The notes under the pieces are model-generated. The model saw nothing but the letters and a program-made list of their open reading frames with translations, searched no databases and had not been told where the DNA came from. Positions 1-43,003 of a DNA stretch of 43,003 bases are shown here, piece by piece. The DNA comes from a virus. Lineage: Duplodnaviria; Heunggongvirae; Uroviricota; Caudoviricetes. How positions within the stretch are numbered: the stretch's first letter is position 1; each line of letters starts with the position of its first letter. Made by a program: the position numbers and the translations under genes. Where the stretch lies: IMG/VR virus record IMGVR_UViG_641522624_000003. The stretch is one strand, 5' to 3'.

Positions 1-798
1 TTAATGAACATTCGTCGCCGAAAACGAGTCTGTATCATTAGTGCGATGCAGTCTCTGCAAAGGATCTTGTTGATAAAATTGGCAGAAACGTTGCCACAAT
101 GAAGGGAAACGAGGAGCAAAAAGTTCTGGGGCGCTAAAGAAATATTCAGAAAGTACGGCAAAACATTCAGCAGGATCACTGGCAGCATAAGCATCAATGC
201 TCGCCGCATTGTCGCCAACCAATTCGATTTCTTCCTGAATGTTGTTCATTGCAGCATGAAGATCGTGTTCCCAGCCAGCAACCTCACGCAACGGAATAAA
301 GGGAACTCCGCTGGCGCGATCGCCGTTACGGGTGTCCAGCTTATGAGCGACTTCATGAATAATCAGGTTAAAACCAGAAGCATCAAAAGAATCTTGTATA
401 TCCAACCAGTTCAAAACGATAGGCCCTTGCTGCCAGCTCTGACCTGACTGAACAATACGTTGGTTATGCACCAGACCGATATCGTCTTCCCATTCATCAT
501 CGACCACAAATGGCGCAGGATAAATTAAGACTTCATGAAAACCATCCAGCCATTCCAGTCCTAACTCCAGAACGGGTAGGCAAAATAGAAGTGCTATCCG
601 GCAGCTTCTTAATGAATCCAGTTCAAAGCCCTGTAAAGGAACAAGCCGCTTTTGCTGTAAAAAACGTTCGGCAAGAGTGACTAATTTGCTTTGTTCCTGT
701 TCCGTCAGACACGTTAAAAGGGGGATCGATAGTGCTTCCTGCCAGGGAAGGGCAGTTTGATGTGCTGATTCTTGTACTTTCCAGGGCCACTTAATCAT
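1..798 (-). CDS. mtfA: Mlc titration factor A (MtfA), host gene flanking the prophage
   Basis: ORF track 1..837 (-). Recalled MtfA sequence starts at the internal Met (MIKWPWK, ATG at 798..796); HExxH-like motif [10 protein letters not shown]; stop codon at 1..3. Confidence 0.85.
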
Positions 799-891
799 CG
801 TTTTGCTCGCAAACTCGTCACTTGAACAAAATTGCACGGACAGGGACTGTTAAAATGCCAAATTTCCTGGCATCATGGCAACCATCTGAAC

Positions 892-981
892 GGAGAGATG
901 CCGGAGCGGCTGAACGGACCGGTCTCGAAAACCGGAGTGGGGGCAACTCCACCGGGGGTTCAAATCCCCCTCTCTCCGCCA
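892..981 (+). tRNA. serU: tRNA-Ser, anticodon CGA (serU-type), probable prophage integration target
   Basis: Cloverleaf read directly: acceptor GGAGAGA/TCTCTCC, anticodon stem CCGGT/ACCGG with loop CTCGAAA (anticodon CGA), long variable arm typical of tRNA-Ser, T-loop GGTTCAAATCC, 3' GCCA. Confidence 0.85.
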
Positions 982-1026
982 AAATTCAATCACTTACACA
1001 TCATTAAGTCAGTGACAAAAATCACA

Positions 1027-1063
1027 CTTGGAATTACTTGGAATATTTTCTTGGAATATTTTC
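1027..1063. repeat. Short direct repeats between tRNA and int (3x CTTGGAAT; tandem 13-bp TTGGAATATTTTC x2); candidate integrase arm-type binding sites of attL
   Basis: Repeats read directly at 1027-1034, 1037-1044, 1050-1057, with tandem 13-mers at 1038-1050 and 1051-1063, immediately 3' of the int stop codon. Confidence 0.4.
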
Positions 1064-2059
1064 AGGTAACGGGACATCAAGTGTTGGTGAAACTTTAACC
1101 TTCCTGTCATAGATTAGCACTTGCCCTTCGGTTTTGTGACCAGAGAAAAGTTGCTTATCCCGGCTGCTTCCTTCATAGTCTGAAATTCCTTTCGCCTTCA
1201 GATCATGAAAGGTGAAGTCGGTTAAAATACCTGAAATTTTTCCAGCACGATTTCTTGCATCTACCCACATTTCGTTAAAGCCTTTGTACATATATCGGTT
1301 GCCGTATTGATTGCTGATCACATAGGCAGATTTTGGTAACTGTTTTGCTTTTTCGATCGCTGCCTGTAATCGTGGACTCCATGCTTTTATCTGTTTTTTT
1401 CCGGTTTTCCCTTGCTGGATGAATATCCCGTCGTTTCCAATCTGTTCCCATTTCAGCGATAACACATCGGAAACCCTCGCTGCACACAGATAGGCAATTT
1501 CCATTGCGATAAAAACAGGAAGAGGTGCAACGCTTAATACTGCCTGGTATTCTTTGTCGGTTACATATCGTTCGCGGTTTTTGGCCTTGAATTTACTTAC
1601 ACCTGCACATGGGTTAGCCTTCACGTACCCTCGCTCATACCCCCAACTGTAAACACGGGACATACTGCTTTTTTCATGGTTGGCTTGCGTTTTACTCTGC
1701 TCCCCTCTTTTGTCCATGTATCGACGGATGTGTTCTGGTTTTATGGAATCCGCTGGTACCTTACCGAATACGGCAAGCAACTTTTTTTGATGTTGCAGAT
1801 AATCTTTTTGTGTTCTTGGACTAAGGTCACTGTAATAGGCGCTGGCGAGGAATTTTTCCCACAAGCGACCGAATGTCATTGCACGATCGCGATTATTTAC
1901 AGTTTCCTCATACTTTTTCCATAAAGCAGCTAAACCATCCTTGATGGCGGTTAGTGTGACAGATTCTCTGGATGTTGGTTTCCATACATAACTATATTTA
2001 TTTGGGTATACATTTGGAGGTAATTTTTCGTGTTCAGGATTTTTCCTTCGTCTTCCCAT
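1034..2059 (-). CDS. int: Tyrosine-type phage integrase
   Basis: ORF track 341 aa; C-terminal catalytic region with R..HxxR..Y pattern (FTFHDLKAKGISDY...GHKTEGQVLIYDRK); sits next to a tRNA gene and an excisionase-like ORF. Confidence 0.85.
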   Translation of the reverse strand: MGRRRKNPEHEKLPPNVYPNKYSYVWKPTSRESVTLTAIKDGLAALWKKYEETVNNRDRAMTFGRLWEKFLASAYYSDLSPRTQKDYLQHQKKLLAVFGKVPADSIKPEHIRRYMDKRGEQSKTQANHEKSSMSRVYSWGYERGYVKANPCAGVSKFKAKNRERYVTDKEYQAVLSVAPLPVFIAMEIAYLCAARVSDVLSLKWEQIGNDGIFIQQGKTGKKQIKAWSPRLQAAIEKAKQLPKSAYVISNQYGNRYMYKGFNEMWVDARNRAGKISGILTDFTFHDLKAKGISDYEGSSRDKQLFSGHKTEGQVLIYDRKVKVSPTLDVPLPENIPRKYSK

Positions 2060-2262
2060 CAGATCGCACCAAAATTCGGCTCTACCTCGCGTGGTGGTAA
2101 AGTTTTATTGCAGGTAAATAGATCCCGGCTGACAATCGGTTTGCCACTACGATTGGTATAGAACGGAAGCCCGTTTTCCATTAACCATTTTCGCTGGTGG
2201 CTTGCATATTTGCAGCCCGTTAATATTAGCAATTCATCTTCGGTTAAAAATAAGCTGCTCAT
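2059..2262 (-). CDS. xis: Excisionase-like protein
   Basis: 67-aa ORF immediately upstream of int and overlapping it by 1 nt; size and position typical of lambdoid Xis. Confidence 0.6.
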   Translation of the reverse strand: MSSLFLTEDELLILTGCKYASHQRKWLMENGLPFYTNRSGKPIVSRDLFTCNKTLPPREVEPNFGAI

Positions 2263-2320
2263 AGCTATATCTCATAACCGCCGCTAACTATATACGGTTA
2301 GCGGCAATTAGGGTTGAACA

Positions 2321-4762
2321 TTAAAAATCAGCCTGACTCGGGATCAGTTTTTGCCAGATAGCTGAAACGTATTTTGCCTGGTAACGAGCGTCATCAAGTG
2401 CATTATGGCGCTCACCTTCGAATGGAATAGCCGTTCTGGCATCGAAGTCTATGGCTTTCCCCAGCTCAACGATTGTGCGTACATCGCGATCGTTGTAGTA
2501 ACGCCACGGGCAGGGGATCCCCTGCCGTTCGTATGAACGGCGCAAAATCGTGTTGTCGAAGTTGGCTCCATTTCCCCAAACCTGAACAAAAAATTCACCG
2601 GAGTTTTCGTCGATAAATTCCCGCAATTGTAACAGTGCATCATCTAACGGGATTTCATCGGTCATAATGGCAGATTGCGCTTCGCGTGATTGCTTAAGCC
2701 ACCATTTAATGGTGTCCCGATCAATGACTCCGCCAGCAGTTTCCAGATCGATAGTCTTACTAAATTCCGGTCCCATATCTCCGGTTTGCGGATCGAAAAA
2801 TATTGCACCTATTGAGATGATCGGGGCATCAGGATTTTTTCCCATGGTTTCAAGGTCGATCATTAGATGGTCACACGTCCTGCTGGTGGATGTGATTTCG
2901 TGATGACCGTTCACCTTAATTGGGTGATCTGCCGTCTCGCCAGTTTTATTATCGCTGGCGTGATGCTGATTGCCGCCAGGGTTCTCCTTGTGTGGATGTT
3001 CAGCGCCTTCCATTTCCTCCGGATCATTTTCCTGAACTTCAACCTGATTCTCTTCATCGAATGTTTCCTGGTATGTTGCGTCGCCCATCACCGCGCCACA
3101 ATCAGGGCAGTTGCCGCCACCGCTCTGACCGCAGGCGGTGCAGACTTTTTCCGGTTCCTGTTGCGCTACTGGTTCGGATTGTTTCGTTTCTGGCTCGTTT
3201 TGTAACGCATTTGGGCTGTTTTGTTCCGCTTTTTGGTCGTTCCGTTCCGATTCATGCTGGTTCTGGTTCACAGAATCGCGAGTCTGGATCCCCTTGACCC
3301 ATTTCGGATCATTAGGGTCGCTAATCCCCTCAACAAATTCACCACGCGATACAGCAAGTAACTTATCGGCGTCAGGCTGGCTGATATTGGCTGCCTGCAT
3401 AATTTTGTTTACTTCGTCAGCGGTGACTTTTACTTGGTTAGCGGAACTCACCTGCGACTGAGCATCCAGCGACTGCGCGTTCTGGCCATGTTCAGTTGTA
3501 TCCGGTTCCATTGTTTCAGTTGTTGCCTGTTCACCTGCCATTGCGTCAGATGGTTGTGGTTTTTCTTCTTCTGTTTCACGCTCAGTAACCACCTCGCGGT
3601 TAATTTCTTCCAGGATATCTTTTTCCGGCGTATGCCGGGCAGCTGTGAGAGTTTCCTTGCTGGGGTTCTCGTGATCAGTTTCCGTCAAATAGGCGTTGAT
3701 ATACCCCTGAAGGCGTCCCGGGTAGTGATAAAATTCAGGGTGTGCGCTTCGGATAAGTGCAAAAATAGCGGCGCGGGAATAGTCCAGAATACCCGGGGTT
3801 GCACGAAGTGCTGCGGACCATTCTTTGAACGGACTTTCTTTGTTCAGGACTACTTCTTTTGCGCGACGATAAACGCTGCCCGGAATTTCATAAATATTAA
3901 AATCCATCGGAAGTGTGGCTGCTGCAATCTCCACATCCAGTGTGTCGAGGGTGTGTACTAAATTCGGATTGCGATCGGTTTTGTTCCCACCGCCAGCATT
4001 AGCACCGGAAGCCGTGCGGGTGATGCGTGAAACACGATTTCCTTTCATCCACTCTTTTGTCAGCAGACCCCGATCAGTGTAGTCAGCGTCCAGGTATGCT
4101 TCGAAAAAAGCAGTTATTAGTCCCAGGTCTGAATTACCAGGATTAGGGAAAACTTTGTCAGTGTCACGAACCAGTTTGTGGAGGTCGCGAATCTCCAGCG
4201 AGTCGAGCAGACTGGTTTTATGCGAAATAGCCAGGGCAGTAACAGCCGGTAGTTCTTCAGCCCGTGCAATGTGTAATGCCTGGAGTTCGTCGCGTGAAAC
4301 GTGCGTTACTGGTTTTTCGCTGCCGTGTTGAGCAAGCCAACGAATGGGCAGTTCCTGACCGGAGACAGGCAGAAGCATGCTCTCCTCAATCTCAGTCATG
4401 TCTTCGCCGTTGATGTTGGTATTGTCAGTGCTGGCTGGTTTGTCCTGAACAGAGGGGGAAGGGCCGATAAATGTCATTGTGATGCCATCTTTCCCGCCTT
4501 TTTCATAGCGGTTGCAGAATTCAGTATCAAACACGCCTTCTGGCGGAAGGTCGTCAACAACGGGCAAATTGACGCGGACGGGTTTTTTAAAGTCGTCTTC
4601 ATCATAATCGTTGTCATCCATTGCGGTAATGCAGCGGGAGATTGCAACAGATAATTTTTTTGCTGTAGTCCAGTAAAAACCACCTTTAATTCCCAGGCGT
4701 TTTCTTACTTTGTCATTTTTTGCTTCGCAATATAGTGCAAATTCTTCTTTATCAGTGCTCAT
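2321..4762 (-). CDS. Large phage exonuclease: RecE-N-terminal-like region, central Cys4 zinc ribbon, C-terminal DnaQ-like (DEDDh) 3'-5' exonuclease domain
   Basis: 813-aa ORF. N-terminal segment ([10 protein letters not shown]...[21 protein letters not shown]...) matches my memory of the RecE N-terminal region; [16 protein letters not shown] zinc ribbon; C-terminal [10 protein letters not shown]...WGNGANFD...[10 protein letters not shown] looks like the DnaQ Exo I/II/III motifs. Confidence 0.6.
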
Positions 4763-4855
4763 TATTGGTAAACCTCATCACAGATTTAAGGGTGAACAAA
4801 TCTCTGCCATTGCTGACATATAAGAATGAAACTGGATATTTATTACGGTGCTGTT

Positions 4856-5047
4856 TTAAAATCCTGCCGGGATTTCGTTATTATCCTGGTGAATAACTTT
4901 ATCGACCGGATAACAGTTGCCTGGAATTTTCTGTTCGGTTGCTGCTGCCATACATTCCTGCTTTGTTCTGTGAACACTGACTGCAATATCAACTGGCCCT
5001 CCGGAAACAAGAAAAACCGTCAGAATAAGTGCAAATACTGGATTCAT
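4856..5047 (-). CDS. ydfD: YdfD-like small lysis/membrane protein (63 aa from internal Met MNPVF)
   Basis: ORF track 4856..5101 (-); hydrophobic N-terminus MNPVFALILTVFLVSGG; lies directly downstream of dicB as in the Qin dicB operon. Confidence 0.55.
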   Translation of the reverse strand: MNPVFALILTVFLVSGGPVDIAVSVHRTKQECMAAATEQKIPGNCYPVDKVIHQDNNEIPAGF

Positions 5048-5232
5048 TGTGCACATCCTTTTGGCATCAGACGTAAACGGGCCAGCATTGAAACAATGCA
5101 TACTTTATTTAATAACTCCCGTTCGTGTTTTCTTTTGTTAATGGCATCTTCAGTAAATACAGGATTACTGATAGTGACACCAATTTCAAAACAACCTTCA
5201 GACGTATTAACGTTTGGTAATAACGTTTTCAT
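5044..5232 (-). CDS. dicB: Cell-division inhibitor DicB
   Basis: 62-aa product MKTLLPNVNTSEGCFEIGVTISNPVFTEDAINKRK.ERELLNK.CIVSMLARLRLMPKGCAQ, recalled as near-identical to E. coli DicB; start at the internal Met of track ORF 5044..5337. Confidence 0.8.
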   Translation of the reverse strand: MKTLLPNVNTSEGCFEIGVTISNPVFTEDAINKRKHERELLNKVCIVSMLARLRLMPKGCAQ

Positions 5233-5401
5233 TATCGCGCCCTCAACAATGAGTTTTGTGATGCGGTGCCTGGTGCCTCCAGGTGACGTTAACCAGTTAA
5301 CAATTAACGCCGGATACAGAGAATCCACCCATAACACTGTTTTTGGTTTTAACTGTTCCGCGTGCGCTTAGCCGCATTCACCGCATCACAAAATTCACTT
5401 T

Positions 5402-5459
5402 AAAAAGGGCGGCAGAGCAGTCACGGAGTAAAACTGATACCGCCAAACGTCACCAGAAA
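5402..5459 (-). ncRNA. dicF: DicF small regulatory RNA
   Basis: Minus-strand sequence TTTCTGGTGACGTTTGGCGGTATCAGTTTTACTCCGTGACTGCTCTGCCGCCCTTTTT matches my memory of DicF including its terminal hairpin and U-tail; located between ydfC and dicB. Confidence 0.8.
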
Positions 5460-5799
5460 ATTGATAACAGAGGGCGTTGCAGCGGGGTTGTCACTTAAGC
5501 GTATGGTCAACCTGACAACCCGGTGTCCTCAACGGGGAAGGAATAACCCCGCCATACTTACCGCCGCGCCATTTCGCGGAGTGCCACAACCGGAAGCGCA
5601 CGGTCGACGAAAATTTAACGACAGGCTATCTATGAACCAGCTACCTCGCCGTGCGCTTTCGCGTTATGGTCTGACTTTTCAGGGAAATATCCTTTCAGTA
5701 AACTGTCAGTGCCGGATGCTCACCCGTGTCCGGCGCACGCACTCCACCTCACCCGTGGAGAACTCCTTAATTACCAACCTTAGCTTCGTTGGTTAGCTA

Positions 5800-6018
5800 T
5801 TAACGCGGGTATGTAATCATTCTGGCAATGCTTAATGCCGCTGCTTTTTCCAGATTGGTGATATCCTGCTCCAGAGCGGACAGATTTTCAGCCTGCTTAG
5901 CCCTGGCTTCATTAGCCCATTTCAGATCCTGCGCTGCATTAATTTTCTGGCGCATCCACTCATAAAGTTCATCATCGGTATAGTCTGGCGCGATTATGAC
6001 GGGTTCTCGTTTCTGCAT
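5800..6018 (-). CDS. ydfC: YdfC-like protein (72 aa)
   Basis: ORF track 72 aa (MQKREPVIIAPDYTDDELYEWMRQ...); position and size match ydfC of the dicB operon. Confidence 0.6.
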   Translation of the reverse strand: MQKREPVIIAPDYTDDELYEWMRQKINAAQDLKWANEARAKQAENLSALEQDITNLEKAAALSIARMITYPR

Positions 6019-6047
6019 ACTGATTCCTCGCGGTGCTACTTCGCTTA

Positions 6048-6176
6048 TCAGCCGTTAGATTTTGCCGAGCTGGAAAGCGCCTGTTTAAACTCACTGAAGC
6101 TGAGAGCTTCTTCGCCTTCGGCAAGGTCTTCGAAGTATTCTTCGTAAGCCTTTTCCATGATTGCGTCGAAATCCAT
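6048..6176 (-). CDS. ydfB: YdfB-like small acidic protein (42 aa)
   Basis: Hand-translated minus-strand ORF MDFDAIMEKAYEEYFEDLAEGEEALSFSEFKQALSSSAKSNG; below the 60-aa cutoff of the ORF track; start codon abuts the ydfA stop. Confidence 0.55.
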   Translation of the reverse strand: MDFDAIMEKAYEEYFEDLAEGEEALSFSEFKQALSSSAKSNG

Positions 6177-6177
6177 A

Positions 6178-6333
6178 TCACTCACCTGAATTTCTTTCCA
6201 GCCAGCGACGCGCGTCAGATTCGGTTTTAAACGTTTTACTTCTGGTATACGTCATGGCGGTGAATGTGCCGTCCTGGTTGGGGAACACACCACATACCAG
6301 AGATTCGCTGTTGCCAAGATCGATAGTATCCAT
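6178..6333 (-). CDS. ydfA: YdfA-like protein (51 aa from internal Met MDTIDL)
   Basis: ORF track 6178..6438 (-) opens with TTG; the internal ATG gives a 51-aa product matching the size of ydfA. It is the first gene of the leftward operon downstream of a DicA operator copy. Confidence 0.55.
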   Translation of the reverse strand: MDTIDLGNSESLVCGVFPNQDGTFTAMTYTRSKTFKTESDARRWLERNSGE

Positions 6334-6448
6334 GCTGACCTCATTACCCCTTAACGCCGGGTAGCGGAACTGTTTGCTGAGAACACCGTGCGGTGTCTTG
6401 ATGGGTGGTAATTTAGTTTTCTCATGAATGTTGGTCAAGCATTTTTAA

Positions 6449-6461
6449 TGAGAAAACTCAA
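6449..6461. promoter_or_regulatory. Palindromic operator-like site TGAGAAAACTCAA (copy 1), upstream of the dicB-operon genes
   Basis: 13-bp element with inverted halves TGAG/CTCA around AAAA; an identical copy lies in the dicA-dicC intergenic region. Confidence 0.45.
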
Positions 6462-6522
6462 TATTTAATGCAAAATAAAGCCAATACATTGAAATGTAAG
6501 GCTTTAAAATTTGTGAAGGGGG

Positions 6523-6930
6523 TTACTGATGTTTGTTACGTTTGCGAGCTTCTAGTAGCTCGGTGAATAGGCGATTAAAATTCTCAACGCGGGCACGGAG
6601 TTCGCTGATTTGTGCTTGCTGCTCTGATTTTGGAAGTGCGCGATACAATCGCAACATCTCCAACTCATCTTCCGATAAGTCTAAGGCGCTGTTGAGTGCT
6701 ACTGGTGGATCTGGTGTTTTATCCTCGTCACCAAACAGTATCCAAGTTGGTGAACATTGCAATACCTCAGCCAGGCGATGCAAATTTTGCCCGCGCGGGG
6801 CTGTATGGTCGCTTTCCCATAGTGAAATTGATGAGCCAGATACGCCAGCGGCTTTGCTTAAATCGTTTTGACTTAAACCAACCTGTTTGCGTCTTTCTCT
6901 AATTCGTTGACCTAAAGTTTTCTCGTTCAT
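6523..6930 (-). CDS. dicA: DicA-like HTH (XRE-family) repressor
   Basis: 135-aa ORF with N-terminal HTH (LGQRIRERRKQVGLSQNDLSKAAGVSGSSISLWE) and C-terminal segment LQCSPTWILFGDEDK recalled from DicA; divergent from a DicC-like gene. Confidence 0.8.
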   Translation of the reverse strand: MNEKTLGQRIRERRKQVGLSQNDLSKAAGVSGSSISLWESDHTAPRGQNLHRLAEVLQCSPTWILFGDEDKTPDPPVALNSALDLSEDELEMLRLYRALPKSEQQAQISELRARVENFNRLFTELLEARKRNKHQ

Positions 6931-6981
6931 ATTTAGATATCTTAATAACCCTTGACTTGAGATTCCTTGAATGATTACTAT

Positions 6982-6994
6982 TGAGAAAACTCAA
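6982..6994. promoter_or_regulatory. Palindromic operator-like site TGAGAAAACTCAA (copy 2), in the dicA-dicC divergent promoter region
   Basis: Exact second copy of the 13-bp element, overlapping the 5' region of the dicC-like gene. Confidence 0.45.
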
Positions 6995-7007
6995 CTTTGG
7001 AGGGGTG

Positions 7008-7235
7008 ATGTTTAAATCAGACGTAATTAATTTTTATGGGACGAAAGCCAAAGTAGCGAAAGCTGCTGGTGTTGATCCATCTGCTGTTTCTCAATGGGGG
7101 GAACTGGTTCCTGAAGGTCGCGCGATGCGCCTGCAAGAGGCATCCGGCGGGGAACTTCAGTACGACCCCAAAGTTTATGACGAATATCGTAAGGCAAAGC
7201 GGGCGGGGCGGTTGAACAATGAAAATCACCCCTGA
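7008..7235 (+). CDS. dicC: DicC-like Cro-type regulator
   Basis: Product contains LVPEGRAMRLQEASGGELQYDPKVYDEYRKAKRAGRLNNEN, recalled as DicC-like; start taken at the internal ATG of track ORF 6981..7235. Confidence 0.7.
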   Translation: MFKSDVINFYGTKAKVAKAAGVDPSAVSQWGELVPEGRAMRLQEASGGELQYDPKVYDEYRKAKRAGRLNNENHP

Positions 7236-7770
7236 ACAGGTTTGTGAGGCTCTGGATGCCTGGGTATGTCGACCAGGAATGACACAGGAGCAAGCGACGA
7301 TATTAATCACGGAAGCATTCTGGGCTCTGAAAGAACGCCCGAACATCGATGTTCAACGCGTCACGTTTAATGATGGCGAGGTTGATCAACGGGCGCTGGG
7401 CGTTAACCGGGTGAAGATATTCGAACGCTGGAAAGCTATCGACACCAGGGATAAGCGGAAAAAATTCACGGCGCTGATTCCGGCAATTATGGAGGCTATC
7501 CGAATTAGTGATTTCAGGTTGTATCGTGAGATCAGTGATGGAAAAAGCATTACGTACATGATCGCCGGATTAAACAAAGAATATGGCGATGTGGTGGAGT
7601 CCGGGCTGCTTTTTGCGGATCCAGCTGTTGTGGAACGTGAGACTGACGAGCTTATAGAAAAAGCTATTGCTTTCAAGCATGCGTATCGTCAGCAATATCA
7701 ATATTACTTTGCAGATAAACAAATGTCTGCCAGGGGTTTGTATGAGTATCGATGCACTACGATGGGCTAA
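7219..7770 (+). CDS. YdaT-like phage regulatory protein (putative)
   Basis: 183-aa ORF after the cro-like gene; segment KIFERW...ALIPAIMEAI resembles my recollection of YdaT-family proteins; a CII-type role is possible by position. Confidence 0.4.
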   Translation: MKITPEQVCEALDAWVCRPGMTQEQATILITEAFWALKERPNIDVQRVTFNDGEVDQRALGVNRVKIFERWKAIDTRDKRKKFTALIPAIMEAIRISDFRLYREISDGKSITYMIAGLNKEYGDVVESGLLFADPAVVERETDELIEKAIAFKHAYRQQYQYYFADKQMSARGLYEYRCTTMG

Positions 7771-8782
7771 AAAGGTGAAAACCGGCAGTTCATCCAGTAA
7801 GTCTGTATTGACCTGGCTTGCTGATATGTGCGGTGCCGATTTGTGTGCATACCCGTCTGTATCTGCACTGGCAGAAGTAACGGAACTAAACAAAAAGACT
7901 GTGCAGGACAGCTTACGACACCTGATGGAGATTGGGTTAATTGTTGATACCGGTGAGAGAAAAGGCAGAACAAAGCAAATTGTGGTGTACCGACTTATCG
8001 GTGTAGAAGAAAGTGTTGCCGAGCCTGAATACACCCAAAAACGGGAGTCTTTAAAGGTGGGTAAAATTGGTGCTGTTAATAAAAACAGTACCGAAAATGG
8101 TTATGTTTCAGCACAAAACAGACCCAAAAACGGAACTCTTAGCTGCATGGAAAATAACCAAAGACACCCAAATTTTCCATCAAAGACACCCAAAAACGGA
8201 TCACGGAACCCAAAGGAACCCAAAGATCTAAACCCCACACATAACGCACGCGAGAGTGCTCCGACCAGTGAGCAGGAAGTTTTGTCGTTACAGGCAGCAC
8301 CCCTTGTATTCCTGGATGGCCTGAGCGAACCCATCGGAAAATTTCCGATGACCGATAGCTGGTATCCGTCACGGGATTTTCGACGACGGGCTGCGTTGTG
8401 GGGGATGGCTTTGCCGGAGACAGAATTTACACCTGCTGAACTTGCCGCCTTCCGGGACTACTGGGCAGCGGAGGGGAAAGTGTTTACTCAGATTCAGTGG
8501 GAGCAGAAATTCGCCCGTCACGTAAATCACGTCAGGGCGCAGGTTAAACCAGTCAGCAAGGGGGTAAACCATGCAGCAGCACCAGGTGGCACCGCATCAC
8601 GGGCAGTTCAGGAAATTCGGGCAGCACGTGAGCAGTGGGAACGTGAAAACGGATTTATCAGCGACGGAAACGGTCTGGAAGCTGTGGGAACTCATGGGGG
8701 AGGTTTATTCGAACCGCTGGACCCAGAAGAACGGGGCCGCACCTTCGAAGCTCTGGATTGCACAGATTGGCGCGATGACTGA
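7742..8782 (+). CDS. Replication initiator (O-like): N-terminal HTH domain, C-terminal DnaT-like domain
   Basis: Start at MSIDALRWAKK within track ORF 7667..8782; HTH segment SVSALAEVTELNKKTVQDSLRHLMEIGLI; iteron-like repeats lie inside the gene; C-terminal region FTPAELAAFRDYWAAEGKVF resembles DnaT-like domains. Confidence 0.6.
   Translation: MSIDALRWAKKVKTGSSSSKSVLTWLADMCGADLCAYPSVSALAEVTELNKKTVQDSLRHLMEIGLIVDTGERKGRTKQIVVYRLIGVEESVAEPEYTQKRESLKVGKIGAVNKNSTENGYVSAQNRPKNGTLSCMENNQRHPNFPSKTPKNGSRNPKEPKDLNPTHNARESAPTSEQEVLSLQAAPLVFLDGLSEPIGKFPMTDSWYPSRDFRRRAALWGMALPETEFTPAELAAFRDYWAAEGKVFTQIQWEQKFARHVNHVRAQVKPVSKGVNHAAAPGGTASRAVQEIRAAREQWERENGFISDGNGLEAVGTHGGGLFEPLDPEERGRTFEALDCTDWRDD
8030..8226. 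repeat. Iteron-like repeats (ACCCAAA core, about 6 copies; tandem GAACCCAAAG x2), putative replication origin inside the initiator gene
   Basis: Direct repeats at about 8031-8044, 8120-8134, 8162-8172, 8183-8200, 8206-8215 and 8216-8225. Confidence 0.5.
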
Positions 8783-9236
8783 GCAGCAAATCCGACAGGT
8801 CTGCCGCCAGTGCATGGACCGCTGCCGGGCGGGTGAAACATGGCCTCCGGACCTGGCTGAGTTTGTGGCGCTGATTTCAGAAAGCGGGGCCAATCCATTT
8901 GGCCTGACGGTGGATGCTGTGATGGAGGAGTACCGCCGCTGGCGTGATGAGTCCTGGCGATATGACGGAAGCGACAAATATCCGTGGCCTCAGCCTGTGC
9001 TGTACCACATCTGCCTCGAAATGCGTACCAGAGGGATTGAGCGCCAGATGACGCAGGGTGAGTTAAAACGACTTGCGGAACGGCAACTGACGAAATGGGC
9101 AAAGCATGTTGGTAACGGGATGAGTGTTCCGCCAGTGCGACGACAACTGGAAGGGGCGAAACACCCGCAAGGGCCAACGCCAATTGAACGGCTGAAACAG
9201 GAATACGAACGCCGGAAGGCAGCTGGTTTTATTTGA
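8571..9236 (+). CDS. Replication protein P-like (helicase-loader family, lambda P C-terminal-like)
   Basis: 221-aa ORF with strong SD (AAGGGGG) 5 nt before ATG 8571; C-terminal region (PPDLAEFVAL...YPWPQPVLYHIC...MTQGELKRLAERQL) parallels recalled lambda P motifs; no Walker A motif. Confidence 0.5.
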   Translation: MQQHQVAPHHGQFRKFGQHVSSGNVKTDLSATETVWKLWELMGEVYSNRWTQKNGAAPSKLWIAQIGAMTEQQIRQVCRQCMDRCRAGETWPPDLAEFVALISESGANPFGLTVDAVMEEYRRWRDESWRYDGSDKYPWPQPVLYHICLEMRTRGIERQMTQGELKRLAERQLTKWAKHVGNGMSVPPVRRQLEGAKHPQGPTPIERLKQEYERRKAAGFI

Positions 9237-9269
9237 ATCTGAGAAACGATTTTGTCGGAGGAAATTTTA

Positions 9270-10040
9270 ATGGAAACCGTATTTGACGCACTGAAAGCAA
9301 TGGGAAAAACCACATCGGTAGAACTGGCCGCGCGACTTGATATCAGTCGTGAAGAGGTTCTCAACGAGCTGTGGGAACTCAAAAGAAATGGCGTCGTTGA
9401 TAAAACTGGTCACACCTGGTTTCTGGCTGGCGAAGGTGAATCCCGGGTAACCGAAGAGCGGCCAGTAAAATCTGAAGCACAGGATATGCTGACCGGAGAG
9501 GTCGAACAAAAAGTTACCGCAGACATGATGATTGAGTTTATCGGTCAGGATGGTGCTAAAACGTGTGAGGAACTGGCGGGTAAGTTCGGCGTCAGTACTC
9601 GCAAGGTTGCCTCCACGCTGGCGGTGGTAACCGCAATGGGGCGGCTGGCACGCGTTAATCAGAACGGTAAATTTCGTTACTGCATGCCGGGCGATAATTT
9701 ACCAGCAGAGCCGAAAGCCGCGCTGGTAACGGAAAGTGATGGTAAGGCCTTTCCTCAGCCAGCAGGTGCTGCGTTACCAGTCCGGGAAGCCGCAACACAG
9801 GAAGAAATTAAAACAGAAACTGTGGCGGACATTGTGCAGCCGTTGCCATCGTTTACCGAAACGCAAGCAGATGAGCTGATTTTTCCGTCCCTTCGCAGGG
9901 CAAACCTGGCGCTGCGCAGGGCGAAAAGTGATGTTCAGAGGTGGGAGCGAGTCTGCGCCGCGCTGCGGGAGCTGAACAAGCACCGGGATATTGTTCGACA
10001 GATTACTGATTCTTCCCGCCGTGTTGTATCGGAAAAGTGA
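9270..10040 (+). CDS. Hypothetical phage protein with two winged-helix-like segments
   Basis: Track ORF 9252..10040; ATG 9270 is preceded by a GGAGG SD; two HTH-like stretches ([29 protein letters not shown] and [30 protein letters not shown]). Confidence 0.45.
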
Positions 10041-10055
10041 TTGCCGGAGGCGCTT

Positions 10056-10448
10056 ATGGCAAAAGTATTTACACCAGAAGAGCGGGAAGAAGTGAAGGCG
10101 CGCATTGTGGAATTCGTGCGCCTGAGCGGACGAGAAACTTTTCGACAACTGGCAGATAAAACGGGTGTCAGTAAGACCGCTATTCGTCGTTTATCTGGTG
10201 CGCTTGCGGCCAGTGGTGATGTCTGGCTCTCTGGTTGCGGGGTATTTCCATCAGAGCAGGCGTATCGCGTATGGCGTAAGACACCGGAGAAGGCTGCTGA
10301 CCCGACACTGATTCGAAAGTTACCTGACGGAGAAATACGTCGTTACAACAGACGGCAGAACATAATTTGTCGTGAGTGCCGCCAGAGCGAAGTTATGCAG
10401 CGTGTGCTGGCGTTCTATCGGGGAAACTTTCAGGAGGTGATGGAGTGA
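10056..10448 (+). CDS. Hypothetical wHTH-like protein
   Basis: Track ORF 10041..10448; ATG 10056 with GGAGG SD; HTH-like RETFRQLADKTGVSKTAIRRLSGALAASG; CxxC pair near the C-terminus. Confidence 0.4.
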   Translation: MAKVFTPEEREEVKARIVEFVRLSGRETFRQLADKTGVSKTAIRRLSGALAASGDVWLSGCGVFPSEQAYRVWRKTPEKAADPTLIRKLPDGEIRRYNRRQNIICRECRQSEVMQRVLAFYRGNFQEVME

Positions 10449-10741
10449 GGGTCAGAGTTTATATTGCCGGTCCAATGACGGGATATGAAAATTTCAACCG
10501 TGAGGCGTTTCACAAGGCGGAAGAGGAACTGAAACGGGAAGGGCATACCGTCTTAAACCCGGCAGTACTTCCGGACGGGCTGACACAGCCGCACTACATG
10601 GATATTTGCATGGCAATGATTCGTTGTGTGGATGCGATTTACATGCTGAATGGCTGGCAGCGGTCAGCGGGCGCTAAGGCAGAGCTGGCACTGGCGGAGA
10701 AACTGGGGCATGCAGTGATTTATCAGGAGGTGGCTCAATGA
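10445..10741 (+). CDS. DUF4406-like (nucleoside 2-deoxyribosyltransferase-like fold) protein
   Basis: GTG start overlapping the upstream stop (GTGATGGAGTGA) with an AGGAGG SD; product VYIAGPMTGYENF...GW.RS.GA.AE.A.A.K.GH.V matches my recollection of the DUF4406 pattern. Confidence 0.5.
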   Translation: MRVRVYIAGPMTGYENFNREAFHKAEEELKREGHTVLNPAVLPDGLTQPHYMDICMAMIRCVDAIYMLNGWQRSAGAKAELALAEKLGHAVIYQEVAQ

Positions 10742-11199
10742 GAGAGGTTAACTATGAGGCGCTTCGTGAGGCAGCACAAAACTATCAGTCGACGCTGGCG
10801 TGGTATCAGGCTATCCCGGACAGCCCAAATGCTGAACGGGATTGTGATGCGGCTCTTGCTGCGTTTAAGCGTCACATCCGTCATCGGGAAGCGGATATTA
10901 TCGCTGATTTGCTGGATGGACTGGAAGAAGCAAAATCACAACTCAAAGAGCAGCGTGAGTATTACGAAGGCGTTATCTCTGATGGGAGCAAGCGTATTGC
11001 TGAACTGGAAGCGCGGGAAGTTCAATTACCGACTCGCTACGACCTTCGATATGGACACCCGATAAATGCAGATGAGCGACATGTCATGATACCTAAAGAA
11101 AATGGCAGTTGGCTTTACCTGATTGACCTAGAACACGCATTACGCGTCTCTGGCATTCGCATCAAAGGAGAGGAGCATGGAAATAAAACCAGAGGATGA
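10738..11199 (+). CDS. Hypothetical phage protein
   Basis: 153-aa ORF translationally coupled (ATGA overlap) to the upstream gene; no recognisable domain. Confidence 0.4.
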   Translation: MREVNYEALREAAQNYQSTLAWYQAIPDSPNAERDCDAALAAFKRHIRHREADIIADLLDGLEEAKSQLKEQREYYEGVISDGSKRIAELEAREVQLPTRYDLRYGHPINADERHVMIPKENGSWLYLIDLEHALRVSGIRIKGEEHGNKTRG

Positions 11200-11533
11200 G
11201 TTAAGCAATATCGTTTTATTTCCGGTAAAAGAGGATGACCCTCGTAATCAGGTTAATTTTCTTTATGAGCCATCGGAAAGACCATATTGTCATCACGCCT
11301 CTGTCCGGGTTGACGAAAAAGAGCGTCAGGTCCGCTGTAAAATCTGCGGTGCAGTTGTGGAGCCATTTGACTGGATGCTCTCTGTGGCGAAAAGAGAAAC
11401 CAGACTGGCAGATGATGTAAGGCTCTTGCGTCAGGAGGAGCGGGAAAGGCGAAAAAATATAGAAAAGCTAATTCAGATTGAGCGTAACGCGAAAGCGCGG
11501 ATACGCAGGGCGACAAAATCCAGAACTGAATAA
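11177..11533 (+). CDS. Hypothetical protein with CxxC zinc-ribbon-like motif and basic C-terminal tail
   Basis: 118-aa ORF; C..H...CKICGAVVEP then an Arg/Lys-rich helix. Confidence 0.4.
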   Translation: MEIKPEDELSNIVLFPVKEDDPRNQVNFLYEPSERPYCHHASVRVDEKERQVRCKICGAVVEPFDWMLSVAKRETRLADDVRLLRQEERERRKNIEKLIQIERNAKARIRRATKSRTE

Positions 11534-11626
11534 TTAAATTTAGCTCTGTTAAAAATTTAATCCTTAACCGGAGGGATTTCTGCACCCTCAGAACATCAGG
11601 AGGCCGCCCGAAAGGGCGGTAGTTAA

Positions 11627-11809
11627 ATGCGAAAGTTTAAAATAATTATTGAAACGGGAATAGCCGGTGGAGATTTCGAGGATGAATTCGAAGTGGATGA
11701 TGATGCAACACCAGATGAAATACAGGATGAAGCTAAAGATATTTTCTTTAACTACTGCAATTACTCATACCACGAAATAAAAGACGAAGAGGAAGAACAA
11801 AATGGCTGA
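11627..11809 (+). CDS. Small highly acidic protein (60 aa)
   Basis: Track ORF; Asp/Glu-rich (FEDEFEVDDDATPDEIQDEAKD...KDEEEEQNG); preceded by a GAAA-tetraloop hairpin at about 11600-11618. Confidence 0.4.
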   Translation: MRKFKIIIETGIAGGDFEDEFEVDDDATPDEIQDEAKDIFFNYCNYSYHEIKDEEEEQNG

Positions 11810-11978
11810 TTTTGGTTCAACTAAATATAACGCCAGTTTTGAAGAATGGCATGAACTGTTAATGGATTATGCAGAGTTACGCGGTGGAAGTGCCGCTGAT
11901 GCTGAAGCATGGCGTGATGATTATGAAGCAGGGAAAACACCGGTCGAAGCATATTGTGATGAGTGGGGCGATGAATGA
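11802..11978 (+). CDS. Small acidic protein (58 aa)
   Basis: Hand-translated MADFGSTKYNASFEEWHELLMDYAELRGGSAADAEAWRDDYEAGKTPVEAYCDEWGDE; overlaps neighbours by ATGA-type junctions at both ends; below the ORF-track cutoff. Confidence 0.4.
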   Translation: MADFGSTKYNASFEEWHELLMDYAELRGGSAADAEAWRDDYEAGKTPVEAYCDEWGDE

Positions 11979-12490
11979 GCGAGATTAATTATCAGGAAGG
12001 GCATGAAAAGGCAGGGCAGGCAAAACCAGTGGCATGGCGATATCGCTACGTGAAAAAAGGCGTTACGGACTTTCAGGAGAATCTGTGGGTTGGTGACTGG
12101 AAATATGTACCGACAAAAGAGGATTGCAACGACAGGCCGAACTATGAAATTCAGGCCTTATTCGCTGCCCCGCCAGTTCCGGTGACATCAGAAGGACTGG
12201 TTAAAGCCGTGCGCTTTTATGAACAGGTAAAGCGTGAGAATCCACCAGTCGAAACAGGAGTATGGAAAGATGCTGTTGATTGGGTTCTCAAAGAGGCCTG
12301 CTGTGCTGTCATTCTGGGTAAAGCCGACAATCCATTAGCATCCAGTAACCAAGTTGGCGAATTAACAATGTGGGTTAAACGACTGGTCAGTCAACTGAAA
12401 AAAGCTAATCCAGACTGCAAATTACCGGAGAAGGCGATGGACTACCTGAAGCGGAACGAACTGATAAGCGCGGAGGATGTTTTGCGATGA
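11975..12490 (+). CDS. Hypothetical phage protein
   Basis: 171-aa track ORF, coupled to upstream and downstream ORFs. Confidence 0.4.
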   Translation: MSEINYQEGHEKAGQAKPVAWRYRYVKKGVTDFQENLWVGDWKYVPTKEDCNDRPNYEIQALFAAPPVPVTSEGLVKAVRFYEQVKRENPPVETGVWKDAVDWVLKEACCAVILGKADNPLASSNQVGELTMWVKRLVSQLKKANPDCKLPEKAMDYLKRNELISAEDVLR

Positions 12491-12570
12491 CCTGGCCTGA
12501 AGCATTCACAACGGTAGGAATTGCAATAGCGGTGGCGCTGGTGGTGTATTCGATTTGCCACTGGATGTGA
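12487..12570 (+). CDS. Small hydrophobic peptide (27 aa, single predicted TM helix)
   Basis: ATGA overlap with the stop of the upstream ORF; MTWPEAFTTVGIAIAVALVVYSICHWM. Confidence 0.3.
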   Translation: MTWPEAFTTVGIAIAVALVVYSICHWM

Positions 12571-12732
12571 GGTATTAAAAAAACGCCCCGCACACAGACG
12601 TTGAGCGCCTGAGATGTGGGGATAGGGAGTTAGTTAAATAGTTATACAACAATACCTGATTTTATATTGAAGCAAGAAATAGGTTGCTACATATTGAACC
12701 ATGCGCATGTACGTCAAATATGGGAGGTCATC

Positions 12733-12822
12733 GTGCTGGTTCTGAAATGTGCGCTGGCTATTGCGGCAGTAATGGCAATTTATTGTCTTGTTATCGTTCT
12801 TATGAATCACCTCTCTGATTGA
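12733..12822 (+). CDS. Small hydrophobic peptide (29 aa), toxin-like, with overlapping 14-codon leader ORF
   Basis: GTG start 5 nt after GGGAGG; product (M)LVLKCALAIAAVMAIYCLVIVLMNHLSD; upstream ORF MRMYVKYGRSSCWF (12701-12745) overlaps the start; AT-rich promoter-like region upstream. Confidence 0.3.
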   Translation: MLVLKCALAIAAVMAIYCLVIVLMNHLSD

Positions 12823-13033
12823 TTTTATATTGGCGAGGTGACGTGAGTTAAGTAGAATTGCTGCGGGTGCTTGAGGCTATCTGCCTCGGGCATGAACACC
12901 AACGGCAGATAGAGAAAAGCCCCAGTTAACATTACGCGTCCTGCAAGACGTTTAACATTAATCTGAGGCCCAATCTATGCTTCACAAACGTAGGTTAGCC
13001 TCTTACGTGCCGAAAGGCAAGGAGAAGCAGGCT

Positions 13034-13189
13034 ATGAAGCAGCAAAAGGCGATGTTAATCGCCCTGATCGTCATCTGTTTAACCGTCATAGTGACGGCAC
13101 TGGTAACGAGGAAAGACCTCTGCGAGGTACGAATCCGAACCGGCCAGACGGAGGTCGCTGTCTTCACAGCTTACGAACCTGAGGAGTAA
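13034..13189 (+). CDS. hok: Hok/Gef-family type I toxin (51 aa)
   Basis: Product MKQQKAMLIALIVICLTVIVTALVTRKDLCEVRIRTGQTEVAVFTAYEPEE carries the Hok/Gef signature (TM helix, conserved C, EVAAF-like motif), recalled as HokD/RelF-like; an in-frame upstream ATG at 12977 gives the 70-aa track ORF. Confidence 0.8.
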   Translation: MKQQKAMLIALIVICLTVIVTALVTRKDLCEVRIRTGQTEVAVFTAYEPEE

Positions 13190-13257
13190 GAGACCAGGCG
13201 GGGGAGAAATCCCTCGCCACCTCTGATGTGTCAGGCATCCTCAACGCACCCGCACTT

Positions 13258-13284
13258 AACCCGCTTCGGCGGGTTTTTGTTTTT
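13258..13284 (+). terminator. Rho-independent terminator after hok
   Basis: Hairpin CCCGC-TTCG-GCGGG followed by TTTTTGTTTTT. Confidence 0.55.
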
Positions 13285-13409
13285 ATTTTCAACGCGTTTG
13301 AAGTTTTAGATTGTGCCGGAATAGAATCAAAAATACTTAAGTAGCGCGCAGGGAGAAGAGGGATGGACCCCGAACAGGGGAGTGCTATTTATCTGGAAGG
13401 ATTCTGTTG

Positions 13410-13670
13410 ATGAAAATCGAAGAATTACGTGAAATTTTTAGTGAAGATGGCCTCTATACTGTGCGCGTTGAGAATGGCGCTATTGTCAGCCACTGCCGTA
13501 TTAAATGTTTACAGTCTCAACAAAGGAAGAGTGGAGCTGCGTTAATTCATTTTGTGGATGGGCTTGTGACGGATGGTTTTATTTTGCGTGCAAATGAATT
13601 TGTCACATCGTTGCCGTCTCTGAAAGAAGCTGGGATTAAGGCTGGTTTTTCTGCTTTTGAAGATGAGTGA
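13410..13670 (+). CDS. Hypothetical phage protein
   Basis: Track ORF 13407..13670; no recognisable domain. Confidence 0.4.
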   Translation: MKIEELREIFSEDGLYTVRVENGAIVSHCRIKCLQSQQRKSGAALIHFVDGLVTDGFILRANEFVTSLPSLKEAGIKAGFSAFEDE

Positions 13671-13736
13671 ATTCATCTACAATTCAGCGCAGGGCTGAAC
13701 CCCTGTTGAGTAACACTGTGCCACCGGAGAAAGCCG

Positions 13737-14015
13737 ATGGCGCAAAATTCCAGACTACACAATTCTGATAATTCAGCCGTCTTTGCCAGCAGGCACGGGC
13801 GGCGTTCTCATGCATTCAAATCTGACTGGTTCCAGCACGCCCCATGCACTGAAGAACAGGCCGAATGGCTGATTCAGAACTACCGCAGACGTGGGTATGA
13901 GTTTAGGAAAGCCCTCAGCCTCGATTATCGTCACTGGATAATCTCCGTCAGGCTTCCTTACTCTGAACGCCCACCGCGTCCGTCCCGCACATTCCAGCAA
14001 CGCATCTGGAGGTAA
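13737..14015 (+). CDS. Hypothetical phage protein
   Basis: 92-aa track ORF immediately upstream of the DUF968 gene. Confidence 0.4.
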   Translation: MAQNSRLHNSDNSAVFASRHGRRSHAFKSDWFQHAPCTEEQAEWLIQNYRRRGYEFRKALSLDYRHWIISVRLPYSERPPRPSRTFQQRIWR

Positions 14016-14016
14016 C

Positions 14017-15072
14017 GTGCGGGTATTACTTCGACCTGTTCTGGTACCGGAACTCGGGCTGGTGATCGTTAAGCCGGGCCGTGAATCCATGCCGGTATTC
14101 CACAATACCCGGGTACTGGTGGAGCCGGAACCGAAAAGCATGCGCGGTCTGCCGTCCGGAGTCGTCCCTGCCGTTCGCCAGCCGCTGGCGGAGGATAAAT
14201 CATTACTGCCATTTTTCAGCGATGAGCGGGTGATTCGTGCTGCTGGCGGCGCTGGGGCACTGTCTGACTGGCTGTTGCGTCATGTCAAATCCTGCCAGTG
14301 GCCTCATGGTGACTATCATCACAGTGAAATCGTCATACATCGTTACGGTACCGGCGCGATGGTGTTGTGCTGGCACTGCGACAACCAGTTGCGTGACCAG
14401 ACATCCGAATCACTCGGGCAACTTGCTCATCAAAACCTGTCAGCATGGATGATTGACGTCATACGCCATGCAATGAATGGCACGCAGGAGCGGGAATTGT
14501 CGCTGGCTGAATTATCCTGGTGGGCGGTCTGCAATCAGGTGGCGGACGCGCTTCCGGAGGCAGTATTACGTCGTTCTCTGGGGTTACGTGCGGAAAAAAT
14601 CCGCTCCTTGTACCGCGAAAGCGACATCGTACCGGGAGAGCAGACCGCCACCAGCATACTGAAGCAGCGCACAAAAAATCTTGCGCCGTTGCCTCATGCC
14701 CACCAGCAAAACCCGCCACAGGAAAAGACGGTGGTCAGCATTGCCGTTGATCCGGAGTCACCGGCTCAGTATCTCCAGCGCCAGAAACCACAACGGGAAG
14801 AGATGCCTGTATACACGCGTTGGGTAAAAACGCAGAAATGCATGACGTGCGGTAATCAGGCAGATGATCCGCATCACATCATTGGTCATGGACTGGGAGG
14901 GATGGGAACAAAGGCTGATGATTTGTTTGTTATTCCGCTGTGCCGTAAATGTCATAACGAACTGCACGCCGGGGTAAAAGATTTTGAAGAAAAACACGGC
15001 AGCCAGCTGTTGTTGCTGATTCGTTTTTTAATGCACGCGAGAAATTCGGGTGTCCTGAAGTGGAAAGCATGA
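14017..15072 (+). CDS. DUF968-family protein (YdfU-like) with C-terminal HNH-like zinc-finger motif
   Basis: 351-aa ORF; C-terminal CMTCGNQADDPHHIIGHGLGG...LCRKCHNELH; recalled as YdfU-like by size and position upstream of rusA and Q. Confidence 0.55.
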   Translation: MRVLLRPVLVPELGLVIVKPGRESMPVFHNTRVLVEPEPKSMRGLPSGVVPAVRQPLAEDKSLLPFFSDERVIRAAGGAGALSDWLLRHVKSCQWPHGDYHHSEIVIHRYGTGAMVLCWHCDNQLRDQTSESLGQLAHQNLSAWMIDVIRHAMNGTQERELSLAELSWWAVCNQVADALPEAVLRRSLGLRAEKIRSLYRESDIVPGEQTATSILKQRTKNLAPLPHAHQQNPPQEKTVVSIAVDPESPAQYLQRQKPQREEMPVYTRWVKTQKCMTCGNQADDPHHIIGHGLGGMGTKADDLFVIPLCRKCHNELHAGVKDFEEKHGSQLLLLIRFLMHARNSGVLKWKA

Positions 15073-15438
15073 ATGACTGAACGCATAGAATTTGTTTTGC
15101 CTTACCCGCCGACGGTGAATACCTACTGGCGACGTCATGGCAATACGTATTTCATCTCGGAAGCCGGAAAGCGTTATCGCCGTGATGTGGCGCTAATTGT
15201 TCGCCAGCAGCGGCTGAAATTAAGCCTGTCCGGAAGGCTGGCGATAAAGATTATTGCAGAGCCACCGGATAAGCGCCGCCGCGACCTGGACAATATCCTG
15301 AAGGCACCACTGGATGCGCTGACGCATGCCGGACTACTTATAGACGACGAGCAGTTTGATGAAATCAATATTGTGCGCGGTCAGCTCGTTCCTGGTGGGC
15401 GGCTGGGGATAAAAATCACAGAACTGGAGTGCGCATGA
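15073..15438 (+). CDS. rusA: Holliday-junction resolvase RusA
   Basis: 121-aa ORF with the RusA-family pattern (LPYPPTVNTYWR...DKRRRDLDNILKAPLDALTHAGL..DDEQ). Confidence 0.8.
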   Translation: MTERIEFVLPYPPTVNTYWRRHGNTYFISEAGKRYRRDVALIVRQQRLKLSLSGRLAIKIIAEPPDKRRRDLDNILKAPLDALTHAGLLIDDEQFDEINIVRGQLVPGGRLGIKITELECA

Positions 15439-16124
15439 ATAACCAGTATTTACAGTTTGTGCGTGAGCAGCTCATTATCGCCACCGCTGATTTGAGTGGG
15501 GCAACAAAAGGTCAGCTTGAAGCCTGGCAAGAGAATGCCATGTTCGATACAGGGCGTTACAGGCGAAAAAAAATCCGGTACCGCGATGAAGTGACTGGAA
15601 AAATGATAACGCGGGATAATCCACCAATCCCGGGAAAGCAATCGCTGGCGAAGGGGACGTCAATTCCTCTGGTCAGTCCGGTTGAGTTTTCGACATCATC
15701 GTGGCGGCGGGCTGTTCTGTCTCTTGAAGAACATCATAAAGCCTGGTTGTTGTGGTGTTACAGCGGGAGTATTTGTTGGGAATATCAGATCGCGATAACA
15801 CAGTGGGCGTGGAATGAATTTAATACTCAATCCGGTACCAGAAAAATTGCAGGGAAAACGCAGGAACGCCTGAAAAAATTAATCTGGCTGGCGGCGCAGG
15901 CAGTAAAAGCAGAACTTTTTGGTGGGGAAGGTTATGAATACCAGGAGCTGGCATTACTGGCGGGAGTGACAACTAAAAACTGGTCCAAAACATTTACTCG
16001 TCACTGGGTTGCAATGAAACACATTTTTCACCGACTTGATAGTGAGGCTTTATTGTTTGTAATGAGAACACGTTCAAAACAAAAGGCGGCATTTTCAAAG
16101 CAAAGTATTGCAAAAGTAGATTGA
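15429..16124 (+). CDS. Late-gene antiterminator Q-like protein
   Basis: 231-aa ORF immediately upstream of a consensus-like promoter, a short terminator and the lysis cassette; position and size typical of lambdoid Q. Confidence 0.6.
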   Translation: MRMNNQYLQFVREQLIIATADLSGATKGQLEAWQENAMFDTGRYRRKKIRYRDEVTGKMITRDNPPIPGKQSLAKGTSIPLVSPVEFSTSSWRRAVLSLEEHHKAWLLWCYSGSICWEYQIAITQWAWNEFNTQSGTRKIAGKTQERLKKLIWLAAQAVKAELFGGEGYEYQELALLAGVTTKNWSKTFTRHWVAMKHIFHRLDSEALLFVMRTRSKQKAAFSKQSIAKVD

Positions 16125-16136
16125 AAGGCATATATT
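16108..16136 (+). promoter_or_regulatory. PR'-like late promoter (-35 TTGCAA, 17-bp spacer, -10 TATATT)
   Basis: Hexamers at 16108-16113 and 16131-16136, overlapping the 3' end of the Q gene. Confidence 0.5.
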
Positions 16137-16187
16137 TCATGCAAATCTGATATTTTGCCGATTTTGTACGTGATGGCAAAAGCAAAC

Positions 16188-16214
16188 AAAACCCGCCCAC
16201 AAGCGGGTTTTTTG
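16188..16214 (+). terminator. tR'-like terminator downstream of the late promoter
   Basis: Hairpin ACCCGC-CCACAA-GCGGGT followed by TTTTTTG, about 50 nt downstream of the predicted start. Confidence 0.5.
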
Positions 16215-16280
16215 TGCCACTTATCTCGGATAGACATGGTGAATGCGCTAGTGGAGGAGATAAGGGTGATTTTTGAATGC

Positions 16281-16309
16281 TTGCAACATTGATTTCGTAA
16301 CGTTATTAT
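16281..16309 (+). promoter_or_regulatory. Sigma70-like promoter upstream of the tRNA array (-35 TTGCAA, 17-bp spacer, -10 TATTAT)
   Basis: Hexamers at 16281-16286 and 16304-16309; tRNA 1 begins about 10 nt downstream. Confidence 0.5.
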
Positions 16310-16318
16310 CCTGCGCCC

Positions 16319-16394
16319 GGCCCTTTAGCTCAGTGGTGAGAGCGAGCGACTCATAATCGCCAGGTCGCTGGTTCAAATCCAGCAAGGGCCACCA
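16319..16394 (+). tRNA. tRNA with anticodon CAU (Met or lysidine-dependent Ile2)
   Basis: 76-nt cloverleaf: acceptor GGCCCTT/AAGGGCC, D stem GCTC/GAGC, anticodon loop CTCATAA, T-loop GCTGG-TTCAAAT-CCAGC, 3' ACCA. Confidence 0.7.
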
Positions 16395-16395
16395 G

Positions 16396-16472
16396 CCGCC
16401 ACTAGCTCATCAGGAAAGAGCGTCAACCCTTTAAGTTGAGTGTGCGAGGTTCGAGTCCCCGGTGGCGGTCCA
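16396..16472 (+). tRNA. tRNA with atypical anticodon loop CCTTTAA (C at position 33); nominal anticodon UUU, Arg(UCU)-like backbone; isotype uncertain
   Basis: 77-nt cloverleaf: acceptor CCGCCAC/GTGGCGG, D stem GCTC/GAGC, anticodon stem TCAAC/GTTGA, T-loop CGAGG-TTCGAGT-CCCCG, 3' TCCA. Confidence 0.5.
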
Positions 16473-16474
16473 GT

Positions 16475-16550
<76 letters not shown>

Positions 16551-16553
16551 TAT

Positions 16554-16628
<75 letters not shown>

Positions 16629-16634
16629 GTTAGA

Positions 16635-16680
16635 GTCTTTCAGTCTGCGATGATGGGAAATCCCGGAGTGACTGAAAGAC
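16635..16680. repeat. Perfect 11-bp inverted repeat (GTCTTTCAGTC / GACTGAAAGAC) with 24-nt loop
   Basis: Read directly, immediately 3' of the tRNA array. Confidence 0.5.
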
Positions 16681-16687
16681 GTTTAAG

Positions 16688-16759
16688 TTATGAATGATCG
16701 CTTTTTTTGCAAAATTGCTGTGCAGAAATACTAACCTTCGGGCAGGCGATCATTCATAA
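16688..16759. repeat. Perfect 14-bp inverted repeat (TTATGAATGATCGC / GCGATCATTCATAA) separated by 44 nt
   Basis: Read directly; lies in the ORF-free region between the tRNAs and the holin gene. Confidence 0.5.
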
Positions 16760-16833
16760 GCACTCTGCTTTTATTCCGATTAACTGTGGGTGGTTTGTTG
16801 GATAGAGTGCTTCCCTTACTGTATATATCGTTT

Positions 16834-16858
16834 CGCCCGCTTTTGCGGGTTTTTCTTT
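16834..16858 (+). terminator. Rho-independent terminator-like hairpin upstream of the holin gene
   Basis: CCCGC-TTTT-GCGGG followed by TTTTTCTTTT. Confidence 0.5.
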
Positions 16859-16919
16859 TCAAATCCCTTTCATTTCTCAGTGTAAAACTACGCCATCCGT
16901 TATTTGCGGAGGTGAGGCT

Positions 16920-17135
16920 ATGAAATCCATGGACAAAATTTCAACGGGCATTGCCTACGGCACCTCCGCAGGCAGTGCTGGCTACTGGTTTTTACAGTGG
17001 CTTGATCAGGTCAGTCCGTCACAGTGGGCTGCGATTGGTGTACTGGGGAGTCTGGTTCTGGGCTTCCTGACTTATCTGACAAATCTGTACTTCAAAATCA
17101 GAGAAGACAAGCGTAAGGCTGCACGGGGAGAGTAA
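16920..17135 (+). CDS. Holin (class II, S21/EssD-like)
   Basis: 71-aa [30 protein letters not shown]... with two TM segments and a charged C-terminus, recalled as S21-type holin; GGAGG SD 7 nt upstream. Confidence 0.8.
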
Positions 17136-17139
17136 TTCA

Positions 17140-17490
17140 ATGACTCAAAACTATGAACTGATTGTGAAAGGGATCCGCAATTTTGAGAATAAAGTTACGG
17201 TAACTTTAGCGTTACGGGACAAAAAACGCTTTGACGGCGAAATTTTTGACCTGGACATCTCGCTGGACCGTGTTGAAGGTGCCGCGCTGGAGTTTTATGA
17301 GGCAGCAGCCAGAAGGAGCATCAGACAGGTCTTCCTGGATGTTGCTGCCGGGTTATGTGAAGGGGATGAGCAGTCGCCGGAAAAGCGCCCCGTAATTTTA
17401 GAGGCGCAGAATGTGTGGATAACCTACAAAGGAAAGCTACCAGGAAGAATTACTGGTTCTCTGAAGACTCCTCCGGAATCACAACCTTAA
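17140..17490 (+). CDS. YdfR-like protein of unknown function, embedded between holin and endolysin
   Basis: 116-aa ORF starting 5 nt after the holin stop; arrangement recalled from Qin (essQ-ydfR-rrrQ). Confidence 0.4.
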   Translation: MTQNYELIVKGIRNFENKVTVTLALRDKKRFDGEIFDLDISLDRVEGAALEFYEAAARRSIRQVFLDVAAGLCEGDEQSPEKRPVILEAQNVWITYKGKLPGRITGSLKTPPESQP

Positions 17491-17553
17491 GTCACTGACC
17501 GGAACAGATAAACCTGTCCGTGGGCAGAAACCGATAAATCCTGATAAATATCC

Positions 17554-18087
17554 ATGAACGCAATAATCAGATACGGCCTGTCGGCTGCCGTTCTGGCACT
17601 GATTGCCGTCGGTGCGCCCGCGCCTGATATTCTCGACCAGTTTCTGGATGAAAAAGAAGGTAACCACACAACGGCATACCGCGATGGTTCCGGCATCTGG
17701 ACCATCTGTCGGGGTGCCACGATGGTGGATGGAAAACCCGTTTTTCCCGGTATGAAACTGTCGAAGGAAAAATGCGACCAGGTCAACGCCATTGAGCGTG
17801 ATAAGGCGCTGGCATGGGTGGAGCGCAATATTAAAGTACCACTGACCGAACCACAAAAAGCGGGTATCGCGTCATTTTGTCCCTATAACATTGGCCCCGG
17901 TAAGTGTTTTCCATCGACGTTTTATAAGCGGCTGAATGCTGGTGATCGTAAGGGCGCATGCGAGGCGATTCGCTGGTGGATAAAAGATGGTGGGCGCGAT
18001 TGCCGCATACGTTCAAATAACTGCTATGGACAGGTTATTCGTCGTGACCAGGAAAGCGCATTAGCCTGTTGGGGAATAGATCAGTGA
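17554..18087 (+). CDS. SAR endolysin (phage lysozyme, T4-lysozyme-like fold)
   Basis: 177-aa ORF with N-terminal signal-anchor-release-like hydrophobic segment ([16 protein letters not shown]) and catalytic E..D..T triad region [20 protein letters not shown]. Confidence 0.8.
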
Positions 18088-18551
18088 GCAGAGTCGCCGC
18101 GATTATTTATGCTCTGGTTATCTGCATCATCGTCTGCCTGTCGTGGGCGGTCAATCATTACCGTGATAACGCCATCACCTACAAAGAACAGCGTGATAAA
18201 AAAGTCAGTGAGCTGAAGCAGCTGACCGCCACCATCGCTGACATGCAGCAGCGTCAGCGTGATGTTGCTGCGCTCGATGCAAAGTACTCGAGAGAATTAG
18301 CCAATGCGAAAGCTGAAAATGAAACTCTGCGCGCTGATGTTGCCGCTGGTCGTAAGCGCCTGCGGGTCAATGCCAGTTGCTCCGCAGCCGTGCGTGAAGC
18401 CACCGGACCCACCAGCGTGGATAATGCAACCAGCCCCAGACTGGCAGACACCGCTGAACGGGATTATTTCACCCTCAGAGAGCGGCTGATGACGATGCAG
18501 ATGCAACTGGAAGGGGCACAGGAGTATATCCGCACTCAGTGCATTAAGTAG
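18069..18551 (+). CDS. rz: Spanin inner-membrane subunit Rz
   Basis: 160-aa ORF overlapping the endolysin 3' end; N-terminal TM helix then coiled-coil-like region; Rz1-like ORF embedded in another frame. Confidence 0.7.
18304..18489 (+). CDS. rz1: Spanin outer-membrane lipoprotein subunit Rz1 (embedded in rz)
   Basis: Lipobox LVVSAC then Pro-rich mature peptide ([24 protein letters not shown]), entirely inside rz in a different frame. Confidence 0.7.
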
Positions 18552-18593
18552 CCTTTTTATCGTGGTAAACATTTCGCAGGGTATGAGGTATTT

Positions 18594-18944
18594 ATGCCAT
18601 CACGAATCCCACGCGCCTGCCGTAAGCGTGGATGTGCAGGTACAACCACAGACAGTTCTGGTTACTGCGATAAACATCGTGGCGAAGGATGGGTACAGCA
18701 TCAACGCGGACTGAGCCGCCACCAGCGTGGCTATGGCTCGAAATGGGATGCCATACGTGCGCGCATACTGAAGCGTGATAATCATCTGTGTCAGAACTGC
18801 CTGCGCAATGGGAGAGCCGTTGAAGCCAGAACTGTGGACCACATCATTCCGAAAGCTCATGGTGGCACGGATGCAGACAGTAACCTGCAGAGTCTGTGCT
18901 GGCCCTGTCATAAAGCAAAAACAGCGCGCGAACGCATCAATTGA
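18594..18944 (+). CDS. HNH endonuclease (terminase-associated)
   Basis: 116-aa ORF with HNH/zinc-finger motif (CQNCLRNG...DHIIPKAHGG...NLQSLCWPCH) immediately upstream of the terminase genes. Confidence 0.8.
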   Translation: MPSRIPRACRKRGCAGTTTDSSGYCDKHRGEGWVQHQRGLSRHQRGYGSKWDAIRARILKRDNHLCQNCLRNGRAVEARTVDHIIPKAHGGTDADSNLQSLCWPCHKAKTARERIN

Positions 18945-19092
18945 TAACAGTTCCCATCTGTAGGGGAGGGGCGGGTCAAATCTCTGCAACCCTGGCTGCT
19001 CAGTACCGCCGCCTGACCCTTCCTCACATCGCCGCAGGTTCGAAAACTTTTTTTTGGAAATGTGAACAAACGATTGATAGGTAAGACCGATT

Positions 19093-19575
19093 ATGTCAGG
19101 ACCTCCGAAAACCCCGCCACGCCTGCATTTGATTCGAGGCAACCCCTCAAAGCGCCCCGTTAAAGACCACAAAAAAACCGCTAAAAAGGATGAAAAAGGT
19201 CTTCCTAAAATTCCGCAGCATTTAGGGGCTCAGGGGAAGTACTGGTTCAGGCGAATGGCGGAAGAGCTGAATGCGGAAGGGATCATTTCTCAGCTTGATG
19301 CGCGTGCGCTCGAGTTGCTGGTGGAAGCCTACACCGAATATCGGCATCACTGCGAAACACTCGATGTTGAGGGGTATACCTACCGCACGGAAACGCAGAG
19401 CGGTGATGTACTGATTAAGGCGCACCCCGCGGCGGCAATGAAAGCGGATGCCTGGAAGCGGATCCGGGCAATGCTTGCAGAGTTTGGTATGTCACCGGCA
19501 AGCCGGGCTAAAGTAAATATCGCCGGACCGGATGATGTTGATCCGCTGGCGGAGCTTTTAAAAGCGAGAGACTGA
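19093..19575 (+). CDS. Terminase small subunit
   Basis: 160-aa ORF directly upstream of and overlapping the terminase large subunit; basic N-terminus. Confidence 0.7.
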   Translation: MSGPPKTPPRLHLIRGNPSKRPVKDHKKTAKKDEKGLPKIPQHLGAQGKYWFRRMAEELNAEGIISQLDARALELLVEAYTEYRHHCETLDVEGYTYRTETQSGDVLIKAHPAAAMKADAWKRIRAMLAEFGMSPASRAKVNIAGPDDVDPLAELLKARD

Positions 19576-21332
19576 TGGCAAAAGTGGCTGACGGGATCCG
19601 CTACGCCGAACGTGTTGTTGCAGGAGAAATTGTTGCTGGCGAATTTGTCCGCCTGGCCTGCCAGCGTTTTCTTGATGATCTGAAGTACGGCGAAGAGCGG
19701 GGGATTTATTTCAGTGAACCCCGTGCGCAGCACATCCTGAATTTCTACAAATTTGTGCCTCATGTAAAAGGGGCGCTGGCAGGCCAGCCCATTGAGTTGA
19801 TGGACTGGCATGTATTTATCCTCATTAATATTTTTGGTTTTGTCATTCCGCTGGTCAATGAAGAGACCGGGGAAGTTGTCATGCGCAGCGATGGCAGCGG
19901 ACGTCCGGTGATGGTGCGCCGGTTCCGGACGGCGTACAACGAAGTCGCCCGTAAAAACGCAAAATCAACTCTGTCATCGGGTATCGGCCTGTATATGACG
20001 GGGGCAGATGGTGAAGGCGGAGCTGAGGTGTATTCAGCCGCAACCACGCGTGACCAGGCCAGAATCGTGTTTGAAGACGCCAAAAATATGGTCAGAAAAG
20101 CCCGGTCGACACTCGGGCGGTTGTTTGATTTCAACAAGCTGGCGATTTACCAGGAGCAGAGCGCATCAAAATTTGAACCGCTTTCTTCGGATGCAAACAA
20201 CCTGGATGGTCTGAACATCCACTGCGCCATTATTGATGAGCTGCATGCACATAAAACTCGTGACGTGTGGGACGTTCTGGAAACGGCAACCGGTGCCCGT
20301 CTGCAGTCCCTTTTATTTGGTATCACCACGGCAGGGTTTAACAAGGAAGGGATTTGTTACGAGCAGCGTGATTACGCCATCAAGGTATTGCGTGGCTATA
20401 ACAGCGACGTGGAGGGCGCGGTAAAAGACGACTCCTACTTTGCGATTATTTACACCCTCGATGAGGGAGATGATCCGTTTGATGAAACGGTCTGGCAGAA
20501 AGCGAATCCCGGCCTGGGCATCTGTAAACGCTGGGATGATCTGCGTCGCCTGGCGAAAAAAGCGAAAGAACAGGTCTCTGCGCGGGTGAATTTTTTTACC
20601 AAACACATGAATGTGTGGGTAACAGCAGAGTCTGCCTGGATGGACATGATTAAGTGGGATAAGTGCGAATACATTGCCCCACGACATGAGCTGAAAACGT
20701 ATCCCATGTGGGTCGGCGTTGACCTTGCTCATAAGATTGATATCTGTGCGGCGGCAAAACTCTGGCGAACGGATAACGGGCATGTTCATGCCGATTTTAA
20801 ATTCTGGCTTCCGGAAGGACGGCTGGAACGATGCTCGCGGCAGCAGGCAGAACTTTACCGGAAGTGGGCGGAGATGGATAAGCTGATTCTGACGGATGGT
20901 GATGTTATCGATCATGCTCAGATAAAAAGTGACTTACTGGAATGGATTGGTGGTGAAAACCTCAGGGAACTGGGATTTGACCCGTGGAGCGCGATGCAGT
21001 TCAGCCTGGCACTGGCTGAAGAAGGGATACCGCTGGTGGAGGTTCCGCAGACGGTTCGCAATCTGTCAGAGGCCATGAAGGAAACGGAATCACTGGTCTA
21101 TGCCGGGCGTTTCCATCACAGCAATCATCCGGTCATGAACTGGATGATGTCTAACGTTACGGTAAAACCGGACAAAAACGACAATATCTTCCCGAATAAA
21201 TCCACGCTGGAAGCCAAAATCGACGGCCCTGTTGCGATGTTTACAGCAATGAGCCGGATGCTGGTCAATGGTGGTGAACCGGAGCTGGATCTGTCTGAAC
21301 ATCTGGTCAGCGTGGGCATCCGCTCGCTTTAA
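19575..21332 (+). CDS. Terminase large subunit
   Basis: 585-aa ORF with ATPase-like N-terminal region and acidic nuclease-like C-terminal region; followed by the portal gene. Confidence 0.8.
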
Positions 21333-21343
21333 CCGAGGTCATT

Positions 21344-21526
21344 ATGTTTCTGATAATTCTCGCGCCACTGGTGGGCGTGCTGGGGGCGCTTTTGCTGGCG
21401 TATGGTGCCTGGCTGATTTATCCCCCGGCGGGTTTTGTTGTTGCCGGGGTGCTGTGCCTGTTCTGGTCGTGGCTGGTGGCGCGATATCTCGACCGTACAC
21501 AGCCGTCTGTCGGCGGAGGTAAATAG
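21344..21526 (+). CDS. Small membrane protein (60 aa, two predicted TM helices)
   Basis: Track ORF between terminase and portal: [48 protein letters not shown]. Confidence 0.4.
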
Positions 21527-22767
21527 TGTTCTTTTCGGGATTATTTCAACGAAAAAGTGATGCGCCGGTGACCACGCCAGCAGAGCTGGCGGATGCCATC
21601 GGGTTGTCTTACGACACCTATACCGGAAAGCAGATCAGCAGTCAGCGGGCCATGCGACTGACGGCGGTTTTTTCCTGCGTCAGAGTGCTGGCAGAGTCGG
21701 TCGGGATGTTGCCCTGCAATCTGTATCACCTGAACGGCAGCCTGAAACAGAGGGCCACCGGCGAACGTCTGCATAAGCTGATCTCCACGCATCCCAATGG
21801 CTATATGACGCCGCAGGAGTTCTGGGAGCTGGTGGTCACCTGTCTGTGCCTGAGGGGAAACTTTTACGCCTACAAAGTGAAAGCATTTGGCGAAGTGGCT
21901 GAACTGCTGCCCGTCGATCCCGGTTGTGTGGTACCGAAGCTTAACAGTCGCTGGGAGCCGGTCTATCAGGTCACATTCCCGGACGGTTCCACGGATGTAC
22001 TGAGCCAGGAAGATATCTGGCATGTGCGCACGCTGACGCTGGACGGTCTGGTGGGACTGAATCCCATCGCCTATGCCCGCGAGGCAATATCGCTGGCAGC
22101 AGCGACCGAAGAGCACGGGGCCAGACTGTTCAGCAATGGTGCGGTGACGTCCGGTGTGTTGCGTACAGAACAGACGCTGTCGGATCAGGCTTATGAGCGC
22201 CTGAAGAAAGATTTTGAGGAGCGTCACACCGGGCTTGGCAATGCTCACCGCCCGATGATCCTTGAGATGGGGCTGGACTGGAAGTCGATGGCGCTGAACG
22301 CCGAGGACAGCCAGTTCCTGGAAACCCGCAAGTTTCAGCTTGAAGAAATCTGTCGTCTGTTCCGGGTGCCGTTGCACATGGTGCAGAACACCGATCGCGC
22401 CACCTTCAACAATATCGAAGAGCTGGGGCTGGGATTTATCAACTATTCACTGGTGCCGTATCTGACCCGCATCGAACAGCGGATCAACACCGGACTGGTA
22501 CGAAAAAGTAAGCAGGGCGTTTATTACGCCAAATTTAACGCCGGGGCGTTACTGCGCGGGGATATGAAGTCCCGTTTTGAAGCCTACGCCACCGGGATCA
22601 ACTGGGGAATTTACTCTCCCAATGACTGCCGCGACCTGGAAGATATGAATCCGCGTCCCGGTGGGGATGTCTATCTCACACCGATGAACATGACCACGAA
22701 ACCCTCCGATGGCAGTAAAGCCGGTAAGCAGAAGGATAACGCCAATGCAGACGAAACAACGTCTTGA
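21526..22767 (+). CDS. Portal protein (HK97-like)
   Basis: 413-aa ORF between terminase and prohead protease; size and order consistent with an HK97-type portal. Confidence 0.75.
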   Translation: MFFSGLFQRKSDAPVTTPAELADAIGLSYDTYTGKQISSQRAMRLTAVFSCVRVLAESVGMLPCNLYHLNGSLKQRATGERLHKLISTHPNGYMTPQEFWELVVTCLCLRGNFYAYKVKAFGEVAELLPVDPGCVVPKLNSRWEPVYQVTFPDGSTDVLSQEDIWHVRTLTLDGLVGLNPIAYAREAISLAAATEEHGARLFSNGAVTSGVLRTEQTLSDQAYERLKKDFEERHTGLGNAHRPMILEMGLDWKSMALNAEDSQFLETRKFQLEEICRLFRVPLHMVQNTDRATFNNIEELGLGFINYSLVPYLTRIEQRINTGLVRKSKQGVYYAKFNAGALLRGDMKSRFEAYATGINWGIYSPNDCRDLEDMNPRPGGDVYLTPMNMTTKPSDGSKAGKQKDNANADETTS

Positions 22768-23395
22768 TGTACCGCTGAGTCTGAAATCTGTCAGTGACTC
22801 CGGTGAGTTTGAAGGGTATGGCTCCGTCTTTGGTGTAAAGGACAGCCACGATGATGTGGTGATGTCCGGGGCATTTGCTGCTTCCCTGCGGGCGTGGAGT
22901 GACAGAAAAGCGTTACCTGCGCTGCTCTGGCAGCACCGCATGGATGAACCCATCGGTGTTTACACCGAAATGAAGGAAGACGATGTCGGGCTTTACGTCA
23001 GGGGACGGTTGCTTATTGATGATGATCCCCTCGCAAAACGCGCACATGCACACATGAAGGCCGGTTCGTTAACCGGCCTTTCTATTGGGTACGTCCTGAA
23101 AGACTGGGAATACGACCGGAGCAAAGAAGCCTTTCTGCTGAAAGAAATCGACCTCTGGGAAGTCAGCCTGGTGACGTTCCCGTCTAACGACGAGGCGCGG
23201 ATCAGCGACGTCAAGAACGCACTGGCCCGCGGGGAAATCCCCGAACAGAAAAAAATCGAAAGAGTCCTGCGTGATGTCGGACTCTCCCGTACCCAGGCCA
23301 AAGCATTCATGGCCGGGGGCTATGGCGCACTGTCCCTGCGCGACGCTGAGGATGTGGGCTCTGCACTGAATGCACTGAAAAATCTGAACTTCTAA
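22745..23395 (+). CDS. Prohead protease (HK97/U35-like)
   Basis: Track ORF 22709..23395, start chosen at MQTKQRL; lies between portal and major capsid genes. Confidence 0.7.
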   Translation: MQTKQRLDVPLSLKSVSDSGEFEGYGSVFGVKDSHDDVVMSGAFAASLRAWSDRKALPALLWQHRMDEPIGVYTEMKEDDVGLYVRGRLLIDDDPLAKRAHAHMKAGSLTGLSIGYVLKDWEYDRSKEAFLLKEIDLWEVSLVTFPSNDEARISDVKNALARGEIPEQKKIERVLRDVGLSRTQAKAFMAGGYGALSLRDAEDVGSALNALKNLNF

Positions 23396-23409
23396 TCAGG
23401 AGAAATACG

Positions 23410-24615
23410 ATGGCGGTTGATATTAAAGATGTCGAACAGGTCGCGCAGGAGCTGCAGCAGAAGTTTGACGACTTCAAAGCAAAGAACGACAAGCGCGTGG
23501 ATGCGATTGAGCAGGAAAAAGGCAAACTTGCCGGGCAGGTGGAAACCCTGAACGGGAAACTCAGCGAGCTGGAAAACCTCAAAAGCGATCTTGAAAAAGA
23601 GCTGCTTGAGCTGAAACGTCCGGCAGGTGGTGCGCAAAATAAACTGGCCACCGAGCATAAAGAAGCGTTTGTGGGCTTCCTGCGTAAAGGCCGTGAAGAT
23701 GGTCTGCGCGATCTGGAGCGCAAGGCATTACAGGTGGGCACCGATGAAGACGGCGGCTATGCCGTGCCGGAAGCACTGGATCGCAACATTCTCACCCTGC
23801 TGAAAGATGAAGTGGTGATGCGCCAGGAAGCCACGGTGATCAGCGTTGGTGGTTCCGACTACAAAAAACTGGTGAATCTGGGCGGCACGGCTTCCGGATG
23901 GGTTGGCGAGACTGACGCGCGCTCCCAGACTGCCACCTCAAAACTGGGCCTGATTGAACCTTTCATGGGGGAAATCTACGGTAACCCGCAGGCCACCCAG
24001 AAAATGCTGGATGATGCCTTTTTCAACGTGGAAGCATGGATCAACAGCGAGCTGGCAACCGAATTTGCCGAACAGGAAGAAATTGCCTTTACCACCGGCG
24101 ATGGTACCAAGAAGCCGAAAGGGTTCCTGGCGTATGAGTCCACGGATGAAACAGACAAGGTCCGGGCGTTCGGCAAACTTCAGCATATTGTATCCGGCGA
24201 AGCGACGGCGGTGACCGCAGATGCCATTATCAAACTGATTTACACGCTGCGTAAGGCACACCGCACTGGCGCGAAGTTCATGATGAACAACAACAGTCTG
24301 TTTGCCATCCGTCTGCTGAAAGACAGTGAGGGTAACTATCTGTGGCGTCCGGGGCTGGAGCTGGGGCAGCCGTCCTCTCTGGCGGGTTACGCTATCGCTG
24401 AAAACGAACAGATGCCGGATATTGCCGCTGATGCGAAAGCCATTGCATTTGGTAACTTCAAACGGGGTTACACCATCGTTGACCGTATCGGTACCCGCAT
24501 TCTGCGTGACCCGTACACCAATAAACCGTTTGTCGGTTTTTATACCACCAAGCGCACCGGCGGCATGCTGGTCGATTCGCAGGCCATCAAACTGCTGAAG
24601 ATTGCAGCGGCGTAA
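23410..24615 (+). CDS. Major capsid protein (HK97 fold) with N-terminal coiled-coil delta/scaffold domain
   Basis: 401-aa ORF; N-terminal about 100 aa coiled-coil (EQVAQELQQKFDDFKAKNDKRVDAIEQEKGKLAGQVETLNGKLSELENLK), then capsid-like domain. Confidence 0.8.
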   Translation: MAVDIKDVEQVAQELQQKFDDFKAKNDKRVDAIEQEKGKLAGQVETLNGKLSELENLKSDLEKELLELKRPAGGAQNKLATEHKEAFVGFLRKGREDGLRDLERKALQVGTDEDGGYAVPEALDRNILTLLKDEVVMRQEATVISVGGSDYKKLVNLGGTASGWVGETDARSQTATSKLGLIEPFMGEIYGNPQATQKMLDDAFFNVEAWINSELATEFAEQEEIAFTTGDGTKKPKGFLAYESTDETDKVRAFGKLQHIVSGEATAVTADAIIKLIYTLRKAHRTGAKFMMNNNSLFAIRLLKDSEGNYLWRPGLELGQPSSLAGYAIAENEQMPDIAADAKAIAFGNFKRGYTIVDRIGTRILRDPYTNKPFVGFYTTKRTGGMLVDSQAIKLLKIAAA

Positions 24616-24666
24616 TCATTCATGGGGCGCAGAAGTGCGCCCCCTGTTCTGACAGGTGAAAGAATC

Positions 24667-24855
24667 ATGATCCTGAAACAAGATCTGAAATGGTCACCGG
24701 ACGGTATGCGTGTTGAGATTATTCGGGCCGGTGAGTATGAAGATAAAGAATTACCCGAACGGGTACGCGAAATTGCCACTGCAGCTGGGATTGTCTCTGA
24801 TAAGAGAACACCTGTTGCGCGGGGGGCTGATAAGTCTAAAAAACAGCATTCATAG
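24667..24855 (+). CDS. Hypothetical small head-module protein
   Basis: Track ORF 24622..24855; ATG 24667 has an AGGTGA SD. Confidence 0.35.
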   Translation: MILKQDLKWSPDGMRVEIIRAGEYEDKELPERVREIATAAGIVSDKRTPVARGADKSKKQHS

Positions 24856-24866
24856 AGGTTGCCCAA

Positions 24867-25172
24867 ATGATGCCCACTCTGGAAGAGCTTCGTGTTCAGT
24901 GCCGGATTGATGATGACAATGAACAGGAGAATTCTCTTCTTATGATGTATCTGGCTGCTGCCAGGGAAGAGGCTGAAAAGTTTTTAAACCGGACGCTTTA
25001 CGATGAAACTGTTTCTGAGCAGGATACGACCGGGCTTGTAATAACACCTCTGATAAAACTGCGTCTTATGCAACTGGTTGGCTACTGGTACGAGAACAGG
25101 GAAATGCAGGATGCAGTGCCTGATTTTTTCTATACCGGACTGCGGATGTATCGATTTCATCCCGGAACATAG
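24867..25172 (+). CDS. Head-tail connector (gp6-like)
   Basis: 101-aa ORF with pattern LEELRVQCRIDDDNEQENSLLMMYLAAAREEAEKFLNRTL typical of gp6-like connector proteins. Confidence 0.6.
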   Translation: MMPTLEELRVQCRIDDDNEQENSLLMMYLAAAREEAEKFLNRTLYDETVSEQDTTGLVITPLIKLRLMQLVGYWYENREMQDAVPDFFYTGLRMYRFHPGT

Positions 25173-25180
25173 GAGGATTC

Positions 25181-25519
25181 ATGCAGGCAGGAAGATTACG
25201 TGATCGTGTGGTTATTCTGAATGCCACCACCGTTCGGTCTCCGTCAGGGCACCCTGTGGAAACAATGACGGAGGGGGCAACCATATGGGCAGAAGTTAAG
25301 GGGATCAGTGGCAGGGAGAGAATATCCGGAGGCGCAGAAACTGCTCAGGCTACAGTGAGGGTCTGGATGAGATTCCGGCGAGATGTAACAGCAACTTCAT
25401 GTCTGAAAGTGCTGACTGGTGCATTCAAAGGCGCGATTCTGAGTATAGACGGTCCGCCGATACCGGATGCTCGTGCCACACGGCTTGAGATACTCTGTTC
25501 TCAGAAGGGGAATGTGTGA
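25181..25519 (+). CDS. Head closure / head-tail joining protein
   Basis: 112-aa ORF directly after the connector gene; position-based call. Confidence 0.55.
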   Translation: MQAGRLRDRVVILNATTVRSPSGHPVETMTEGATIWAEVKGISGRERISGGAETAQATVRVWMRFRRDVTATSCLKVLTGAFKGAILSIDGPPIPDARATRLEILCSQKGNV

Positions 25520-25965
25520 TGGATTTCAGTCTTGATTTTTCAGGTCTGGCGGATATTGCACGGGATCTGGAGACGCTCAGCAGGGCAGAAAATAATAAGG
25601 TACTGCGCGATGCCACCCGTGCCGGTGCTGAAGTTATGCGGGATGCAGTTGTTGAACGTGCGCCGGAGCGAACCGGGAAACTGAAGAAAAATGTGGTTGT
25701 TCTCACTCAGCGTTCAAAGCGTCGCGGGGAAATTATCTCGGGTGTCCACATTCGTGGACGGAATCTGCGAACCGGAAACAGTGATAACAGCATGAAAGCC
25801 AGTGATCCCCGAAATGCGTTTTACTGGCGCTTTGTGGAGCTGGGAACGATAAACATGCCCGCGCATCCGTTCATTCGCCCGGCTTTCGATACGACAGAGG
25901 AACTGGCAGCACAGATTGCCATACAGCGAATGAATCAGGCTATTGATGAGGTCTTAAGTAAATGA
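25516..25965 (+). CDS. Tail component (HK97 gp10-like family)
   Basis: 149-aa ORF coupled to neighbours; position and size. Confidence 0.5.
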   Translation: MMDFSLDFSGLADIARDLETLSRAENNKVLRDATRAGAEVMRDAVVERAPERTGKLKKNVVVLTQRSKRRGEIISGVHIRGRNLRTGNSDNSMKASDPRNAFYWRFVELGTINMPAHPFIRPAFDTTEELAAQIAIQRMNQAIDEVLSK

Positions 25966-26306
25966 GAGAGACCACACTGTATTCCCTGCTGTCTCAACTG
26001 GCCGGAGGACAGGTTTATCCTTATGTGGTCCCGCTGACGGAGGGAAAGCCTGCGGTATCTCCGCCATGGCTGGTATTTTCTGTGGTGTCTGACACTGCGT
26101 CTGATGTGCTTGATGGTCAGGCTGAATCCAGAATTACCGTGCAGATCGATGTCTGGGCAACAGTACCTGATGACGCAGATGATATCCGTGAGCAGGCGCT
26201 TGATGCGGTAAGGCAACTTGCACCCTCCGTTATTTCTAAAACTCAGGGTTATGATCCTGATTCCCGTCTGAGCAGAGCCACGCTTGAATTTCAGGTAATA
26301 GCCTGA
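25962..26306 (+). CDS. Tail completion / tail terminator-like protein
   Basis: 114-aa ORF immediately upstream of the major tail gene. Confidence 0.45.
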   Translation: MRETTLYSLLSQLAGGQVYPYVVPLTEGKPAVSPPWLVFSVVSDTASDVLDGQAESRITVQIDVWATVPDDADDIREQALDAVRQLAPSVISKTQGYDPDSRLSRATLEFQVIA

Positions 26307-26327
26307 GGTCGTTAATGATTTTACCCA

Positions 26328-26348
26328 CCCGCCGCTGGCGGGTTTTTT
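26328..26348 (+). terminator. Terminator-like hairpin upstream of the major tail gene
   Basis: CCCGCC-GCT-GGCGGG followed by TTTTTT, 18 nt before the major tail ATG. Confidence 0.45.
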
Positions 26349-26365
26349 ATTTTCAGGAGACGAGT

Positions 26366-27070
26366 ATGTCCTCTAATTTTGAGCGTTCGCAACTGACGAA
26401 AATTATGATTTCGTCTGCACCGGTAACAGCAGAAACCCTGGATTCTGCCAGCTATCTTGGCCTGAGCTGTACAATCAAAGAGGTGCAGTTTACCGCAGGA
26501 CAAAAGCAGGATATTGATGTCACCACGCTGTGTTCTGTTGAGCAGGAAAATATTAACGGCCTTGGTGCCGCGTCAGAGATTTCCATGTCAGGCAACTTTT
26601 ACCTCAATGCTGCCCAGAACGCGTTGCGCAGTGCCTATGACAATGACACCACGTATGGCTTTAAAGTTATTTTTCCGTCAGGCAACGGATTTACCTTTAT
26701 GGCAGAGGTGCGTCAGCATACCTGGTCTGCAGGAACTAATGGTGTTGTGGCTGCAACGTTTTCCCTGCGCCTGAAAGGTAAACCTGTGCTGACGACAGAG
26801 CCGCTGAAAGTGAAGGTCGATTTAAACAGCACGCTGCAGGTTTCTGCCGGAGCGAAACTCGAAATGGTGGTTGAGGCTGCCGGTGGTGTGCCGCCTTATT
26901 CTTATGTCTGGAAGAAAGGTAGTTCTCCTGTTTCCGGACAGACGGCGGCAACATTCAGTAAGGCATCAGCAGCATCAGGTGATGCCGGTGCGTATACCTG
27001 CGAGATTTCTGATTCAGCAAGCCCTGTTAACAAGGTGACCTCCACTTCCTGCACTGTTACCGTCAGTTAA
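26366..27070 (+). CDS. Major tail protein with C-terminal Ig-like domain
   Basis: Start at MSSNFERS with AGGAG SD within track ORF 26315..27070; C-terminal about 90 aa resembles a bacterial Ig-like domain (...GGVPPYSYVWKKGSSPVSGQTAATFSKASAASGDAGAYTCEISD...). Confidence 0.65.
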   Translation: MSSNFERSQLTKIMISSAPVTAETLDSASYLGLSCTIKEVQFTAGQKQDIDVTTLCSVEQENINGLGAASEISMSGNFYLNAAQNALRSAYDNDTTYGFKVIFPSGNGFTFMAEVRQHTWSAGTNGVVAATFSLRLKGKPVLTTEPLKVKVDLNSTLQVSAGAKLEMVVEAAGGVPPYSYVWKKGSSPVSGQTAATFSKASAASGDAGAYTCEISDSASPVNKVTSTSCTVTVS

Positions 27071-27084
27071 TGAGGATAGATGTG

Positions 27085-27456
27085 ATGACTAAAAATATCC
27101 GCAATCTGGCACTGGCAACGATGTCGGGGTTTCGCCACAAAACTGTTGATGTGCCTGAATGGGAAGGGGCAACGGTTGTATTACGGGAACCTTCTGCAGA
27201 AGCCTGGTTGCGCTGGCAGGAGATCGTTAAAGCAAAAGATGATGAGACACCGTTATCCGTTGCGGAGCGCGCCCGCCGAAATCTGGAGGCAGATGTTGAA
27301 CTGTTCATTGATGTTCTGTGTGATACCGGACTGCAACCTGTATTTTCAGAGGATGATCGTGAACAGGTGATTGCCGTGTATGGCCCGGTGCATGCGCGGC
27401 TTCTTCGGCAGTCTCTGGAACTGATCAGTGATGCCGGCGAGGTTAAAAAAAAGTAG
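27085..27456 (+). CDS. Tail assembly chaperone (G-like, upstream frame)
   Basis: Track ORF 27070..27456; ends with a slippery A-run followed by TAG. Confidence 0.6.
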   Translation: MTKNIRNLALATMSGFRHKTVDVPEWEGATVVLREPSAEAWLRWQEIVKAKDDETPLSVAERARRNLEADVELFIDVLCDTGLQPVFSEDDREQVIAVYGPVHARLLRQSLELISDAGEVKKK

Positions 27457-27758
27457 AGCTTCCGGGGATGCGTTTTCTGATGATGCTGGCGCTCAGGATG
27501 GGGCGCACATTGTCAGAGTTACGCCGGGAAATGTCCGCATCAGAAATCATGATGTGGGCAGAATTTGACAGGTTCAGCCCGCTGGGTGACGAGCGGGCTG
27601 ATATCCGGGCTGCCCAGATAGTTTCTGCGGTTTACGGTGCGCAGGGTGTCAAAGTCCCACTGAATGATGCGCTTCTTCAGTGGGAACAAGAGCAGACAGA
27701 AGGCGTCTCAGATCCATTTGCCGGACTGGAAAACGCGCTTTTAATAGTGTCTCAGTGA
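27085..27758 (+). CDS. Tail assembly chaperone frameshift fusion product (GT-like)
   Basis: G-like frame joined via -1 slip at 27447-27453 to the downstream ORF (MRFLMMLALRMGRTLSELRREM...). Confidence 0.55.
27447..27453 (+). promoter_or_regulatory. Programmed -1 ribosomal frameshift slippery heptamer A AAA AAG (G to GT)
   Basis: The -1 frame opens exactly at 27447 (a TAA in that frame ends at 27446) and continues into track ORF 27468..27758. Confidence 0.65.
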
Positions 27759-27803
27759 GTCAACATAACCGCTTCGGCGGTTTTTTTCGTCCGGAGAACG
27801 AGT

Positions 27804-30800
27804 GTGGCGACATTACGTGAACTGATTATTAAAATCTCGGCAAATTCCCGGTCATTCCAGTCAGAGATCTCCCGGGCTTCGCGTATGGGGCAGGATTACT
27901 ACCGTACCATGCAGAACGGAGGCCGGCAGTCCGCTGCTGCATCCCGTGAAATGCGGCGTGCACTGGCAGAAGTGACGGATCAGATAAATACAGCTAAATC
28001 TTCGGCACTGAATATGGCGGGGGCATTTGCCGGAGCTTTTGCTACCGGTCATCTTATTTCTCTCGCCGATGAGTGGAATTCAGTAAATGCCCGTCTGAAG
28101 CAGGCTTCACAGTCCAGTGATGATTTTCGGGTATCACAACGTGAATTAATGGCAATCAGCCAGAGAACGGGAACGGCGTTTTCTGATAACGCCAGCCTTT
28201 TTGCCCGCTCTGCAGCTTCCATGCGGGAGTATGGCTACAGTTCTGAGGAGGTACTGAAAGTCACCGAGGCGATCTCCACGGGCCTGAAATTATCCGGTGC
28301 CAGTACAGCAGAAGCCAGTTCGGTGATCACGCAGTTCAGTCAGGCACTGGCGCAGGGAGTGCTGCGCGGTGAAGAATTTAACTCTGTGAATGAGAACGGC
28401 GATCGTGTTATTCGTGCGCTGGCTGCGGGAATGGGTGTTGCCCGTAAGGATCTGAAGGCCATGGCGGATAACGGAAAACTGACCGCCGATAAGGTTGTTC
28501 CTGCACTGATTAGTCAGCTTGGGGCGTTGCGTGATGAATATGCAGCAATGCCTGATACTGTTTCATCCTCTGCAACCAAAGTTGAAAACGCCTTTATGGC
28601 CTGGGTTGGTGGTGCGAACGAGGCAAGCGGAGTGACAAAGACACTCACCGGGGTGTTGAATGGTGTTGCAGACAATATTGATACCGTGGCTGCTGCAGCT
28701 GGCGCACTGGTTGCCGTCGGGGTAGCCCGATATTTTGGCAATATGGCGTCGTCTGCTGGATCTGCAACTGCCGGATTAATTACTGCAGCCAGAAACGAAG
28801 TGGCTCTTGCTGAAGCGCAACTTCGGGGGACACAGATAGCAACCGCCAGGGCGCGTGCGGCGGTTTATCGTGCGCAACAGGCGGTTGTTGCTGCTCGCGG
28901 TACCGAAAGGCAGGCCGCAGCAGAAGCGAAGCTGACAGCTGCCCAGGCGTCACTTACCCGTAATATTGCGGCCAGAACAGCGGCACAGACAACGCTGAAT
29001 ACTGTCACGTCAGTGGGGAGTCGTCTGTTAAGTGGTGCGCTGGGGTTGGTTGGTGGTGTGCCGGGACTAGTCATGCTGGGGGCGACGGCCTGGTACACGA
29101 TGTATCAGAATCAGGAGCAGGCCAGAGAATCTGCACGCCAGTATGCCGCAACAATCGACGAAATTCGCCAGAAAACGTCGGCAATGTCGCTTCCTGAAGC
29201 GTCAGATAATGAGGAAAAGACGCGGCAGGCACTTGATGAGCAAAACAGGTTAATTGACGAGCAGAAAAGTAAGATTAAATCCTTACAGGAAAAAATTGCT
29301 GGCTATCAGTATGTGCTGGCAAACCCGGGCTGGACAACCGATAACGGTTTTATGATTAACCACATGACGTCGGTAAAAACTGTCACAGAAGGGCTTGCAG
29401 AAGCAACAAATCAACTGGCAGTTGAACAGTCCCGTCTCACACAAATGCAGGGCAAAGCGCAATCCATTCAGGATGTGCTTGCCGGGCTGGAGGAGCGACG
29501 GGTGGCGTTGATCCGTCAACAGGCCGCGGAACAAAACAAAGCGTATCAGTCCCTGTTGATCATGAATGGGCAGCATACCGAGTTTAATCGCCTTCTCGGG
29601 CTCGGTAATGAATTACTTCAGCAGCGACAGGGGCTGGTGAATGTACCGTTACGGCTACCACAGGCAACCCTGGATGATAAACAGCAGACCGCACTGAATA
29701 ACAGCGAGCGCGAACTGGCTCTGTCCCGCCTGAAGGGGGAAGCCCGTGAGCGTGCCCGCCTGGGTTATGCTGCGGATGATCTCGGCTTTGTGGGAGAGGC
29801 GTATCAGACAGCCAGACAGAATTATATCAATAACTCACTGGATGCCTGGCGAAATAACCAGGCAAATAAACCCAAAGCGCATAAAAAGACCGAAGCGGAA
29901 AAAACAGAAGATATTTATAAACGGCTGATTAAACAGCAAAAAGAACAAATAGCACTGGCAGGGCAGAATACTGAACTGGCTAAGATGAAATATCAGGTCA
30001 GTCAGGGCGAATTATCAACCCTGTCAGAAGCGCAGAAAAAAACGCTTTTGCAGAATGCAGCACTCATCGACCAGAAAAAGATTCGTGAGCAGCTTGCTGC
30101 GTATGAGAGCAGTCTGGCGGACAGTAATGCCAGTGCCCGGGCATCTGACGAAGCGCAGTTGCTGGGATATGGTGAAGGCTCACGGATGCGTGAACGACTC
30201 CAGGAAATGTGGAGTATCCGGCAGGCGTTTGAGCAGAAAAATAACGAGCTGCTGAGACAGTATCAGGCCGGAGAAATTGAAGAAGCCCTGTGGAAACAGG
30301 AGAAAGAACTGAATAAAAAATATCTGGAAGAGCGTCTCAGCGATCAGCAGGATTATTATGCAAAGGCCGATGCTTTACGTAATAACTGGAATGCCGGACT
30401 CCAGGAGGGACTGACCAACTGGGCAGACAGTGCTACCGATTATGCTTCACAGGCGGCAGATGCTGTCGTTTCCACGATGGACGGGCTGGTATCAAATATT
30501 TCCGATGCACTGGCCGGGAATGTTGTGGACTGGAGGAACTGGGGGAGTTCAGTTCTCCGGGAAGTTTCAAAAATTCTGATGAATGCAGCCATTGTTAACG
30601 GACTGAAATCACTCTCCGGTGCCGGAGGGTGGCTTGGTACGGTCGGCGGATGGATTTCGGGGGCAGTGGCAAACGCAAAAGGTGGTGTTTACACATCGGC
30701 AAATCTGAGTGCTTACAGTAACACTATTGTGGATACACCGACGTATTTTGCTTTTGCGAAAGGTGCCGGGTTGATGGGCGAGGCCGGGCCTGAAGCAATC

Positions 30801-31031
30801 ATGCCACTGACACGGGCAGCGGACGGCTCTCTTGGGGTCAGGGCCATTGGAAATGTGAATGGTGGCGGTGGATTTGTTTATTCTCCCGTGTATCACATCA
30901 GCATTCAGAATCAAGGGAGCAATGGCGAGATAGATGCGCGCTCAGCCAGGGGACTGGTGGATCTGATCGACAGCAGGGTTGTGTCAATTATGCAGTCATC
31001 GCGTCGGGATGGAGGATTGTACAGTGCCTGA
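27804..31031 (+). CDS. Tail tape measure protein (lambda H-like)
   Basis: 1075-aa ORF, Ala/Gln-rich coiled-coil middle, C-terminal region resembling lambda H; followed by M, L, K, I, J homologues. Confidence 0.85.
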   Translation: MATLRELIIKISANSRSFQSEISRASRMGQDYYRTMQNGGRQSAAASREMRRALAEVTDQINTAKSSALNMAGAFAGAFATGHLISLADEWNSVNARLKQASQSSDDFRVSQRELMAISQRTGTAFSDNASLFARSAASMREYGYSSEEVLKVTEAISTGLKLSGASTAEASSVITQFSQALAQGVLRGEEFNSVNENGDRVIRALAAGMGVARKDLKAMADNGKLTADKVVPALISQLGALRDEYAAMPDTVSSSATKVENAFMAWVGGANEASGVTKTLTGVLNGVADNIDTVAAAAGALVAVGVARYFGNMASSAGSATAGLITAARNEVALAEAQLRGTQIATARARAAVYRAQQAVVAARGTERQAAAEAKLTAAQASLTRNIAARTAAQTTLNTVTSVGSRLLSGALGLVGGVPGLVMLGATAWYTMYQNQEQARESARQYAATIDEIRQKTSAMSLPEASDNEEKTRQALDEQNRLIDEQKSKIKSLQEKIAGYQYVLANPGWTTDNGFMINHMTSVKTVTEGLAEATNQLAVEQSRLTQMQGKAQSIQDVLAGLEERRVALIRQQAAEQNKAYQSLLIMNGQHTEFNRLLGLGNELLQQRQGLVNVPLRLPQATLDDKQQTALNNSERELALSRLKGEARERARLGYAADDLGFVGEAYQTARQNYINNSLDAWRNNQANKPKAHKKTEAEKTEDIYKRLIKQQKEQIALAGQNTELAKMKYQVSQGELSTLSEAQKKTLLQNAALIDQKKIREQLAAYESSLADSNASARASDEAQLLGYGEGSRMRERLQEMWSIRQAFEQKNNELLRQYQAGEIEEALWKQEKELNKKYLEERLSDQQDYYAKADALRNNWNAGLQEGLTNWADSATDYASQAADAVVSTMDGLVSNISDALAGNVVDWRNWGSSVLREVSKILMNAAIVNGLKSLSGAGGWLGTVGGWISGAVANAKGGVYTSANLSAYSNTIVDTPTYFAFAKGAGLMGEAGPEAIMPLTRAADGSLGVRAIGNVNGGGGFVYSPVYHISIQNQGSNGEIDARSARGLVDLIDSRVVSIMQSSRRDGGLYSA

Positions 31032-31365
31032 GCCTGAAGTTTTTAACTGGATCCCCCGTGAGGGGATGGAGACGACACGAAAGCCATCAGTTATTACGGT
31101 AAAGTTTGGTGACGGATATGAACAGCGACGGGCTGGTGGTCTGAATGCGGATCTGAAAACGTTTAAACCGGTATTTCGTGTCACAGATGAATATTCCCGT
31201 GCCGCGCTGGACAGTTTTTTATCCCGTCATGCCGGGATTCGTGCTTTTTTGTGGCGTCCGCCAAAACACAACAGGACTGTCCGGGTTGTCTGCAGGGAGT
31301 GGAGCATTTCGGATAATGCCATGTATACCGATTTTAACTGTACCTTTGAAGAGGTCACTCACTGA
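31024..31365 (+). CDS. Minor tail protein M-like
   Basis: Track ORF 30979..31365; GTG 31024 with GGAGGA SD; product (...VKFGDGYEQRRAGGLNADLKTF...WRPP...) parallels recalled lambda M. Confidence 0.7.
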   Translation: MPEPEVFNWIPREGMETTRKPSVITVKFGDGYEQRRAGGLNADLKTFKPVFRVTDEYSRAALDSFLSRHAGIRAFLWRPPKHNRTVRVVCREWSISDNAMYTDFNCTFEEVTH

Positions 31366-32063
31366 TGCAGGATATACAGCAGGATACACTCAATGAGTGC
31401 ACTAAAACGGAGCAATCCGCGCTGGTCGTGCTCTGGGAAATTGATCTGACAGAGGTCGGCGGAGATCGTTATTTCTTCTGTAATGAGCAGAACGAAAAAG
31501 GTGAACCAGTCACCTGGCAGGGGCGGCAGTATCAGGCTTATCCCATTCAGGGAAGCGGATTTGAGATGAACGGCAAAGGAGCCAGTGCAAGGCCAACGCT
31601 TAAAGTCTCTAACCTGTACGGCATGGTCACCGGGATGGCGGAAGATCTGCAGAGTCTGGTCGGCGGAACGGTGGTCCGGCGTAAGGTTTACGCCCGTTTT
31701 CTGGATGCGGTGAACTTCGTCAACGGAAACAGTGACGCCGATCCGGAGCAGGAGGTGATCAGCCGCTGGCGCATCGAACAGTGCAGCGAACTGAGCGCGG
31801 TGAGTGCCTCTTTTGTGCTGTCCACACCGACGGAAACGGATGGCGCTGTTTTTCCGGGGCGCATCATGCTGGCCAACACCTGCACCTGGATCTACCGCGG
31901 CGATGAGTGCGGTTATGATGGCCCGGCGGTCGCGGATGAATATGACCAGCCAACGTCCGATATCACGAAGGATAAGTGCAGCAAATGCCTGAGTGGTTGC
32001 AAGTTCCGCAATAATGTCGGCAATTTTGGCGGCTACCTTTCCATTAACAAACTTTCGCAGTAA
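31365..32063 (+). CDS. Minor tail protein L-like
   Basis: 232-aa ORF with C-terminal Cys cluster (CSKCLSGCKFRNNVGNFGG) as in lambda L. Confidence 0.8.
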   Translation: MQDIQQDTLNECTKTEQSALVVLWEIDLTEVGGDRYFFCNEQNEKGEPVTWQGRQYQAYPIQGSGFEMNGKGASARPTLKVSNLYGMVTGMAEDLQSLVGGTVVRRKVYARFLDAVNFVNGNSDADPEQEVISRWRIEQCSELSAVSASFVLSTPTETDGAVFPGRIMLANTCTWIYRGDECGYDGPAVADEYDQPTSDITKDKCSKCLSGCKFRNNVGNFGGYLSINKLSQ

Positions 32064-32067
32064 ACCC

Positions 32068-32811
32068 ATGACAGAGACAGAATCAGCGATTCTGGCGCAC
32101 GCCCGGCGATGTGCGCCAGCGGAGTCGTGCGGCTTCGTGGTGAGAACGCCGGAGGGGGTCAGATATTTTCCCTGCGTGAATATCTCCGGTGAGCCGGAGG
32201 CGTATTTCCGGATGTCGCCGGAGGACTGGCTGCGTGCACAAATGCAGGGGGAGGTTGTGGCACTGGTCCACAGCCACCCCGGTGGTCTGCCCTGGCTGAG
32301 TGAGGCTGACAGGCGGCTGCAGGTGCAGAGTGATTTGCCGTGGTGGCTGGTCTGCCGGGGGGCGATTCACAAGTTCCGCTGTGTGCCACATCTTACCGGG
32401 CGGCGCTTTGAGCACGGGGTGACGGACTGTTACACGCTGTTCCGGGATGCATACCATCTGGCGGAAATTGAGATGCCGGATTTTTATCGCGGGGATGACT
32501 GGTGGCGTAACGGCCAGAATCTCTATCTTGAAAATATGGAGGCGACTGGTTTTTACCGTGTCGCACTGACAGAGGCGCAGCCGGGCGATGTGCTGCTGTG
32601 CTGTTTTGGTTCATCGGTGCCGAATCATGCCGCCATTTACTGCGGCGACGGCGAGCTGCTGCACCATATTCCTGAACAACTGAGCAAACGAGAGAGGTAT
32701 ACCGACAAATGGCAGCGACGCACACACTCCCTCTGGCGTCACCGGGCATGGCACGCATCTGCCTTTACGGGAATTTACAACGATTTGGCCGCCGCATCGA
32801 CCTTCGTGTGA
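32068..32811 (+). CDS. Tail assembly protein K-like (JAB/MPN and NlpC/P60-like regions)
   Basis: Start at MTETESAILAHARRCAPAESCGFVV within track ORF 31993..32811; strongly matches recalled lambda K. Confidence 0.8.
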   Translation: MTETESAILAHARRCAPAESCGFVVRTPEGVRYFPCVNISGEPEAYFRMSPEDWLRAQMQGEVVALVHSHPGGLPWLSEADRRLQVQSDLPWWLVCRGAIHKFRCVPHLTGRRFEHGVTDCYTLFRDAYHLAEIEMPDFYRGDDWWRNGQNLYLENMEATGFYRVALTEAQPGDVLLCCFGSSVPNHAAIYCGDGELLHHIPEQLSKRERYTDKWQRRTHSLWRHRAWHASAFTGIYNDLAAASTFV

Positions 32812-33356
32812 AAACGGGGGCCGAAGCCATCCGGGCGCTGGCCATGCAGATCCCGGCGTTTCGTCAGAAACTGAGTGACGGCTGGTATCAGGTACGGATT
32901 GCCGGGCGTGATGCAGGTGAAACCGAATTGTCTGCCCGTCTTAATGAGCCGCTGGCAAATGGTGCCGTGATCCACATCGTTCCGCGTCTGGAGGGGGCCA
33001 AAAGTGGCGGTGTGTTTCAGGCGGTGCTGGGTGCGGCGCTGATTGCGGTGGCATGGTGGAACCCTGTAGGCTGGCTGGGGGCCGCGGCTGTATCGGGTAT
33101 GTATGCAGCAGGGGCCAGTATGATCCTGGGTGGTGTGGCGCAGATGCTGGCACCGAAAGCCCGGACGCCCACGGCAGCCAGTACAGATAACGGCAAACAG
33201 AACACGTATTTCTCGTCACTGGATAACATGGTTGCCCAGGGCAATGTTCTGCCCGTTCTGTACGGTGAAATGCGTGTGGGGTCGCGGGTGGTATCTCAGG
33301 AGATCAGCACGGCAGATGAAGGTGATGGTGGTCAGGTTGTGGTGATTGGTCGCTGA
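32709..33356 (+). CDS. Tail assembly protein I-like
   Basis: 215-aa ORF MAATHTLPLASPGMARICLYG...QVVVIGR matching recalled lambda I; overlaps the K 3' end. Confidence 0.8.
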   Translation: MAATHTLPLASPGMARICLYGNLQRFGRRIDLRVKTGAEAIRALAMQIPAFRQKLSDGWYQVRIAGRDAGETELSARLNEPLANGAVIHIVPRLEGAKSGGVFQAVLGAALIAVAWWNPVGWLGAAAVSGMYAAGASMILGGVAQMLAPKARTPTAASTDNGKQNTYFSSLDNMVAQGNVLPVLYGEMRVGSRVVSQEISTADEGDGGQVVVIGR

Positions 33357-33416
33357 TGAAAAATGTTTTATGTGAAACCGCCTGCGGGCGGTTTTGTCGT
33401 TTATGGAGCGTGAGGA

Positions 33417-36400
33417 ATGGGTAAAGGCAGCAGTAAGGGGCATACCCCGCGCGAAGCGAAGGACAACCTGAAGTCCACGCAGTTGCTGAGTGTGATCGAT
33501 GCCATCAGCGAAGGGCCGATTGACGGTCCGGTGGATGGATTAAAAAGCGTGCTGCTGAACAGTACGCCAGTGCTGGACAGTGAGGGGAATACCAATATCT
33601 CCGGTGTCACGGTGGTGTTCCGGGCAGGTGAGCAGGAGCAGACACCGCCGGAGGGATTTGAATCCTCCGGCTCCGAGACGGTGCTGGGTACGGAAGTGAA
33701 ATACGACACGCCGATCACCCGGACCATCACGTCGGCAAACATTGACCGACTGCGTTTTACCTTCGGCGTGCAGGCACTGGTGGAAACCACCTCAAAGGGG
33801 GACAGGAATCCGTCGGAAGTCCGCCTGCTGGTTCAGATACAACGTAACGGTGGCTGGGTGACGGAAAAAGACATCACCATTAAAGGCAAAACCACCTCAC
33901 AGTATCTGGCCTCGGTGGTGGTGGATAACCTGCCGCCGCGCCCGTTTAATATCCGGATGCGCAGGATGACGCCGGACAGCACCACAGACCAGCTGCAGAA
34001 CAAAACGCTCTGGTCGTCATACACCGAAATTATCGATGTGAAACAGTGCTACCCGAACACGGCACTGGTCGGCGTGCAGGTGGATTCGGAGCAGTTCGGC
34101 AGCCAGCAGGTGAGCCGTAATTATCATCTGCGCGGGCGTATTCTGCAGGTGCCGTCGAATTATAATCCGCAGACGCGGCAATACAGCGGTATCTGGGACG
34201 GAACGTTTAAACCGGCATACAGCAACAACATGGCATGGTGTCTGTGGGATATGCTGACCCACCCGCGCTACGGCATGGGGAAACGTCTTGGTGCGGCGGA
34301 TGTGGACAAATGGGCGCTGTATGTCATCGGCCAGTATTGCGACCAGTCGGTGCCGGACGGTTTTGGCGGCACGGAGCCGCGCATCACCTGTAACGCTTAC
34401 CTGACCACACAGCGTAAGGCGTGGGATGTGCTCAGTGATTTCTGCTCGGCGATGCGCTGTATGCCGGTATGGAACGGGCAGACGCTGACGTTCGTGCAGG
34501 ACCGACCGTCGGATAAGGTGTGGACCTATAACCGCAGTAATGTGGTGATGCCGGATGATGGCGCGCCGTTCCGCTACAGTTTCAGCGCCCTGAAGGACCG
34601 CCATAATGCCGTTGAGGTGAACTGGATTGACCCGGATAACGGCTGGGAAACGGCAACAGAGCTTGTGGAGGACACGCAGGCCATTGCCCGTTACGGTCGT
34701 AATGTCACGAAGATGGATGCCTTTGGCTGTACCAGTCGGGGGCAGGCGCACCGCGCCGGGCTGTGGCTGATTAAAACGGAACTGCTGGAAACGCAGACCG
34801 TGGACTTCAGCGTGGGTGCGGAAGGGCTTCGCCATGTACCGGGGGATGTCATTGAAATCTGCGATGATGACTATGCGGGTATCAGCACCGGCGGGCGCGT
34901 GCTGGCGGTGAACAGCCAGACCCGGACGCTGACGCTCGACCGTGAAATCACGCTGCCATCCTCCGGTATCACGCTGATAAGCCTGGTTGACGGAAGTGGC
35001 AATCCGGTCAGCGTGGAGGTTCAGTCCGTCACCGACGGCGTGAAGGTAAAAGTGAGCCGTGTTCCTGACGGTGTTGCTGAATACAGCGTATGGGGGCTGA
35101 AGCTGCCGACGCTGCGCCAGCGACTGTTCCGCTGCGTGAGTATCCGTGAGAACGACGACGGCACGTATGCCATCACTGCCGTGCAGCATGTACCGGAGAA
35201 AGAAGCCATCGTGGATAACGGGGCGTACTTTGACGGCGACCAGAGCGGAACGGTGAACGGTGTCACGCCGCCCGCGGTGCAGCACCTGACTGCAGAAGTC
35301 ACCGCAGACAGCGGGGAATACCAGGTGCTGGCGCGCTGGGACACGCCGAAGGTGGTGAAGGGGGTGAGCTTTATGCTTCGCCTGACCGTGGCAGCGGATG
35401 ACGGCAGTGAGCGGCTGGTCAGCACGGCCAGGACGACGGAAACCACATACCGCTTCAGGCAACTGGCGCTGGGGCGTTACACGCTGACGGTCCGGGCGGT
35501 AAATGCGTGGGGACAGCAGGGCGATCCGGCATCGGTATCGTTCCGGATTGCCGCACCGGCAGCGCCGTCGCGGATTGAGCTGACGCCGGGCTATTTTCAG
35601 ATAACTGCCACGCCGCATCTTGCGGTTTATGATCCGACGGTACAGTTTGAGTTCTGGTTCTCGGAAAAGCGGATTGCGGATATCAGGCAGGTTGAAGCCA
35701 GCGCGCGTTATCTTGGTACGGCGCTGTACTGGATAGCCGCCAGTATCAATATCAAACCGGGCCATGATTATTATTTTTACATTCGCAGTGTGAACACCGT
35801 TGGCAAATCGGCATTCGTGGAGGCTGTTGGCCAGCCGAGTGATGATGCATCCGGCTATCTGGATTTTTTCAAAGGCGAGATAGGGAAAACCCATCTGGCT
35901 CAGGAGCTGTGGACGCAGATTGATAACGGTCAGCTTGCGCCTGACCTGGCTGAAATCAGGACGTCCATTACGGATGTCAGCAATGAAGTCACGCAGACCG
36001 TCAATAAGAAACTGGAAGACCAGAGTGCGGCAATTCAGCAGATACAGAAGGTTCAGGTTGATACAAATAATAACCTGAACAGCATGTGGGCTGTGAAGCT
36101 GCAGCAGATGCAGGACGGACGCCTTTATATCGCGGGTATTGGTGCCGGTATTGAGAATACCCCTGACGGCATGCAGAGTCAGGTGCTGCTGGCGGCGGAC
36201 AGGATTGCGATGGTTAATCCTGCGAATGGCAACACAAAGCCGATGTTTGTTGGTCAGGGCGATCAGATATTCATGAACGAAGTGTTCCTGAAATATCTGA
36301 CGGCTCCCACCATTACCAGCGGCGGTAATCCTCCGGCATTTTCCCTGACACCGGACGGGCGGCTGACGGCGAAAAATGCCGATATCAGCGGTAACGTGAA

Positions 36401-36896
36401 TGCGAACTCCGGGACGCTCAACAACGTCACGATTAACGAGAACTGCCGGGTTCTGGGAAAACTGTCCGCGAACCAGATTGAAGGCGATCTCGTTAAAACA
36501 GTGGGCAAAGCTTTCCCCCGGGACTCCCGTGCACCGGAACGCTGGCCATCAGGGACCATTACCGTCAGGATTTATGACGATCAGCCGTTTGACCGGCAGA
36601 TTGTTATTCCGGCGGTGGCATTCAGCGGCGCTAAGCATGAGAGAGAGCATACTGATATTTACTCCTCATGCCGTCTGATAGTGCGGAAAAACGGTGCTGA
36701 AATTTATAACCGTACCGCGCTGGATAATACGCTGATTTACAGTGGCGTTATTGATATGCCTGCCGGTCACGGTCACATGACGCTGGAGTTTTCGGTGTCA
36801 GCATGGCTGGTAAATGACTGGTATCCCACAGCAAGTATCAGCGATTTGCTGGTTGTGGTGATGAAGAAAGCCACCGCAGGCATCAGTATCAGCTGA
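33417..36896 (+). CDS. Host specificity / central tail fibre protein J
   Basis: 1159-aa ORF beginning [35 protein letters not shown]..., near-collinear with recalled lambda J. Confidence 0.9.
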
Positions 36897-36915
36897 ATTT
36901 TATAACCCCAATACG

Positions 36916-36939
36916 GGCGTCAGAAATGACGCCTTTTTT
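36916..36939 (+). terminator. Rho-independent terminator between J and lom
   Basis: GGCGTCA-GAAA-TGACGCC followed by TTTTTT. Confidence 0.6.
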
Positions 36940-36963
36940 ATTGCAGAAAAGCGAGAGGTAATT

Positions 36964-37563
36964 ATGCGTAAATTATGTGCTGTTATTCTGTCCGCAGTAG
37001 TCTGGCTGGTTGCCGCTGGTACGCCAGCGAGCGCAGCAGAGCATCAGTCCACACTAAGCGCCGGGTATCTTCAGACCCATACTGATATGCCAGGCAGTGA
37101 TGACCTGAAGGGCATTAACGTGAAATACCGTTATGAATTTACGGACACGCTGGGGCTGGTGACGTCATTCAGTTATGCCAATGCCAAAGATGAGCAAAAA
37201 ACGCATTACAGCGATACCCGCTGGCATGAAGATTCAGTGCGTAACCGCTGGTTCAGCATGATGGCGGGGCCATCTGTACGCGTGAATGAATGGTTCAGTG
37301 CTTATGCGATGGCAGGTGTGGCTTACAGCCGTGTTTCGACGTTCTCCGGGGATTATCTCCGCGTAACTGACAACAAGGGGAAAACGCACGATGTGCTGAC
37401 CGGAAGTGATGACGGTCGCCACAGCAACACGTCTCTGGCGTGGGGAGCTGGCGTGCAGTTTAACCCGACCGAATCCGTGGCCATTGATATTGCTTATGAA
37501 GGCTCCGGCAGTGGTGACTGGCGCACTGACGGTTTCATCGTGGGTGTCGGTTATAAATTCTGA
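36964..37563 (+). CDS. lom: Lom-like outer membrane protein (Ail/Lom family)
   Basis: 199-aa ORF with signal peptide and C-terminal F (beta-barrel OMP signature), matching recalled Lom. Confidence 0.85.
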   Translation: MRKLCAVILSAVVWLVAAGTPASAAEHQSTLSAGYLQTHTDMPGSDDLKGINVKYRYEFTDTLGLVTSFSYANAKDEQKTHYSDTRWHEDSVRNRWFSMMAGPSVRVNEWFSAYAMAGVAYSRVSTFSGDYLRVTDNKGKTHDVLTGSDDGRHSNTSLAWGAGVQFNPTESVAIDIAYEGSGSGDWRTDGFIVGVGYKF

Positions 37564-37589
37564 TTAGCCAGGTAACACAGTGTTATGAC

Positions 37590-37617
37590 AGCCCGCCGGT
37601 TCAGGCGGGCTTTTTTG
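37590..37617 (+). terminator. Rho-independent terminator after lom
   Basis: AGCCCGCC-GGTTC-GGCGGGCT followed by TTTTTT. Confidence 0.6.
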
Positions 37618-37627
37618 TGGAGTGGAT

Positions 37628-40165
37628 ATGGCAGCAGTAAAAATCTCAGGTGTGCTGAAAGATGGTGCGGGAAAACCAATACAGAACTGCACTATTCAAC
37701 TGAAGGCAAAGCGTAACAGCACCACGGTACTGGTGAACACGGTGGCTTCTGAAAATCCGGATGAAGCCGGACGTTACAGCATGGATGTTGAGTATGGCCA
37801 GTACAGCGTCACCCTGCTGGTTGAAGGTTTTCCGCCTTCACATGCCGGGACCATTACCGTCTATGAAGGTTCCAGACCAGGTACGCTGAATGATTTTCTC
37901 GGTGCCATGACGGAAGATGATGTCATGCCGGAGGCATTGCGTCGTTTTGAGGCAATGGTGGAAGAAGCGGCACGCAACGCCGAAGCCGCCTCTCAGAGCG
38001 CAGCGGCGGCAAAGAAATCCGAAACTGCAGCGGCATCATCGAAGAACGCGGCGAAAACCTCAGAAACGAATGCAGCTAACAGCGCACAGGCGGCAGCGAC
38101 CTCACAGACTGCATCGGCAAACTCCGCGACAGCAGCCAAAAAATCAGAAACCAACGCGAAAAACAGCGAGACAGCCGCAAAGACGAGCGAAACCAACGCA
38201 AAGTCCAGCCAGACGGCAGCGAAGACCAGCGAAACGAATGCCAAAGCCAGTGAAACTGCGGCAAAAAACAGCCAGGTTGCAGCAGCCCAAAGCGAGAGCG
38301 CGGCAGCCGGTTCTGCGACTTCAGCAGCCGGATCAGCAACTGCTGCGGCTAACAGCCAGAAAGCTGCGAAGACGAGTGAAACTAACGCAAAGTCCAGCCA
38401 GACGGCAGCGAAGACCAGCGAAACGAATGCCAAAGCCAGTGAAACTGCGGCGAAAAACAGTCAGGATGCTGCAGCCCAAAGCGAGAGTGCCGCAGCTGGT
38501 TCTGCAAGTGCGGCGGCTTCTTCTGCCACTGCATCAGCCAACAGTCAAAAAGCTGCAAAAACCAGTGAAACCAACGCAAAGGCGAGCGAGACTGCGGCGG
38601 CTAACTCGGCGAAAGCATCCGCTGCAAGCCAGACGGCTGCAAAAGCAAGTGAAGACGCAGCCAGAGAGTATGCAAGCCAGGCTGCGGAGCCGTATAAACA
38701 AGTTTTGCAGCCGCTTCCCGATGTGTGGATACCGTTTAACGATTCACTGGATATGATTACGGGCTTTTCGCCATCATATAAAAAGATTGTTATTGGCGAC
38801 GACGAAATAACGATGCCTGGTGACAAGGTTGTTAAGTTTAAACGCGCATCGAAAGCAACCTATATTAATAAATCTGGTGTACTGACAGAGGCTGCCATTG
38901 ACGAGCCGCGATTTGAACGTGATGGCCTGCTTATTGAGGGGCAAAGAACTAATCTTCTGCTTAATTCAACAAATCCATCTAAATGGAATAAGTCAGGCAA
39001 TCTGGAACTCACAGAAATATCCACGGATTCTTTTAATTTTACTTATGGGAGATTTACTGTAAAAGATACTCTTATTGATCAGACAAGTGCGATTAATATC
39101 GTAACGGTTTCTGGCAGTAAAGGATTTGATGTCACAGGTGATGAAAAATATGTGACCATTTCATGCCGTGTCAGAAGTGATGTTGAAAATATAAGGTGTC
39201 GTTTAAGATTTGAACATCATGATGGTTCTACTTACACTTTTTTGGGAGATGCTTACCTCAATTTATCAACACTTGTAATTGATAAGACTGGTGGTGCAGC
39301 AAATCGTATTATTGCAAAGGCTGTAAAAGATGAGGCTACTGGTTGGATTTTCTATCAGGCTACAATTAATGCACTAGATACAGAGAGCATGATTGGTGCG
39401 ATGGTTCAATATGCTCCAGTAAAAGGTTCAGGCACAGCATCTGGAGACTATCTGGATATCGCAACTCCACAAGTGGAAGGTGGATCAAGTGCTTCGTCAT
39501 TTATTGTAACTGATATAATTGCAAGCACTCGCGCAAGCGATATGGTGACAGTCCCAATCAAGAATAACCTTTATAATCTTCCTTTTACAGTTCTTTGTGA
39601 GGTACATAAGAACTGGTATAAAACGCCAAATGCAGCACCGCGTGTTTTTGATACCGGCGGTCATCAAACCGGAGCGGCTATTATTCTTGGCTTCGGTCGT
39701 TCAACAGATTACGACGGATTTCCTTATTGCGATATAGGTTTGGCTAACAGACGGGTAAACGAAAACGCATCGCTTGAAAAAATGGTTATGGGGATGCGTG
39801 TAAAGTCAGATCAGTCTACGTGCTCAGTAAGTAACGGGCGTATATCCAGCGAAAAGAAAGCCACATGGTCCTATATTCAGAACACCGCAATTATCCGTAT
39901 TGGAGGCCAGACTACAGCCGGGTTGCGTCATTTATTTGGTCATGTCAGGAATTTCAGAATATGGCACAAGGCATTGACTGATGCTCAGGTGGGTGGATTT
40001 GCCCCTATATTTCCAGACACCTGTTATCACTTAACCCATTACTGGCCTGCTGCCGCAGATATTCCCGTGGCGAGCGATAACCCAGTGCACTATGCGGATG
40101 CCATTCGTTATAATGCTCGAACGCCTCTGCAAGGTTCTTTGCTGCCGTTAACCCGTCTGGTTTAG
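37628..40165 (+). CDS. stf: Side tail fibre protein Stf, 3' end interrupted by IS2 (reads through into IS2 sequence)
   Basis: Track ORF 37622..40165; N-terminus [27 protein letters not shown]... matches recalled lambda Stf. From 39994 the frame continues into IS2 for 53 codons; removing IS2 and one target-duplication copy restores an ORF ending ...AQVGESI-stop. Confidence 0.75.
38177..38554 (+). repeat. In-frame 189-bp tandem duplication inside stf (two 63-aa Ala/Ser/Thr-rich units)
   Basis: Near-identical units [32 protein letters not shown](V/D)[13 protein letters not shown] offset by exactly 189 nt. Confidence 0.7.
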
Positions 40166-40910
40166 GCATGATACTGATGTAGTCACGCTTTATCGTTTTC
40201 ACGAAGCTCTCTGCTATGCCGTTACTCTCCGGACTCCGCACCGCCGTGTTCTTCGGTTCAAGCCCCAACATCCGGGCAAACTGCCGTGTTTCATTAGCCC
40301 GGTAGCATGAACCATTATCCGTCAGCCACTCTACTGGAGACGCCGGAAGCTCGTTGCCGAAGCGGCGTTCCACCGCTCCCAGCATGACGTCCTGTACTGT
40401 TTCACTGTCGAAGCCGCCCGTAGTGACTGCCCAGTGCAGTGCCTCACGGTCACAGCAGTCCAGCGCGAACGTGACTCGCAGTTTTTCTCCGTTATCACAG
40501 CGGAACTCGAACCCGTCAGAGCACCATCGTTGATTGCTTTCTTTCACGGCCACTTTGCCAGTATGTGCCCGTTTCGATGGCGGTACAGCGGTTTTTCGCT
40601 CAAGCAACAGCGCATTCTGGCGCATGATCCGGTAAACACGTTTGGCATTGATCGCAGGCATACCATCAAGTTCGGCCTGTCTGCGAAGCAGCGCCCATAC
40701 CCGACGATAACCATACGTGGGCAGCTCTCCGATAACATGGTGTATACGGAGAAGCACATCCGTATCATCTGAGTGACGGCTGCGGCGACCATCTTTCCAG
40801 TCATCGGTTCGTCTGAGAATTACGTGCAACTGCGCACGCGACACCCGGAGACAACGGCTGACTAAGCTTACTCCCCATCCCCGGGCAATAAGGGCGCGTG
40901 CGCTATCCAC
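40005..40910 (-). CDS. insD: IS2 transposase OrfB (InsD), DDE integrase-like
   Basis: 301-aa track ORF matching recalled IS2 InsD; overlaps insC as expected for frameshift-fused IS3-family transposases. Confidence 0.85.
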
Positions 40911-41233
40911 TTTTTTGCACGCCCGTATTCAACGGCTTCTTTAAGGAGTTCATTTTCCATCGTTTTTTTGCCGAGCAGGCGCTGGAGTTCTTTAATCTGC
41001 TTCATGGCAGCAGCAAGTTCAGAGGCAGGAACGACCTGCTCTCCTGCGGCCACAGCAGTAAGACTTCCCTCCTGGTATTGCTTGCGCCAGAGAAATAACT
41101 GGCTGGCTGCCACACCGTGTTGCCGGGCAACAAGGGAGACCGTCATTCCCGGTTCAAAACTCTGCTGAACAATAGCGATCTTTTCCTGTGTAGTACGCCG
41201 TCTGCGTTTCTCCGGTCCTAAGACATCAATCAT
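40868..41233 (-). CDS. insC: IS2 transposase OrfA (InsC)
   Basis: Start at [24 protein letters not shown] within track ORF 40868..41278; HTH protein matching recalled IS2 InsC. Confidence 0.85.
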
Positions 41234-41341
41234 CTGCTCTCCAATGACTAGTCTAAAAACTAGTATTAAGACTATCACTTATTTAAGTGATATTGGTTGT
41301 CTGGAGATTCAGGGGGCCAGTCTAGTGGGGGAGTCAATCTA

Positions 41342-41623
41342 ATGAAAGATTTAACACTCAAATTTGCCGACAGGGCCGACTTTTCGGCCTTTATGGAGAG
41401 TGCCGGCTATTATGATGACGAGTCGATGCAGGATGATATTCTTATTGACGTGATAGGTAACGTGTACAAAGAAACCGGAGAACTTACCGAAGATGGCGAG
41501 CCGGTATGTGTTAAGGAAGACGGATATTTTGTAAACGTGCGCATCATTAATGATGCAAAAAAATCGTCAATATTCGATGAATACGTGGTTGCTGTTGAGC
41601 ATCAACTTCGTGGCTGGATGTGA
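41342..41623 (+). CDS. Hypothetical small acidic protein (93 aa) downstream of stf
   Basis: Start MKDLTLKF within track ORF 41297..41623; its ATG overlaps the reconstructed pre-insertion stf stop (TAATG); no similarity to lambda Tfa that I can recognise. Confidence 0.45.
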   Translation: MKDLTLKFADRADFSAFMESAGYYDDESMQDDILIDVIGNVYKETGELTEDGEPVCVKEDGYFVNVRIINDAKKSSIFDEYVVAVEHQLRGWM

Positions 41624-41632
41624 GGAAGAAAA

Positions 41633-42673
41633 ATGGCTACATCGACAGTAATTCCTGAAGACATCAAAACGCTAAAATCCGACGTTAGCAAATTAAAAAA
41701 CGATCAAGGAAGCTACGCAACAAAATCATATGTAGACAATAAAACAACATGGAATAGTTATTGCAATGTAATCTATGATCAAAAGACATTGCCGACCACT
41801 GGAACTATATTTAGCGGTAAGATTCACTTGTCAAATAAGACAGGAGAAACCGAAAACGCTTATAGTGAGATGTACACTAGAAAAAATATTGACGGTACAA
41901 AAGATACAATGACAAGGATTGTCACACACAATGGAACAAAAGGTATCTTTTGGGATTTTAGCGATCTTTACGGTGGAACATTAATTTTTCCAGGCAGTGA
42001 TGGTTACCTTAAGATGGGGAACTGTCTCATGTCGTATGGTGTGCGGGGAAGTAACGCGCTTATTAAGTTTGACTGCACAGACACATTACAAATCAAATAT
42101 GCCAATCATGGGTCAACCATGACAATCAACACACAGGGAACCGCTCATTCTGGCGCTACTACTAGTTTGTGGGGTAACTCTACCCGTCCGGTTGTATATG
42201 AAGTTGGTGCTGATGGTGGCGCTTATATGTTCTATGCGCAGAAAAATACCGATAACACCTATATGTTAAGCGTTAATGGTGCATGTCATGCCACCGCATT
42301 TAACCAGCATTCCGACCGGGATCTGAAAGACAACATTCAGGTGATCGATAATGCAACCGACCGCATCCGTAAAATGAACGGCTATACATACACGCTTAAA
42401 GAAAACGGTATGCCCTATGCTGGTGTCATTGCACAGGAAGCTCTGGAAGCAATCCCAGAAGTTGTAGGTTCCGCAATGAAATATCAGGACGGTGCAAGCG
42501 GATCGGAAGGTGAAGAAGGTGAACGTTATTACACAGTAGATTATTCTGGTGTTACTGGCTTGCTTGTTCAGGTAGCCAGAGAGTCAGACGACAGAATAAC
42601 AGCACTGGAAGAAGAAAACGCAGAATTAAGACAAAGATTATCTGCAATTGAGGCGGCGCTTGCGTCTAAATAA
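41633..42673 (+). CDS. Tail fibre/spike-like protein with C-terminal intramolecular chaperone (peptidase S74-like) domain
   Basis: 346-aa ORF, low GC; C-terminal segment (...NQHSDRDLKDNIQVIDNATDRIRKMNGYTYTLKENG...YAGVIAQEALEAIPEVV...YYTVDYSGVTGLLVQ...ALEEENAELRQRL) has the features of auto-cleaving fibre chaperone domains. Confidence 0.6.
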   Translation: MATSTVIPEDIKTLKSDVSKLKNDQGSYATKSYVDNKTTWNSYCNVIYDQKTLPTTGTIFSGKIHLSNKTGETENAYSEMYTRKNIDGTKDTMTRIVTHNGTKGIFWDFSDLYGGTLIFPGSDGYLKMGNCLMSYGVRGSNALIKFDCTDTLQIKYANHGSTMTINTQGTAHSGATTSLWGNSTRPVVYEVGADGGAYMFYAQKNTDNTYMLSVNGACHATAFNQHSDRDLKDNIQVIDNATDRIRKMNGYTYTLKENGMPYAGVIAQEALEAIPEVVGSAMKYQDGASGSEGEEGERYYTVDYSGVTGLLVQVARESDDRITALEEENAELRQRLSAIEAALASK

Positions 42674-42700
42674 TATCAAGGGGCCGAGCGCCCCGTTTTA

Positions 42701-43003
42701 TTGGGTAGGATGAAAATGGATATAACACCTTTCCTTCATGCGCTTTGTGCTGTGGCTGCGCAGCTACTGATTGGTCTTTTTACCGGGAACTGGGCTTACG
42801 GGGCGATAGCCGGTTGTACGTTCTTCATTGCGCGTGAACACACCCAGGCAGAATATCGCTGGATTGAAATGTTTGGGCATGGCAAGAGGATTAACATGCC
42901 GTGGTGGGGCGGTTTTGATCCGCGCGTGTGGGATGTGGCAAGCCTGATGGATTTTGCTGTGCCGGTGGTGGCGTGTCTGCTGATCTGGATGTTGATCCGT
43001 TAA
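42701..43003 (+). CDS. Hypothetical integral membrane protein (about 3 TM helices); true start probably at ATG 42710 or 42716
   Basis: Track ORF with stop at the window end; hydrophobic segments LHALCAVAAQLLIGLF, WAYGAIAGCTFFIA, FAVPVVACLLIWMLI. Confidence 0.45.
   Translation: MGRMKMDITPFLHALCAVAAQLLIGLFTGNWAYGAIAGCTFFIAREHTQAEYRWIEMFGHGKRINMPWWGGFDPRVWDVASLMDFAVPVVACLLIWMLIR

Follow-up and report, generated by a model that had tools for sequence, protein, structure and literature searches.

The gene at positions 2321..4762 very probably encodes a natural chimera, in which a non-catalytic RecE-family scaffold of about 617 residues is followed by a DEDDh exonuclease domain. As the best explanation overall, though at slightly less than an even chance, we propose that the protein may trim 3' ends in the lytic cycle, while recombination would be left to the host RecBCD-Chi-RecA pathway. 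The window, i.e. the whole stretch of 43,003 nucleotides analysed here, carries a Qin/Tritos-type lambdoid prophage, and the exonuclease gene is an intact member of its early-left (dicB) operon. The combination of a chimeric gene with no annealase is neither rare nor new; it matches a published Rec-module type, as described later.

Architecture of the chimeric exonuclease

An ORF check of the window gave a single ORF on the minus strand with an ATG start, and its coordinates and length are exactly those given in the earlier note. PGAP names this CDS WP_000102142.1 ("exonuclease" or "3'-5' exonuclease"), as found in 100%-identical copies. Public names for this protein type are inconsistent, as "exodeoxyribonuclease VIII", "exonuclease" and "3'-5' exoribonuclease" are all in use. 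The protein is divided as follows.

2321..4762, minus strand: 813-aa chimeric exonuclease WP_000102142.1 (ORF, identical annotated CDS, domain matches)
3575..4762, minus strand: aa 1-396, folded RecE-family N-terminal scaffold, including PF06630
3143..3574, minus strand: aa 397-540, acidic low-complexity linker (28 D+E versus 12 K+R)
3098..3142, minus strand: aa 541-555, CxxC-x7-CxxC zinc ribbon (C541, C544, C552 and C555)
2912..3097, minus strand: aa 556-617, acidic linker and final RecE-homologous stretch (BLASTP and tblastn end points)
2354..2869, minus strand: aa 632-803, DEDDh 3'-5' exonuclease domain of the Rv2179c/DexA family (Pfam, T4 DexA match)

The scaffold is predicted to consist of an alpha/beta sub-domain (aa ~1-104) and helical sub-domains (aa 120-245 and 250-396). 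PF06630 (Exonuc_VIII) matches aa 57-189 (nt 4196-4594) with an E value of 3.6e-36, and neither a catalytic motif nor a known fold was found in aa 1-396. A homologue search with aa 1-430 returned near-identical partial E. coli sequences only. The linker is predicted to be disordered at least at aa 397-430, and pLDDT stays below 50 from aa 397 on. All four cysteines of the zinc ribbon are common to K-12 RecE, and the region gives a weak Pfam DZR match (E 0.096).

The relationship with RecE of the Rac prophage in K-12 ends abruptly. Residues 58-617 align to RecE aa 50-592 with 59% identity by BLASTP, and nothing aligns further; a tblastn search of all six window frames left RecE 593-866 unmatched. 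The NCBIfam exoVIII equivalog NF007259 matches just aa 1-613, corresponding to profile positions 1-600 of 877, with a score of 942 bits, below the cut-off of 1269. The module junction lies at aa ~612-617, equivalent to RecE aa ~588-592. At the nucleotide level, homology to recE reaches 92% identity in stretches and stops at gene nt 1837. The C-terminal PD-(D/E)XK 5'-3' nuclease of RecE comprises residues 564/606-866 (PMC11611040). Judging from these alignments, the joint falls exactly at the start of RecE's own 5'-3' nuclease. The window protein thus resembles RecE in about 600 homologous N-terminal residues, zinc ribbon included, and its gene holds the same early-left operon position near xis and int as recE. 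It differs in having the DEDDh 3'-5' domain instead of the PD-(D/E)XK nuclease, and the recT gene adjacent to recE in Rac is missing beside the window gene. Relative to Rac, a block consisting of the RecE nuclease domain and recT has been swapped for the DEDDh domain.

The C-terminal domain was assigned by profile search. The match of PF16473 (Rv2179c-like) to aa 632-803 spans profile positions 2-177 of 177 (E 7.2e-68) and scores 228 bits against a gathering cut-off of 27, whereas PF00929 scores the region at just 21.7, under its cut-off of 24. The catalytic residues D636, E638, D736, H786 and D791 are all intact in the order D, E, D, and H-x4-D. Membership of the DEDDh family implies 3'-5' polarity for the domain. 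The full-length PF16473 match and the unmatched RecE 593-866 bear out the earlier note, which had proposed a DnaQ-like DEDDh domain rather than a RecE-type nuclease; sequence profiles give no indication of the RecE nuclease fold for this domain. An RNase H-like fold is likely, given the PF16473 match and the way the domain aligns with T4 DexA (exonuclease A; PDB 8KEL/8KEN), which is the only solved structure obtained from the sequence search, with 8kel the closest entry.

T4 DexA belongs to the same Pfam family, and its DEDDh motifs align with those of the window domain. However, it is a standalone protein of 227 aa with extra loops, shares only ~27% identity with the window domain, and serves a virulent phage with hydroxymethylated DNA. 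The window domain does not clearly retain the DexA residues with a proposed part in tetramerisation and 5hmC recognition. ExoX and ExoI of E. coli are 3'-5' DNases of the DnaQ superfamily, the same superfamily and polarity as the DEDDh domain, but they are host enzymes without a scaffold, and close sequence similarity to the window domain was not detected. Standalone DnaQ-like exonucleases of temperate phages (LLS gp34, YDC107_1 and others) are closer, with 53-58% identity to the C-terminal domain, and differ in lacking the RecE-type scaffold. The LLS protein is a standalone DEDDh domain with 58% identity, and its gene adjoins xis and int.

Operon context and the Tritos-type module

The following features surround the gene or are otherwise relevant to recombination.

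892-981: tRNA-Ser, marking the attL side
1034..2059, minus strand: tyrosine integrase gene, adjoining tRNA-Ser
2059..2262, minus strand: xis-like DUF4224 gene, directly downstream of the exonuclease gene
4856-5047, minus strand: ydfD-like gene, directly upstream in the same operon
5044-5232, minus strand: dicB, upstream of the exonuclease gene in the same operon
5407..5458, minus strand: DicF sRNA (Rfam RF00039, 76.7 bits)
5800..6333, minus strand: ydfC, ydfB and ydfA, promoter-proximal operon genes
6410..6438, minus strand: sigma-70-like site at the dicBp position (consensus match only)
6523..6930, minus strand: DicA/CI-like HTH repressor gene
14017-15072, plus strand: DUF968/HNH gene, nin region
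15073-15438, plus strand: RusA resolvase gene, nin region

The operon layout matches that of K-12 Qin. According to PGAP, the integrase gene is frameshifted in near-identical copies. In a consensus scan of the minus strand within 1900-7100, the site at 6410..6438 is the sole sigma-70-like site, a number not above chance, and none was found directly upstream of the exonuclease gene.

In K-12 Qin, the same locus downstream of ydfD and dicB is occupied by the ydfE pseudogene. This is what remains of the N-terminal part of such a gene after truncation by IS2, and the DEDDh domain is therefore missing from K-12 at this site. E. coli B has an intact 823-aa gene at the ydfE site. The gene is among the commonest E. 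coli prophage genes: the DEDDh segment was found in 4047 of the 5426 complete genomes, i.e. about three quarters, often in several copies and in up to 7 per genome. The gene is always found in the order int-xis-exo-ydfD-dicB-DicF, and int-xis-exo-ydfD-dicB is kept at three different integration sites and in the sequenced phages Tritos and Evi. The same architecture occurs in 14 clusters (50% identity) from Escherichia, Citrobacter, Kluyvera and Atlantibacter. For the DEDDh domain compared with phage Evi, dN/dS is 0.148; it is 0.26-0.5 for the other compared parts (acidic linker, N-mid segment and RecE-homologous segments). These ratios indicate that the gene is under purifying selection.

No annealase partner was found near the gene or elsewhere in the prophage, and the earlier note's claim on this point was upheld when the ORFs and all six frames were searched exhaustively. 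RecT, Bet, Erf, Gam, Abc2, NinB and NinG gave nothing below E 0.06 against the six frames of the window (tblastn), and the Rad52-like domain of relatives had no match at E<=0.01. No annealase came up when 10 early ORFs were scanned against PHROGs and Pfam, and none is listed by PGAP for a prophage with 99.9% identity. Sak4 and gp2.5 types were excluded via the PHROGs/Pfam scans and PGAP names only, and the absence of GamL, MuGam-type inhibitors and SSB was judged from annotation and profile scans only. Apart from the exonuclease gene, the recombination-related genes of the prophage comprise just the DUF968/HNH and RusA genes, neither of which codes for an annealase.

The window is rich in Chi.

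2193..31139: 14 Chi octamers GCTGGTGG, 9 on the plus strand and 5 on the minus strand (motif count)
Plus-strand starts of GCTGGTGG: 2193, 2882, 12537, 17972, 19317, 21032, 21472, 21828 and 31132

The 14 octamers compare with 1.54 expected, and none of 100 shuffles reached 14. Phage Tritos has 9 on the top strand and 2 on the bottom strand, and P22 has none.

Zheng, Casjens, Davidson, Amundsen and Smith (Genome Res 2025; PMC12315714) described a "Tritos" Rec-module type of lambdoid phages. According to the accessible text of that paper, this type consists of a nuclease only, without annealase, SSB or anti-RecBCD function, and has abundant top-strand Chi; phages without their own recombination system rely on RecBCD and Chi. 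The same text mentions DnaQ-like nucleases near int and states that growth of LLS, which resembles the window phage in being Chi-rich and without annealase, is helped by RecBCD (PMC12315714). Neither a chimeric architecture nor an assigned role of the Tritos-type nuclease was found in that text. The window agrees with the Tritos type: a nuclease is present, annealase, SSB and anti-RecBCD function are absent, and Chi is abundant. The Tritos gene has the same neighbour genes and shares aa 270-813 with the window protein at 71% identity overall, being near-identical from aa ~443. It differs in its unrelated N-terminal ~245 residues, whereas the first ~265 residues of the window protein are of the RecE/PF06630 type. 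Neither an annealase nor a RecBCD inhibitor was found in the whole Tritos genome.

Proposed role and alternatives

The role that we propose for the chimeric exonuclease is tentative and somewhat less probable than an even chance would allow. The protein would not be half of a two-component recombinase made of an exonuclease and an annealase. It would be produced only once the DicA-like repressor is lifted. The scaffold would deliver the DEDDh domain to the DNA ends or recombination-replication intermediates to which it delivers the nuclease of RecE, and there the domain would strip nucleotides from 3' ends, such as single-strand tails, overhangs and flaps. Host RecBCD-Chi-RecA would carry out the recombination that yields packageable concatemers, and the enzyme might plausibly blunt 3'-tailed ends to let RecBCD load. 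This role is supported by the occurrence of the scaffold family elsewhere in fusion with recombination proteins (the RecE nuclease, RecT and a Rad52-like fold). If the DEDDh version aids RecBCD-Chi, it would fill a gap in a recent model in which at least a fifth of lambdoid phages outsource recombination to the host, and would show that a 3'-5' exonuclease can promote recombination instead of inhibiting it.

Several points count against such a helper role. Enzymes like ExoI and ExoX, which digest DNA 3'-5', normally remove the 3' tails needed by RecA and for that reason usually inhibit recombination, as stated in the accessible text of PMC12315714. P2-like, N15-like, Chi-like and YuA-like phages carry standalone DEDDh copies that show no obvious connection with recombination. 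The fold of the scaffold gives no functional clue, and the Pfam family of the DEDDh domain is named after an exoribonuclease. Literature searches found no experiments on WP_000102142.1 or close relatives and nothing relevant on the ydfE/Qin exonuclease or on Rv2179c in phage. A match of the exonuclease to a particular cos-end chemistry was also considered and dropped; the gene occurs both in the window (P27-type TerS and HNH) and in Tritos (lambda-type terminase).

Prophage defence, in which the DEDDh domain would destroy a superinfecting phage genome, 5hmC DNA or the 3' ends of RNA phages, is an unlikely alternative that nevertheless has precedents. The E. coli DexA homologue EcD ("HREX") is reported to digest T4 DNA and protect cells (PMC12153337), and ISG20-like "TONDO" exonucleases, DEDDh enzymes of mobile elements that carry auxiliary domains, are reported to block MS2 and Qbeta (PMC13344964). 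The window domain belongs to the DexA/Rv2179c family, and the extreme prevalence, with up to 7 copies in a genome, also fits defence. However, the gene lies far inside the early-left operon, which the repressor controls, and lacks a promoter-like site of its own; it should therefore be silent in the lysogen. PADLOC-DB v2 gives 0 families for the exonuclease and its neighbours, the gene is retained by free-living temperate phages, and the other fusion partners of the scaffold are recombination enzymes. EcD begins with MIDTET and is thus a different protein; two scans of viral contigs with the EcD reverse-primer sequence gave nothing, or a chance match. The residues at issue in EcD should be noted. 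An Ala replacing DexA D90 has been proposed to account for the dimer form and 5hmC specificity of EcD, and a Trp together with the acidic D169 for 5hmC recognition (PMC12153337). In an alignment at ~27% identity, D708 of the window protein aligns with D90, so this residue is retained, and F773 aligns with D169, with D772 and D774 alongside. The TONDO enzymes are described as a distinct sequence group, and the PF00929 score of 21.7 is below the cut-off.

DexA-like salvage, by which host or broken DNA or oligonucleotides would be converted to mononucleotides for phage DNA synthesis in lytic growth, is quite improbable, even though scavenging of host DNA is one of the two accepted roles of T4 DexA (PMC12153337). 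T4 DexA is the nearest characterised relative by sequence, but the identity is only about 27%. Salvage would leave both the 617-residue RecE-type scaffold and the exact replacement of the recombination nuclease and recT unexplained. Degradation of the host chromosome is not a known trait of lambdoid phages.

Still less probable is counter-defence, in which the enzyme would remove an immune component with a 3' end; linear oligonucleotide signals, products of reverse transcriptases and retron msDNA are examples. Support is circumstantial: RecE is active on retron msDNA, and the gene belongs to the early genes close to int, a region with clustered accessory genes. Contrary to the variable behaviour of an accessory gene, it keeps a fixed place in a conserved operon; no homology to known anti-defence proteins was seen, and nothing supporting was found in the searched literature. 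Least probable, at a very small chance, is a functionless and now decaying relic of a RecE gene from which an illegitimate exchange removed the nuclease and RecT: K-12 Qin keeps only the truncated ydfE pseudogene, many prophages of this type are defective, and one- or two-gene modules are called "somewhat suspect" in the accessible text of PMC12315714, but the full-length ORF retains the five catalytic residues, dN/dS is 0.15 for the nuclease domain and 0.26-0.5 for the remaining compared parts, the architecture persists across several genera, and the gene is present in sequenced phage genomes.

The RecE-type scaffold as a possible platform

The varied fusion partners of the scaffold, namely the RecE nuclease, RecT or a Rad52-like annealase fold, suggest a platform with swappable effectors, which is a new side result of this analysis. 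The Rad52-like relatives include ZF40 gp07 and P0184. A broader reading is rather unlikely, though less so than the defence reading: the scaffold would be a general delivery platform of enterobacterial temperate phages, carrying a 5'-3' or 3'-5' nuclease, RecT, a Rad52-like annealase or a further module, and the DEDDh version would aid RecBCD-Chi. Such a platform would turn a normally anti-recombinogenic 3'-5' exonuclease into a RecBCD-Chi helper, for example through end blunting, and this version would serve phages that gave up their own recombinase. In direct cloning, full-length RecE is a workhorse, since its N-terminal part enhances linear-linear recombination. The binding target of the scaffold, once found, would explain this effect of the RecE N-terminus.

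Identification of the third C-terminal module of the scaffold family took structure prediction, as Pfam, PHROGs and PDB searches (phmmer/hmmsearch) returned inherited "exonuclease" labels only. The public names of the Rad52-like relatives are probably wrong.

Architecture and genomic setting of the exonuclease

The window is a lambdoid prophage. Its minus strand carries, in order, int, xis, the exonuclease gene, a ydfD-like gene, dicB, DicF, ydfC/B/A and the gene of a DicA-like repressor, and its plus strand cro, ydaT, replication genes, the nin region, Q, and the lysis, terminase, head and tail genes. The positions of individual features are as follows.

892-981: tRNA-Ser, the integration site, adjoining mtfA
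1034-2059, minus strand: integrase gene
2321-4762, minus strand: exonuclease gene, one ORF of 813 aa with an ATG start
6410-6438, minus strand: the sole sigma-70-like site of this strand in 1900-7100, at the expected dicBp position (weak evidence)
14017-15072: DUF968 (YdfU-like) gene adjoining rusA, matching Pfam HNHc_6 and, with E = 3e-166, PHROG 96 "HNH endonuclease"; a second putative nuclease of the prophage
16319-16628: four tRNA genes just 3' of Q, with a CAT-anticodon Met-type (Ile according to PGAP), Lys-TTT, Thr-TGT and Gly-TCC

The minus-strand scan gave no sigma-70-like site directly before the exonuclease gene, which is likewise weak evidence. The integrase gene is flagged as frameshifted by PGAP in near-identical prophages of three genomes, suggesting that the otherwise complete prophage may be incapable of excising unaided.

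The gene itself is an ordinary one that has been catalogued before: its product is a 100% match to a RefSeq entry, with a known Pfam architecture and a module type described in 2025. Pfam PF06630 (Exonuc_VIII) matches residues 57-189 (E = 3.6e-36), and PF16473 (Rv2179c-like 3'-5' exoribonuclease) matches residues 632-803 over the entire profile (E = 7.2e-68). BLASTP against K-12 RecE aligns residues 58-617 with RecE residues 50-592 at 59% identity and gives no alignment past these ends. The match to the NCBI exonuclease VIII equivalog is limited to residues 1-613 (profile positions 1-600 of 877) and misses the cut-off (942 versus 1269 bits). Nucleotide homology to recE is 92% over positions 339-792 of the gene and 75% over positions 1192-1837, where it stops. 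This end point puts the module junction where the nuclease domain of RecE starts.

The identity of the protein as a chimera of a RecE scaffold and a DEDDh nuclease is very probable. The earlier note, which described a RecE-like N-terminal region joined to a DnaQ-like DEDDh domain rather than to the RecE nuclease, is correct in both observation and interpretation; the exact mapping of the junction is one addition of the present analysis. All five DEDDh residues (Asp636, Glu638, Asp736, His786 and Asp791) are in place. An acidic low-complexity stretch, a zinc ribbon (CxxC-x7-CxxC; Cys541, Cys544, Cys552 and Cys555) also present in RecE, and a second acidic linker connect the folded N-terminal region to the nuclease. 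By sequence, just two solved structures can be detected, 8KEL and 8KEN, both of T4 exonuclease A, DexA (PMC12153337). The E. coli DexA homologue EcD, which starts with MIDTET, was ruled out as the window protein.

Annealase search and Chi sites

The claim of the earlier note that the exonuclease has no annealase partner holds on closer search. In tblastn against all six frames of the whole window, RecT, lambda Bet, P22 Erf, Gam, Abc2, NinB and NinG gave no E value better than 0.06. Among the ten early ORFs with a weak assignment or none, PHROGs and Pfam scans found no annealase, the products being CII-like/YdaT, a DnaT-like initiator, P, DUF1627, Ren-like DUF977, DUF4406, Ea22-like, unknowns and DUF968/HNH. 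In a 99.9%-identical prophage, PGAP annotates no annealase, SSB or Gam-type protein. The other recombination-related genes of the prophage are only those of RusA and DUF968/HNH, both in the nin region.

The window contains 14 Chi octamers (9 on the plus and 5 on the minus strand) between 2193 and 31139, against 1.54 expected. This excess is about ninefold, and all 100 shuffles give fewer than 14. One Chi site (2882-2889, plus strand) lies inside the DEDDh-coding part, and the exonuclease gene of phage Tritos also holds one (27079 in the Tritos record).

In a survey of 314 enterobacterial lambdoid phages, Zheng, Casjens, Davidson, Amundsen and Smith (Genome Res 2025; PMC12315714) distinguished 13 functional types of Rec module. 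In that survey, the type with Tritos as prototype comprises four phages having a nuclease without an annealase, SSB or anti-RecBCD function, with Chi counts (top/bottom strand) from 21/6 down to 7/2; sporadic DnaQ-type genes near int and "RecE-2" proteins without a nuclease domain are also described. The window fits this picture. Our Chi counts are 9/2 for Tritos and 0/0 for P22, a phage with Erf and Abc2. The whole Tritos genome gave no match to RecT, Bet, Erf, Gam, Abc2 or a Rad52-like protein. Phage LLS, scored in the same survey as lacking a Rec module (PMC12315714), carries a standalone copy of the DEDDh domain, 58% identical to that of the window, directly adjoining xis. Linking the exonuclease module to Chi-rich, RecBCD-dependent phages is a further addition of this analysis.

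The scaffold family and its C-terminal modules

Searched exhaustively by HMMER with residues 1-430, a set of 1.84 billion cluster representatives yielded only 215 proteins at E ≤ 0.001. Judging from these sequences, the N-terminal scaffold family is small and modular. Two unrelated versions of the first ~265 residues occur, a RecE-like and a Tritos-like one, and sharing is widest over residues ~266-430. Modules were classified among the 150 matches listed of the 215, counting representatives of at least 450 aa. Among these, the C-terminus is the RecE nuclease in ~24, DEDDh in ~14, a third module in 9, and a fourth module, matched only by PHROG 26058 "unknown function", in 11 (e.g. P0176, P0219 and P0170). 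The fourth module has a conserved motif, YRQQLTLAALQGxCANP. Two further clusters among the matches listed, represented by P0124 (703 aa) and P0255 (615 aa), join the RecE-type N-terminus directly to RecT (Pfam RecT, E = 1e-42; PHROG RecT-like), and represent natural fusions or else result from in-frame loss of the nuclease domain. That the RecE-type scaffold bears no fewer than five different C-terminal modules, one of them with a Rad52-like annealase fold, is a second addition of this analysis.

The third module has the signature KKSLTDAxKKALSxLGFxADxxLGLYD, which we take to be reminiscent of Rad52-family annealases, and gave no identification in Pfam, PHROGs or PDB sequence searches. In the AlphaFold2 model (pLDDT 71) of the tail of P0184, a representative bearing this module, a long beta-hairpin sheet flanked by two helices precedes a coiled coil. 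The top 26 Foldseek matches of the model in the PDB are all RAD52 (best E = 3.7e-5, probability 1.00), so that the module is Rad52-like as modeled. D3-like phages of Pseudomonas and phages of Vibrio carry this predicted domain by itself, whereas gp07 of Pectobacterium phage ZF40 has it joined to the scaffold. A Sipho_Gp157 gene is next after the Rad52-like gene in both phages checked (ZF40 and Pseudomonas phage PMG1). Such proteins are publicly named "exodeoxyribonuclease VIII" or "RecE family exodeoxyribonuclease", and these names are probably wrong.

Proposed role, distribution and selection

The partners of the scaffold, where identifiable, are recombination effectors in every case. It is chiefly on this ground that we assign the DEDDh version to DNA-end processing and not to defence. 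We tentatively propose, as a possible role, the trimming of 3' ends alongside host RecBCD-Chi-RecA. The exonuclease would be produced only once the DicA-like repressor is lifted; the scaffold would carry the nuclease to DNA ends or to recombination or replication intermediates, where it may trim 3' ends, and RecBCD-Chi-RecA would carry out strand exchange, giving multimers that can be packaged. RecBCD requires nearly blunt ends and can be helped by host single-strand exonucleases; because of this, blunting of 3'-tailed ends for RecBCD loading is one concrete option.

A defence nuclease appears unlikely. DEDDh enzymes do have published precedents in defence: EcD acts against T4 (PMC12153337), and ISG20-like "TONDO" enzymes with auxiliary domains act against RNA phages, though TONDOs are described there as a separate sequence group (PMC13344964). 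The extreme prevalence of the gene also favors defence. Of 5426 complete E. coli genomes, 1244 have the gene in full (≥80% coverage), and the DEDDh-coding segment, taken alone, is present in 4047, at 8108 places and in up to seven copies per genome; for comparison, the "recT + RecE nuclease domain" block is found in 1728. However, the gene lies within a repressed lytic operon, PADLOC gives no match, the scaffold is common to recombination enzymes, and the gene is present in free phages (the sequenced Tritos, Evi, mEp460, HannyBb, PhiR42_1 and several vB_Eco phages). DexA-like nucleotide salvage is improbable, since it explains neither the scaffold nor the precise replacement of nuclease and recT. 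Counter-defence, for which no positive evidence was found, has a very small chance of being correct.

Citrobacter, Kluyvera and Atlantibacter likewise have the "RecE-type N-terminus + DEDDh" architecture. Comparison of the window with phage Evi gives a dN/dS of 0.148 for the DEDDh domain (dS 1.13) and of 0.26-0.5 for the other parts compared, indicating that the gene is kept by selection, most strongly on the nuclease. These values and the conservation across genera contradict a decaying relic, which is highly improbable. Four divergent copies were sampled, covering the three integration sites tRNA-Ser/mtfA, ompW and Qin; the order int-xis-exonuclease-ydfD-dicB is retained in all of them and an annealase is found in none.

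The K-12 cryptic prophage Qin has the same gene order as the window prophage, but its ydfE (10079-10999 in the K-12 record) is a pseudogene interrupted by IS2, an N-terminal remnant of the exonuclease gene. At the Qin site of E. coli B, in contrast, an intact 823-aa 3'-5' exonuclease is encoded (7001-9472 in the E. coli B record); two standard laboratory strains thus differ in this exonuclease. The 99.9%-identical TUM13770 prophage carries an IS5-like ISKpn26 insertion past its Ea22-like gene (11200-12180 in its record). Alignment of the window with that record splits into two pieces, at 98% coverage and with downstream features offset, and the insertion appears, from this alignment, to be missing from the window at ~11150-11200.

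Follow-up and report, generated by a model that had tools for sequence, protein, structure and literature searches.

The closest described relative of the locus analysed here is the dicBF operon of the cryptic prophage Qin of K-12, in which ydfA, ydfB, ydfC, dicF, dicB and ydfD follow one another on one strand with a repressor gene upstream; the 5' end of the small RNA DicF is made by RNase E (PMC5069750, PMC9438474). In phage P1, a "dicF-like region" is annotated in the leader of the ban operon (AF234172), which records sequence similarity at 68791-68892 and neither a fold nor a function. RNA-only antitermination is established for put of HK022 (PMC9378689), and the annotation of HK639 includes a putL-like RNA of 126 nt; these cis-encoded structured RNAs of ~70-126 nt lie in early operons, upstream of terminators, in lambdoid phages without functional N (PMC9378689; HK639 annotation). 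Antitermination by put is processive, and its hallmark is read-through of terminators in cis that depends on the beta' zinc-binding domain of RNA polymerase. Transcriptional riboswitches combine a compact multi-helix junction and a tertiary loop contact with an intrinsic terminator directly downstream. Another case is the eps-associated RNA (EAR) of Bacillales, reportedly described by Irnov and Winkler in 2010 as a structured, pseudoknotted RNA of ~120 nt that promotes read-through of downstream terminators, and said to lie between genes inside an operon.

The window, i.e. the whole stretch of 43,003 nt that was analysed, has the same gene order as Qin on its minus strand from 6333 to 4856. 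The initial annotation had read this interval as a complete Qin-type dicB operon, and gene order, family matches and identity to K-12 bear this out: all six elements were recovered on the minus strand by open reading frames and family matches, and the block is collinear with NC_000913 1648508-1649985, with 95.5% DNA identity to K-12 Qin over 1.63 kb. The operon and its surroundings comprise the following features:

6981..7235, plus strand: Cro/DicC-like regulator, divergent from the repressor (Pfam P22_Cro, E 1.4e-17)
6523..6930, minus strand: DicA-family repressor (Pfam HTH_3, E 1.2e-16; 55.6% identity to K-12 DicA)
6410..6462, minus strand: region with a promoter-like site flanked by an inverted pair of operator-like motifs (consensus and repeat matches only)
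6438..6410, minus strand: promoter-like site TTGACC-17-TAAATT (consensus match only)
6178..6333, minus strand: ydfA (Pfam DUF1391, E 2.8e-26; 46 of 51 residues identical to K-12 YdfA; 88.5% if computed with one extra residue in the window sequence)
6048..6185, minus strand: ydfB (40 of 42 residues identical to K-12 YdfB; phrog_2061)
5800..6018, minus strand: ydfC (100% identical to K-12 YdfC; phrog_1744)
5460..5799, minus strand: ydfC-dicF spacer of exactly 340 nt
5407..5459, minus strand: DicF sRNA with intrinsic terminator hairpin (Rfam RF00039, 76.7 bits, E 1.6e-16)
5255..5395, minus strand: DicF-dicB spacer (sub-threshold likeness to STnc100, RF02076, 38.8 bits, E 2.9e-6)
5044..5232, minus strand: dicB (Pfam DicB, E 5.1e-40; 96.8% identity to K-12 DicB)
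4856..5047, minus strand: ydfD (Pfam DUF1482, E 6.7e-25; 85.7% identity to K-12 YdfD)
2321..4762, minus strand: 813-aa exonuclease (Exonuc_VIII and 3'-5' exoribonuclease domain), the next gene in the same transcription direction
2059..1034, minus strand: integrase, after the exonuclease gene

The DicB match (PF05358) covers residues 1-62 of 62 and reaches 135.4 bits against a cut-off of 27, and the DicF match is likewise full-length (1-52), its score comparing with a gathering score of 48; both are above their family thresholds. The U-tract of DicF continues to ~5402. By the Rfam threshold (gathering 47), the DicF-dicB spacer is not a member of STnc100. Pas and STnc100 sRNAs were also considered and proved to be unrelated to the dicBF locus, as they map to the Q/lysis region.

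Several properties set this operon apart from that of Qin. The operon here belongs to a prophage that sits at tRNA-Ser and whose integrase is intact. Since its repressor is only 55.6% identical to DicA, it is a hetero-immune relative, and the interval can be identified as a dicBF early-left operon, of Qin type but hetero-immune, in a lambdoid prophage integrated at tRNA-Ser. The control by DicA named in the initial annotation holds by analogy only, and repression by DicA itself is not supported: besides the divergence of the repressor, the Qin homology does not extend beyond 6403, a position just downstream of the promoter-like site, and K-12 has an unrelated promoter/operator region. An operator-like motif, TGAGAAAACTCAA, is common to the ydfA promoter (6412-6424, 6448-6461) and the repressor control region (6916-6927, 6982-6994), which suggests, as far as motif matches can indicate, control by the local repressor instead of DicA.

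Because of the 95.5% identity to Qin and of a spacer that agrees with K-12 at 332 of 340 bases without indels, the operon and its long untranslated region must be regarded as already known. The initial annotation had left out that the K-12 reference has this entire arrangement, 340-nt spacer included; an insertion relative to K-12 was rejected as an origin of the spacer, since the MG1655 record has the same 340 nt. The operon itself is textbook, and what is new is a folded RNA in the 3' third of the spacer. Of 5426 complete E. coli genomes, 4325 (~80%), K-12 among them, contain the spacer, with up to 8 copies each, and it is unannotated. A search of the region 4500-7300 against Rfam 15 gave no family for the spacer at E<=1, and at E<=10 only chance-level matches within 5440-5810 (mascRNA, E 3.8; snoRNA, E 7.2). 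A known RNA family was therefore rejected, the Erwinia variant having no Rfam match either, as was a tRNA or tRNA-like gene, for which ARAGORN gave no prediction, either in the spacer or in six loci related to it.

When 411 nt of the transcribed strand were folded, the structure was more stable than shuffled sequences (z = -3.2; 0/100 shuffles as stable). The complementary strand is nearly equal in stability (z = -3.0), so that the strand is not identifiable by thermodynamics alone. The spacer was divided into the following elements:

5591..5799, minus strand: spacer modules A and B (predicted hairpins, conserved sequence, no covariation support)
5760..5742, minus strand: hairpin CUCCAC/GUGGAG of modules A/B (predicted)
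5734..5711, minus strand: hairpin GCCGGA/UCCGGC of modules A/B (predicted)
5668..5663 with 5590..5585, minus strand: long helix from CAUAAC to GUUGUG (predicted; apex variable)
5476..5590, minus strand: module C, a 115-nt four-way-junction RNA with pseudoknot (covariance model R1, 163 bits)
5590..5583 with 5483..5476, minus strand: helix P1 of module C (predicted)
5579..5575 with 5568..5564, minus strand: helix H1 of module C (predicted)
5562..5560 with 5524..5522, minus strand: helix P2 of module C, GGU/ACC (predicted)
5551..5547 with 5537..5533, minus strand: helix H2 of module C (predicted)
5521..5513 with 5493..5485, minus strand: helix H3 of module C (predicted)
5557..5552 with 5506..5501, minus strand: pseudoknot of module C, GUAUGG with CCAUAC (predicted)
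5460..5475, minus strand: single-stranded linker GCCCUCUGUUAUCAA up to the DicF 5' end (read from the sequence)

The initial annotation had described the spacer as a structured untranslated segment that may encode an RNA element. This can be maintained for the 3' 115 nt, where covariation, strand specificity and conservation as far as phage P1 were found; for the 5' ~210 nt, covariation does not support it. In modules A and B no covariation was detected (RNAalifold term 0.03, 44 variants); cdtI/Erwinia-type leaders have a helix of the same architecture as the long helix with a different stem sequence. Modules A and B may have an insulating function or compete as a pairing partner, as CAUAAC could pair with the same GUUGUG that forms helix P1.

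Module C is an autonomous RNA domain that is kept by compensatory substitutions on the transcribed strand. It consists of the closing helix P1 and three arms, H1, P2-H2 and H3, and its pseudoknot joins the 19-nt H3 loop by base pairing to the internal loop in the arm P2-H2. Compensatory changes on both sides occur in 15 of 36 pairs as opposed to 4.6±1.4 in shuffles (0/500) and 1-6 in slid controls, where the counts come from related prophage copies and are non-independent events, and those for the nested helices were made on an alignment fitted to the model. Such changes were found in five helices, two of them outside the alignment model: P2 and the pseudoknot are both absent from the covariance model, and the alignment is therefore unfitted to them. 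The pair counts are UA 61, CG 3 and UG 1 for P2 and UA 60, CG 4 and UG 2 for the pseudoknot, all five pairs of H2 covary, and H3 is wholly rewritten in one variant (L159, GGAUCACCA/UGGUGAUCC). The hairpin GGGTTGTCA...TGACAACCC quoted in the initial annotation (5485-5493 with 5513-5521) is real, and its helix is among those backed by compensatory changes. The excess of G·U over A·C in paired cells (250 vs 34) indicates the DicF strand, and 97.4% of cells are paired in the sense strand compared with 89.0% in the antisense strand. Folded alone, module C is only modestly more stable than shuffles (z = -2.0; 7/200 shuffles as stable). The H3 loop is invariant across the lambdoid and P1 lineages, part of it having been required by the search patterns, and the H2 loop usually carries UCCUU or CCUCC.

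Some alternative pairings were discarded. RNAalifold proposed a helix of GGU (5562..5560) with GCU in the H3 loop, which was replaced by P2 because of U-A to C-G double changes in three backgrounds. An H-type pseudoknot between the H2 loop UCCUU and a downstream GAGGA is not conserved in the variants. Resemblances to nut-like boxA/boxB and rrn boxA/boxC that were noticed by eye (GUGCUCUUU, CCCUGAAAA and GUUGUGG) lie inside predicted helices and are unconserved across types. No description of the element was found in the literature searched, which comprised works other than Faubladier 1990 and 1994 and Lobocka 2004.

Module C occurs in lambdoid prophages of Escherichia, Shigella, Citrobacter, Trabulsiella and Erwinia, and in phage P1. 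The copies of P1, Erwinia, Trabulsiella and Citrobacter have 65-90% identity, with invariant loops and rewritten stems. An intrinsic terminator (hairpin and U-tract) follows within 46-128 nt in 82 of 83 distinct downstream flanks; here it is the terminator hairpin of DicF itself. In Qin-type operons, ~750 nt and three ORFs separate the promoter from the domain, and in cdtI, Stx2c and Ayreon it lies ~300-350 nt after pL with no ORF between, the terminator following 9 nt further. In phage P1, positions 68727-68841 correspond to the domain, with H1, P2, H2, H3, the pseudoknot, compensatory differences and a terminator after it; this copy is without the closing helix P1 and without the DicF seed. 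It starts ~25 nt after the C1-controlled promoter Pban and is followed after ~60 nt by the terminator, then by tRNAs and ban.

No N gene was found in the seven module-C phages and prophages examined. The N proteins of phiSTEC1589-Stx1c and PhiR5_2 matched none of 233 module-C loci by tblastn, a search with two N types as queries for proteins that are diverse. In these two phages, in which N is annotated, the flanks and the terminator are kept and exactly the core is deleted between GUUGUG and CAAC; the correlation with the lack of N is drawn from few annotated genomes.

By analogy with put and EAR, and on the grounds of its position and of the correlation with the lack of N, we tentatively favour, with considerable doubt, the reading that module C is a cis-acting leader RNA which controls read-through of the DicF terminator. 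The domain would act on the transcribing RNA polymerase and set the frequency of read-through past the terminator into dicB, ydfD, the exonuclease gene and int, as an RNA-only antitermination device of the put or EAR kind, with a different fold, for early operons without N. RNase E would cleave terminated transcripts at AA|UUU, 15 nt past the domain, which would yield DicF of 53 nt, and read-through transcripts would give DicB; the junction of linker and DicF is consistent with the preference of RNase E. Module C shares the location of put, being situated in an early operon upstream of a terminator with no N gene found, and its placement between ydfC and dicF is of the same kind as that of EAR. 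However, put consists of two stem-loops, in contrast to the four-way junction and pseudoknot of module C, and homology to put was rejected, as model R1 matched neither the HK022 immunity region (E<=1) nor HK639 (E<=10) and the predicted fold of the HK639 RNA differs. EAR is unrelated to module C in host and sequence, the spacer having no Rfam match above chance. With transcriptional riboswitches the domain has the junction, the loop contact and the terminator in common, but no riboswitch family in Rfam matched and no ligand is suggested. A conserved, mutually exclusive pairing of module C with the terminator was not found; the sole conserved competing pairing lies upstream (CAUAAC or CACAAC vs GUUGUG). 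Of the pairings looked for between domain and terminator, GGCGGUA recurs in lambdoid types and not in P1, and CCGCU/GGCGG is unconserved.

Some observations speak against a role in read-through. Each phage has one copy of module C, whereas HK022 has put sites in both early operons; the Qin-type domain is far from its promoter, with three ORFs between; there is no similarity to the put RNAs of HK022 and HK639; and module C alone is only modestly more stable than shuffles. Furthermore, no additional strong terminators were detected downstream in the window, which would leave little for processivity to work on.

RNAs are commonly stabilised by a stable structure at a newly formed 3' end, which counts for a role in processing, as raised in the initial annotation, and in stability: the domain would direct RNase E to AA|UUU, where cleavage sets the 5' end of DicF, and would then shield the upstream ydfABC fragment from 3' exonucleases. 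This 5' end lies 15 nt past helix P1 in an A/U-rich single-stranded linker that suits RNase E, and its origin from RNase E has been reported (PMC5069750, PMC9438474). However, the cdtI/Stx2c-type phages have only 9 nt between domain and terminator and no DicF-like seed for release, cdtI, Stx2c and P1 have no upstream gene to protect, and the invariant loops and the pseudoknot exceed the needs of a simple 3' stabiliser. Because the domains of the cdtI/Stx2c type and of P1 go straight to the terminator without a DicF seed, releasing DicF cannot be the general role of the domain, and we consider this explanation unlikely. At least as unlikely is that the domain makes up the body of a distinct non-coding RNA, produced early and acting in trans, for instance as a protein decoy or by base pairing through the H2 loop, whose C/U-rich sequence would then be the pairing surface, DicF having evolved in the tail between domain and terminator. 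The layout in phage P1 is that of a discrete RNA gene of ~200 nt, the H2 loop usually has UCCUU or CCUCC, and the invariance of the H3 loop, part of which the search patterns required, would fit a binding surface. Yet the H2 motif is missing in some variants (e.g. L174, with GUUCAUGUAAU), no stable transcript of the region is described in the literature searched, and the domain of Qin-type operons forms part of a polycistronic mRNA.

The opposite strand offers a quite improbable explanation, namely that the spacer, especially modules A/B, is the promoter or long 5' leader of a "gene X" expressed in the lysogen. In many loci, a gene of 64-105 aa on that strand starts exactly at the 5' edge of the spacer with a Shine-Dalgarno sequence and ATG; two such proteins match PHROG families (phrog_34441, E 1.5e-50; phrog_4987, E 3.1e-49), and an antisense promoter-like sequence, TTAACA-16-GAGAAT, is conserved at 5297-5324 on the plus strand of the window and in two further loci (L019, L050). 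Against this, the promoter match is weak (9/12) and no commoner than in shuffles, the pairing of module C is specific to the DicF strand, the P1 and cdtI contexts have no gene X, and it is absent from this window, where the spacer would be a leftover after its replacement by ydfC. It is less probable again that the spacer is a functionless remnant, conserved through the recent horizontal spread of near-identical prophage segments and with incidental hairpins. Most copies are indeed >95% identical, modules A and B are without covariation, both strands fold about equally well, and module C alone is modest in stability; against this stand the compensatory changes in five helices, two of them outside the alignment model, the retention of the domain in P1, Erwinia, Trabulsiella and Citrobacter at 65-90% identity, and its fixed position relative to the terminator. 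Hardly any weight can be given to a protein encoded by the 111-codon plus-strand ORF 5461-5796, which is hypothetical in a few phage records: one frame is open across the whole spacer and CDSs are annotated here in some phage records, but its start is TTG, the frame is open for at least 100 codons in only 31 of 118 variants, indels of 1 and 2 nt lie inside it, and variable sites have no third-position excess (p = 0.48, 0.92). Among the RefSeq matches listed, the region is unannotated in 29 of 30. Protein coding was rejected on either strand on the basis of these non-triplet indels, the antisense ORF being broken in most variants, and the missing codon periodicity.

Module C, shared by Qin-like prophages and P1, is a candidate for how N-less lambdoid phages pass the head terminator of the early-left operon, and for what balances the cell-division inhibitors DicF (termination) and DicB (read-through). 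Whether it also founds a class of its own, structurally distinct and the third among phage RNA-only antiterminators or controllers of terminator read-through, is doubtful; N-less lambdoid prophages (Qin-like, cdtI/Stx2c-like) and the ban operon of P1 would rely on such a class, DicF would have arisen inside the expression platform of module C, and the DicF/DicB output would be tied to the state of the RNA. The domain also suggests an origin of DicF in the tail of an RNA unit that is older than DicF.

All elements of the dicB operon listed in the initial annotation were recovered at their assigned positions on the minus strand, using open reading frames (ORFs), Pfam, PHROGs and Rfam, and the inverted repeat quoted there lies at 5485-5493 and 5513-5521. 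The features of the region are as follows.

6981-7235, plus strand: Cro/DicC-like gene, divergent from the repressor (ORF listing and family searches)
6930..6523, minus strand: DicA-family repressor (ORF listing, Pfam, PHROGs, Rfam survey)
6333..6178, minus strand: ydfA (DUF1391)
6185..6048, minus strand: ydfB (ORF listing and family searches)
6018..5800, minus strand: ydfC (ORF listing and family searches)
5799..5460, minus strand: untranslated gap of 340 nt between ydfC and DicF, here called the spacer
5459..5407, minus strand: DicF (RF00039; 76.7 bits, gathering score 48)
5232..5044, minus strand: dicB (Pfam DicB, E 5e-40)
5047..4856, minus strand: ydfD (DUF1482)
4762..2321, minus strand: exonuclease of 813 aa (family searches)
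2059..1034, minus strand: integrase (family searches)
892-981: tRNA-Ser(cga), the prophage integration site

The prophage is integrated beside an mtfA-like host gene at this tRNA (window 1-2059) and carries a cluster of four tRNAs for Met, Lys, Thr and Gly (16319-16628).

In the E. coli K-12 record MG1655, ydfC ends at 1649041 and dicF starts at 1649382, so that the reference Qin prophage has an identical 340-nt gap. Window 4771-6403 shows 95.5% identity to Qin, the spacer matches in 332 of 340 bases with no indels, and YdfC and DicB are 100% and 96.8% identical to the K-12 proteins. The DicF 5' end is ascribed to RNase E, and its 3' ends to termination (53-nt form) or RNase III (72-nt form) (PMC5069750, PMC9438474). 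The operon is therefore an ordinary arrangement that is already known, as is the existence of the spacer. Two points depart from the initial annotation: identity of the repressor to DicA is only 55.6%, and Qin homology stops at 6403, immediately downstream of a promoter-like site (6438..6410). An operator-like 13-nt motif, TGAGAAAACTCAA, occurs in four copies. Two form an inverted pair flanking this promoter-like site of ydfA (6412-6424, 6448-6461), and the others lie within the control region of the repressor and cro genes (6916-6927, 6982-6994), which suggests that a single local repressor may control both regions.

Of 5426 complete E. coli genomes, 4325 contain the spacer in whole or in part, at up to eight places per genome and almost never annotated. 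Partial matches divide it into three modules, counted from window 5799 in DicF orientation:

~21-120: module A
~121-215: module B
~210-332: module C

Without A and B, module C is found in two further settings: phages cdtI, Ayreon and 2H10 and the Stx2c phages have it some 300-350 nt beyond cI/pL, and phages P1 and P7 some 25 nt beyond the C1-controlled Pban promoter. In phage P1 it overlaps an annotated "dicF-like region" and is followed by a terminator, tRNA genes and ban. Copies were drawn from IMG/VR, one genome per species, and metagenomes; the one-genome-per-species sources were Escherichia coli, E. albertii, E. ruysiae, Shigella, Citrobacter, Trabulsiella and Erwinia tracheiphila. K-12 itself carries the module. 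Part of it was also seen at 85.6% identity in Actinobacillus phage vB_Apl-pPE4 (PP818812.1, 6151-6254), and Actinobacillus pleuropneumoniae, to which this phage is attributed, is an unexpected host for a module whose other copies all came from Enterobacterales.

Module C is a real, conserved and previously undescribed structured RNA domain, no published description having been found in the literature searched. In the window its fold comprises:

helix P1, the closing helix: GUUGUGGC with GCUGCAAC
H1: CCGCG with CGCGG
P2: GGU with ACC
H2: CGGGG with CCCCG, loop UUAUUCCUU
H3: GGGUUGUCA with UGACAACCC, 19-nt loop
pseudoknot: GUAUGG in the P2-H2 internal loop with CCAUAC in the H3 loop

A covariance model built on 33 gap-free copies recovered the domain in every module C locus collected (65-163 bits). 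With the nested helices counted on the model-fitted alignment, 97.0% of cells were paired among 66 distinct sequences, and two-sided changes occurred in 15 of 36 pairs as opposed to 4.6±1.4 in column shuffles (0/500), although these are not independent events because the sequences are related prophage copies. When partners were offset by 1-3 columns, 1-6 pairs showed such changes. All five H2 pairs covary, with variants CUGGGG/CUCCAG, CAGGUG/CACCUG, CGAGG/CCUCG, UGGUG/CACCA and, in phage P1, CUGGG/CCCAG; in one locus (L159) H3 is wholly rewritten as GGAUCACCA/UGGUGAUCC. P2 and the pseudoknot lie outside the model, so the alignment was not fitted to either, and their pair counts were U-A 61, C-G 3, U·G 1 and U-A 60, C-G 4, U·G 2, respectively. 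Invariance of the H3 loop and linker is partly by construction, since the retrieval patterns demanded parts of both; the phage P1 copy, found by BLAST alone, retains the two. G·U exceeds A·C among paired cells (250 vs 34), so that pairing would drop from 97.4% to 89.0% on the opposite strand, and the phage P1 and cdtI contexts set the transcription direction independently. No Rfam family matched the spacer at E<=10, and ARAGORN made no tRNA-like call in it.

The suggestion that the spacer encodes another RNA element is borne out for its 3' third, module C. For modules A and B, RNAalifold on 44 variants predicted a hairpin (GCCGGA/UCCGGC) and a long helix between CAUAAC and GUUGUG, but with a covariation term of 0.03. 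Modules A and B are conserved in sequence with a variable apex, and their fold is putative. GUUGUG closes the long helix on its 3' side and also serves as the 5' arm of helix P1, so that upstream CAUAAC or CACAAC would compete for it with downstream GCUGCAAC or CCACAAC, in what may be a switch. An equivalent arrangement with a very different stem sequence occurs in cdtI/Erwinia-type leaders (CAACGAUGAGAGCAUUG...CAGUGCUCUCUUCGUUG). The long-helix apex of L146 (Erwinia tracheiphila, ~4440-4530) and L051 bears two T-loop-like hairpins, GGUUCGAUUCC and GUCCGUUCAAUUCGGAC, with no ARAGORN tRNA or Rfam match. Five loci (L004, L020, L030, L058, L059) have an alternative leader upstream of module B with two direct repeats of UGUUGUUGGGGAAUA, which read (AAC)n on the opposite strand, resembling an Hfq-binding motif, followed by a possible H-type pseudoknot (CCAC-CUC-GCCUG-AC-GUGG-UUAAAAG-CAGGC). 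In L058 and L135 the long helix and the 5' arm of helix P1 are deleted, CACACAAC being joined directly to H1, which leaves such copies unable to form the closing helix of module C.

A stable hairpin with a U-tract lies within 46-128 nt downstream in 82 of 83 distinct module C flanks. DicF itself is this hairpin in Qin-type copies; copies of the cdtI type have no DicF seed, and their terminator follows helix P1 after only 9 nt. Beyond the terminator lie genes needed after induction, namely dicB, exonuclease and int in the window and tRNAs and ban in phage P1. No N gene was found between repressor and module C in Qin, the window, EBJ003, mEp460_ev081, HannyBb, Ayreon, cdtI or Stx2c. Phages phiSTEC1589-Stx1c and PhiR5_2, with an annotated N, lack exactly the module C core between GUUGUG and CAAC (GGUUGUG-AAUAA-CAAC; L005 2690-2730 and L235) and retain modules A and B together with a DicF-like terminator. 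Their N proteins matched none of 233 domain-bearing loci by tblastn, a limited test since N proteins are diverse.

We tentatively propose that module C may be a cis-acting leader RNA that controls read-through at the terminator that closely follows it. RNase E would trim the transcripts that stop there, cutting between AA and UUU and so producing DicF; those that continue past the terminator would give DicB. RNA-only antitermination is established for HK022 (PMC9378689) and annotated in the HK639 record; module C would resemble put or EAR in function, with a new fold, and the covariance model had no match in the HK022 or HK639 regions. Against leader read-through speak the single copy per phage, the position in Qin-type operons, ~750 nt away from the promoter, the modest thermodynamic stability (z = -2.0) and the lack of further strong terminators detected downstream within the window. 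A processing or stability element is an unlikely alternative reading of module C, as is, slightly more so, a separate trans-acting RNA, which the phage P1 layout suggests.

For modules A and B, a leader function on the opposite strand appears improbable. Many related prophages have, in place of ydfC, a small, variable opposite-strand gene of 64-105 aa (for example L019, ~4945-5150, locus plus strand; L050; L113; L012; L148, 2242-2442, minus; L236, 2728-2928, minus). Its ATG and Shine-Dalgarno sequence directly adjoin the spacer, which on that strand would be the upstream region of the gene; the window itself has no such gene. One type has its Shine-Dalgarno sequence within a CUCCAUU...AAUGGAG hairpin, and two of the proteins match phrog_34441 and phrog_4987, families of unknown function. 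The location of the gene is reminiscent of the sieB-like moron slot in pL operons. That the spacer is a functionless remnant is more improbable still, and protein coding is scarcely credible: domain lengths (115-130 nt) differ partly by non-multiples of three, a plus-strand frame of 111 codons stays open for at least 100 codons in only 31 of 118 variants, and no codon periodicity is seen among the variable sites (p = 0.48 and 0.92), all of which argues against coding.

Between dicB and DicF, a conserved antisense promoter-like site, TTAACA-16-GAGAAT (window plus strand 5297-5324; L019 4427-4454; L050 12302-12329), is a weak match (9/12) and not enriched over shuffles; if active, it would drive transcription antisense to DicF and then through the whole spacer. 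The same interval (5255-5395, minus strand) gave a sub-threshold match to STnc100 (38.8 bits vs a gathering score of 47, E 2.9e-6), a small RNA linked with PasD of the phage late region in a 2026 preprint.

Follow-up and report, generated by a model that had tools for sequence, protein, structure and literature searches.

Organisation of the initiator and loader genes

The window, i.e. the whole stretch of 43,003 nt of viral DNA that was analysed, represents a prophage of the E. coli type and carries an O-like replication initiator gene followed by a P-like helicase-loader gene. The two ORFs (7742-8782 and 8571-9236) share 212 nt, and the P frame corresponds to the O frame +1. An overlap of this length between the two ORFs in different frames had been described in an earlier note made from the sequence alone, and its coordinates were confirmed. 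The locus has the following landmarks:

7742..8782, + strand: O-like replication initiator gene, 346 aa, from ATG 7742 to a TGA stop; PGAP calls the same 1041-nt CDS
8558..8564, + strand: SD of the P-like gene, AAGGGGG, within the O coding sequence; duplex of -11.8 kcal/mol
8565..8567, + strand: TAA in the P frame, which closes this frame one codon before the start (read from the sequence)
8571..9236, + strand: P-like helicase-loader gene, full length, 221 aa; PF06992, conserved ATG and SD
8571..8782, + strand: two-frame O/P overlap, 212 nt; equivalents of 149-224 nt in 26 loci
8780..8782, + strand: TGA stop of the O-like gene (read from the sequence)

The P-like protein is a true member of PF06992 (Phage_lambda_P): its residues 55-188 match positions 27-161 of the 162 profile positions with 59.3 bits (cut-off 26). 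The phrog_109 profile 'P-like helicase loader' aligns residues 19-221 to its positions 22-236, and no NCBIfam model matches the protein. The AF2 model of P (mean pLDDT 78.9) consists of nine helices preceded by a disordered segment (residues 1-25, pLDDT <50). In a Foldseek comparison of this model with the PDB, the three highest-ranking matches were all chains of lambda P in 9oa1 (E = 4e-6, TM 0.45, with 223 columns aligned); the model thus matches lambda P in the DnaB-P complex (9oa1_Z). It also reproduces the fold and domain order of lambda P, i.e. a disordered N-terminus, helical domains II and III and a C-terminal segment. The lambda P domains are described in PMC12661323, where domain I (residues 1-29) is considered likely to be intrinsically disordered. 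Judged by this homology, the P-like protein would bind and load the host DnaB.

The initiator is lambda-O-like in its role but not as a member of the lambda O family, since PF04492 (Phage_rep_O) gave no match to it at E <= 0.01, whereas lambda O itself scored 123 bits. Thus, of the two labels used in the earlier note, 'P-like' holds in full and 'O-like' holds for the role. In the AF2 model of the initiator, an N-domain with a winged HTH is followed by a linker without order, then by a domain of the DnaT type (residues 201-267) and finally by the C-terminal tail (277-346). The DnaT-type domain belongs to PF17948 (61.5 bits against the Pfam cut-off of 25). The full-length DnaT equivalog NF002770 reached 94 bits, below its cut-off of 201, and the score for HTH_36 (20.8 bits) was also under the cut-off. 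Within the tail, AF2 predicts an isolated helix at residues 287-302, SRAVQEIRAAREQWER, with the conserved pattern S-RAVQxIRAAR. Residues 306-346 are predicted to be disordered (pLDDT ~35), and the last ~40 residues are acidic.

The overlap is conserved across enterobacterial genera

The same O/P arrangement was found in ~1,250 E. coli genomes. Moreover, 26 loci, which represent at least 12 enterobacterial genera and group into 10-16 clusters by sequence, all have P in the O+1 frame and an overlap of 149-224 nt, and none of them lacks the ATG, the SD or this frame relation (26/26). In 19 of these loci the O stop has the same position relative to P; in the rest it is displaced by between -36 and +36 nt. 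In about nine analysed loci the P frame opens 0-2 codons from the ATG, and the third frame contains 2-6 stops within the overlap in the loci analysed. Thus, both ORFs, their start and stop signals and the frame relation are conserved across divergent homologues. A scan of viral_contigs yielded 80 near-identical E. coli loci (L042-L121) and no diversity beyond them; these served for within-species polymorphism only. No description of this overlap was found in our literature searches.

The earlier note had left two readings open, a genuine long overlap or a frameshift that had extended or truncated one of the genes. The homologues keep the same overlap with both products at full length, which supports the former and argues against the latter. 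A recent lesion or artefact, as expected in a replication-defective prophage, would have to account for gene lengths and frames that recur throughout ~1,250 genomes of E. coli and across 12 or more genera. The 1041-nt O gene is intact and equally long in RefSeq genomes, P is equipped with a conserved SD and ATG of its own, PGAP flags no frameshift, and the sole indel found in the overlap among the 80 near-identical loci is an in-frame CAG triplet. A programmed frameshift giving an O-P fusion could be suspected from the fused O-P ORFs that public databases contain (P0103, P0119 and phrog_15931, a mixed family). However, these fusions come from loci in which the O gene is split into several pieces, and we rejected them as evidence for a programmed shift. 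In addition, a -1 shift from O would enter the third frame, which has three stops in the overlap, and the P frame is preceded by an SD and opened by an ATG that belong to it alone. We therefore regard a lesion, an artefact or a programmed fusion as highly improbable. According to the locus comparison, the overlap is genuine, out of frame and evolutionarily conserved, and both genes are predicted to be translated.

Translation of the loader is predicted to start at ATG 8571

A strong SD and an ATG at 8571 had been attributed to the P-like ORF, and the measurements bear this out. AAGGGGG is located 6 nt 5' of the ATG, and its SD/anti-SD energy (-11.8 kcal/mol) is among the top 0.5% of 547 background ATGs taken from these genes. 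In 26/26 loci an ATG is found 120-150 nt 5' of the invariant Trp50, and the SD energy at the equivalents of 8571 has a mean of -9.55 compared with -2.97 ± 2.46 for the background (top 4% in 22/26). The O codon that contains the AT of this ATG is CAT, AAT, TAT or GAT and is always followed by a G-initial codon. It thus always ends in T, even though it specifies four different amino acids, while the background fraction of T-ending codons is 0.47 (p = 5e-6 with 16 clusters, 5e-4 with 10). This points to selection on the start ATG of P itself and not on the O residue encoded there.

Two further in-frame Met codons have been used as starts in public annotations:

8694..8696, + strand: Met42 codon, more likely internal, buried in helix alpha1; equivalent of the PGAP start in Salmonella, Citrobacter and Klebsiella
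8775..8777, + strand: Met69 codon, ATGACTGA, probably a mis-called start; RefSeq/PGAP start of the 153-aa E. coli 'replication protein P'

If P started at Met42, the overlap would shrink to 89 nt and 8571-8693 would code for O alone. Several observations would agree with such a start: conservation of this residue is 90% or higher, Met42-equivalent starts account for the RefSeq proteins of 180-181 aa, an SD-like GGGAGG lies 5' of the codon in 7/26 loci, and P residues 1-30 are unconstrained. However, the invariant W39 and the conserved W36 are located upstream of Met42, the P-type codon-position pattern is already present over 8661-8693, and the confidently predicted helix alpha1 (P residues 25-46) spans Met42. 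The SD at Met42 is weak on average (mean -6.2), and its strong examples stand just ~3 nt from the codon; in L022 the codon is CTG. Two loci (L011 and L019) contain no start codon between the 8571-equivalent ATG and Met42. Orphan P genes that have no upstream initiator begin 10-26 residues before the WxLW motif, and extrapolation of the Pfam match (model position 27 = residue 55) places the beginning of the P domain near residue 29. Met42 as the start of P is thus very unlikely. Since the codon hardly varies and, in seven of the 26 loci, follows a strong SD-like sequence, it may serve as an additional internal start.

A start at ATG 8775, giving a protein of 153 aa, would leave an 8-nt overlap (ATGACTGA) and imply termination-reinitiation coupling like that of lambda O/P. 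It is the start that PGAP calls in E. coli, and the ATGnnTGA arrangement is present in most loci. Nevertheless, seven invariant P residues (W39, W50, K53, N54, G55, P58 and W62) and three predicted helices would lie upstream of it, and the Pfam match begins 14 residues earlier, so that 40 profile positions would be lost. The SD of the Met69 codon does not rise above the background (mean -3.9), and the codon itself reads CTG or TTG in L023, L026, L029 and L032, and TTG in L033, a degraded locus. Thus, although ATG 8775 adjoins TGA 8780, the locus does not behave as a short coupled overlap of the ATGA or ATGnnTGA type, because conserved P residues lie upstream, and a start at Met69 is hardly credible. 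The RefSeq annotation probably starts the E. coli P 68 codons too late. The RefSeq 'replication protein P' entries of this widespread prophage module are, most likely, N-terminally truncated: those from E. coli (153 aa, e.g. WP_000139457) would miss 68 residues and the 180-181-aa entries about 41. Since the missing part holds invariant residues and up to three helices, constructs or models made from these entries would be defective.

Constraint is partitioned between the two frames

Both frames had been considered protein-like across the overlap, which proved to be half true: each frame shows purifying selection in one half only. The two halves are:

about 8600..8647, + strand: O-constrained part, encoding the helix of O residues 287-302; read in the P frame, these bases give part of the disordered P N-terminus
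8661..8782, + strand: P-constrained part, encoding P residues 31-71; read in the O frame, these bases give the last ~40 residues of O, which are acidic and disordered

Across 8601-8630 the identity was 0.51 in the O frame versus 0.23 in the P frame, and nucleotide diversity was highest at O codon position 3. Over about 8631-8660 neither frame is constrained. The P-constrained part encodes most of helix alpha1 and the next helices, including the seven invariant residues listed above. At P codon positions 1, 2 and 3 the diversity was.24/.155/.43 between 8661 and 8693, and.10-.14/.09-.12/.35-.44 between 8694 and 8779. These values resemble those of the P-only region, although position 3 varies a little more there (.49-.55) than in the overlap (.35-.44). 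When the O-only flank was compared without gaps, indels and mosaic upstream sequences made the counts equal at every codon position, and the outcome was set aside as invalid. No nucleotides of the overlap were found to be under purifying selection in the two frames at once, i.e. with suppressed synonymous change; instead, the constraint is partitioned.

P residues 1-30 show no amino-acid constraint in the compared loci. Their translation is predicted from the conserved ATG and SD and not from selection at the protein level. The P frame is open from Met1 to W36, and when synonymous codons were resampled with the O protein kept fixed, the per-locus probabilities of this openness were 0.33-1.0 (product 0.006), so that it is largely a by-product of the O amino-acid composition. 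A calculation from the average stop density, (1-0.041)^35 per lineage, had overstated the significance and was dropped. No O-frame selection was seen in the last ~35 O codons, where the acidic residues are dictated by conserved P codons, as can be read from the locus sequence. The Fisher combination of per-locus probabilities for the O frame being kept open at its end (p ~0.03) is a weak indication that it is selectively held open over these codons. The corresponding product, 2.7e-11, was discarded as a p-value, since the end-point is the observed first stop. In overprinted regions the unselected frame typically encodes disorder. An RNA structure coupling the two translations, i.e. a hairpin masking the ribosome-binding site of P until O translation opens it, was not supported (z = -0.9).

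The same tail follows unrelated initiators and always precedes one P subfamily

At least six unrelated initiator architectures carry the same ~70-aa tail, always before this P subfamily and in the same frame. In one of them, the L021 initiator, the tail follows a Phage_rep_O domain (PF04492). In the phage collection, the tail occurs in 15 records, and these are exactly the records whose P reaches 68% identity or more with the P studied here. With the 75-aa tail alone as a protein query, only short and partial fragments from E. coli were obtained, which gave no information on architectures. YdaU of E. coli K-12 is 94% identical to the L005 initiator over 151 N-terminal residues, and its C-domain is 46% identical to that of the L021 initiator; YdaU lacks the tail, and the next gene, which is DnaC-like, does not overlap it.

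Taking the selection patterns and the distribution of the tail together, we consider it probable that the overlap is genuine, that constraint is partitioned between its frames and that it forms one mosaic cassette with an O-P docking function. Under such a model the initiator would be read through to the TGA at 8782, and the loader would be initiated independently at ATG 8571 from the embedded SD. The stretch of about 8600-8647 would be held by the O frame, which gives a short helix, while the P frame gives a free disordered N-terminus comparable to domain I of lambda P. The segment of about 8631-8660, in which both frames are free, would act as a hinge, and 8661-8782 would be held by the P frame for the first helices of P domain II, with O giving a disordered acidic tail. 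The cassette would begin at the P ribosome-binding site, where initiator bodies join in one frame, and different bodies that enter it in the same frame thereby acquire the same ~70-aa tail. We infer that the tail and the P N-terminus are one mosaic cassette which carries the O-P docking interface: the tail helix would dock to the N-terminal region of this P subfamily, and both partners, being encoded in the same DNA, would stay together when phage replication modules recombine.

Alternatively, the overlap could be translated and yet functionally incidental, the passenger segments (P 1-30 and O ~305-346) being idle, the O helix having a role unrelated to P, and no adaptor cassette existing. Both passenger segments are predicted to be disordered and neither shows amino-acid constraint, which would be in line with such an explanation, as would the dependence of P-frame openness on O composition, an O-frame openness that is weakly above expectation, and the acidic O-tail residues dictated by P codons. 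However, the tail helix is under O-frame purifying selection, and at least six unrelated initiator bodies join in the one frame that reads this helix. Moreover, the tail is absent where the partner is DnaC-like, despite homologous initiator domains, and in every lineage the ATG and SD are placed 90-150 nt before the first constrained P residue. An incidental overlap is thus unlikely, and the partitioned docking cassette remains the preferred explanation.

A more far-reaching idea, which we advance only tentatively, is that the cassette works as a portable 'adaptor plus loader': an origin-binding protein recombining into it in the right frame would instantly gain a loader-recruiting peptide, and the overprinting would make the pair inseparable by recombination. 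If this is true, the overlap would be a genetic device for plug-and-play initiator exchange in mosaic phage genomes.

Implications and comparison with known systems

Long overlaps of bacterial and phage genes are usually annotation errors. The overlap described here, however, has been kept across genera, and the hand-over of constraint from one frame to the other within it is unusual. By analogy with lambda, it joins exactly the two protein ends that are expected to touch. The presence of the tail on at least six unrelated initiators offers a testable picture of how initiator and loader specificities could stay matched while lambdoid modules shuffle.

As in lambda and in phi80 (gp15/gp14), the initiator gene precedes the gene of a P-type DnaB loader within the early right operon, and in all three iteron-like repeats lie inside the initiator gene, in the region coding for the linker. 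P belongs to PF06992 in lambda as well as here, and the AF2 model matches the structure of lambda P; phi80 gp14 resembles P residues 93-221 only. The C-terminal region of lambda O is taken to bind P and the N-terminal portion of P to bind O (PMC6022878), and it is these two parts that overlap at our locus. On the other hand, the genes of lambda and phi80 overlap by 4 nt (ATGA) and not by 212 nt, lambda P is in the O-1 and not in the O+1 frame, and the initiator here lies outside the Phage_rep_O family, unlike lambda O. No similarity was found between the tail and the C-termini of the lambda and phi80 O proteins.

Another parallel is lambda O', which, in the account of Yates et al. (1977) given in PMC3640518, is a minor read-through product of unknown role in which 36 or 63 codons are added to O from the 5' portion of P, read in a frame other than that of P. 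In both cases the initiator would be extended by tens of codons into the P gene in a non-P frame. As far as this account goes, O' requires UGA read-through, whereas the extension here would be constitutive, since there is no stop until 8780, and contains a conserved helix.

The ydaU-ydaV region of the E. coli K-12 Rac prophage has the same immunity and replication layout (racR/dicA, ydaS, ydaT, initiator, loader), and its YdaU shares the DUF1376 N-domain with the L005 initiator (94%). However, the Rac loader is a DnaC-like ATPase, YdaU is without the tail, and a 6-nt gap separates the two genes. Overprinted genes of phages and other viruses likewise have long out-of-frame overlaps, in which the unselected frame typically encodes disorder, as it is predicted to do here. 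Unlike in those genes, the roles are swapped inside one overlap here, with O constrained first and P thereafter, and unlike where a new accessory gene is nested within an older gene, the parts that are joined are the ends of two proteins expected to interact with each other.

Gene content of the module

The window contains an immunity and replication module of the lambdoid Rac/PPompW type, made up of the following genes:

6523-6930, minus strand: dicA-like repressor
end at 7235: cro/dicC-like gene
7219-7770: YdaT-family gene
7742-8782: initiator gene (O), 1041 nt in all annotations
end at 9236: P-like helicase-loader gene (P)
DUF1627 gene, a member of the same module

The earlier note had called the two replication genes O-like and P-like. 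The latter label was borne out by the match of the ORF to Pfam PF06992 (replication protein P; 59.3 bits, cut-off 26). The former held for function only: the upstream ORF contains a DnaT DNA-binding domain (61.5 bits, cut-off 25) and a HTH_36 match below threshold, and the profile search did not detect the lambda O family domain in it. The upstream gene is an initiator by function and not a lambda O homologue. Sequence of 100% identity was present in one E. coli chromosome and one E. albertii contig, and similar sequence in 1,273 records, representing 1,269 of the 5,426 complete E. coli genomes.

PGAP also annotates same-strand overlaps of 29 nt between the YdaT-family gene and the initiator start (7742-7770) and of 17 nt between the cro/dicC-like gene and the ydaT start (7219-7235). 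Inside the initiator gene, a 24-nt direct repeat with the core ACCCAAAAACGG occurs in three copies at 8028, 8117 and 8183 (region 8028-8224), accompanied by shorter CAAAGACACCCAAA repeats, in the part encoding a disordered linker (residues 89-195). These repeats resemble origin iterons, and their location recalls lambda, whose ori is inside O.

Conservation of the O/P overlap

The P frame is shut by TAA 8565-8567 and opens at ATG 8571 (Met1), 6 nt downstream of AAGGGGG (8558-8564), whereas the initiator frame does not close until TGA 8780-8782. This gives an overlap of 212 nt, with the P frame at +1 relative to O; rechecking of the ORF, stop, Shine-Dalgarno (SD) sequence and ATG confirmed the coordinates and description in the earlier note. 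That note had left a choice between a genuine long overlap, a frameshift that extended or truncated one gene, and a programmed shift. We fetched 32 loci from one-genome-per-species contigs and analysed the 26 that had an upstream initiator (16 clusters at 80% and 10 at 70% nucleotide identity in the Met1-W36 stretch). Their genera include Escherichia, Citrobacter, Enterobacter, Klebsiella, Pluralibacter, Phytobacter, Kluyvera, Salmonella, Scandinavium, Pectobacterium, Buttiauxella, Erwinia, Samsonia and Limnobaculum. The relative frame was identical in 26/26, the overlap measured from the upstream ATG was 149-224 nt, and every initiator ended beyond the invariant Trp50 of P, 29-101 nt from the first base of its codon; these findings support a genuine overlap. 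Against an indel, the only change of overlap length among 80 near-identical viral-contig loci (L042-L121) was an in-frame CAG triplet.

A programmed -1 shift out of the O frame would lead into the third frame, where the overlap contains three stops. Databases do hold fused O-P ORFs joining the DnaT domain to P (proteins P0103 and P0119; mixed family phrog_15931), and the phrog_15931 profile matches the O tail and the P N-terminus at the same profile positions. However, the initiator gene is split into several ORFs at both inspected fusion loci (L040, L041), and we therefore treated the fused ORFs as errors or pseudogenes; the state of these loci suggests indel errors or decay.

The Leclercia adecarboxylata NCTC13032 locus was left out of the statistics. 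Its P frame is interrupted, with an open stretch that extends no further than -60 to +143 with respect to W50, and the frame relation to the upstream ORF is not the usual one; this copy has probably been frameshifted or pseudogenised. The Candidatus Symbiopectobacterium locus, with an initiator frame that stops within the conserved tail helix (…VRDIRAAR, then stop) and a truncated P ORF, appears to be a copy undergoing decay within the genome of a symbiont. Record PP818812.1 (matches H13, H65 and H81), named Actinobacillus phage vB_Apl-pPE4, contains the E. coli-type module (nucleotide identity 89%; tail 97% identical); Actinobacillus is an unexpected host for an enterobacterial prophage module.

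The start of P

Annotations agree on O and differ on the start of P, which is therefore a real question. PGAP starts P in E. coli at ATG 8775 (Met69; 153 aa; 8-nt ATGACTGA overlap) and in Salmonella, Citrobacter and Klebsiella at the equivalent of Met42 (8694; 180-181 aa); PPompW phage records use 8814 (140 aa), and a form of 221-223 aa is common among GenBank records and metagenome gene calls. Met69 and 8814 were rejected because W39, W50, K53, N54, G55, P58 and W62 are invariant in the P frame upstream of Met69. Moreover, several loci have CTG or TTG in place of the Met69 ATG, whose SD (mean -3.9 kcal/mol) is no stronger than background.

P probably does not start at Met42, or at any rate not only there. 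W39 is invariant and W36 conserved, whereas the O-frame residues at those bases vary (V/M/L, then G/A/D/E), and nucleotide diversity is already P-type at 8661-8693, upstream of Met42. In addition, the Met42 position is CTG in L022 and lies within a confident helix (residues 25-46) of the AF2 model. P homologues of Erwinia that have no upstream initiator begin 10-26 residues ahead of the WxLW motif. These orphan genes (L028, 2992-3618; L031, 2974-3543) may be remnants or domesticated copies; one adjoins a gene of ~297 aa that is ttcA-like by sequence motifs, and the other a large membrane-transporter-like ORF.

An ATG equivalent to 8571 was present in every locus, often 0-2 codons past an in-frame stop. 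Its SD duplex averaged -9.55 kcal/mol (background, -2.97 ± 2.46) and was within the top 4% in 22 of the 26 loci. The O codon supplying the "AT" is CAT, AAT, TAT or GAT, encoding four amino acids; it always ends in T, and the next codon always begins with G. Conservation is therefore of the ATG of P and not of the O residue, and in L011 and L019 no other start codon occurs between this ATG and Met42. P has an independent, conserved SD and ATG inside the O gene.

The length of full-length P is in keeping with the family. In lambda P, 37 residues precede the Pfam domain, and the extrapolated match places the domain start at about residue 29 of the window P; phrog_109 ("P-like helicase loader") aligns residues 19-221 with profile positions 22-236. 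The best PDB matches of the P model are the lambda P chains of the DnaB-P complex, and its disordered residues 1-25 correspond to lambda P domain I (residues 1-29), which is likely to be intrinsically disordered (PMC12661323). Taken together, we consider it highly probable that this is a genuine, conserved overlap starting at 8571. A systematic error in the RefSeq start site of P is probable.

Partition of constraint within the overlap

Nucleotide diversity at P codon positions 1 / 2 / 3 (P position 2 is O position 3)
8601-8630:.145 /.465 /.185, O-type
8631-8660:.42 /.51 /.45, constraint in neither frame
8661-8693:.24 /.155 /.43, P-type
8694-8779:.10-.14 /.09-.12 /.35-.44, P-type
P-only region (reference):.15-.21 /.10-.13 /.49-.55

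Amino-acid conservation and codon-position diversity reveal a hand-over between the frames rather than double constraint. At 8601-8630, which encodes the O motif S-RAVQxIRAAR, identity was 0.51 in the O frame and 0.23 in the P frame, and the same frame switch was seen in the segregating sites of 47 haplotypes, most of them from E. coli. In its AF2 model, the initiator consists of a winged-HTH domain, the linker, the DnaT domain, an isolated helix (residues 287-302, bases 8600-8647) and a disordered end (306-346). The diversity pattern and the AF2 models imply that in each half of the overlap one frame is ordered and constrained and the other disordered. The two-frame arrangement is conserved, with selection partitioned between the frames. 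Synonymous-codon resampling indicated that the open P frame from Met1 to W36 is mostly a by-product of O amino-acid composition; past W36 the open stretch of the O frame exceeds expectation only slightly (Fisher combination of per-locus values, p ~0.03). Acidic residues of the O tail are dictated by conserved P codons (e.g., TGG-ATT giving GAT).

The initiator tail and its partner

At least six upstream-gene architectures were found among the 26 loci: HTH_36 + DnaT, DUF1376 + DnaT, DnaT with another N-domain, a lambda-O-type Phage_rep_O with a YdaU-type C-domain, DUF1376 without DnaT and HTH_36/DnaD_N, with several initiators having no Pfam match; E. coli contains more N-terminal combinations. 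Common to all are only the last ~70-75 residues (the tail), and this similarity starts at the bases forming the P ribosome-binding site. The tail travels with P and not with the initiator body, as a mosaic cassette that starts at that site. In the phage collection, the 15 tail-bearing records were exactly the 15 with P at least 68% identical, and no tail was detectable beside more distant P genes (phi80, HK639, phiV10 and others).

We tentatively propose that the tail may be a P-docking adaptor. Both products would be made as predicted, and the tail helix would dock on the N-terminal region of P, by analogy with lambda, in which O is taken to bind P through its C-terminal region, and P to bind O through its N-terminal portion (PMC6022878). 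With both partners encoded on the same DNA, a matched pair could stay together when initiators are exchanged. A search for RNA structure coupling translation of the two genes found none.

Comparison with known systems

YdaU of the K-12 Rac prophage is 94% identical to the L005 initiator over 151 N-terminal residues, and its C-domain is 46% identical to that of the L021 initiator; however, it lacks the tail, and a gap of 6 nt separates its gene from the next one, which encodes the DnaC-like YdaV. The resemblance of phi80 gp14 to the window P is confined to P residues 93-221. Because the YdaU, phage-collection and lambda/phi80 controls agree, we regard the O tail, together with the ~90 N-terminal residues of P, as a subfamily-specific unit. 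A distant precedent for an initiator entering the P gene in another frame is the lambda O' read-through product, which ends 36 or 63 codons into P according to Yates et al. (1977), as cited in PMC3640518. We found no description of an overlap of this kind in the searchable literature. Lambda and phi80 have the classical 4-nt O/P overlap, compared with 212 nt in the window, which has an initiator/loader module of lambda type whose overlap is unusually long, conserved and partitioned.

Follow-up and report, generated by a model that had tools for sequence, protein, structure and literature searches.

A cluster of co-oriented direct repeats lies inside the replication initiator gene of a lambda-like E. 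coli prophage (IMGVR_UViG_641522624_000003), and this array, at about 8027-8234, is probably the replication origin of the prophage, of the lambda type and paired with an initiator of a non-O family. The window, that is, the whole stretch of 43,003 nucleotides that was analysed, holds the early-right operon in which this gene is found (Table 1). An initial annotation had proposed a putative origin here, analogous to ori-lambda, and that reading is considered likely to be correct in view of the conservation of the repeats across reading frames and at synonymous positions, their confinement to one linker, their association with one N-terminal domain and their co-inheritance with it. The closest system is ori-lambda within gene O, together with the six-iteron origins of the Stx phages P27 and 933W. 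As a candidate origin, the array belongs to a known class, that of iteron origins embedded in phage initiator genes, and the concept of such origins is unchanged by it. The literature searched, which extended to the replication regions of Eru-type Stx phages and to Rac oriJ, gave no description of the array, nor of binding or origin activity for this initiator family.

The word ACCCAAA occurs eight times in the window when both strands are counted, and six of these copies, at 8033, 8122, 8166, 8188, 8208 and 8218, lie together on the + strand. Nowhere in the window does a 7-mer exceed these six copies per 200 nt. Dinucleotide-preserving shuffling was repeated 500 times, and the highest count of any non-trivial 7-mer per 200 nt was three in 473 shuffles, four in 15, and never more than four. 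The cluster is real and non-random, and the repeat-finder check suggested by the initial annotation confirmed it beyond all 500 shuffles. The 12-mer ACCCAAAAACGG, described earlier as present three times after C or G, occurs exactly three times in the window (8033, 8122 and 8188, preceded by C, G and C), and the tandem GAACCCAAAG is duplicated as described, at 8206-8215 and 8216-8225. The earlier count of six ACCCAAA copies and their clustering stood, but two repeat classes had been mixed in it, as four copies fall in the iteron sites A, D, E and F and two in the tandem element; the degenerate sites B and C had been missed. The iteron set is best described as sites A-F rather than as six ACCCAAA copies, with a second conserved tandem element beside it. 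The array occupies the codons for aa 96-164 (pLDDT <50), in the linker between the winged-helix N-domain and the DnaT-like domain, where it had been placed.

A PWM for the iterons was trained on other genera only, with the window excluded. At a threshold score of 8, it recovered just four positions in the whole 43 kb, at 8027-8046, 8116-8135, 8182-8201 and 8083-8102. No second cluster of the iteron word was found elsewhere in the 43-kb window. Origins of the ori-lambda type have at least three co-oriented direct repeats of about 17-22 bp; here, sites A, D and F and the weaker sites C, E and B are all on the + strand. Successive sites are spaced by 26, 30, 33, 44 and 22 bp, and the modes in the family are 24, 33 and 17-18. 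A helical phasing of the sites was considered and rejected, as neither the spacings in the window nor the family modes fit a strict 10.5-bp register.

Table 1. Coordinates of the early-right operon genes, initiator domains and repeat sites in the window.
Feature	Position	Strand	Sequence	Evidence or remark
cI-type repressor gene	6523-6930	minus		
Cro-type gene	6981-7235			
YdaT/CII-like gene	7219-7770			
Replication initiator gene, 346 aa	7742..8782	+		ORF/translation; PHROG 'replication initiation protein' families
Winged-helix N-domain, aa 1-89	7742..8008	+		AF2 model; presumed iteron reader
Predicted disordered linker, aa 90-195	8009..8326	+		pLDDT <50; contains entire array
Iteron A	8027-8046	+	GAATACACCCAAAAACGGGA	PWM 30.8; core identity 86% across genera
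Site B, decayed iteron	8053-8072	+	core GGTAAAATTGG	6/11 to consensus; below PWM threshold
Site C, weak iteron	8083-8102	+	AAACAGTACCGAAAATGGTT	PWM 15.9; positionally conserved
Iteron D	8116-8135	+	AAACAGACCCAAAAACGGAA	PWM 29.1; core identity 83% across genera
Site E, variant	8160-8179	+	AAAGACACCCAAATTTTCCA (CCCAAATTTTC)	core identity 71%
Iteron F	8182-8201	+	AAAGACACCCAAAAACGGAT	PWM 26.6; core 100% identical across genera, ten loci
Tandem element, two copies	8206-8225	+	GAACCCAAAG x2	altered version of family-wide GAAYCWNYCA element, after last iteron
Mosaic module junction	8222..8226	.		left, N-domain and array; right, DnaT-like domain, tail and loader
DnaT-like ssDNA-binding domain, aa 196-268	8327..8545	+		Pfam, PDB, Foldseek; pLDDT 75-88
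Lambda-P-like helicase loader gene	8775..9236	+		Pfam Phage_lambda_P; PHROG 'P-like helicase loader'

Individual sites were compared in a cross-genus DNA alignment of ten loci, consisting of the window and nine loci from seven other genera. All six sites are conserved in position in Escherichia, Kluyvera, Enterobacter, Scandinavium, Edwardsiella, Plesiomonas, Serratia and Yersinia. For comparison with the core identities in Table 1, column identity in the same ten loci is 51% in the linker outside the sites and 44% at third codon positions of the folded N-domain. Among 80 E. coli prophage contigs, core A is invariant except in one contig that diverges from 8042 onward, and core F has no point substitutions, with one contig diverging from 8150 onward. 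Core D is polymorphic in 14 of the 80 (8132 G>A in 12 and 8131 C>T in 2). Site C has been weakened to AAAATGG, and a T>C change at 8098, found in about 21 of the 80 related contigs, restores AAAACGG. The positional homologue of the decayed site B is ACACCCAAAAACGGTGCTGTTAA in the Edwardsiella, Plesiomonas and Serratia loci. Site E is a variant in all ten aligned loci, with CCCAATTTTGG in the Edwardsiella group and CCGTTTTTCC in the Enterobacter group. The sites are also read in different frames. At site A, the frame is ACC CAA AAA CGG (T-Q-K-R) and the core begins at codon position 2; at sites D and F it is CCC AAA AAC GG (P-K-N-G), the D core beginning at codon position 1; and site E is read in the third frame as CAC CCA AAT TTT CC (H-P-N-F-P).

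The same pattern is seen in relatives of the N-domain, collected from phage records and from a set of genomes limited to one for each species; they gave 61 distinct loci. These come from Escherichia, Kluyvera, Enterobacter, Scandinavium, Edwardsiella, Plesiomonas, Serratia, Yersinia, Providencia, Proteus, Vibrio, Acinetobacter, Marinomonas, Pseudoalteromonas and other genera. In their x[KE]NG motifs, proline is encoded by CCC in 77 of 77 cases (background 22%), lysine always by AAA, glutamate by GAA with one exception, and asparagine by AAC in 99 of 104 (background 45%). In the xQKR motifs, the rare codon CGG is used in 24 of 27 cases against a background of 14%. This codon bias therefore points to one DNA word read in two frames. 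The linkers of the 61 loci (25.7 kb) contain 129 matches to CC[AG]AAAACGG, all on the + (coding) strand and distributed 97/25/7 over the reading frames; the rest of the genes (29 kb) contain none, and the flanks (254 kb) contain none on the + strand and three on the - strand. Flanking positions extend the iteron unit to about 17-20 bp, with AA at -7 and -6 and a consensus of AAyrnwCCCrAAAACGGra. A protein tandem repeat would keep to one frame and vary freely at synonymous positions; here, the copies in the window occupy three frames and synonymous positions are nearly fixed throughout the family. Taken together, the statistics of codon, frame, strand and location thus rule out a repeat kept purely at the peptide level, and show that the constraint acts on the DNA and not on the peptide. 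Non-coding arrays contain the word as well, and coding copies use all three frames; a reading of CCCAAAA as a programmed frameshift or slippery site was rejected on these grounds.

The tandem GAACCCAAAG is best regarded as a second repeat class, distinct from the iterons. In the family, the corresponding element, GAAYCWNYCA, follows the last iteron as two or three tandem copies with a 10-12-bp period in 57 of the 61 loci. On the + strand of the linkers it reaches 3.58 per kb, versus 0.03-0.05 per kb elsewhere, and one of its synonymous positions is A in 46 of 46 cases. The copy in the window has a 3-nt deletion relative to a Kluyvera locus (L010), and the tail of the array (8200-8232) is 78% identical across genera. 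The element is placed like the A+T-rich tract of lambda and the 13-mers of iteron plasmids, and is therefore a candidate unwinding element; a role as a second binding site or as an ssDNA contact is likewise proposed by analogy.

The initiator consists of a winged-helix N-domain, a predicted disordered linker, a DnaT-like domain and a C-terminal tail. The AF2 model of the N-domain shows four helices and a beta-hairpin wing with pLDDT of about 70-86, and this domain is presumed to read the iterons. The window initiator scores 20.8 bits against HTH_36 (Pfam PF13730), for which the gathering cut-off is 25; relatives with 38-75% N-domain identity score 30-47 bits, above the gathering score, and a precomputed PF13730 match exists on an 89%-identical protein. 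Foldseek searches with the N-domain retrieved generic winged-helix proteins, including N-domains of plasmid Rep/initiator proteins, at weak E-values of 0.02-0.08. The linker varies in length, with many indels among relatives. The DnaT-like domain matched Pfam DnaT (PF17948) over aa 201-267 with 61.5 bits (cut-off 25; E 6.5e-17), DnaT chains in the PDB with E-values of 1.6e-19 to 9e-16 (6aep and 4ou6 at about 1e-18 to 1e-19), and 6aeq_A by Foldseek with a TM of 0.90 and an rmsd of 1.1 Å. No match of the initiator to Pfam Phage_rep_O (PF04492) was found at E<=0.01, while lambda O scored 123 bits in the same library. BLASTP of the N-domain against lambda O gave no match, and hhalign of the N-domain alignment against lambda O gave a probability of 7% and an E-value of 0.005, over the HTH-wing region only.

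The array and the N-domain are inherited together. A reverse search that used DNA only, with two copies of CCCAAAAACGG lying 6-30 nt apart, recovered at least 120 viral loci; among the matches listed, the N-domain was encoded directly upstream on the same strand in 107 of the 115 loci with enough upstream DNA. Exceptions include one genuine Phage_rep_O initiator whose linker contains the same core, and four non-coding 24-bp tandem arrays in another element (L236). Iteron variants follow the protein subfamilies: Acinetobacter relatives carry a one-base variant, CCCAACAACGG. The N-domain and the array are shared among otherwise unrelated phages, namely lambdoid, phiV10-like, Acinetobacter and Vibrio phages. 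The C-terminal partner of the N-domain may be DnaT, Phg_2220_C or no known domain, and the DnaT domain is also found with other N-domains. Homology between the window and Edwardsiella phage EPP-1 covers 7735-8224 and then ends; homology to Rac-SA53 and to Actinobacillus phage pPE4 begins at 8222 and 8226 and extends through the loader to about 10,000. The N-domain and the array therefore form one exchangeable unit, and the DnaT domain, the tail and the loader another. Such a modular N-domain with its array is the arrangement predicted by the earlier analogy with gene O. The part shared with Rac-SA53 (ydaU-ydaV) and pPE4, which is 84-87% identical to the window, comprises the DnaT-like domain, the C-terminal tail, the P-like loader and downstream genes. 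The N-terminal halves of Rac YdaU (DUF1376) and of the pPE4 protein are unrelated to the window N-domain, and no CCCAAAAACGG copies and no comparable repeat array were found in either; their putative origin-specificity module is therefore a different one.

The neighbouring genes are those of a replication operon. The loader matches Pfam PF06992 (Phage_lambda_P) with 59.3 bits (cut-off 26), and its start is likely the ATG at 8775, which overlaps the initiator stop (ATGACTGA). The order of initiator and loader is the same as that of ydaU and ydaV in Rac-SA53, and a DUF1627 gene follows the loader in the operon. A promoter and terminator scan of 6400-9400 found none within the array, and its sole relevant promoter match was a pR-like one at 6952-6981, upstream of the cro-like gene. 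Small ORFs overlapping the array (8067-8231 on the + strand, 8101-8334 and 8139-8372 on the - strand) are unsupported as genes and are attributed to the composition of the repeats. The PPompW prophages of STEC O145:H28 carry an initiator gene with 98.8% identity to that of the window, annotated there as 'phage replication protein'. Prophages of the PPompW type have been reported as defective, yet their genomes were excised and circularised on induction (PMC8112680). As such prophages are reported to be defective, the copy in the window may no longer fire. An 8,461-bp circular E. coli record contains the initiator, the P-like gene and immunity genes, and no further recognisable replication gene was found in it. 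This record is suggestive of a lambda-dv-like replicon carrying the initiator module; alternatively, it could be an assembly artefact.

In lambda, four iterons in the middle of gene O have been shown experimentally to be bound by O; an A+T-rich tract and the P gene come next (PMC7466680). As in lambda, direct repeats of about 18-20 bp occupy the central part of the initiator gene in the window, after the segment for the N-terminal DNA-binding domain and before that for the C-terminal part, and a P-family loader gene comes directly after the initiator. The repeat centre CAAAACG is common to the iterons of the window and of lambda, copy number differs between relatives as it does for ori-lambda, P27 and 933W, and in both systems the N-domain with the origin and the C-terminal half with the loader are separate exchangeable modules. 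Unlike lambda, the window initiator lacks a Phage_rep_O match and its C-terminal half has a DnaT-like ssDNA-binding domain. The window iterons are also without the extended dyad of lambda (TCCCTCAAAACGAGGGA in lambda versus ACCCAAAAACGG in the window), and the last iteron is followed by a tandem 10-12-mer element and no clear A+T-rich tract. Iteron plasmids of the RK2, F and pPS10 type resemble the window in having a winged-helix initiator, co-oriented iterons and an adjoining second class of short tandem repeats. In iteron plasmids, these second repeats are described as 13-mers that belong to the unwinding element and that Rep contacts as ssDNA (PMC4081077). Unlike the plasmids, the window has its candidate origin inside the initiator coding sequence, a single winged-helix domain fused to a DnaT-like domain, and a tandem element that is not A+T-rich.

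Initiator binding sites within the initiator's own gene are also known from P22 gene 18 and from SPP1 oriL in gene 38. These belong to other protein families and have other repeat sequences than those of the window.

Binding, unwinding, loader recruitment and origin firing are proposed here by analogy with lambda O/P and iteron plasmids. The N-terminal winged-helix domain would bind the co-oriented iterons of about 17-20 bp within the coding sequence of the initiator's own disordered linker, with A, D and F as strong sites and B, C and E as weaker or variant ones. The resulting nucleoprotein complex would destabilise adjacent DNA, for which the candidates are 8050-8090 and the tandem 10-mers at 8206-8225. 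The DnaT-like domain and the C-terminal tail could then keep hold of the strand that has been opened and bring in the P-like loader with its host DnaB, and rightward early transcription would pass through the array, as at ori-lambda. The stretch 8050-8090 is the least stable within the array, at about the 97th percentile of the window and with a GC content of 33-37%; it corresponds to the decayed sites B and C. As an AT-rich unwinding element its signal is weak, and relatives are not AT-rich there. No clear A+T-rich unwinding element was found flanking the array, nor is there an AT-rich stretch downstream of site F. Near the replication genes, the search for DnaA boxes and IHF sites found none.

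In a different reading, considered improbable, the initiator would bind the same repeats chiefly for control, and the true origin would lie in another part of the prophage. The initiator could then act in autoregulation, as a transcriptional roadblock in its own operon, or in copy-number control by titration or handcuffing. Plasmid iterons do serve both initiation and control, and the array is placed upstream of the C-terminal half of the initiator and of the loader, so that bound protein could block their transcription; the want of a convincing AT-rich element beside the array would fit as well. An origin elsewhere is harder to reconcile with the single cluster of the iteron word in the window and with the missing DnaA and IHF signals near the replication genes. 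Moreover, the array and the N-domain travel jointly between otherwise unrelated phages, as expected of a self-contained unit of origin and reader, and in lambda the same design is an origin (PMC7466680).

It has also to be weighed whether the repeats reflect only a low-complexity peptide of the PKNG type, which selection on the protein keeps or tolerates in a flexible linker while the DNA itself has no function. Many relatives, including phiV10, Vibrio phage Her and Acinetobacter LZ35, do have single-frame copies that give neat P[KE]NG repeats, and linkers of multidomain proteins are often repetitive. The codon and frame statistics already contradict this peptide-only reading, which is given a very small probability: synonymous positions are near-invariant against a mixed background, the word is also read as QKR and in the third frame (the copies in the window spanning all three), a 24-bp tandem array of the word exists in the non-coding DNA of L236, and the DNA of core F is 100% identical across seven genera. 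Equally far-fetched is a set of explanations in which the repeats are sites for another protein (a host factor, a repressor or terminase), slippage-prone repeats, or a recombination linker at a module boundary. A mosaic junction does lie at the right edge of the array, although after it and not inside it, and some relatives have perfect 24-bp tandem copies, a sign of recent duplication by slippage, whereas the cross-genus conservation of single sites is unexpected for neutral slippage. The array is associated with one family of N-domains whatever else the phage genome encodes, and the neighbouring genes are for replication, not packaging. The reading as a lambda-type replication origin remains preferred over these alternatives.

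On a broader scale, the CCCrAAAACGG iteron and the GAAYCWNYCA element might together form a deeply conserved and portable bipartite origin cassette, serving the winged-helix initiators of many gammaproteobacterial phage lineages, some true O-family ones at least among them, and, in intergenic DNA, other mobile elements; this possibility is tentative and rather doubtful at present. If it holds, co-resident prophages and satellites could cross-activate, titrate or hijack each other's initiators, which is conceivable because the cores are near-identical. The second element would in that case be a sequence-specific site of unwinding or ssDNA contact, playing in phages the part that 13-mers have in oriC and in iteron plasmids. 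Of 5,426 complete E. coli genomes, 906 carry the replication module, with up to three copies per genome; O157:H7 and EPEC strains are among them. In E. coli genomes, the initiator gene is labelled only 'DnaT-like ssDNA-binding domain-containing protein' and the origin is unannotated. A map of the putative origin would give a testable account of prophage amplification after induction, of relevance to clusters of effector- and toxin-carrying prophages. The iteron word combined with the N-domain may serve as a simple signature for annotating origins in phages of Enterobacterales, Vibrio, Acinetobacter and marine genera. Overall, the array would represent a clean natural case of a DNA-level function overprinted on a disordered protein linker.

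The second conserved repeat class, GAAYCWNYCA, lies 3' of the last iteron in 57 of the 61 relatives (loci L003–L067). Its copies, two to three in number, are arranged in tandem with a period of 10–12 bp, and synonymous positions within the element are conserved among these relatives, i.e., at the DNA level. The element is a candidate for unwinding or for a second site. Both GATC sites around the tandem 10-mers are kept in aligned relatives (GGGATCCGG, AAAGATCTAAA) and might bear on regulation by SeqA or Dam. A sharp mosaic junction also falls here, at the conserved peptide KDLNPTH: the match to the Edwardsiella phage EPP-1 runs no further than 8224, and the matches to Rac-SA53 and the Actinobacillus phage pPE4 start at 8222/8226.

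Features in and around the initiator gene (window coordinates)
Feature	Position	Remark
Low-GC segment	7684–7724	Lowest DNA stability in the vicinity of the initiator gene; a short way 5' of the overlap
Overlap of initiator start with 3' end of upstream YdaT/CII-like gene	7742–7770	29 nt
GATC (Dam) site	8199–8202	One side of the tandem 10-mers
GAAYCWNYCA repeats	8206–8234	
Mosaic junction	8222–8226	
GATC (Dam) site	8225–8228	Other side of the tandem 10-mers
P-like loader	8775–9236	Most likely start, ATG 8775

The predicted initiator-binding sites were compared across a set of E. coli prophage contigs (80, all near-identical). No point substitutions were found in the cores of sites A and F in these contigs. 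The core of site D carried 8132 G>A in 12 contigs and 8131 C>T in two. In site C, the change 8098 T>C was common (about 21/80) and brings the site to the consensus. Of 5,426 complete E. coli genomes, 906 carry the putative origin segment (7990–8260) at ≥90% identity, O157:H7 and E2348/69 among them. A single genome has up to three copies, and the segment is annotated only as part of a DnaT-like protein gene.

The ATG from which the P-like loader most likely starts overlaps the initiator stop (ATGACTGA), the same overlap as in ydaU/ydaV of Rac. The mechanical ORF of the loader begins at 8571, and the record of PPompW, a prophage near-identical in the initiator, has a shorter CDS equivalent to 8814–9236.

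A circular E. coli 'plasmid' record of 8,461 bp (NZ_CP148379.1) contains genes for the repressor, the cro-like and YdaT-like proteins, the P-like loader and the window-type initiator (99.4%). It has a few further genes, but the initiator gene is its only recognisable rep gene. This small circle is reminiscent of lambda-dv; it could be an assembly artefact.

The iteron core also occurs in other elements. In L236, an unrelated viral contig, it forms a non-coding tandem array (6210–6360) that precedes a gene for an AAA+ ATPase and comprises ATCCCAAAAACGGGTACATTCAAA ×4, further variants and, in inverted orientation, CCGTTTTTGG; such arrays were also seen in L176, L230, and L250. In the contig L187, copies of CCCAAAAACGG (~2779–2811), translated as TQKR, PKNG, and TQKR, lie in the linker of a true Phage_rep_O (lambda O family) initiator (109.6 bits), which links the iteron word to the O family. 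Acinetobacter loci (L019–L056) form a subfamily with a variant iteron, AACAGTCCCAACAACGGAAC, and their helix sequence also differs (DTEMDRKTVLKII vs. VTELNKKTVQDSL), which may reflect co-variation of the initiator and its sites.

Follow-up and report, generated by a model that had tools for sequence, protein, structure and literature searches.

An accessory gene block between the replication genes and hok/sok of a probable Rac/Qin-like lambdoid prophage is a mosaic

In phage lambda, the ren–nin genes belong to the delayed-early pR operon and lie between P and Q, with Q expressed by read-through, and the record coordinates of P-ren-ninB...Q form a chain of overlapping stop/start junctions. Ren has interactions with the Rex proteins and with O (bioRxiv 10.1101/2021.04.19.439022), and ren is dispensable for plaque formation if Q is supplied (PMC10695390). 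Ea22, encoded in a different region of lambda, has been tied to the lysis/lysogeny decision as a pro-lysogenic factor, not to defence (PMC7093339, PMC10834534). In Escherichia coli K-12, ydaW of the Rac prophage was a 'blocker' match against the retron-Sen2 toxin in an over-expression screen, in which the allele was the truncated K-12 one; 11 blockers were re-tested, and the preprint is silent on whether ydaW was among them (bioRxiv 10.1101/2020.06.22.160242).

Here we describe a block with features of all these regions in a 43,003-nucleotide stretch of a caudoviricete virus record, IMGVR_UViG_641522624_000003 (the window). Eight same-strand (+) genes, g1–g8, span 9270–12490, as seen from the ORF listing and from an E. 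coli prophage, 98% identical, that is annotated in RefSeq. These genes probably make up an accessory, delayed-early portion of a rightward operon (pR-type) in a Rac/Qin-like lambdoid E. coli prophage, and form a two-set mosaic of modulators. They would occupy the place of the ren and nin genes in lambda, and their products would be dispensable modulators, expressed in lytic growth, that tune replication and the lysis/lysogeny choice. Some may also shield the phage from resident prophages or abortive-infection systems that would exclude it. For all eight products, we infer the biochemical activities and phenotypes.

Gene map and expression signals

The features of the region are as follows.
6952..6981, + strand: pR-like promoter match upstream of cro (consensus scan, TTGACT-18-TACTAT)
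about 7008-7235: cro, placed by homology with AR_0013
8775..9236, + strand: lambda-P-like helicase loader (PF06992, E 5e-16; phrog_109; RefSeq 'replication protein P')
9270..10040, + strand: g1, 256-aa YdaW/DUF1627 protein (PF07789, E 1e-97; phrog_630)
10056..10448, + strand: g2, 130-aa DUF977 winged-helix protein (PF06163, E 2e-41)
10445..10741, + strand: g3, 98-aa DUF4406 protein with a GTG start (PF14359, E 1e-37; phrog_355)
10738..11199, + strand: g4, 153-aa Ead/Ea22-like protein (PF13935, 46 bits, cut-off 27 bits)
11177..11533, + strand: g5, 118-aa C-H-C-C zinc knuckle/ribbon protein (phrog_1621, E 2e-56)
11598..11620, + strand: AGGAGG, then the GC hairpin GCCGCCC-GAAA-GGGCGGT, directly 5' of the g6 start codon (sequence and fold)
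11627..11809, + strand: g6, 60-aa acidic DUF7167 protein, pI 4.05 (PF23768, E 1e-14; phrog_1997, E 3e-30)
11802..11978, + strand: g7, 58-aa acidic protein, pI 4.05 (phrog_519, E 9e-23)
11975..12490, + strand: g8, 171-aa modular protein (phrog_660, E 5e-73)
12487..12570, + strand: possible ninth ORF, a 27-aa hydrophobic peptide, MTWPEAFTTVGIAIAVALVVYSICHWM (read from the sequence)
12865..13189, + strand: sok/hokD type I toxin-antitoxin locus (Rfam RF01794, 113 bits; PF01848, E 3e-23)

The P-like gene and sok/hokD are the left and right edges of a cargo slot, and functions of the nin type (DUF968/HNH, RusA, Q) follow downstream, at 14017-16124. Successive junctions from g1 to g8 measure +15, −4 (GTGA), −4 (ATGA), −23, +93, −8 and −4 (ATGA) nt, and g8 is ATGA-coupled to the 27-aa ORF (−4 nt). 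Coding density over 9270-12490 is ~97%, with a recognisable GGAGG-type Shine-Dalgarno sequence at seven of the eight gene starts. This head-to-tail packing would let ribosomes pass from gene to gene. A first-pass annotation had described about 10 ORFs in which all junctions but one were overlaps or gaps of <20 nt. The junctions are as it described, the g5/g6 gap being the only exception, and the same-strand genes are real, but their number is eight to nine: eight genes and a doubtful 27-aa ORF. The annotation ran to 12570 because this ORF ends there. Possibly a real gene, the ORF is intact in ArgO145; phage 689R5 has it with a frameshift, and AR_0013 lacks it. Its counterpart in E. coli AJ1 (L008) is 96% identical, compared as DNA and not as translation. 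It has few substitutions among copies and carries no RefSeq annotation.

The promoter match upstream of cro is the presumed start of transcription through the block as far as Q. On the + strand, the consensus scan found no promoter-like site within g1–g8, and the first strong terminator comes no earlier than 13258. A single early transcript with a pR-type start would accordingly cover the block, and RNA polymerase from pR would have to cross g1–g8 to reach Q. The AGGAGG/hairpin element sits in the sole long gap (93 nt), which is also a recombination joint. It is invariant at four other loci, and a fifth keeps the stem with the loop and closing pair changed; the element is probably a structured translation-initiation region.

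Families and constraint of the encoded proteins

Because seven of the eight genes have a place in named Pfam or PHROG families, and RefSeq already has an annotation of the same block, the earlier statement that functions were unassigned was too strong. The individual labels given at first pass stood up to profile searches: a DUF1627 protein with two winged-helix matches, a DUF977 winged helix, DUF4406, a zinc ribbon and acidic proteins (g6 and g7). The same searches placed none of the eight among NinB, NinG or Roi-type housekeeping genes, which supports the first-pass reading. All eight genes are under purifying selection, with pN/pS of 0.02-0.43 against diverged copies (up to 0.49 for g8).

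The first two genes are the least constrained of the block (pN/pS 0.34-0.43). The g1 product has two winged-helix domains followed by a C-terminal helical region and is an orthologue of K-12 Rac YdaW (60% identity over aa 1-154, E 4e-63). Its second winged helix resembles g2 and gives a weak match to the Ren PHROG. g2 itself is a Ren homologue: it matches phrog_142, 'Ren-like exclusion protein', at E 1e-43, aligns with lambda Ren by BLASTP (E 4e-9), and has the C-terminal motif CRQSxxMxRVLAxY in common with it. Ren is linked to escape from Rex exclusion, a role that g2 may share.

The g3 product has a minimal nucleoside 2-deoxyribosyltransferase (NDT)/DNPH1/MilB-type fold. A profile search of PDB sequences gave no usable match, and the fold proposed at first pass was confirmed by an AF2 model (pLDDT 91.5), for which the best Foldseek matches in the PDB were NDTs, DNPH1 and MilB/BcmB (E 6.5e-5 to 1e-3, TM ~0.75, probability 1.00). 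The solved enzymes have 120-160 aa compared with the 98 aa of g3 and are about half covered (target-normalised TM 0.47-0.57), and at 13 bits g3 does not reach the PF05014 threshold of Pfam (28.8). The invariant residues are Y6, G9, R19, D53, S74, G76 and E80; Tyr, Asp, Glu and Ser-x-Gly are at places that we infer to be equivalent to the catalytic and phosphate-binding places of NDT, DNPH1 (Rcl) and MilB-BcmB, the catalytic residues having been assigned by fold position and invariance and not by residue-level alignment to a solved enzyme. g3 is well conserved (pN/pS 0.06-0.12), and its family reaches Vibrio. Viral DUF4406 relatives carry fused dATP/dGTP diphosphohydrolase or other hydrolase domains, and a HAD hydrolase adjoins DUF4406 in a sister prophage. 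That other phages fuse DUF4406 to nucleotide pyrophosphatase domains suggests metabolism, and the protein appears to be a nucleotide-metabolism enzyme of a kind common among phages. Most likely, g3 would cleave or exchange the base of a (deoxy)nucleoside monophosphate.

The g4 product aligns with lambda Ea22 over aa 1-108, the N-terminus and coiled coil (BLASTP E 8e-17). Its C-terminal part is unlike that of Ea22, with no alignment past residue 108, and its last 17 aa form a conserved linker found also in ArgO145 gp18. The 23-nt overlap of g4 with g5 occurs in the window, E. coli AR_0013 and ArgO145, and not in phage 689R5 or E. coli AJ1. In g5, C38, H40, C54 and C57 are invariant among 38 Enterobacterales homologues, and the ribbon is followed by a nearly invariant basic helix of 55 residues (63-117 in an AF2 model of pLDDT 74). 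A fold search with g5 returned no significant match, the best being a TFIIB ribbon (E 0.16); its pN/pS is 0.02-0.05.

Of the two acidic mini-proteins, g6 has a pN/pS of 0.03-0.11, and g7, which has no Pfam match, aligns with positions 76-137 of the 143-position phrog_519 profile, its C-terminal part, and has a pN/pS of 0.06-0.19 against four full-length copies. g8 begins with an Ea22-type tag, MSEINYQ. Its segments ~15-115 and 108-171 recur in proteins of many lengths, the latter being C-terminal there, and recombine freely (pN/pS 0.19-0.49).

Mosaicism of the slot and the role of the block

Among 5426 complete E. coli genomes, 181 have the whole block at 98% identity and 3760 have pieces of it; the O/P module occurs in 1252 genomes, the whole cargo in only 181. 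Between P and hokD, the genes differ among five relatives of this prophage that share its O/P module, which bears out the idea of a cargo position and shows it to be variable. Elsewhere the slot holds an opposite-strand kinase/phosphatase pair (a sister prophage) or an adhesin (O157:H7). The block had also been taken for one coherent unit; it is instead a mosaic of at least two gene sets and not one functional unit. Identity to AR_0013 falls from 99.4-100% to 92-95% across the g5/g6 gap. In the Stx phage ArgO145, g5-g6-g7 are found in the same order at 94-97% nucleotide identity with Ea22-like genes on the flanks, and the g4-g8 module belongs to the early-left operon, with recombination-type genes on one side and int on the other. 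In an Edwardsiella P22-like prophage, DUF4406 is found near Ead_Ea22 and Eai in the early-left region. One set would comprise g1-g3, that is, the YdaW/DUF1627 protein, the Ren homologue and a small NDT/DNPH1-fold enzyme. The other would be an Ead/Ea22-type set, g4-g8 and perhaps the 27-aa peptide, containing the Ea22-like coiled-coil protein, the zinc-ribbon/long-helix protein, the two acidic mini-proteins and the domain-shuffled protein.

The block was originally proposed to serve anti-defence or host takeover, and a dedicated counter-defence island, in which most or all eight proteins would each counter one defence of the host or of a prophage, deserves consideration. Rex would be the target of the Ren-type protein and retron toxins that of the YdaW-type protein; the acidic mini-proteins would counter restriction or BREX by mimicking DNA, and DUF4406 would degrade or mimic either a nucleotide that signals immunity or an effector of the NDT type. 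The variable slot with its fast gene turnover fits such an island, as do the Ren homology of g2, the orthology of g1 to the retron blocker, the strong acidity of g6 and g7 (58-60 aa), and the conflict or host-interaction cargo seen in this slot elsewhere. The NDT fold of g3 is also common to nucleotide-processing immune effectors, presumably including those of retrons. Only g1 and g2 carry this part of the original proposal. The Ea22 phenotype is developmental, PADLOC models gave no match to g1-g8 at E<0.001, and a search of the literature turned up no characterised anti-defence protein in these families. Moreover, the strong conservation of g3, g5 and g6 (pN/pS 0.02-0.12) contrasts with the rapid diversification of many inhibitors, and the DUF4406 fusions speak for metabolism. 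We therefore consider an island of this kind unlikely.

Accessory replication is another possible role for g1 and g2, perhaps g3, leaving g4-g8 as the only true cargo: the winged-helix proteins would bind to, or close to, the origin or the O-P-DnaB complex, and g3 would adjust the dNMP pool. In all six loci of its prophage family g1 comes directly after P, while the following genes vary, and its second winged helix is Ren-like; lambda ren overlaps P, has been termed 'likely involved in DNA replication' and shows a two-hybrid interaction with O. This role is nevertheless rather improbable, since ren can be dispensed with for plaques once Q is supplied, g1 and g2 are under the weakest constraint, and g2 is missing or replaced at three of five sister loci. 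That the ORFs are decaying filler, kept only since transcription must cross them to Q, is very hard to credit. The lambda nin region can be deleted with plaque formation kept, and sister loci contain pseudogenes and truncations, but g1-g8 are all intact with ribosome-binding sites, conservation of several families extends across Enterobacterales, and that of DUF4406 to Vibrio as well, and the purifying selection on all eight contradicts decay. The reading as a mosaic of delayed-early modulators is the one that we favour.

Comparison with known phage regions

The block resembles the Ea22 (exo-xis) region of lambda in the N-terminus and coiled coil of g4. It differs in that g4 is without the Ea22 C-terminal domain, no orf60a, orf61, orf63 or ea8.5 homologue is among the family matches of g1-g8, and the lambda Ea22 and ArgO145 regions are leftward operons beside int, whereas the operon here runs rightward after the replication genes. 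The P22-type 'ea' region of the Edwardsiella prophage likewise has overlapping small genes and DUF4406 two genes after Ead_Ea22; however, it is a leftward operon between RdgC and int, and its Eai, Rv2179c-like exonuclease and DUF4752 genes are absent here.

The K-12 Rac genes ydaS-ydaT-ydaU-ydaV-ydaW follow the same early-right order, with a cro-like gene, YdaT, replication genes and then the DUF1627 protein. The replication genes differ (DUF1376 YdaU and ATP-binding YdaV in Rac, DnaT-like and P-like here). Of the 186 residues of K-12 YdaW, those after 154 diverge from g1, and only the first 64 of 155 DUF1627 profile positions are retained; of the cargo expected after ydaW, nothing is left in Rac.

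Lambda ren–nin is matched in operon type, P-to-Q position, presumed need of Q for read-through, overlapping junctions, a Ren homologue and small dispensable-type genes. The Ren homologue is second after P here and first in lambda, and is 34 aa longer here. None of NinB, C, D, E, F, G, H and I is represented (0/8), and a hok/sok locus separates the block from DUF968/HNH, RusA and Q. The block is ordinary rather than new, of a known kind and made of known families, because seven of its eight genes belong to named families, it is widespread, and only two genes carry counter-defence hints.

Gene map, constraint and setting of the cargo block

Eight solid genes, g1–g8, make up the block. Their starts were taken as in the RefSeq annotation of the 98%-identical E. 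coli AR_0013 prophage, and seven of the eight starts carry a GGAGG-type ribosome-binding site. To gauge selection, each gene was compared with diverged copies from other loci by pN/pS.

Table. Genes of the block in the window, with pN/pS
8775-9236, P, lambda-P-like loader, immediately before the block
9270-10040, plus strand, g1; pN/pS 0.34-0.43
10056-10448, plus strand, g2; pN/pS 0.34-0.43
10445-10741, plus strand, g3, GTG start; pN/pS 0.06-0.12
10738-11199, plus strand, g4; pN/pS about 0.15
11177-11533, plus strand, g5 (phrog_1621); pN/pS 0.02-0.05
11627-11809, plus strand, g6 (DUF7167), 60 aa, pI 4.05; pN/pS 0.03-0.11
11802-11978, plus strand, g7 (C-terminal part of phrog_519), 58 aa, pI 4.05; pN/pS 0.06-0.19 against four full-length copies
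11975-12490, plus strand, g8 (phrog_660); pN/pS 0.19-0.49, and 0.19-0.28 in four longer alignments

Purifying selection acts on all of g1–g8. Successive junctions measure +15, −4, −4, −23, +93, −8 and −4 nt; the first-pass annotation, which described an overlap or short gap at all junctions but one, was correct, and the +93-nt gap is the sole exception. Its count of about ten ORFs is reduced to the eight solid genes and one doubtful 27-aa ORF, which is the ninth and whose end explains why that annotation closed the block at 12570. ATGA coupling joins this hydrophobic ORF to g8. An intact copy is present in Stx phage ArgO145, and E. coli AJ1 has the corresponding DNA at 96% identity; the ORF is frameshifted in phage 689R5 and absent in AR_0013, and the divergence is too small to judge selection.

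The early region of the window resembles E. coli Rac/Qin-type prophages. Its leftward genes comprise a RecE-like exonuclease, DUF1482, dicB/DicF and a 135-aa HTH repressor, and its rightward genes cro, a YdaT-like protein, a DnaT-like initiator and the lambda-P-like loader. By homology, the DicF match would adjoin dicB, as in Qin-type prophages. The prophage adjoins a tRNA-Ser gene and an integrase-sized ORF, and because this ORF is taken as the integrase, the tRNA gene is the likely attachment site.

Table. Features of the window around the block
892-981, tRNA-Ser(CGA), likely attachment site
1034-2059, minus strand, 341-aa ORF, integrase by position only
5407-5458, minus strand, DicF sRNA (Rfam, 76.7 bits)
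6952-6981, pR-like promoter from a consensus scan
12571-12864, unannotated stretch between the block and sok/hok
12602 to 12582, minus strand, terminator-like hairpin with T-run
12667-12822, plus strand, hydrophobic 51-aa ORF
12851 to 12822, minus strand, promoter-like site
12865-13189, sok antisense RNA match (113 bits) and HokD-type toxin gene
15429-16124, Q, downstream of the block
16319-16628, four tRNA genes (Met, Lys, Thr, Gly), just downstream of Q

The stretch from 12571 to 12864 might encode a small antisense RNA or a membrane peptide. Prophage Pas sRNAs, which have been described close to DUF1627 genes, were weighed as content of this unannotated stretch after g8 and set aside.

By analogy with lambda, read-through from the pR-like promoter would cross the block to Q, with the block switched on during lytic growth and off in the lysogen. 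CRISPRi roadblocks anywhere in lambda nin are polar on Q, and the nin genes are dispensable (PMC10695390). A consensus scan within the block returned neither a plus-strand promoter-like site nor a strong plus-strand terminator, which would be weak evidence for read-through.

Among 5426 complete E. coli genomes, the O/P module of the window prophage is present in 1252, the entire cargo block at 98% identity in 181 and fragments of it in 3760. The variable slot from P to hokD was compared in five loci that have the same replication module.

Table. Slot content in five loci with the same replication module
AR_0013: block as in the window
O157:H7 ATCC 43890 (L006, 7871-9323): DUF1627, small ORF, fimbrial pseudogene, paa adhesin
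French isolate: DUF1627, HAD hydrolase, DUF4406, truncated Ea22 gene, one more gene
AJ1: DUF1627, DUF977, g5, g6, g7, other genes
Bovine isolate: DUF1627, another DNA-binding protein, DUF4406, DUF7167, kinase/phosphatase pair

This comparison shows that DUF1627 is constant after P and that all other slot genes are exchangeable. In the bovine isolate, E. coli OkiPb01698 (L009, 8876-10370), the pair in the slot after P and DUF1627 is an opposite-strand Ser/Thr kinase and a PP2C phosphatase. With the kinase/PP2C pair and paa among its contents, the slot therefore also takes morons of host-interaction or defence type. The sok/hok type I toxin-antitoxin locus forms its right edge in all related prophages examined. 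Members of the block also occur in leftward early operons: g5-g6-g7 of ArgO145 lie a few kb from int with Ea22-like genes on both sides, and an Edwardsiella P22-like prophage carries DUF4406 beside Ead_Ea22 and Eai.

Winged-helix proteins g1 and g2 and the DUF4406 protein g3

The g1 product matches the DUF1627 profile (PF07789, E 1.2e-97), contains two winged-helix domains and is 60% identical to YdaW of the K-12 Rac prophage (E 4e-63). By sequence, it is a full-length orthologue of YdaW; the K-12 protein (L010, 7753-8313) is itself a truncated DUF1627 protein. The assignment of K-12 YdaW to DUF977, suggested by some phage records, is wrong, since YdaW is the DUF1627 orthologue. Some phage records place the label 'putative YdaW family protein' on a neighbourhood gene. 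K-12 ydaW, among other prophage genes, relieved the retron-Sen2 toxin RcaT when over-expressed, a screen result obtained with the truncated allele (bioRxiv 10.1101/2020.06.22.160242).

The g2 product matches DUF977 (E 2e-41) and the entire profile of phrog_142, the PHROG named for lambda Ren (E 1.4e-43). BLASTP aligns it to lambda Ren at E 4e-9 and 29% identity, and a winged helix and a C-terminal CRQS..M.RVLA.Y motif are common to both. Lambda Ren lies below the reach of the DUF977 Pfam model in profile searches, so it is the PHROG profile and the pairwise alignment that tie g2 to Ren. In lambda, Ren is linked to escape from Rex exclusion, which agrees with the name of the PHROG. In two-hybrid assays, Ren interacts with the Rex proteins and O (bioRxiv 10.1101/2021.04.19.439022). 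The lambda ren gene overlaps P; in the window, g1 separates P from g2. Weak PDB matches of the g1 and g2 winged helices include the Z-alpha domains of ADAR1, vaccinia E3L and PKZ (E 0.07-0.9), which bind Z-DNA and Z-RNA; these matches are not significant and probably reflect generic winged-helix similarity.

The g3 product matches the full-length DUF4406 profile (PF14359, E 9.9e-38, 128.9 bits against a cut-off of 22 bits). Its AlphaFold model, built on 30 homologues, has a pLDDT of 91.5. The best fold matches are nucleoside 2-deoxyribosyltransferases (NDT), DNPH1/Rcl and the CMP N-glycosidases MilB and BcmB, proteins that account for almost all of the top 40 PDB matches; the best of these reach a probability of 1.00 and a TM of about 0.75 over the whole 98 residues. 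Viral fold matches carry deoxyribosyltransferase names. A flavodoxin-like NDT/DNPH1 fold is thus predicted for g3, and the proposal that the DUF4406 protein has a nucleoside 2-deoxyribosyltransferase-like fold is borne out by the model and its PDB matches.

Seven residues, Y6, G9, R19, D53, S74, G76 and E80, are invariant in the g3 homologues (n=30), and in the model E80 begins the helix that follows strand 4. This is the pattern expected if a Tyr/Asp/Glu catalytic set and a phosphate-binding loop were kept, with the predicted active-site residues assigned by position. A PDB profile search with the DUF4406 alignment, run for residue equivalence to DNPH1/NDT, gave a single, spurious match. The g3 fold is fused in other phages to dATP/dGTP diphosphohydrolase-type and other hydrolase domains, and an HAD hydrolase adjoins DUF4406 in a sister prophage; the fusions and this neighbour point to nucleotide-pool chemistry as the predicted role.

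The Ea22-type module, g4–g8

The g4 product scores 46.1 bits against Pfam Ead/Ea22 (PF13935, cut-off 27) and aligns to lambda Ea22 by BLASTP (E 8e-17) over the N-terminus and coiled coil, with the motif QREYYEGVISDGSKRIA in common. For the C-terminal domain of lambda Ea22 no counterpart was found in g4, as the alignment ends at residue 108 and a PDB sequence search of g4 was without match. Ea22 is a pro-lysogenic, coiled-coil tetramer whose variable C-terminal domain is proposed to contact a partner from the host (PMC7093339, PMC10834534); the lambda-type C-terminal domain, a dimeric alpha/beta domain solved by NMR, differs among homologues (PMC10834534). Lambda Ea22 is encoded in the exo-xis region of the leftward operon, whereas g4 belongs to the rightward operon, beyond the replication genes. 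The leftward arm of the near-identical AR_0013 prophage is without an annotated Ea22-like gene.

The g4 and g5 genes overlap by 23 nt (11177-11199), such that the last 17 codons of g4, ending in IRIKGEEHGNKTRG, overlap the g5 start. In ArgO145, the overlap and these codons are kept where a much longer Ea22-like gene ends, and the 17 residues match two tiny PHROGs of their own. The tail serves as a fixed linker that joins variable Ea22-type genes to g5. Across 38 homologues of g5, some with as little as 45% identity, C38, H40, C54 and C57 do not vary, and the basic C-terminal helix is almost invariant across Enterobacterales. The g5 model contains a small beta-hairpin at 43-54 and a 55-residue helix. 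The Pfam TFIIB ribbon scores below cut-off (21.6 vs 29 bits), and a fold search gave no significant match (best E 0.16). Alignment and model together indicate a predicted zinc-ribbon-type set, with four conserved putative metal ligands on two knuckles.

Identity to AR_0013 is 99.4-100% for g1–g5 and falls to 92-95% for the rest of the block (g6 95%, g7 94.8%, g8 92.4%). Because this drop occurs between g5 and g6, the 93-nt gap from 11534 to 11626 is a recombination joint. The gap leads into the following element:

11598-11629, AGGAGG and hairpin element before the g6 start

An 18-nt GC hairpin, GCCGCCC-GAAA-GGGCGGT, directly follows the AGGAGG, and the g6 start codon is 6 nt further. Four other loci have the element unchanged, among them ArgO145, whose upstream gene differs; in a fifth, the loop changes from GAAA to GGCA and the closing G.T to A.T, and the stem is kept. 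A terminator was considered and rejected, as the hairpin is without a T-run, travels with g6 and separates the Shine-Dalgarno sequence from the start codon. It may instead bring the Shine-Dalgarno sequence nearer the AUG of g6.

The g8 product is a patchwork of an Ea22-type N-terminal tag and recurring segments. Segments ~15-115 and ~108-171 turn up in proteins of widely differing length, the latter as their C-terminal end. Its similarity to Ea22 is limited to the first 16-23 residues, and g8 was rejected as an Ea22 paralogue. PDB sequence matches of g8 to AI-designed TIM barrels (1e-5) contained zero qualifying stretches and were also discarded.

Readings of the block and comparison with lambda

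Taken together, the block is probably a mixed bag of dispensable lytic-phase modulators, not one dedicated system. Its parts would be two winged-helix proteins that are linked to replication and have some capacity against exclusion, an enzyme of nucleotide N-glycosidase type and a developmental module of Ea22 type. NinB/Orf, NinG/Rap, Roi and other nin families are absent from the Pfam and PHROG matches of g1–g8. Since these profiles do not assign all ORFs to NinB/NinG/Roi-type functions, the idea of accessory cargo survives. The further suggestion of the first-pass annotation, a candidate anti-defence or host-takeover block, is supported for no more than two of the eight, and by homology only.

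Slot variability, the Ren and YdaW relationships and the acidic mini-proteins would all fit a dedicated counter-defence island, but we consider one unlikely, as searches of the literature by family name and accession gave no match to a characterised inhibitor and both the strong conservation of g3, g5 and g6 and the published Ea22 phenotype fit it badly. Scans of g1–g8 against PADLOC-DB and NCBIfam gave nothing past generic winged-helix noise: in PADLOC-DB, g1 and g2 weakly match CARF/Csa3 HTH parts (E 1e-5 to 0.05), g5 has one marginal match (E 0.033), and g3, g4, g6, g7 and g8 have none. PDB sequence searches with g1–g8 returned no meaningful match. Literature searches by family name, DUF name and RefSeq accession gave no counter-defence function past Ren and the ydaW screen, and those by RefSeq accession and DUF name no functional study of the block proteins. 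A more specific version, in which g1–g3 form a counter-defence set against nucleotide-based abortive infection with g6 and g7 as further inhibitors, is a long shot. There, NDT-type retron toxins, RcaT among them, would be the target that g1 blocks, Rex-type exclusion would be dealt with by g2, and g3 would be either an inactive-looking mimic that competes with NDT-type effectors or a hydrolase of a nucleotide-derived immune signal; the acidic g6 and g7 would be inhibitors, for instance DNA mimics. The constant position of g1 is compatible with a replication-accessory role for g1 and g2, which is nonetheless quite improbable given that lambda ren is dispensable and that constraint on these two genes is looser. 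That the block is non-functional filler is hardly credible, as purifying selection on all eight genes contradicts this reading and disposes of it.

The block, most plausibly a set of mixed modulators, matters little as it stands, and its modest value is as a map. This map separates the always-after-P gene (YdaW/DUF1627) from exchangeable cargo and shows the Ea22-type gene set moving between leftward and rightward early operons. The strongly constrained but uncharacterised proteins most worth pursuing are the DUF4406 enzyme, the zinc-ribbon/helix protein and DUF7167. Should one of these three turn out to be a counter-defence factor, the finding would apply to thousands of E. coli/Shigella prophages, including Stx phages.

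Seven of the eight genes belong to named Pfam/PHROG families, with g8 in an unnamed PHROG only, and the block is already in RefSeq with the same family labels. Because of these named families, the RefSeq copies and a nin/exo-xis architecture familiar for decades, the block is known in kind and content, a routine and widespread piece of E. coli lambdoid prophages. The lambda nin and exo-xis regions have the same architecture: along lambda ren-nin, genes overlap at P/ren, ninB/C, C/D, D/E, E/F, F/G, G/H, H/I and I/Q, and the only gap lies between ren and ninB.

What the first reader, a model, noticed from the sequence alone, without database searches (positions are those of the whole stretch)
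11534..11978. Two very acidic small proteins preceded by a GAAA-tetraloop hairpin: possible DNA-mimic type proteins
ORFs 11627-11809 (60 aa) and 11802-11978 (58 aa) are strongly Asp/Glu-rich, a composition shared by DNA-mimic anti-restriction proteins. The first follows the only sizeable intergenic gap in the operon, which holds a stable hairpin (GCCGCCC-GAAA-GGGCGG) 8 nt before its start, suggesting processing or translational control.
Basis: inference. Interest (0 to 1): 0.4.

Follow-up and report, generated by a model that had tools for sequence, protein, structure and literature searches.

The report
Portable split ribosome-binding site before acidic genes
The hairpin most likely does not control or process the message but folds away 16 bases so that a strong ribosome-binding sequence sits the right distance from the start codon, as in two phage T4 genes; this same unannotated cassette recurs thousands of times in E. 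coli prophages in front of unrelated genes, while the two acidic proteins are real but of unknown function.

Summary
ORF A (11627-11809, 60 aa, net charge -15) and ORF B (11802-11978, 58 aa, net -12) are the two most acidic ORFs in the window. A -15.5 kcal/mol GAAA hairpin lies 7 nt before ORF A.

The DNA-mimic reading rests on composition alone. ORF A belongs to DUF7167 and ORF B to phrog_519. Both are conserved, uncharacterised phage families with generic small folds, and neither has a sequence or fold link to a known DNA mimic.

The hairpin is the informative part. A perfect AGGAGG abuts its 5' side, 23 nt from the AUG. With the hairpin folded the spacing is 7 nt. Divergent DUF7167 genes without the hairpin have GGAGG exactly 7 nt from the ATG. 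T4 gene 38, the textbook split ribosome-binding site, has the same layout.

The cassette is not specific to these genes. It precedes at least four unrelated gene families, always 6-9 nt from the start. Its 67-nt leader occurs 4,103 times in 2,603 of 5,426 complete E. coli genomes, never annotated and absent from Rfam.

Function is inferred, not shown. There is no covariation and no experiment.

The parts
11177..11533 (+). Upstream 118-aa zinc-ribbon-like ORF (phrog_1621). It is the last gene of the overlapping or abutting gene chain before the gap.
11534..11626 (+). 93-nt intergenic leader. It has an A/T-rich 5' part with stop codons close together, then the conserved cassette.
11556..11622 (+). 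Conserved 67-nt leader cassette: AATCCTTAACC, hairpin 1, AGAACATC, Shine-Dalgarno, hairpin 2, TA. Found at 4,103 places in 2,603 of 5,426 complete E. coli genomes and never annotated.
11561..11566 (+). Invariant UCCUUA, identical to the 3' end of 16S rRNA. UCCU pairs with AGGA of the Shine-Dalgarno sequence in the minimum-free-energy fold. This may be a weak cis anti-SD; its function is untested.
11571..11589 (+). Hairpin 1: GAGGG, a 9-nt loop, then CCCUC. It is conserved, shows no compensatory changes, and its role is unknown.
11598..11603 (+). Shine-Dalgarno AGGAGG. It pairs with the anti-SD at -10.3 kcal/mol, lies 23 nt from the AUG, and no start codon lies between it and the ATG at 11627, so it serves no other start.
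11604..11619 (+). Hairpin 2: CCGCCC-GAAA-GGGCGG, a GNRA tetraloop with 6 G-C pairs plus the G11603-U11620 wobble. Energy -15.5 kcal/mol; pairing probability about 1.
11620..11626 (+). 7-nt A/U-rich spacer UAGUUAA, which is the effective SD-to-AUG spacing once the hairpin is folded.
11627..11809 (+). ORF A: 60 aa, DUF7167 (PF23768) and phrog_1997. Predicted beta-beta-alpha-beta fold with an acidic C-terminal tail. Net charge -15.
11802..11978 (+). ORF B: 58 aa, phrog_519, no Pfam family. Predicted three-helix bundle, net charge -12. Its start overlaps the end of ORF A by 8 nt.
11975..12490 (+). 171-aa ORF (phrog_660) whose start overlaps the ORF B stop (ATGA). It is the third cistron of the overlapping module. 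In other prophages, relatives that share its C-terminal half sit directly behind the cassette.

Best explanation
The window is a Qin/Rac-like lambdoid prophage of E. coli. The finding lies in the early-right operon, downstream of the replication genes.

The hairpin is most likely the intervening stem-loop of a split (noncontiguous) ribosome-binding site. A perfect AGGAGG lies immediately 5' of a 16-nt GNRA hairpin, and 7 A/U-rich nt separate the hairpin from the AUG of ORF A. In linear sequence the Shine-Dalgarno element is 23 nt from the AUG, which is too far. With the hairpin folded the two come to a canonical 7 nt. This is how the initiation regions of T4 genes 38 and 25 work.

The gap breaks the chain of overlapping or closely abutting genes upstream. 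The cassette therefore probably gives ribosomes an independent, context-insulated entry point to a three-gene module whose start and stop codons overlap, an arrangement that suggests translational coupling: ORF A, then ORF B, then the 171-aa ORF.

The cassette, in a long form with a 67-nt leader or a short form with only the SD and hairpin, is a portable unit. It is repeated in thousands of prophages in front of unrelated genes, and its edges coincide with mosaic junctions. It probably also serves as a recombination linker.

ORF A (DUF7167) and ORF B (phrog_519) are genuine, independently distributed, strongly acidic small phage proteins. My best guess is that they are stoichiometric binders or inhibitors of host or defence proteins that handle nucleic acids. 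True DNA mimicry is only one such option.

Shown here: the anatomy, thermodynamics, conservation, copy number, spacing regularity and family membership. Inferred: that the hairpin enhances initiation, that the overlapping ORFs are translationally coupled, and everything about what the proteins do.
For: - SD and distance: AGGAGG at 11598-11603 is the only strong anti-SD partner within 40 nt of the ATG (-10.3 kcal/mol), and it ends 23 nt upstream. No ATG, GTG or TTG lies between it and 11627.
- Hairpin stability: -15.5 kcal/mol, pairing probability about 1, z-score -3.6.
- Natural control: nine loci carrying divergent DUF7167 genes without the hairpin have GGAGG + CTGAGTG (7 nt) + ATG.
- Direct comparison: T4 gene 38, fetched here, reads AAGGAG-[aggggc-UUCG-gcccuu]-cuaaau-AUG, at -16.7 kcal/mol. 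A review states that in gene 38 the hairpin reduces a 22-nt spacing to 5 nt, and in gene 25 reduces 27 nt to 11 nt, and that destabilising mutations lower initiation (PMC3014915). The term 'noncontiguous or split' is used in PMC7297116.
- Unbiased scan: a hairpin-only pattern scan gave 67 distinct contexts. The 6 nt immediately 5' of the hairpin are always SD-like (AGGAGG 53, GGGAGG 5, AGGAGA 4, CGGAGG 3, AGGAGT 1, AGGGGG 1). The start codons of at least four unrelated ORF families lie 6-9 nt after the stem (also 66-68).
- Tandem copies: two cassettes lie 1 kb apart in one operon in L167.
- Abundance: the 67-nt leader occurs at 4,103 places in 2,603 of 5,426 genomes.
- Module structure: ORF A/B overlap by 8 nt and ORF B/171-aa by 4 nt.
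- Proteins are real: DUF7167 scores 54.5 bits against a 24.4-bit cut-off. The family has 234 representative clusters, nearly all of 50-60 aa, with the conserved motif FEVxDDATxEEIE. The ORF B profile finds 132 proteins, and tblastn finds ORF B relatives in 198 phage records, including Vi01-like Salmonella phages.
Against: - No covariation. In 31 distinct leader variants 97% of cells pair, but there are no double compensatory changes and shuffles score the same. Single changes preserve pairing 8 times and break it 6 times, roughly as chance predicts. The copies are simply too similar to test the structure.
- The 3' arm AGGGCGGUA could itself pair with the anti-SD (-7.8 kcal/mol) at canonical distance if the stem were melted.
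- The SD is only partly accessible in the ensemble (unpaired probability 0.03-0.71), and the minimum-free-energy fold pairs AGGA with an upstream UCCU. Some repression is therefore possible.
- Three loci lack the SD and part of the 5' arm, consistent with a deletion of about 14 nt, yet keep an intact ORF A.
- There are no expression data of any kind.
- For the proteins there is no functional evidence at all.
Confidence: 0.55

Rival explanations
1. Repressive hairpin. The real Shine-Dalgarno element is the weak AGGGCGGU in the 3' arm, 6-7 nt from the AUG. The hairpin sequesters it, so ORF A is translationally silenced until something melts the stem.
For: The 3' arm pairs with the anti-SD at -7.8 kcal/mol at canonical spacing. 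Inhibitory initiation-region hairpins are common in phages, for example T4 e, soc, 49 and I-TevI (PMC3014915).
Against: Melting costs about 15.5 kcal/mol against a gain of 7.8. This model does not explain a perfect, orphan AGGAGG that always abuts the stem in 67 of 67 contexts. Hairpin-less homologues use GGAGG at 7 nt. The T4 gene 38 layout is the same and is an activating one.
Confidence: 0.12
2. The cassette is mainly a DNA-level recombination linker: a conserved boundary sequence at which lambdoid modules are exchanged by homologous recombination. On this view the RNA structure is incidental.
For: The edges are sharp. Sequence diverges immediately after GGGCGGTA and upstream of AATCC. At least 10 different upstream genes and at least 4 downstream gene families flank it. 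Copies are 94% identical per column regardless of flanks, with no covariation. It occurs up to 6 times per genome.
Against: The content is exactly what an initiation region needs: a perfect SD, a stable tetraloop hairpin and an A/U spacer. The start codon is always 6-9 nt away in every gene context. The two roles are not mutually exclusive.
Confidence: 0.15
3. RNA processing, stability or termination element. The hairpin would protect the 3' end of the upstream message, be an RNase site, or be a weak terminator.
For: It is a GC-rich stable hairpin in the only intergenic gap. Hairpin 1 could in principle stabilise a 5' end.
Against: There is no U-tract after the stem on either strand, and the terminator scan does not call it. 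No sigma-70 promoter is found in the gap. A stabiliser or terminator would not need an abutting SD or a fixed 6-9 nt distance to the start codon.
Confidence: 0.08
4. Operator for a trans-acting RNA-binding protein. The GCCC-GAAA-GGGC stem-loop resembles a lambda boxB (GNRA-like loop). A phage or host protein could bind all copies and co-regulate translation or antitermination of the accessory modules.
For: An identical hairpin precedes many unrelated genes, which would amount to a regulon-like arrangement. The loop is GAAA in 29 of 31 distinct variants. The resemblance to boxB is from my own knowledge.
Against: The boxA-like GCTCT lies about 55 nt upstream and is not conserved among variants. 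Variants with UAAA and GUCA loops exist. No candidate binding protein was identified.
Confidence: 0.07
5. This rival concerns the proteins only. ORF A and/or ORF B are DNA mimics that block restriction or other DNA-targeting defences.
For: The net charge per residue of ORF A (-0.25) is, by my own recollection, comparable to that of Ocr. Acidity is conserved across DUF7167. The predicted exposed faces of strand 2 and helix 1 carry runs of D/E; this is my reading of the sequence against the secondary structure. The genes lie in an early accessory region. Generic fold neighbours include small phage inhibitors such as T7 Gp2, T4 Dmd and some anti-CRISPRs.
Confidence: 0.15

Closest known systems
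Split (noncontiguous) ribosome-binding sites of phage T4 genes 38 and 25 (Gold 1988; Nivinskas et al. 1999; Malys and Nivinskas 2009, as cited in PMC3014915 and PMC7297116)
   Same: The SD abuts a stable GC-rich tetraloop hairpin, followed by a short A/U spacer and the AUG. The linear spacing is 22-27 nt in T4 and 23 nt here. It collapses to 5-11 nt in T4 and 7 nt here. Hairpin energy is -16.7 kcal/mol for gene 38 and -15.9 kcal/mol here in comparable contexts.
   Different: The loop is GAAA rather than UUCG. The host element is a temperate lambdoid prophage rather than a T-even phage. The T4 cases are each tied to one gene, whereas this is one near-identical cassette reused in front of at least 4 unrelated gene families and present thousands of times, often with a further conserved 45-nt leader and a second hairpin. 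Function here is not tested experimentally.
E. coli thrS split ribosome-binding site (Sacerdot et al. 1998, cited in PMC7297116)
   Same: A hairpin interrupts the elements of the ribosome-binding site.
   Different: In thrS the hairpin separates an upstream single-stranded enhancer from a normally spaced SD, and it is the operator for ThrRS autoregulation. Here the hairpin lies between the SD and the AUG, and no regulator is known.
Conserved boundary or linker sequences at mosaic junctions of lambdoid phages (my own knowledge of the modular-evolution literature; not retrieved here)
   Same: A short conserved intergenic sequence is flanked by unrelated modules, and sequence divergence begins abruptly at its edges.
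   Different: This one has an explicit initiation-region anatomy and a fixed distance to the start codon.
DNA-mimic and other acidic phage inhibitors (Ocr, ArdA, T7 Gp2, TifA)
   Different: There is no sequence or profile relationship. The fold similarity is at noise level for a 60-residue protein. No target is known.

Membership tests
Split / noncontiguous RBS (T4 gene 38/25 type) | The SD lies too far from the start codon in linear sequence (more than about 15 nt). | tested here: met
   AGGAGG ends at 11603 and the ATG begins at 11627, so 23 nt lie between them.
Split / noncontiguous RBS (T4 gene 38/25 type) | A stable local hairpin is wholly contained between the SD and the start codon. | tested here: met
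   -15.5 kcal/mol, pairing probability about 1, z-score -3.6.
Split / noncontiguous RBS (T4 gene 38/25 type) | With the hairpin folded, the SD-to-start spacing falls in the functional range (5-11 nt). | tested here: met
   7 nt here. 6-9 nt in every other gene context of the cassette. Hairpin-less homologues have GGAGG at 7 nt.
Split / noncontiguous RBS (T4 gene 38/25 type) | No competing SD at canonical distance. | tested here: inconclusive
   AGGGCGGUA in the 3' arm could pair at -7.8 kcal/mol but is locked in the stem.
Split / noncontiguous RBS (T4 gene 38/25 type) | The structure is supported by compensatory changes across relatives. | tested here: inconclusive
   31 distinct variants, 97% of cells paired, 0 double changes, no better than shuffles.
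Split / noncontiguous RBS (T4 gene 38/25 type) | Destabilising the stem lowers initiation and compensatory mutations restore it. | not testable with these tools
   This needs reporter fusions or toeprinting.
DUF7167 (Pfam PF23768) | Score above the Pfam gathering threshold. | tested here: met
   ORF A scores 54.5 bits against a 24.4-bit cut-off, E = 1.2e-14. It also matches phrog_1997 at E = 2.7e-30.
phrog_519 | Significant profile match. | tested here: met
   ORF B matches at E = 8.5e-23, to positions 76-137 of a 143-position profile. It has no Pfam family.
DNA-mimic anti-restriction proteins (Ocr, ArdA and the like) | Very high negative charge density. | tested here: met
   -0.25 per residue for ORF A and -0.21 for ORF B.
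DNA-mimic anti-restriction proteins (Ocr, ArdA and the like) | Sequence or profile membership of a known mimic family. | tested here: not met
   No Pfam hit other than DUF7167. No PDB sequence relative.
DNA-mimic anti-restriction proteins (Ocr, ArdA and the like) | Surface carboxylates arranged like the phosphates of B-DNA. | not testable with these tools
DNA-mimic anti-restriction proteins (Ocr, ArdA and the like) | Binds and inhibits a DNA-binding enzyme. | not testable with these tools
   This needs an experiment.
Intrinsic (Rho-independent) terminator | A GC-rich hairpin followed by a U-tract. | tested here: not met
   The stem is followed by UAGUUAAAUG. The scan does not call it on either strand.
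Lambda-type nut site (boxA + boxB) | A conserved boxA a few nt upstream of a boxB hairpin. | tested here: not met
   The only boxA-like string (GCTCT) lies about 55 nt upstream and varies among copies. The boxA and boxB consensus sequences are from my own knowledge.
T7 Gp2 RNA-polymerase inhibitor family | Profile similarity to Gp2. | tested here: not met
Any Rfam family | A covariance-model match. | tested here: not met
   Nothing reached gathering score. The best hit on 11450-11700 is SscA at E = 0.86, 18.5 bits against a 60-bit threshold.

The most novel reading that the evidence does not exclude
The 67-nt leader with its SD-GNRA-hairpin would be a previously undescribed, multi-copy, mobile cis-acting RNA cassette of enterobacterial lambdoid prophages. 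It would act as a portable, context-insulating split ribosome-binding site that also serves as the recombination joint for accessory-gene modules. The identical hairpins and the invariant UCCUUA would possibly allow one trans-acting factor to co-regulate all the modules it fronts. Separately, DUF7167 would be a broad new family of acidic phage inhibitors, with 234 representative clusters reaching from E. coli prophages to Enterococcus and Klebsiella phages.
Probability: 0.2. Interest if true: 0.65.

Novelty: new variant of a known kind. Interest (0 to 1): 0.45.

Why it matters
Split ribosome-binding sites are textbook curiosities known from a handful of individually evolved cases: T4 genes 38 and 25, and thrS.

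A single near-identical cassette that supplies this arrangement to many unrelated genes, in about half of all complete E. coli genomes, would have several consequences:
- It would show that the design is a reusable, naturally 'standardised' expression part.
- It would explain an abundant conserved non-coding element that neither RefSeq nor Rfam annotates.
- It would improve start-codon calling. Gene callers sometimes extend ORF A upstream through the cassette (84-93 aa versions).
- It would mark the junctions at which accessory modules are swapped.

For the two acidic proteins, the practical message is a caution: charge alone does not make a DNA mimic. They remain reasonable, cheap candidates for anti-defence screens.

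Tried and rejected
- Terminator: no U-tract and no scan hit.
- Promoter in the gap: no consensus hit. My lenient hexamer scan of 7 leader variants gave at most 8 of 12 matches, with poor -35 elements and no position conserved in all variants.
- nut site: boxA is not conserved.
- Rfam: no family.
- Covariation test of both hairpins: uninformative because the copies are too alike.
- Homology of ORF A to T7 Gp2: hhalign 0.3%.
- Link to TifA of Enterococcus phages: TifA is described as a two-domain protein with an SH3-like N-terminal domain, unlike ORF A's predicted single-domain fold.
- Pas sRNAs of E. coli prophages: the paper describes them as typically next to a holin/lysozyme (lysis) operon, and I did not pursue a link to this leader.
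- ORF A and ORF B as an obligate pair: rejected. 15 loci carry A without B. B relatives occur in 198 phage records against 35 for A, none of the latter from Salmonella phages.
- A conserved ORF A-exonuclease neighbourhood: seen in two phage groups but with unrelated exonuclease sizes and opposite gene order, so it is left as a lead only.
- My generic scan of the window for other split ribosome-binding sites was flawed. Its filter treated AAGG inside the hairpin as a canonical SD and so skipped ORF A itself. Its single hit at 22227(-) is not credible.
- Literature: no paper mentions DUF7167, and none holds the hairpin string in a relevant context.

Full report
**Context**

The window is an E. 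coli lambdoid prophage of the Qin/Rac type. It carries:
- a tRNA followed by an integrase-sized ORF on the minus strand at the left end (not scanned against any family);
- DicF RNA at 5407-5458(-);
- a rightward operon with a lambda-P-like gene (8571-9236), then DUF1627, DUF977, DUF4406, Ead/Ea22 and a 118-aa zinc-ribbon ORF (11177-11533);
- further downstream, sok/hok, DUF968 and a tRNA cluster.

In a 96%-identical region of another E. coli chromosome the same operon lies downstream of dicA and dicC.

The 1.4-kb stretch around the finding matches 2,790 of 5,426 complete E. coli genomes. RefSeq annotates both ORFs there, as a DUF7167 family protein and a hypothetical protein.

**Observation**

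| ORF | Length | D+E | Net charge |
|---|---|---|---|
| A (11627-11809) | 60 aa | 33% | -15 |
| B (11802-11978) | 58 aa | 28% | -12 |

They are the two most acidic of 144 ORFs of at least 50 aa in the window.

Genes from 8571 to 12490 overlap or abut, except for the 93-nt gap 11534-11626.

The hairpin CCGCCC-GAAA-GGGCGG (11604-11619, plus a G-U pair 11603/11620) folds at -15.5 kcal/mol. None of 200 shuffles folds as well, and the z-score is -3.6. It ends 7 nt before the ATG.

Directly 5' of the stem lies AGGAGG (11598-11603). It is the only strong anti-SD partner within 40 nt of the start (-10.3 kcal/mol), yet it is 23 nt from the ATG. No start codon lies between it and the ATG at 11627, so it serves no other start. 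If the 16-nt hairpin is looped out, the spacing becomes 7 nt.

**Comparative test using protein-anchored loci**

These loci were found through the protein, so they are unbiased with respect to the upstream sequence.
- Among 100 loci carrying ORF A, 88 have the SD-hairpin arrangement with an intact AGGAGG or GGGAGG. Only transitions occur in the stem.
- Nine loci with 61-75% identical DUF7167 genes have no hairpin. They read GGAGG-CTGAGTG-ATG, which is the same 7-nt spacing.
- Three loci lack the SD and part of the 5' arm, consistent with a deletion of about 14 nt.

**Precedent**

I fetched the T4 gene 38 initiation region. It reads AAGGAG-[aggggc-UUCG-gcccuu]-cuaaau-AUG and folds at -16.7 kcal/mol. 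The window's region in a comparable context folds at -15.9 kcal/mol.

A T4 review states that in genes 38 and 25 an RNA structure between the SD and the AUG brings a 22-nt or 27-nt spacing down to 5 or 11 nt, and that destabilising it lowers initiation (PMC3014915). Such sites are called 'noncontiguous or split' (PMC7297116).

**The cassette is not specific to the acidic genes**

After removing duplicates it gave 67 distinct contexts.

The six bases 5' of the stem are always SD-like: AGGAGG 53, GGGAGG 5, AGGAGA 4, CGGAGG 3, AGGAGT 1, AGGGGG 1.

| Downstream ORF family | Spacer from stem to start |
|---|---|
| DUF7167 | 7 nt |
| 72-aa membrane-type protein (MKHYLEKNYPRK / MTTLFRKEYPRK) | 6 nt |
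| 123-189-aa proteins starting MTELTKEQ | 8-9 nt (ATG or GTG start) |
| 158-196-aa proteins starting MQEIKENI | 9 nt |

There are two forms:
- The long form has a conserved 67-nt leader: AATCCTTAACC, hairpin 1, AGAACATC, SD, hairpin 2. It follows at least 10 different upstream genes.
- The short form has the upstream stop codon 4 nt before the SD.

One operon (L167) carries both forms 1 kb apart.

The 67-nt leader occurs at 4,103 places in 2,603 of 5,426 complete E. coli genomes, up to six per genome, with no annotation under any listed match. It matches no Rfam family. I found no paper that holds its sequence in a relevant context.

Sequence similarity stops abruptly after GGGCGGTA and upstream of the leader, so the cassette coincides with mosaic junctions.

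**Limits of the RNA evidence**

The copies are 94% identical per column. There are no compensatory double changes. Single changes keep pairing 8 times and break it 6 times, and shuffles score as well as the real alignment. The structure therefore rests on thermodynamics and on the regular spacing, not on covariation.

The 3' arm could be a weak SD (-7.8 kcal/mol) if melted. The real SD is only partly open in the ensemble. The minimum-free-energy fold pairs AGGA with an invariant upstream UCCU, part of UCCUUA, which equals the 3' end of 16S rRNA. Some negative control therefore cannot be excluded.

No terminator, promoter or nut-like features hold up.

**The proteins**

*ORF A*
- It passes the DUF7167 threshold.
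- A profile search of 1.84 billion representatives finds 234 clusters at E of 0.001 or better. Nearly all are stand-alone proteins of 50-60 aa.
- The family shares the motif FEVxDDATxEEIE. Acidity is conserved, with a mean net charge of -10.7.
- Relatives occur in Klebsiella Guernseyvirinae and Enterococcus Herelleviridae phages, next to exonuclease genes.
- AlphaFold gives a beta-beta-alpha-beta fold with an acidic C-terminal helix (pLDDT 79).
- hhalign against Gp2 gives a probability of 0.3%.

*ORF B*
- It has no Pfam family but matches phrog_519.
- Its profile finds 132 proteins.
- tblastn finds relatives in 198 phage records, many of them Vi01-like Salmonella and Klebsiella phages.

*Both*
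- Neither has a solved relative nor a PADLOC or NCBIfam match.
- The two co-occur only in the E. coli-type module: 88 loci carry both, and 15 carry A without B.
- A natural deletion fuses the first four codons of ORF A to ORF B behind the same cassette (L121).
- In other prophages the cassette directly fronts relatives of the 171-aa downstream ORF.
- ORF A and ORF B therefore look like optional inserts in an accessory slot, not a dedicated pair.

**Verdict**

The DNA-mimic idea remains a composition-based guess. It is compatible with the data but has no specific support. TifA shows that acidic phage inhibitors need not mimic DNA.

The hairpin is most plausibly the looped-out element of a split ribosome-binding site that launches an overlapping three-gene module. 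It belongs to a very abundant, unannotated, portable cassette.

I rate this a new variant of a known kind. It is moderately interesting for translation-initiation and phage-mosaicism specialists. It is low-risk to test and is not a conceptual surprise.

Noticed in passing
window 12865-13189: A complete sok/hok type I toxin-antitoxin locus lies in the next gap of the same operon. The Rfam sok match scores 113 bits at 12865-13039, and the Hok ORF is at 12977-13189.
   Followed up: no
window 5407-5458 (-): DicF antisense sRNA (Rfam, 76.7 bits). It supports the Qin/Rac-type identity of the prophage.
   Followed up: no
window 892-978 and 16319-16625: One long tRNA lies next to an integrase-sized ORF on the minus strand at the left end, which is probably the attachment site. 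A cluster of four tRNA genes lies downstream of the DUF968 gene.
   Followed up: no
window 11561-11566: An invariant UCCUUA in the leader is identical to the 3' terminus of 16S rRNA. UCCU pairs with AGGA of the SD in the minimum-free-energy fold, so it could be a weak cis anti-SD.
   Followed up: partly
L049, L065, L082 (about 40 nt upstream of ORF A): These variants read CCCTCAGGCCCGAAAGGGCGG. That is consistent with a deletion of about 14 nt that removes AGGAGG and half of the 5' arm while ORF A stays intact. They may be natural loss-of-RBS alleles useful as controls.
   Followed up: partly
L121 (minus strand, about 534): A natural in-frame deletion fuses MRKF of ORF A to ORF B (MRKFRKNKMADFG...) behind an intact cassette.
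   Followed up: no
L101 3001-4525; L103 3001-4525; L102 2471-3171: DUF7167 homologues overlap exonuclease genes in two unrelated phage groups. In Klebsiella Guernseyvirinae they lie upstream of a 454-aa exonuclease. In Enterococcus Kochikohdavirus they lie downstream of a 180-aa exonuclease. One record labels the 55-aa DUF7167 gene 'PD-(D/E)XK phosphodiesterase', which is probably a mis-transferred name.
   Followed up: partly
window 11975-12490 versus L116, L137, L141: The 171-aa ORF shares its C-terminal half (PEGLVKAVRFYEQVKRENPPVETG.WKDAVDWV) with proteins that have different N-termini and sit directly behind the cassette in other prophages. This indicates domain-level mosaicism.
   Followed up: no
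L003 (Collinsella sp. MAG contig JAIHTM010000290.1); PP818812.1 (Actinobacillus phage vB_Apl-pPE4): E. coli-type sequence, with 97% and 95% identity to ORF A respectively, appears in a Collinsella (Actinobacteria) metagenome bin and in a phage record assigned to Actinobacillus. These are likely a mis-binning and a doubtful host assignment.
   Followed up: no
proteins P0003, P0004, P0005: In the roughly 40% of copies where the spacer is TAGTGAA instead of TAGTTAA, the in-frame stop before the ATG is lost. Gene callers then extend ORF A to 84-93 aa through the hairpin and leader. This is probably a mis-annotated start.
   Followed up: partly
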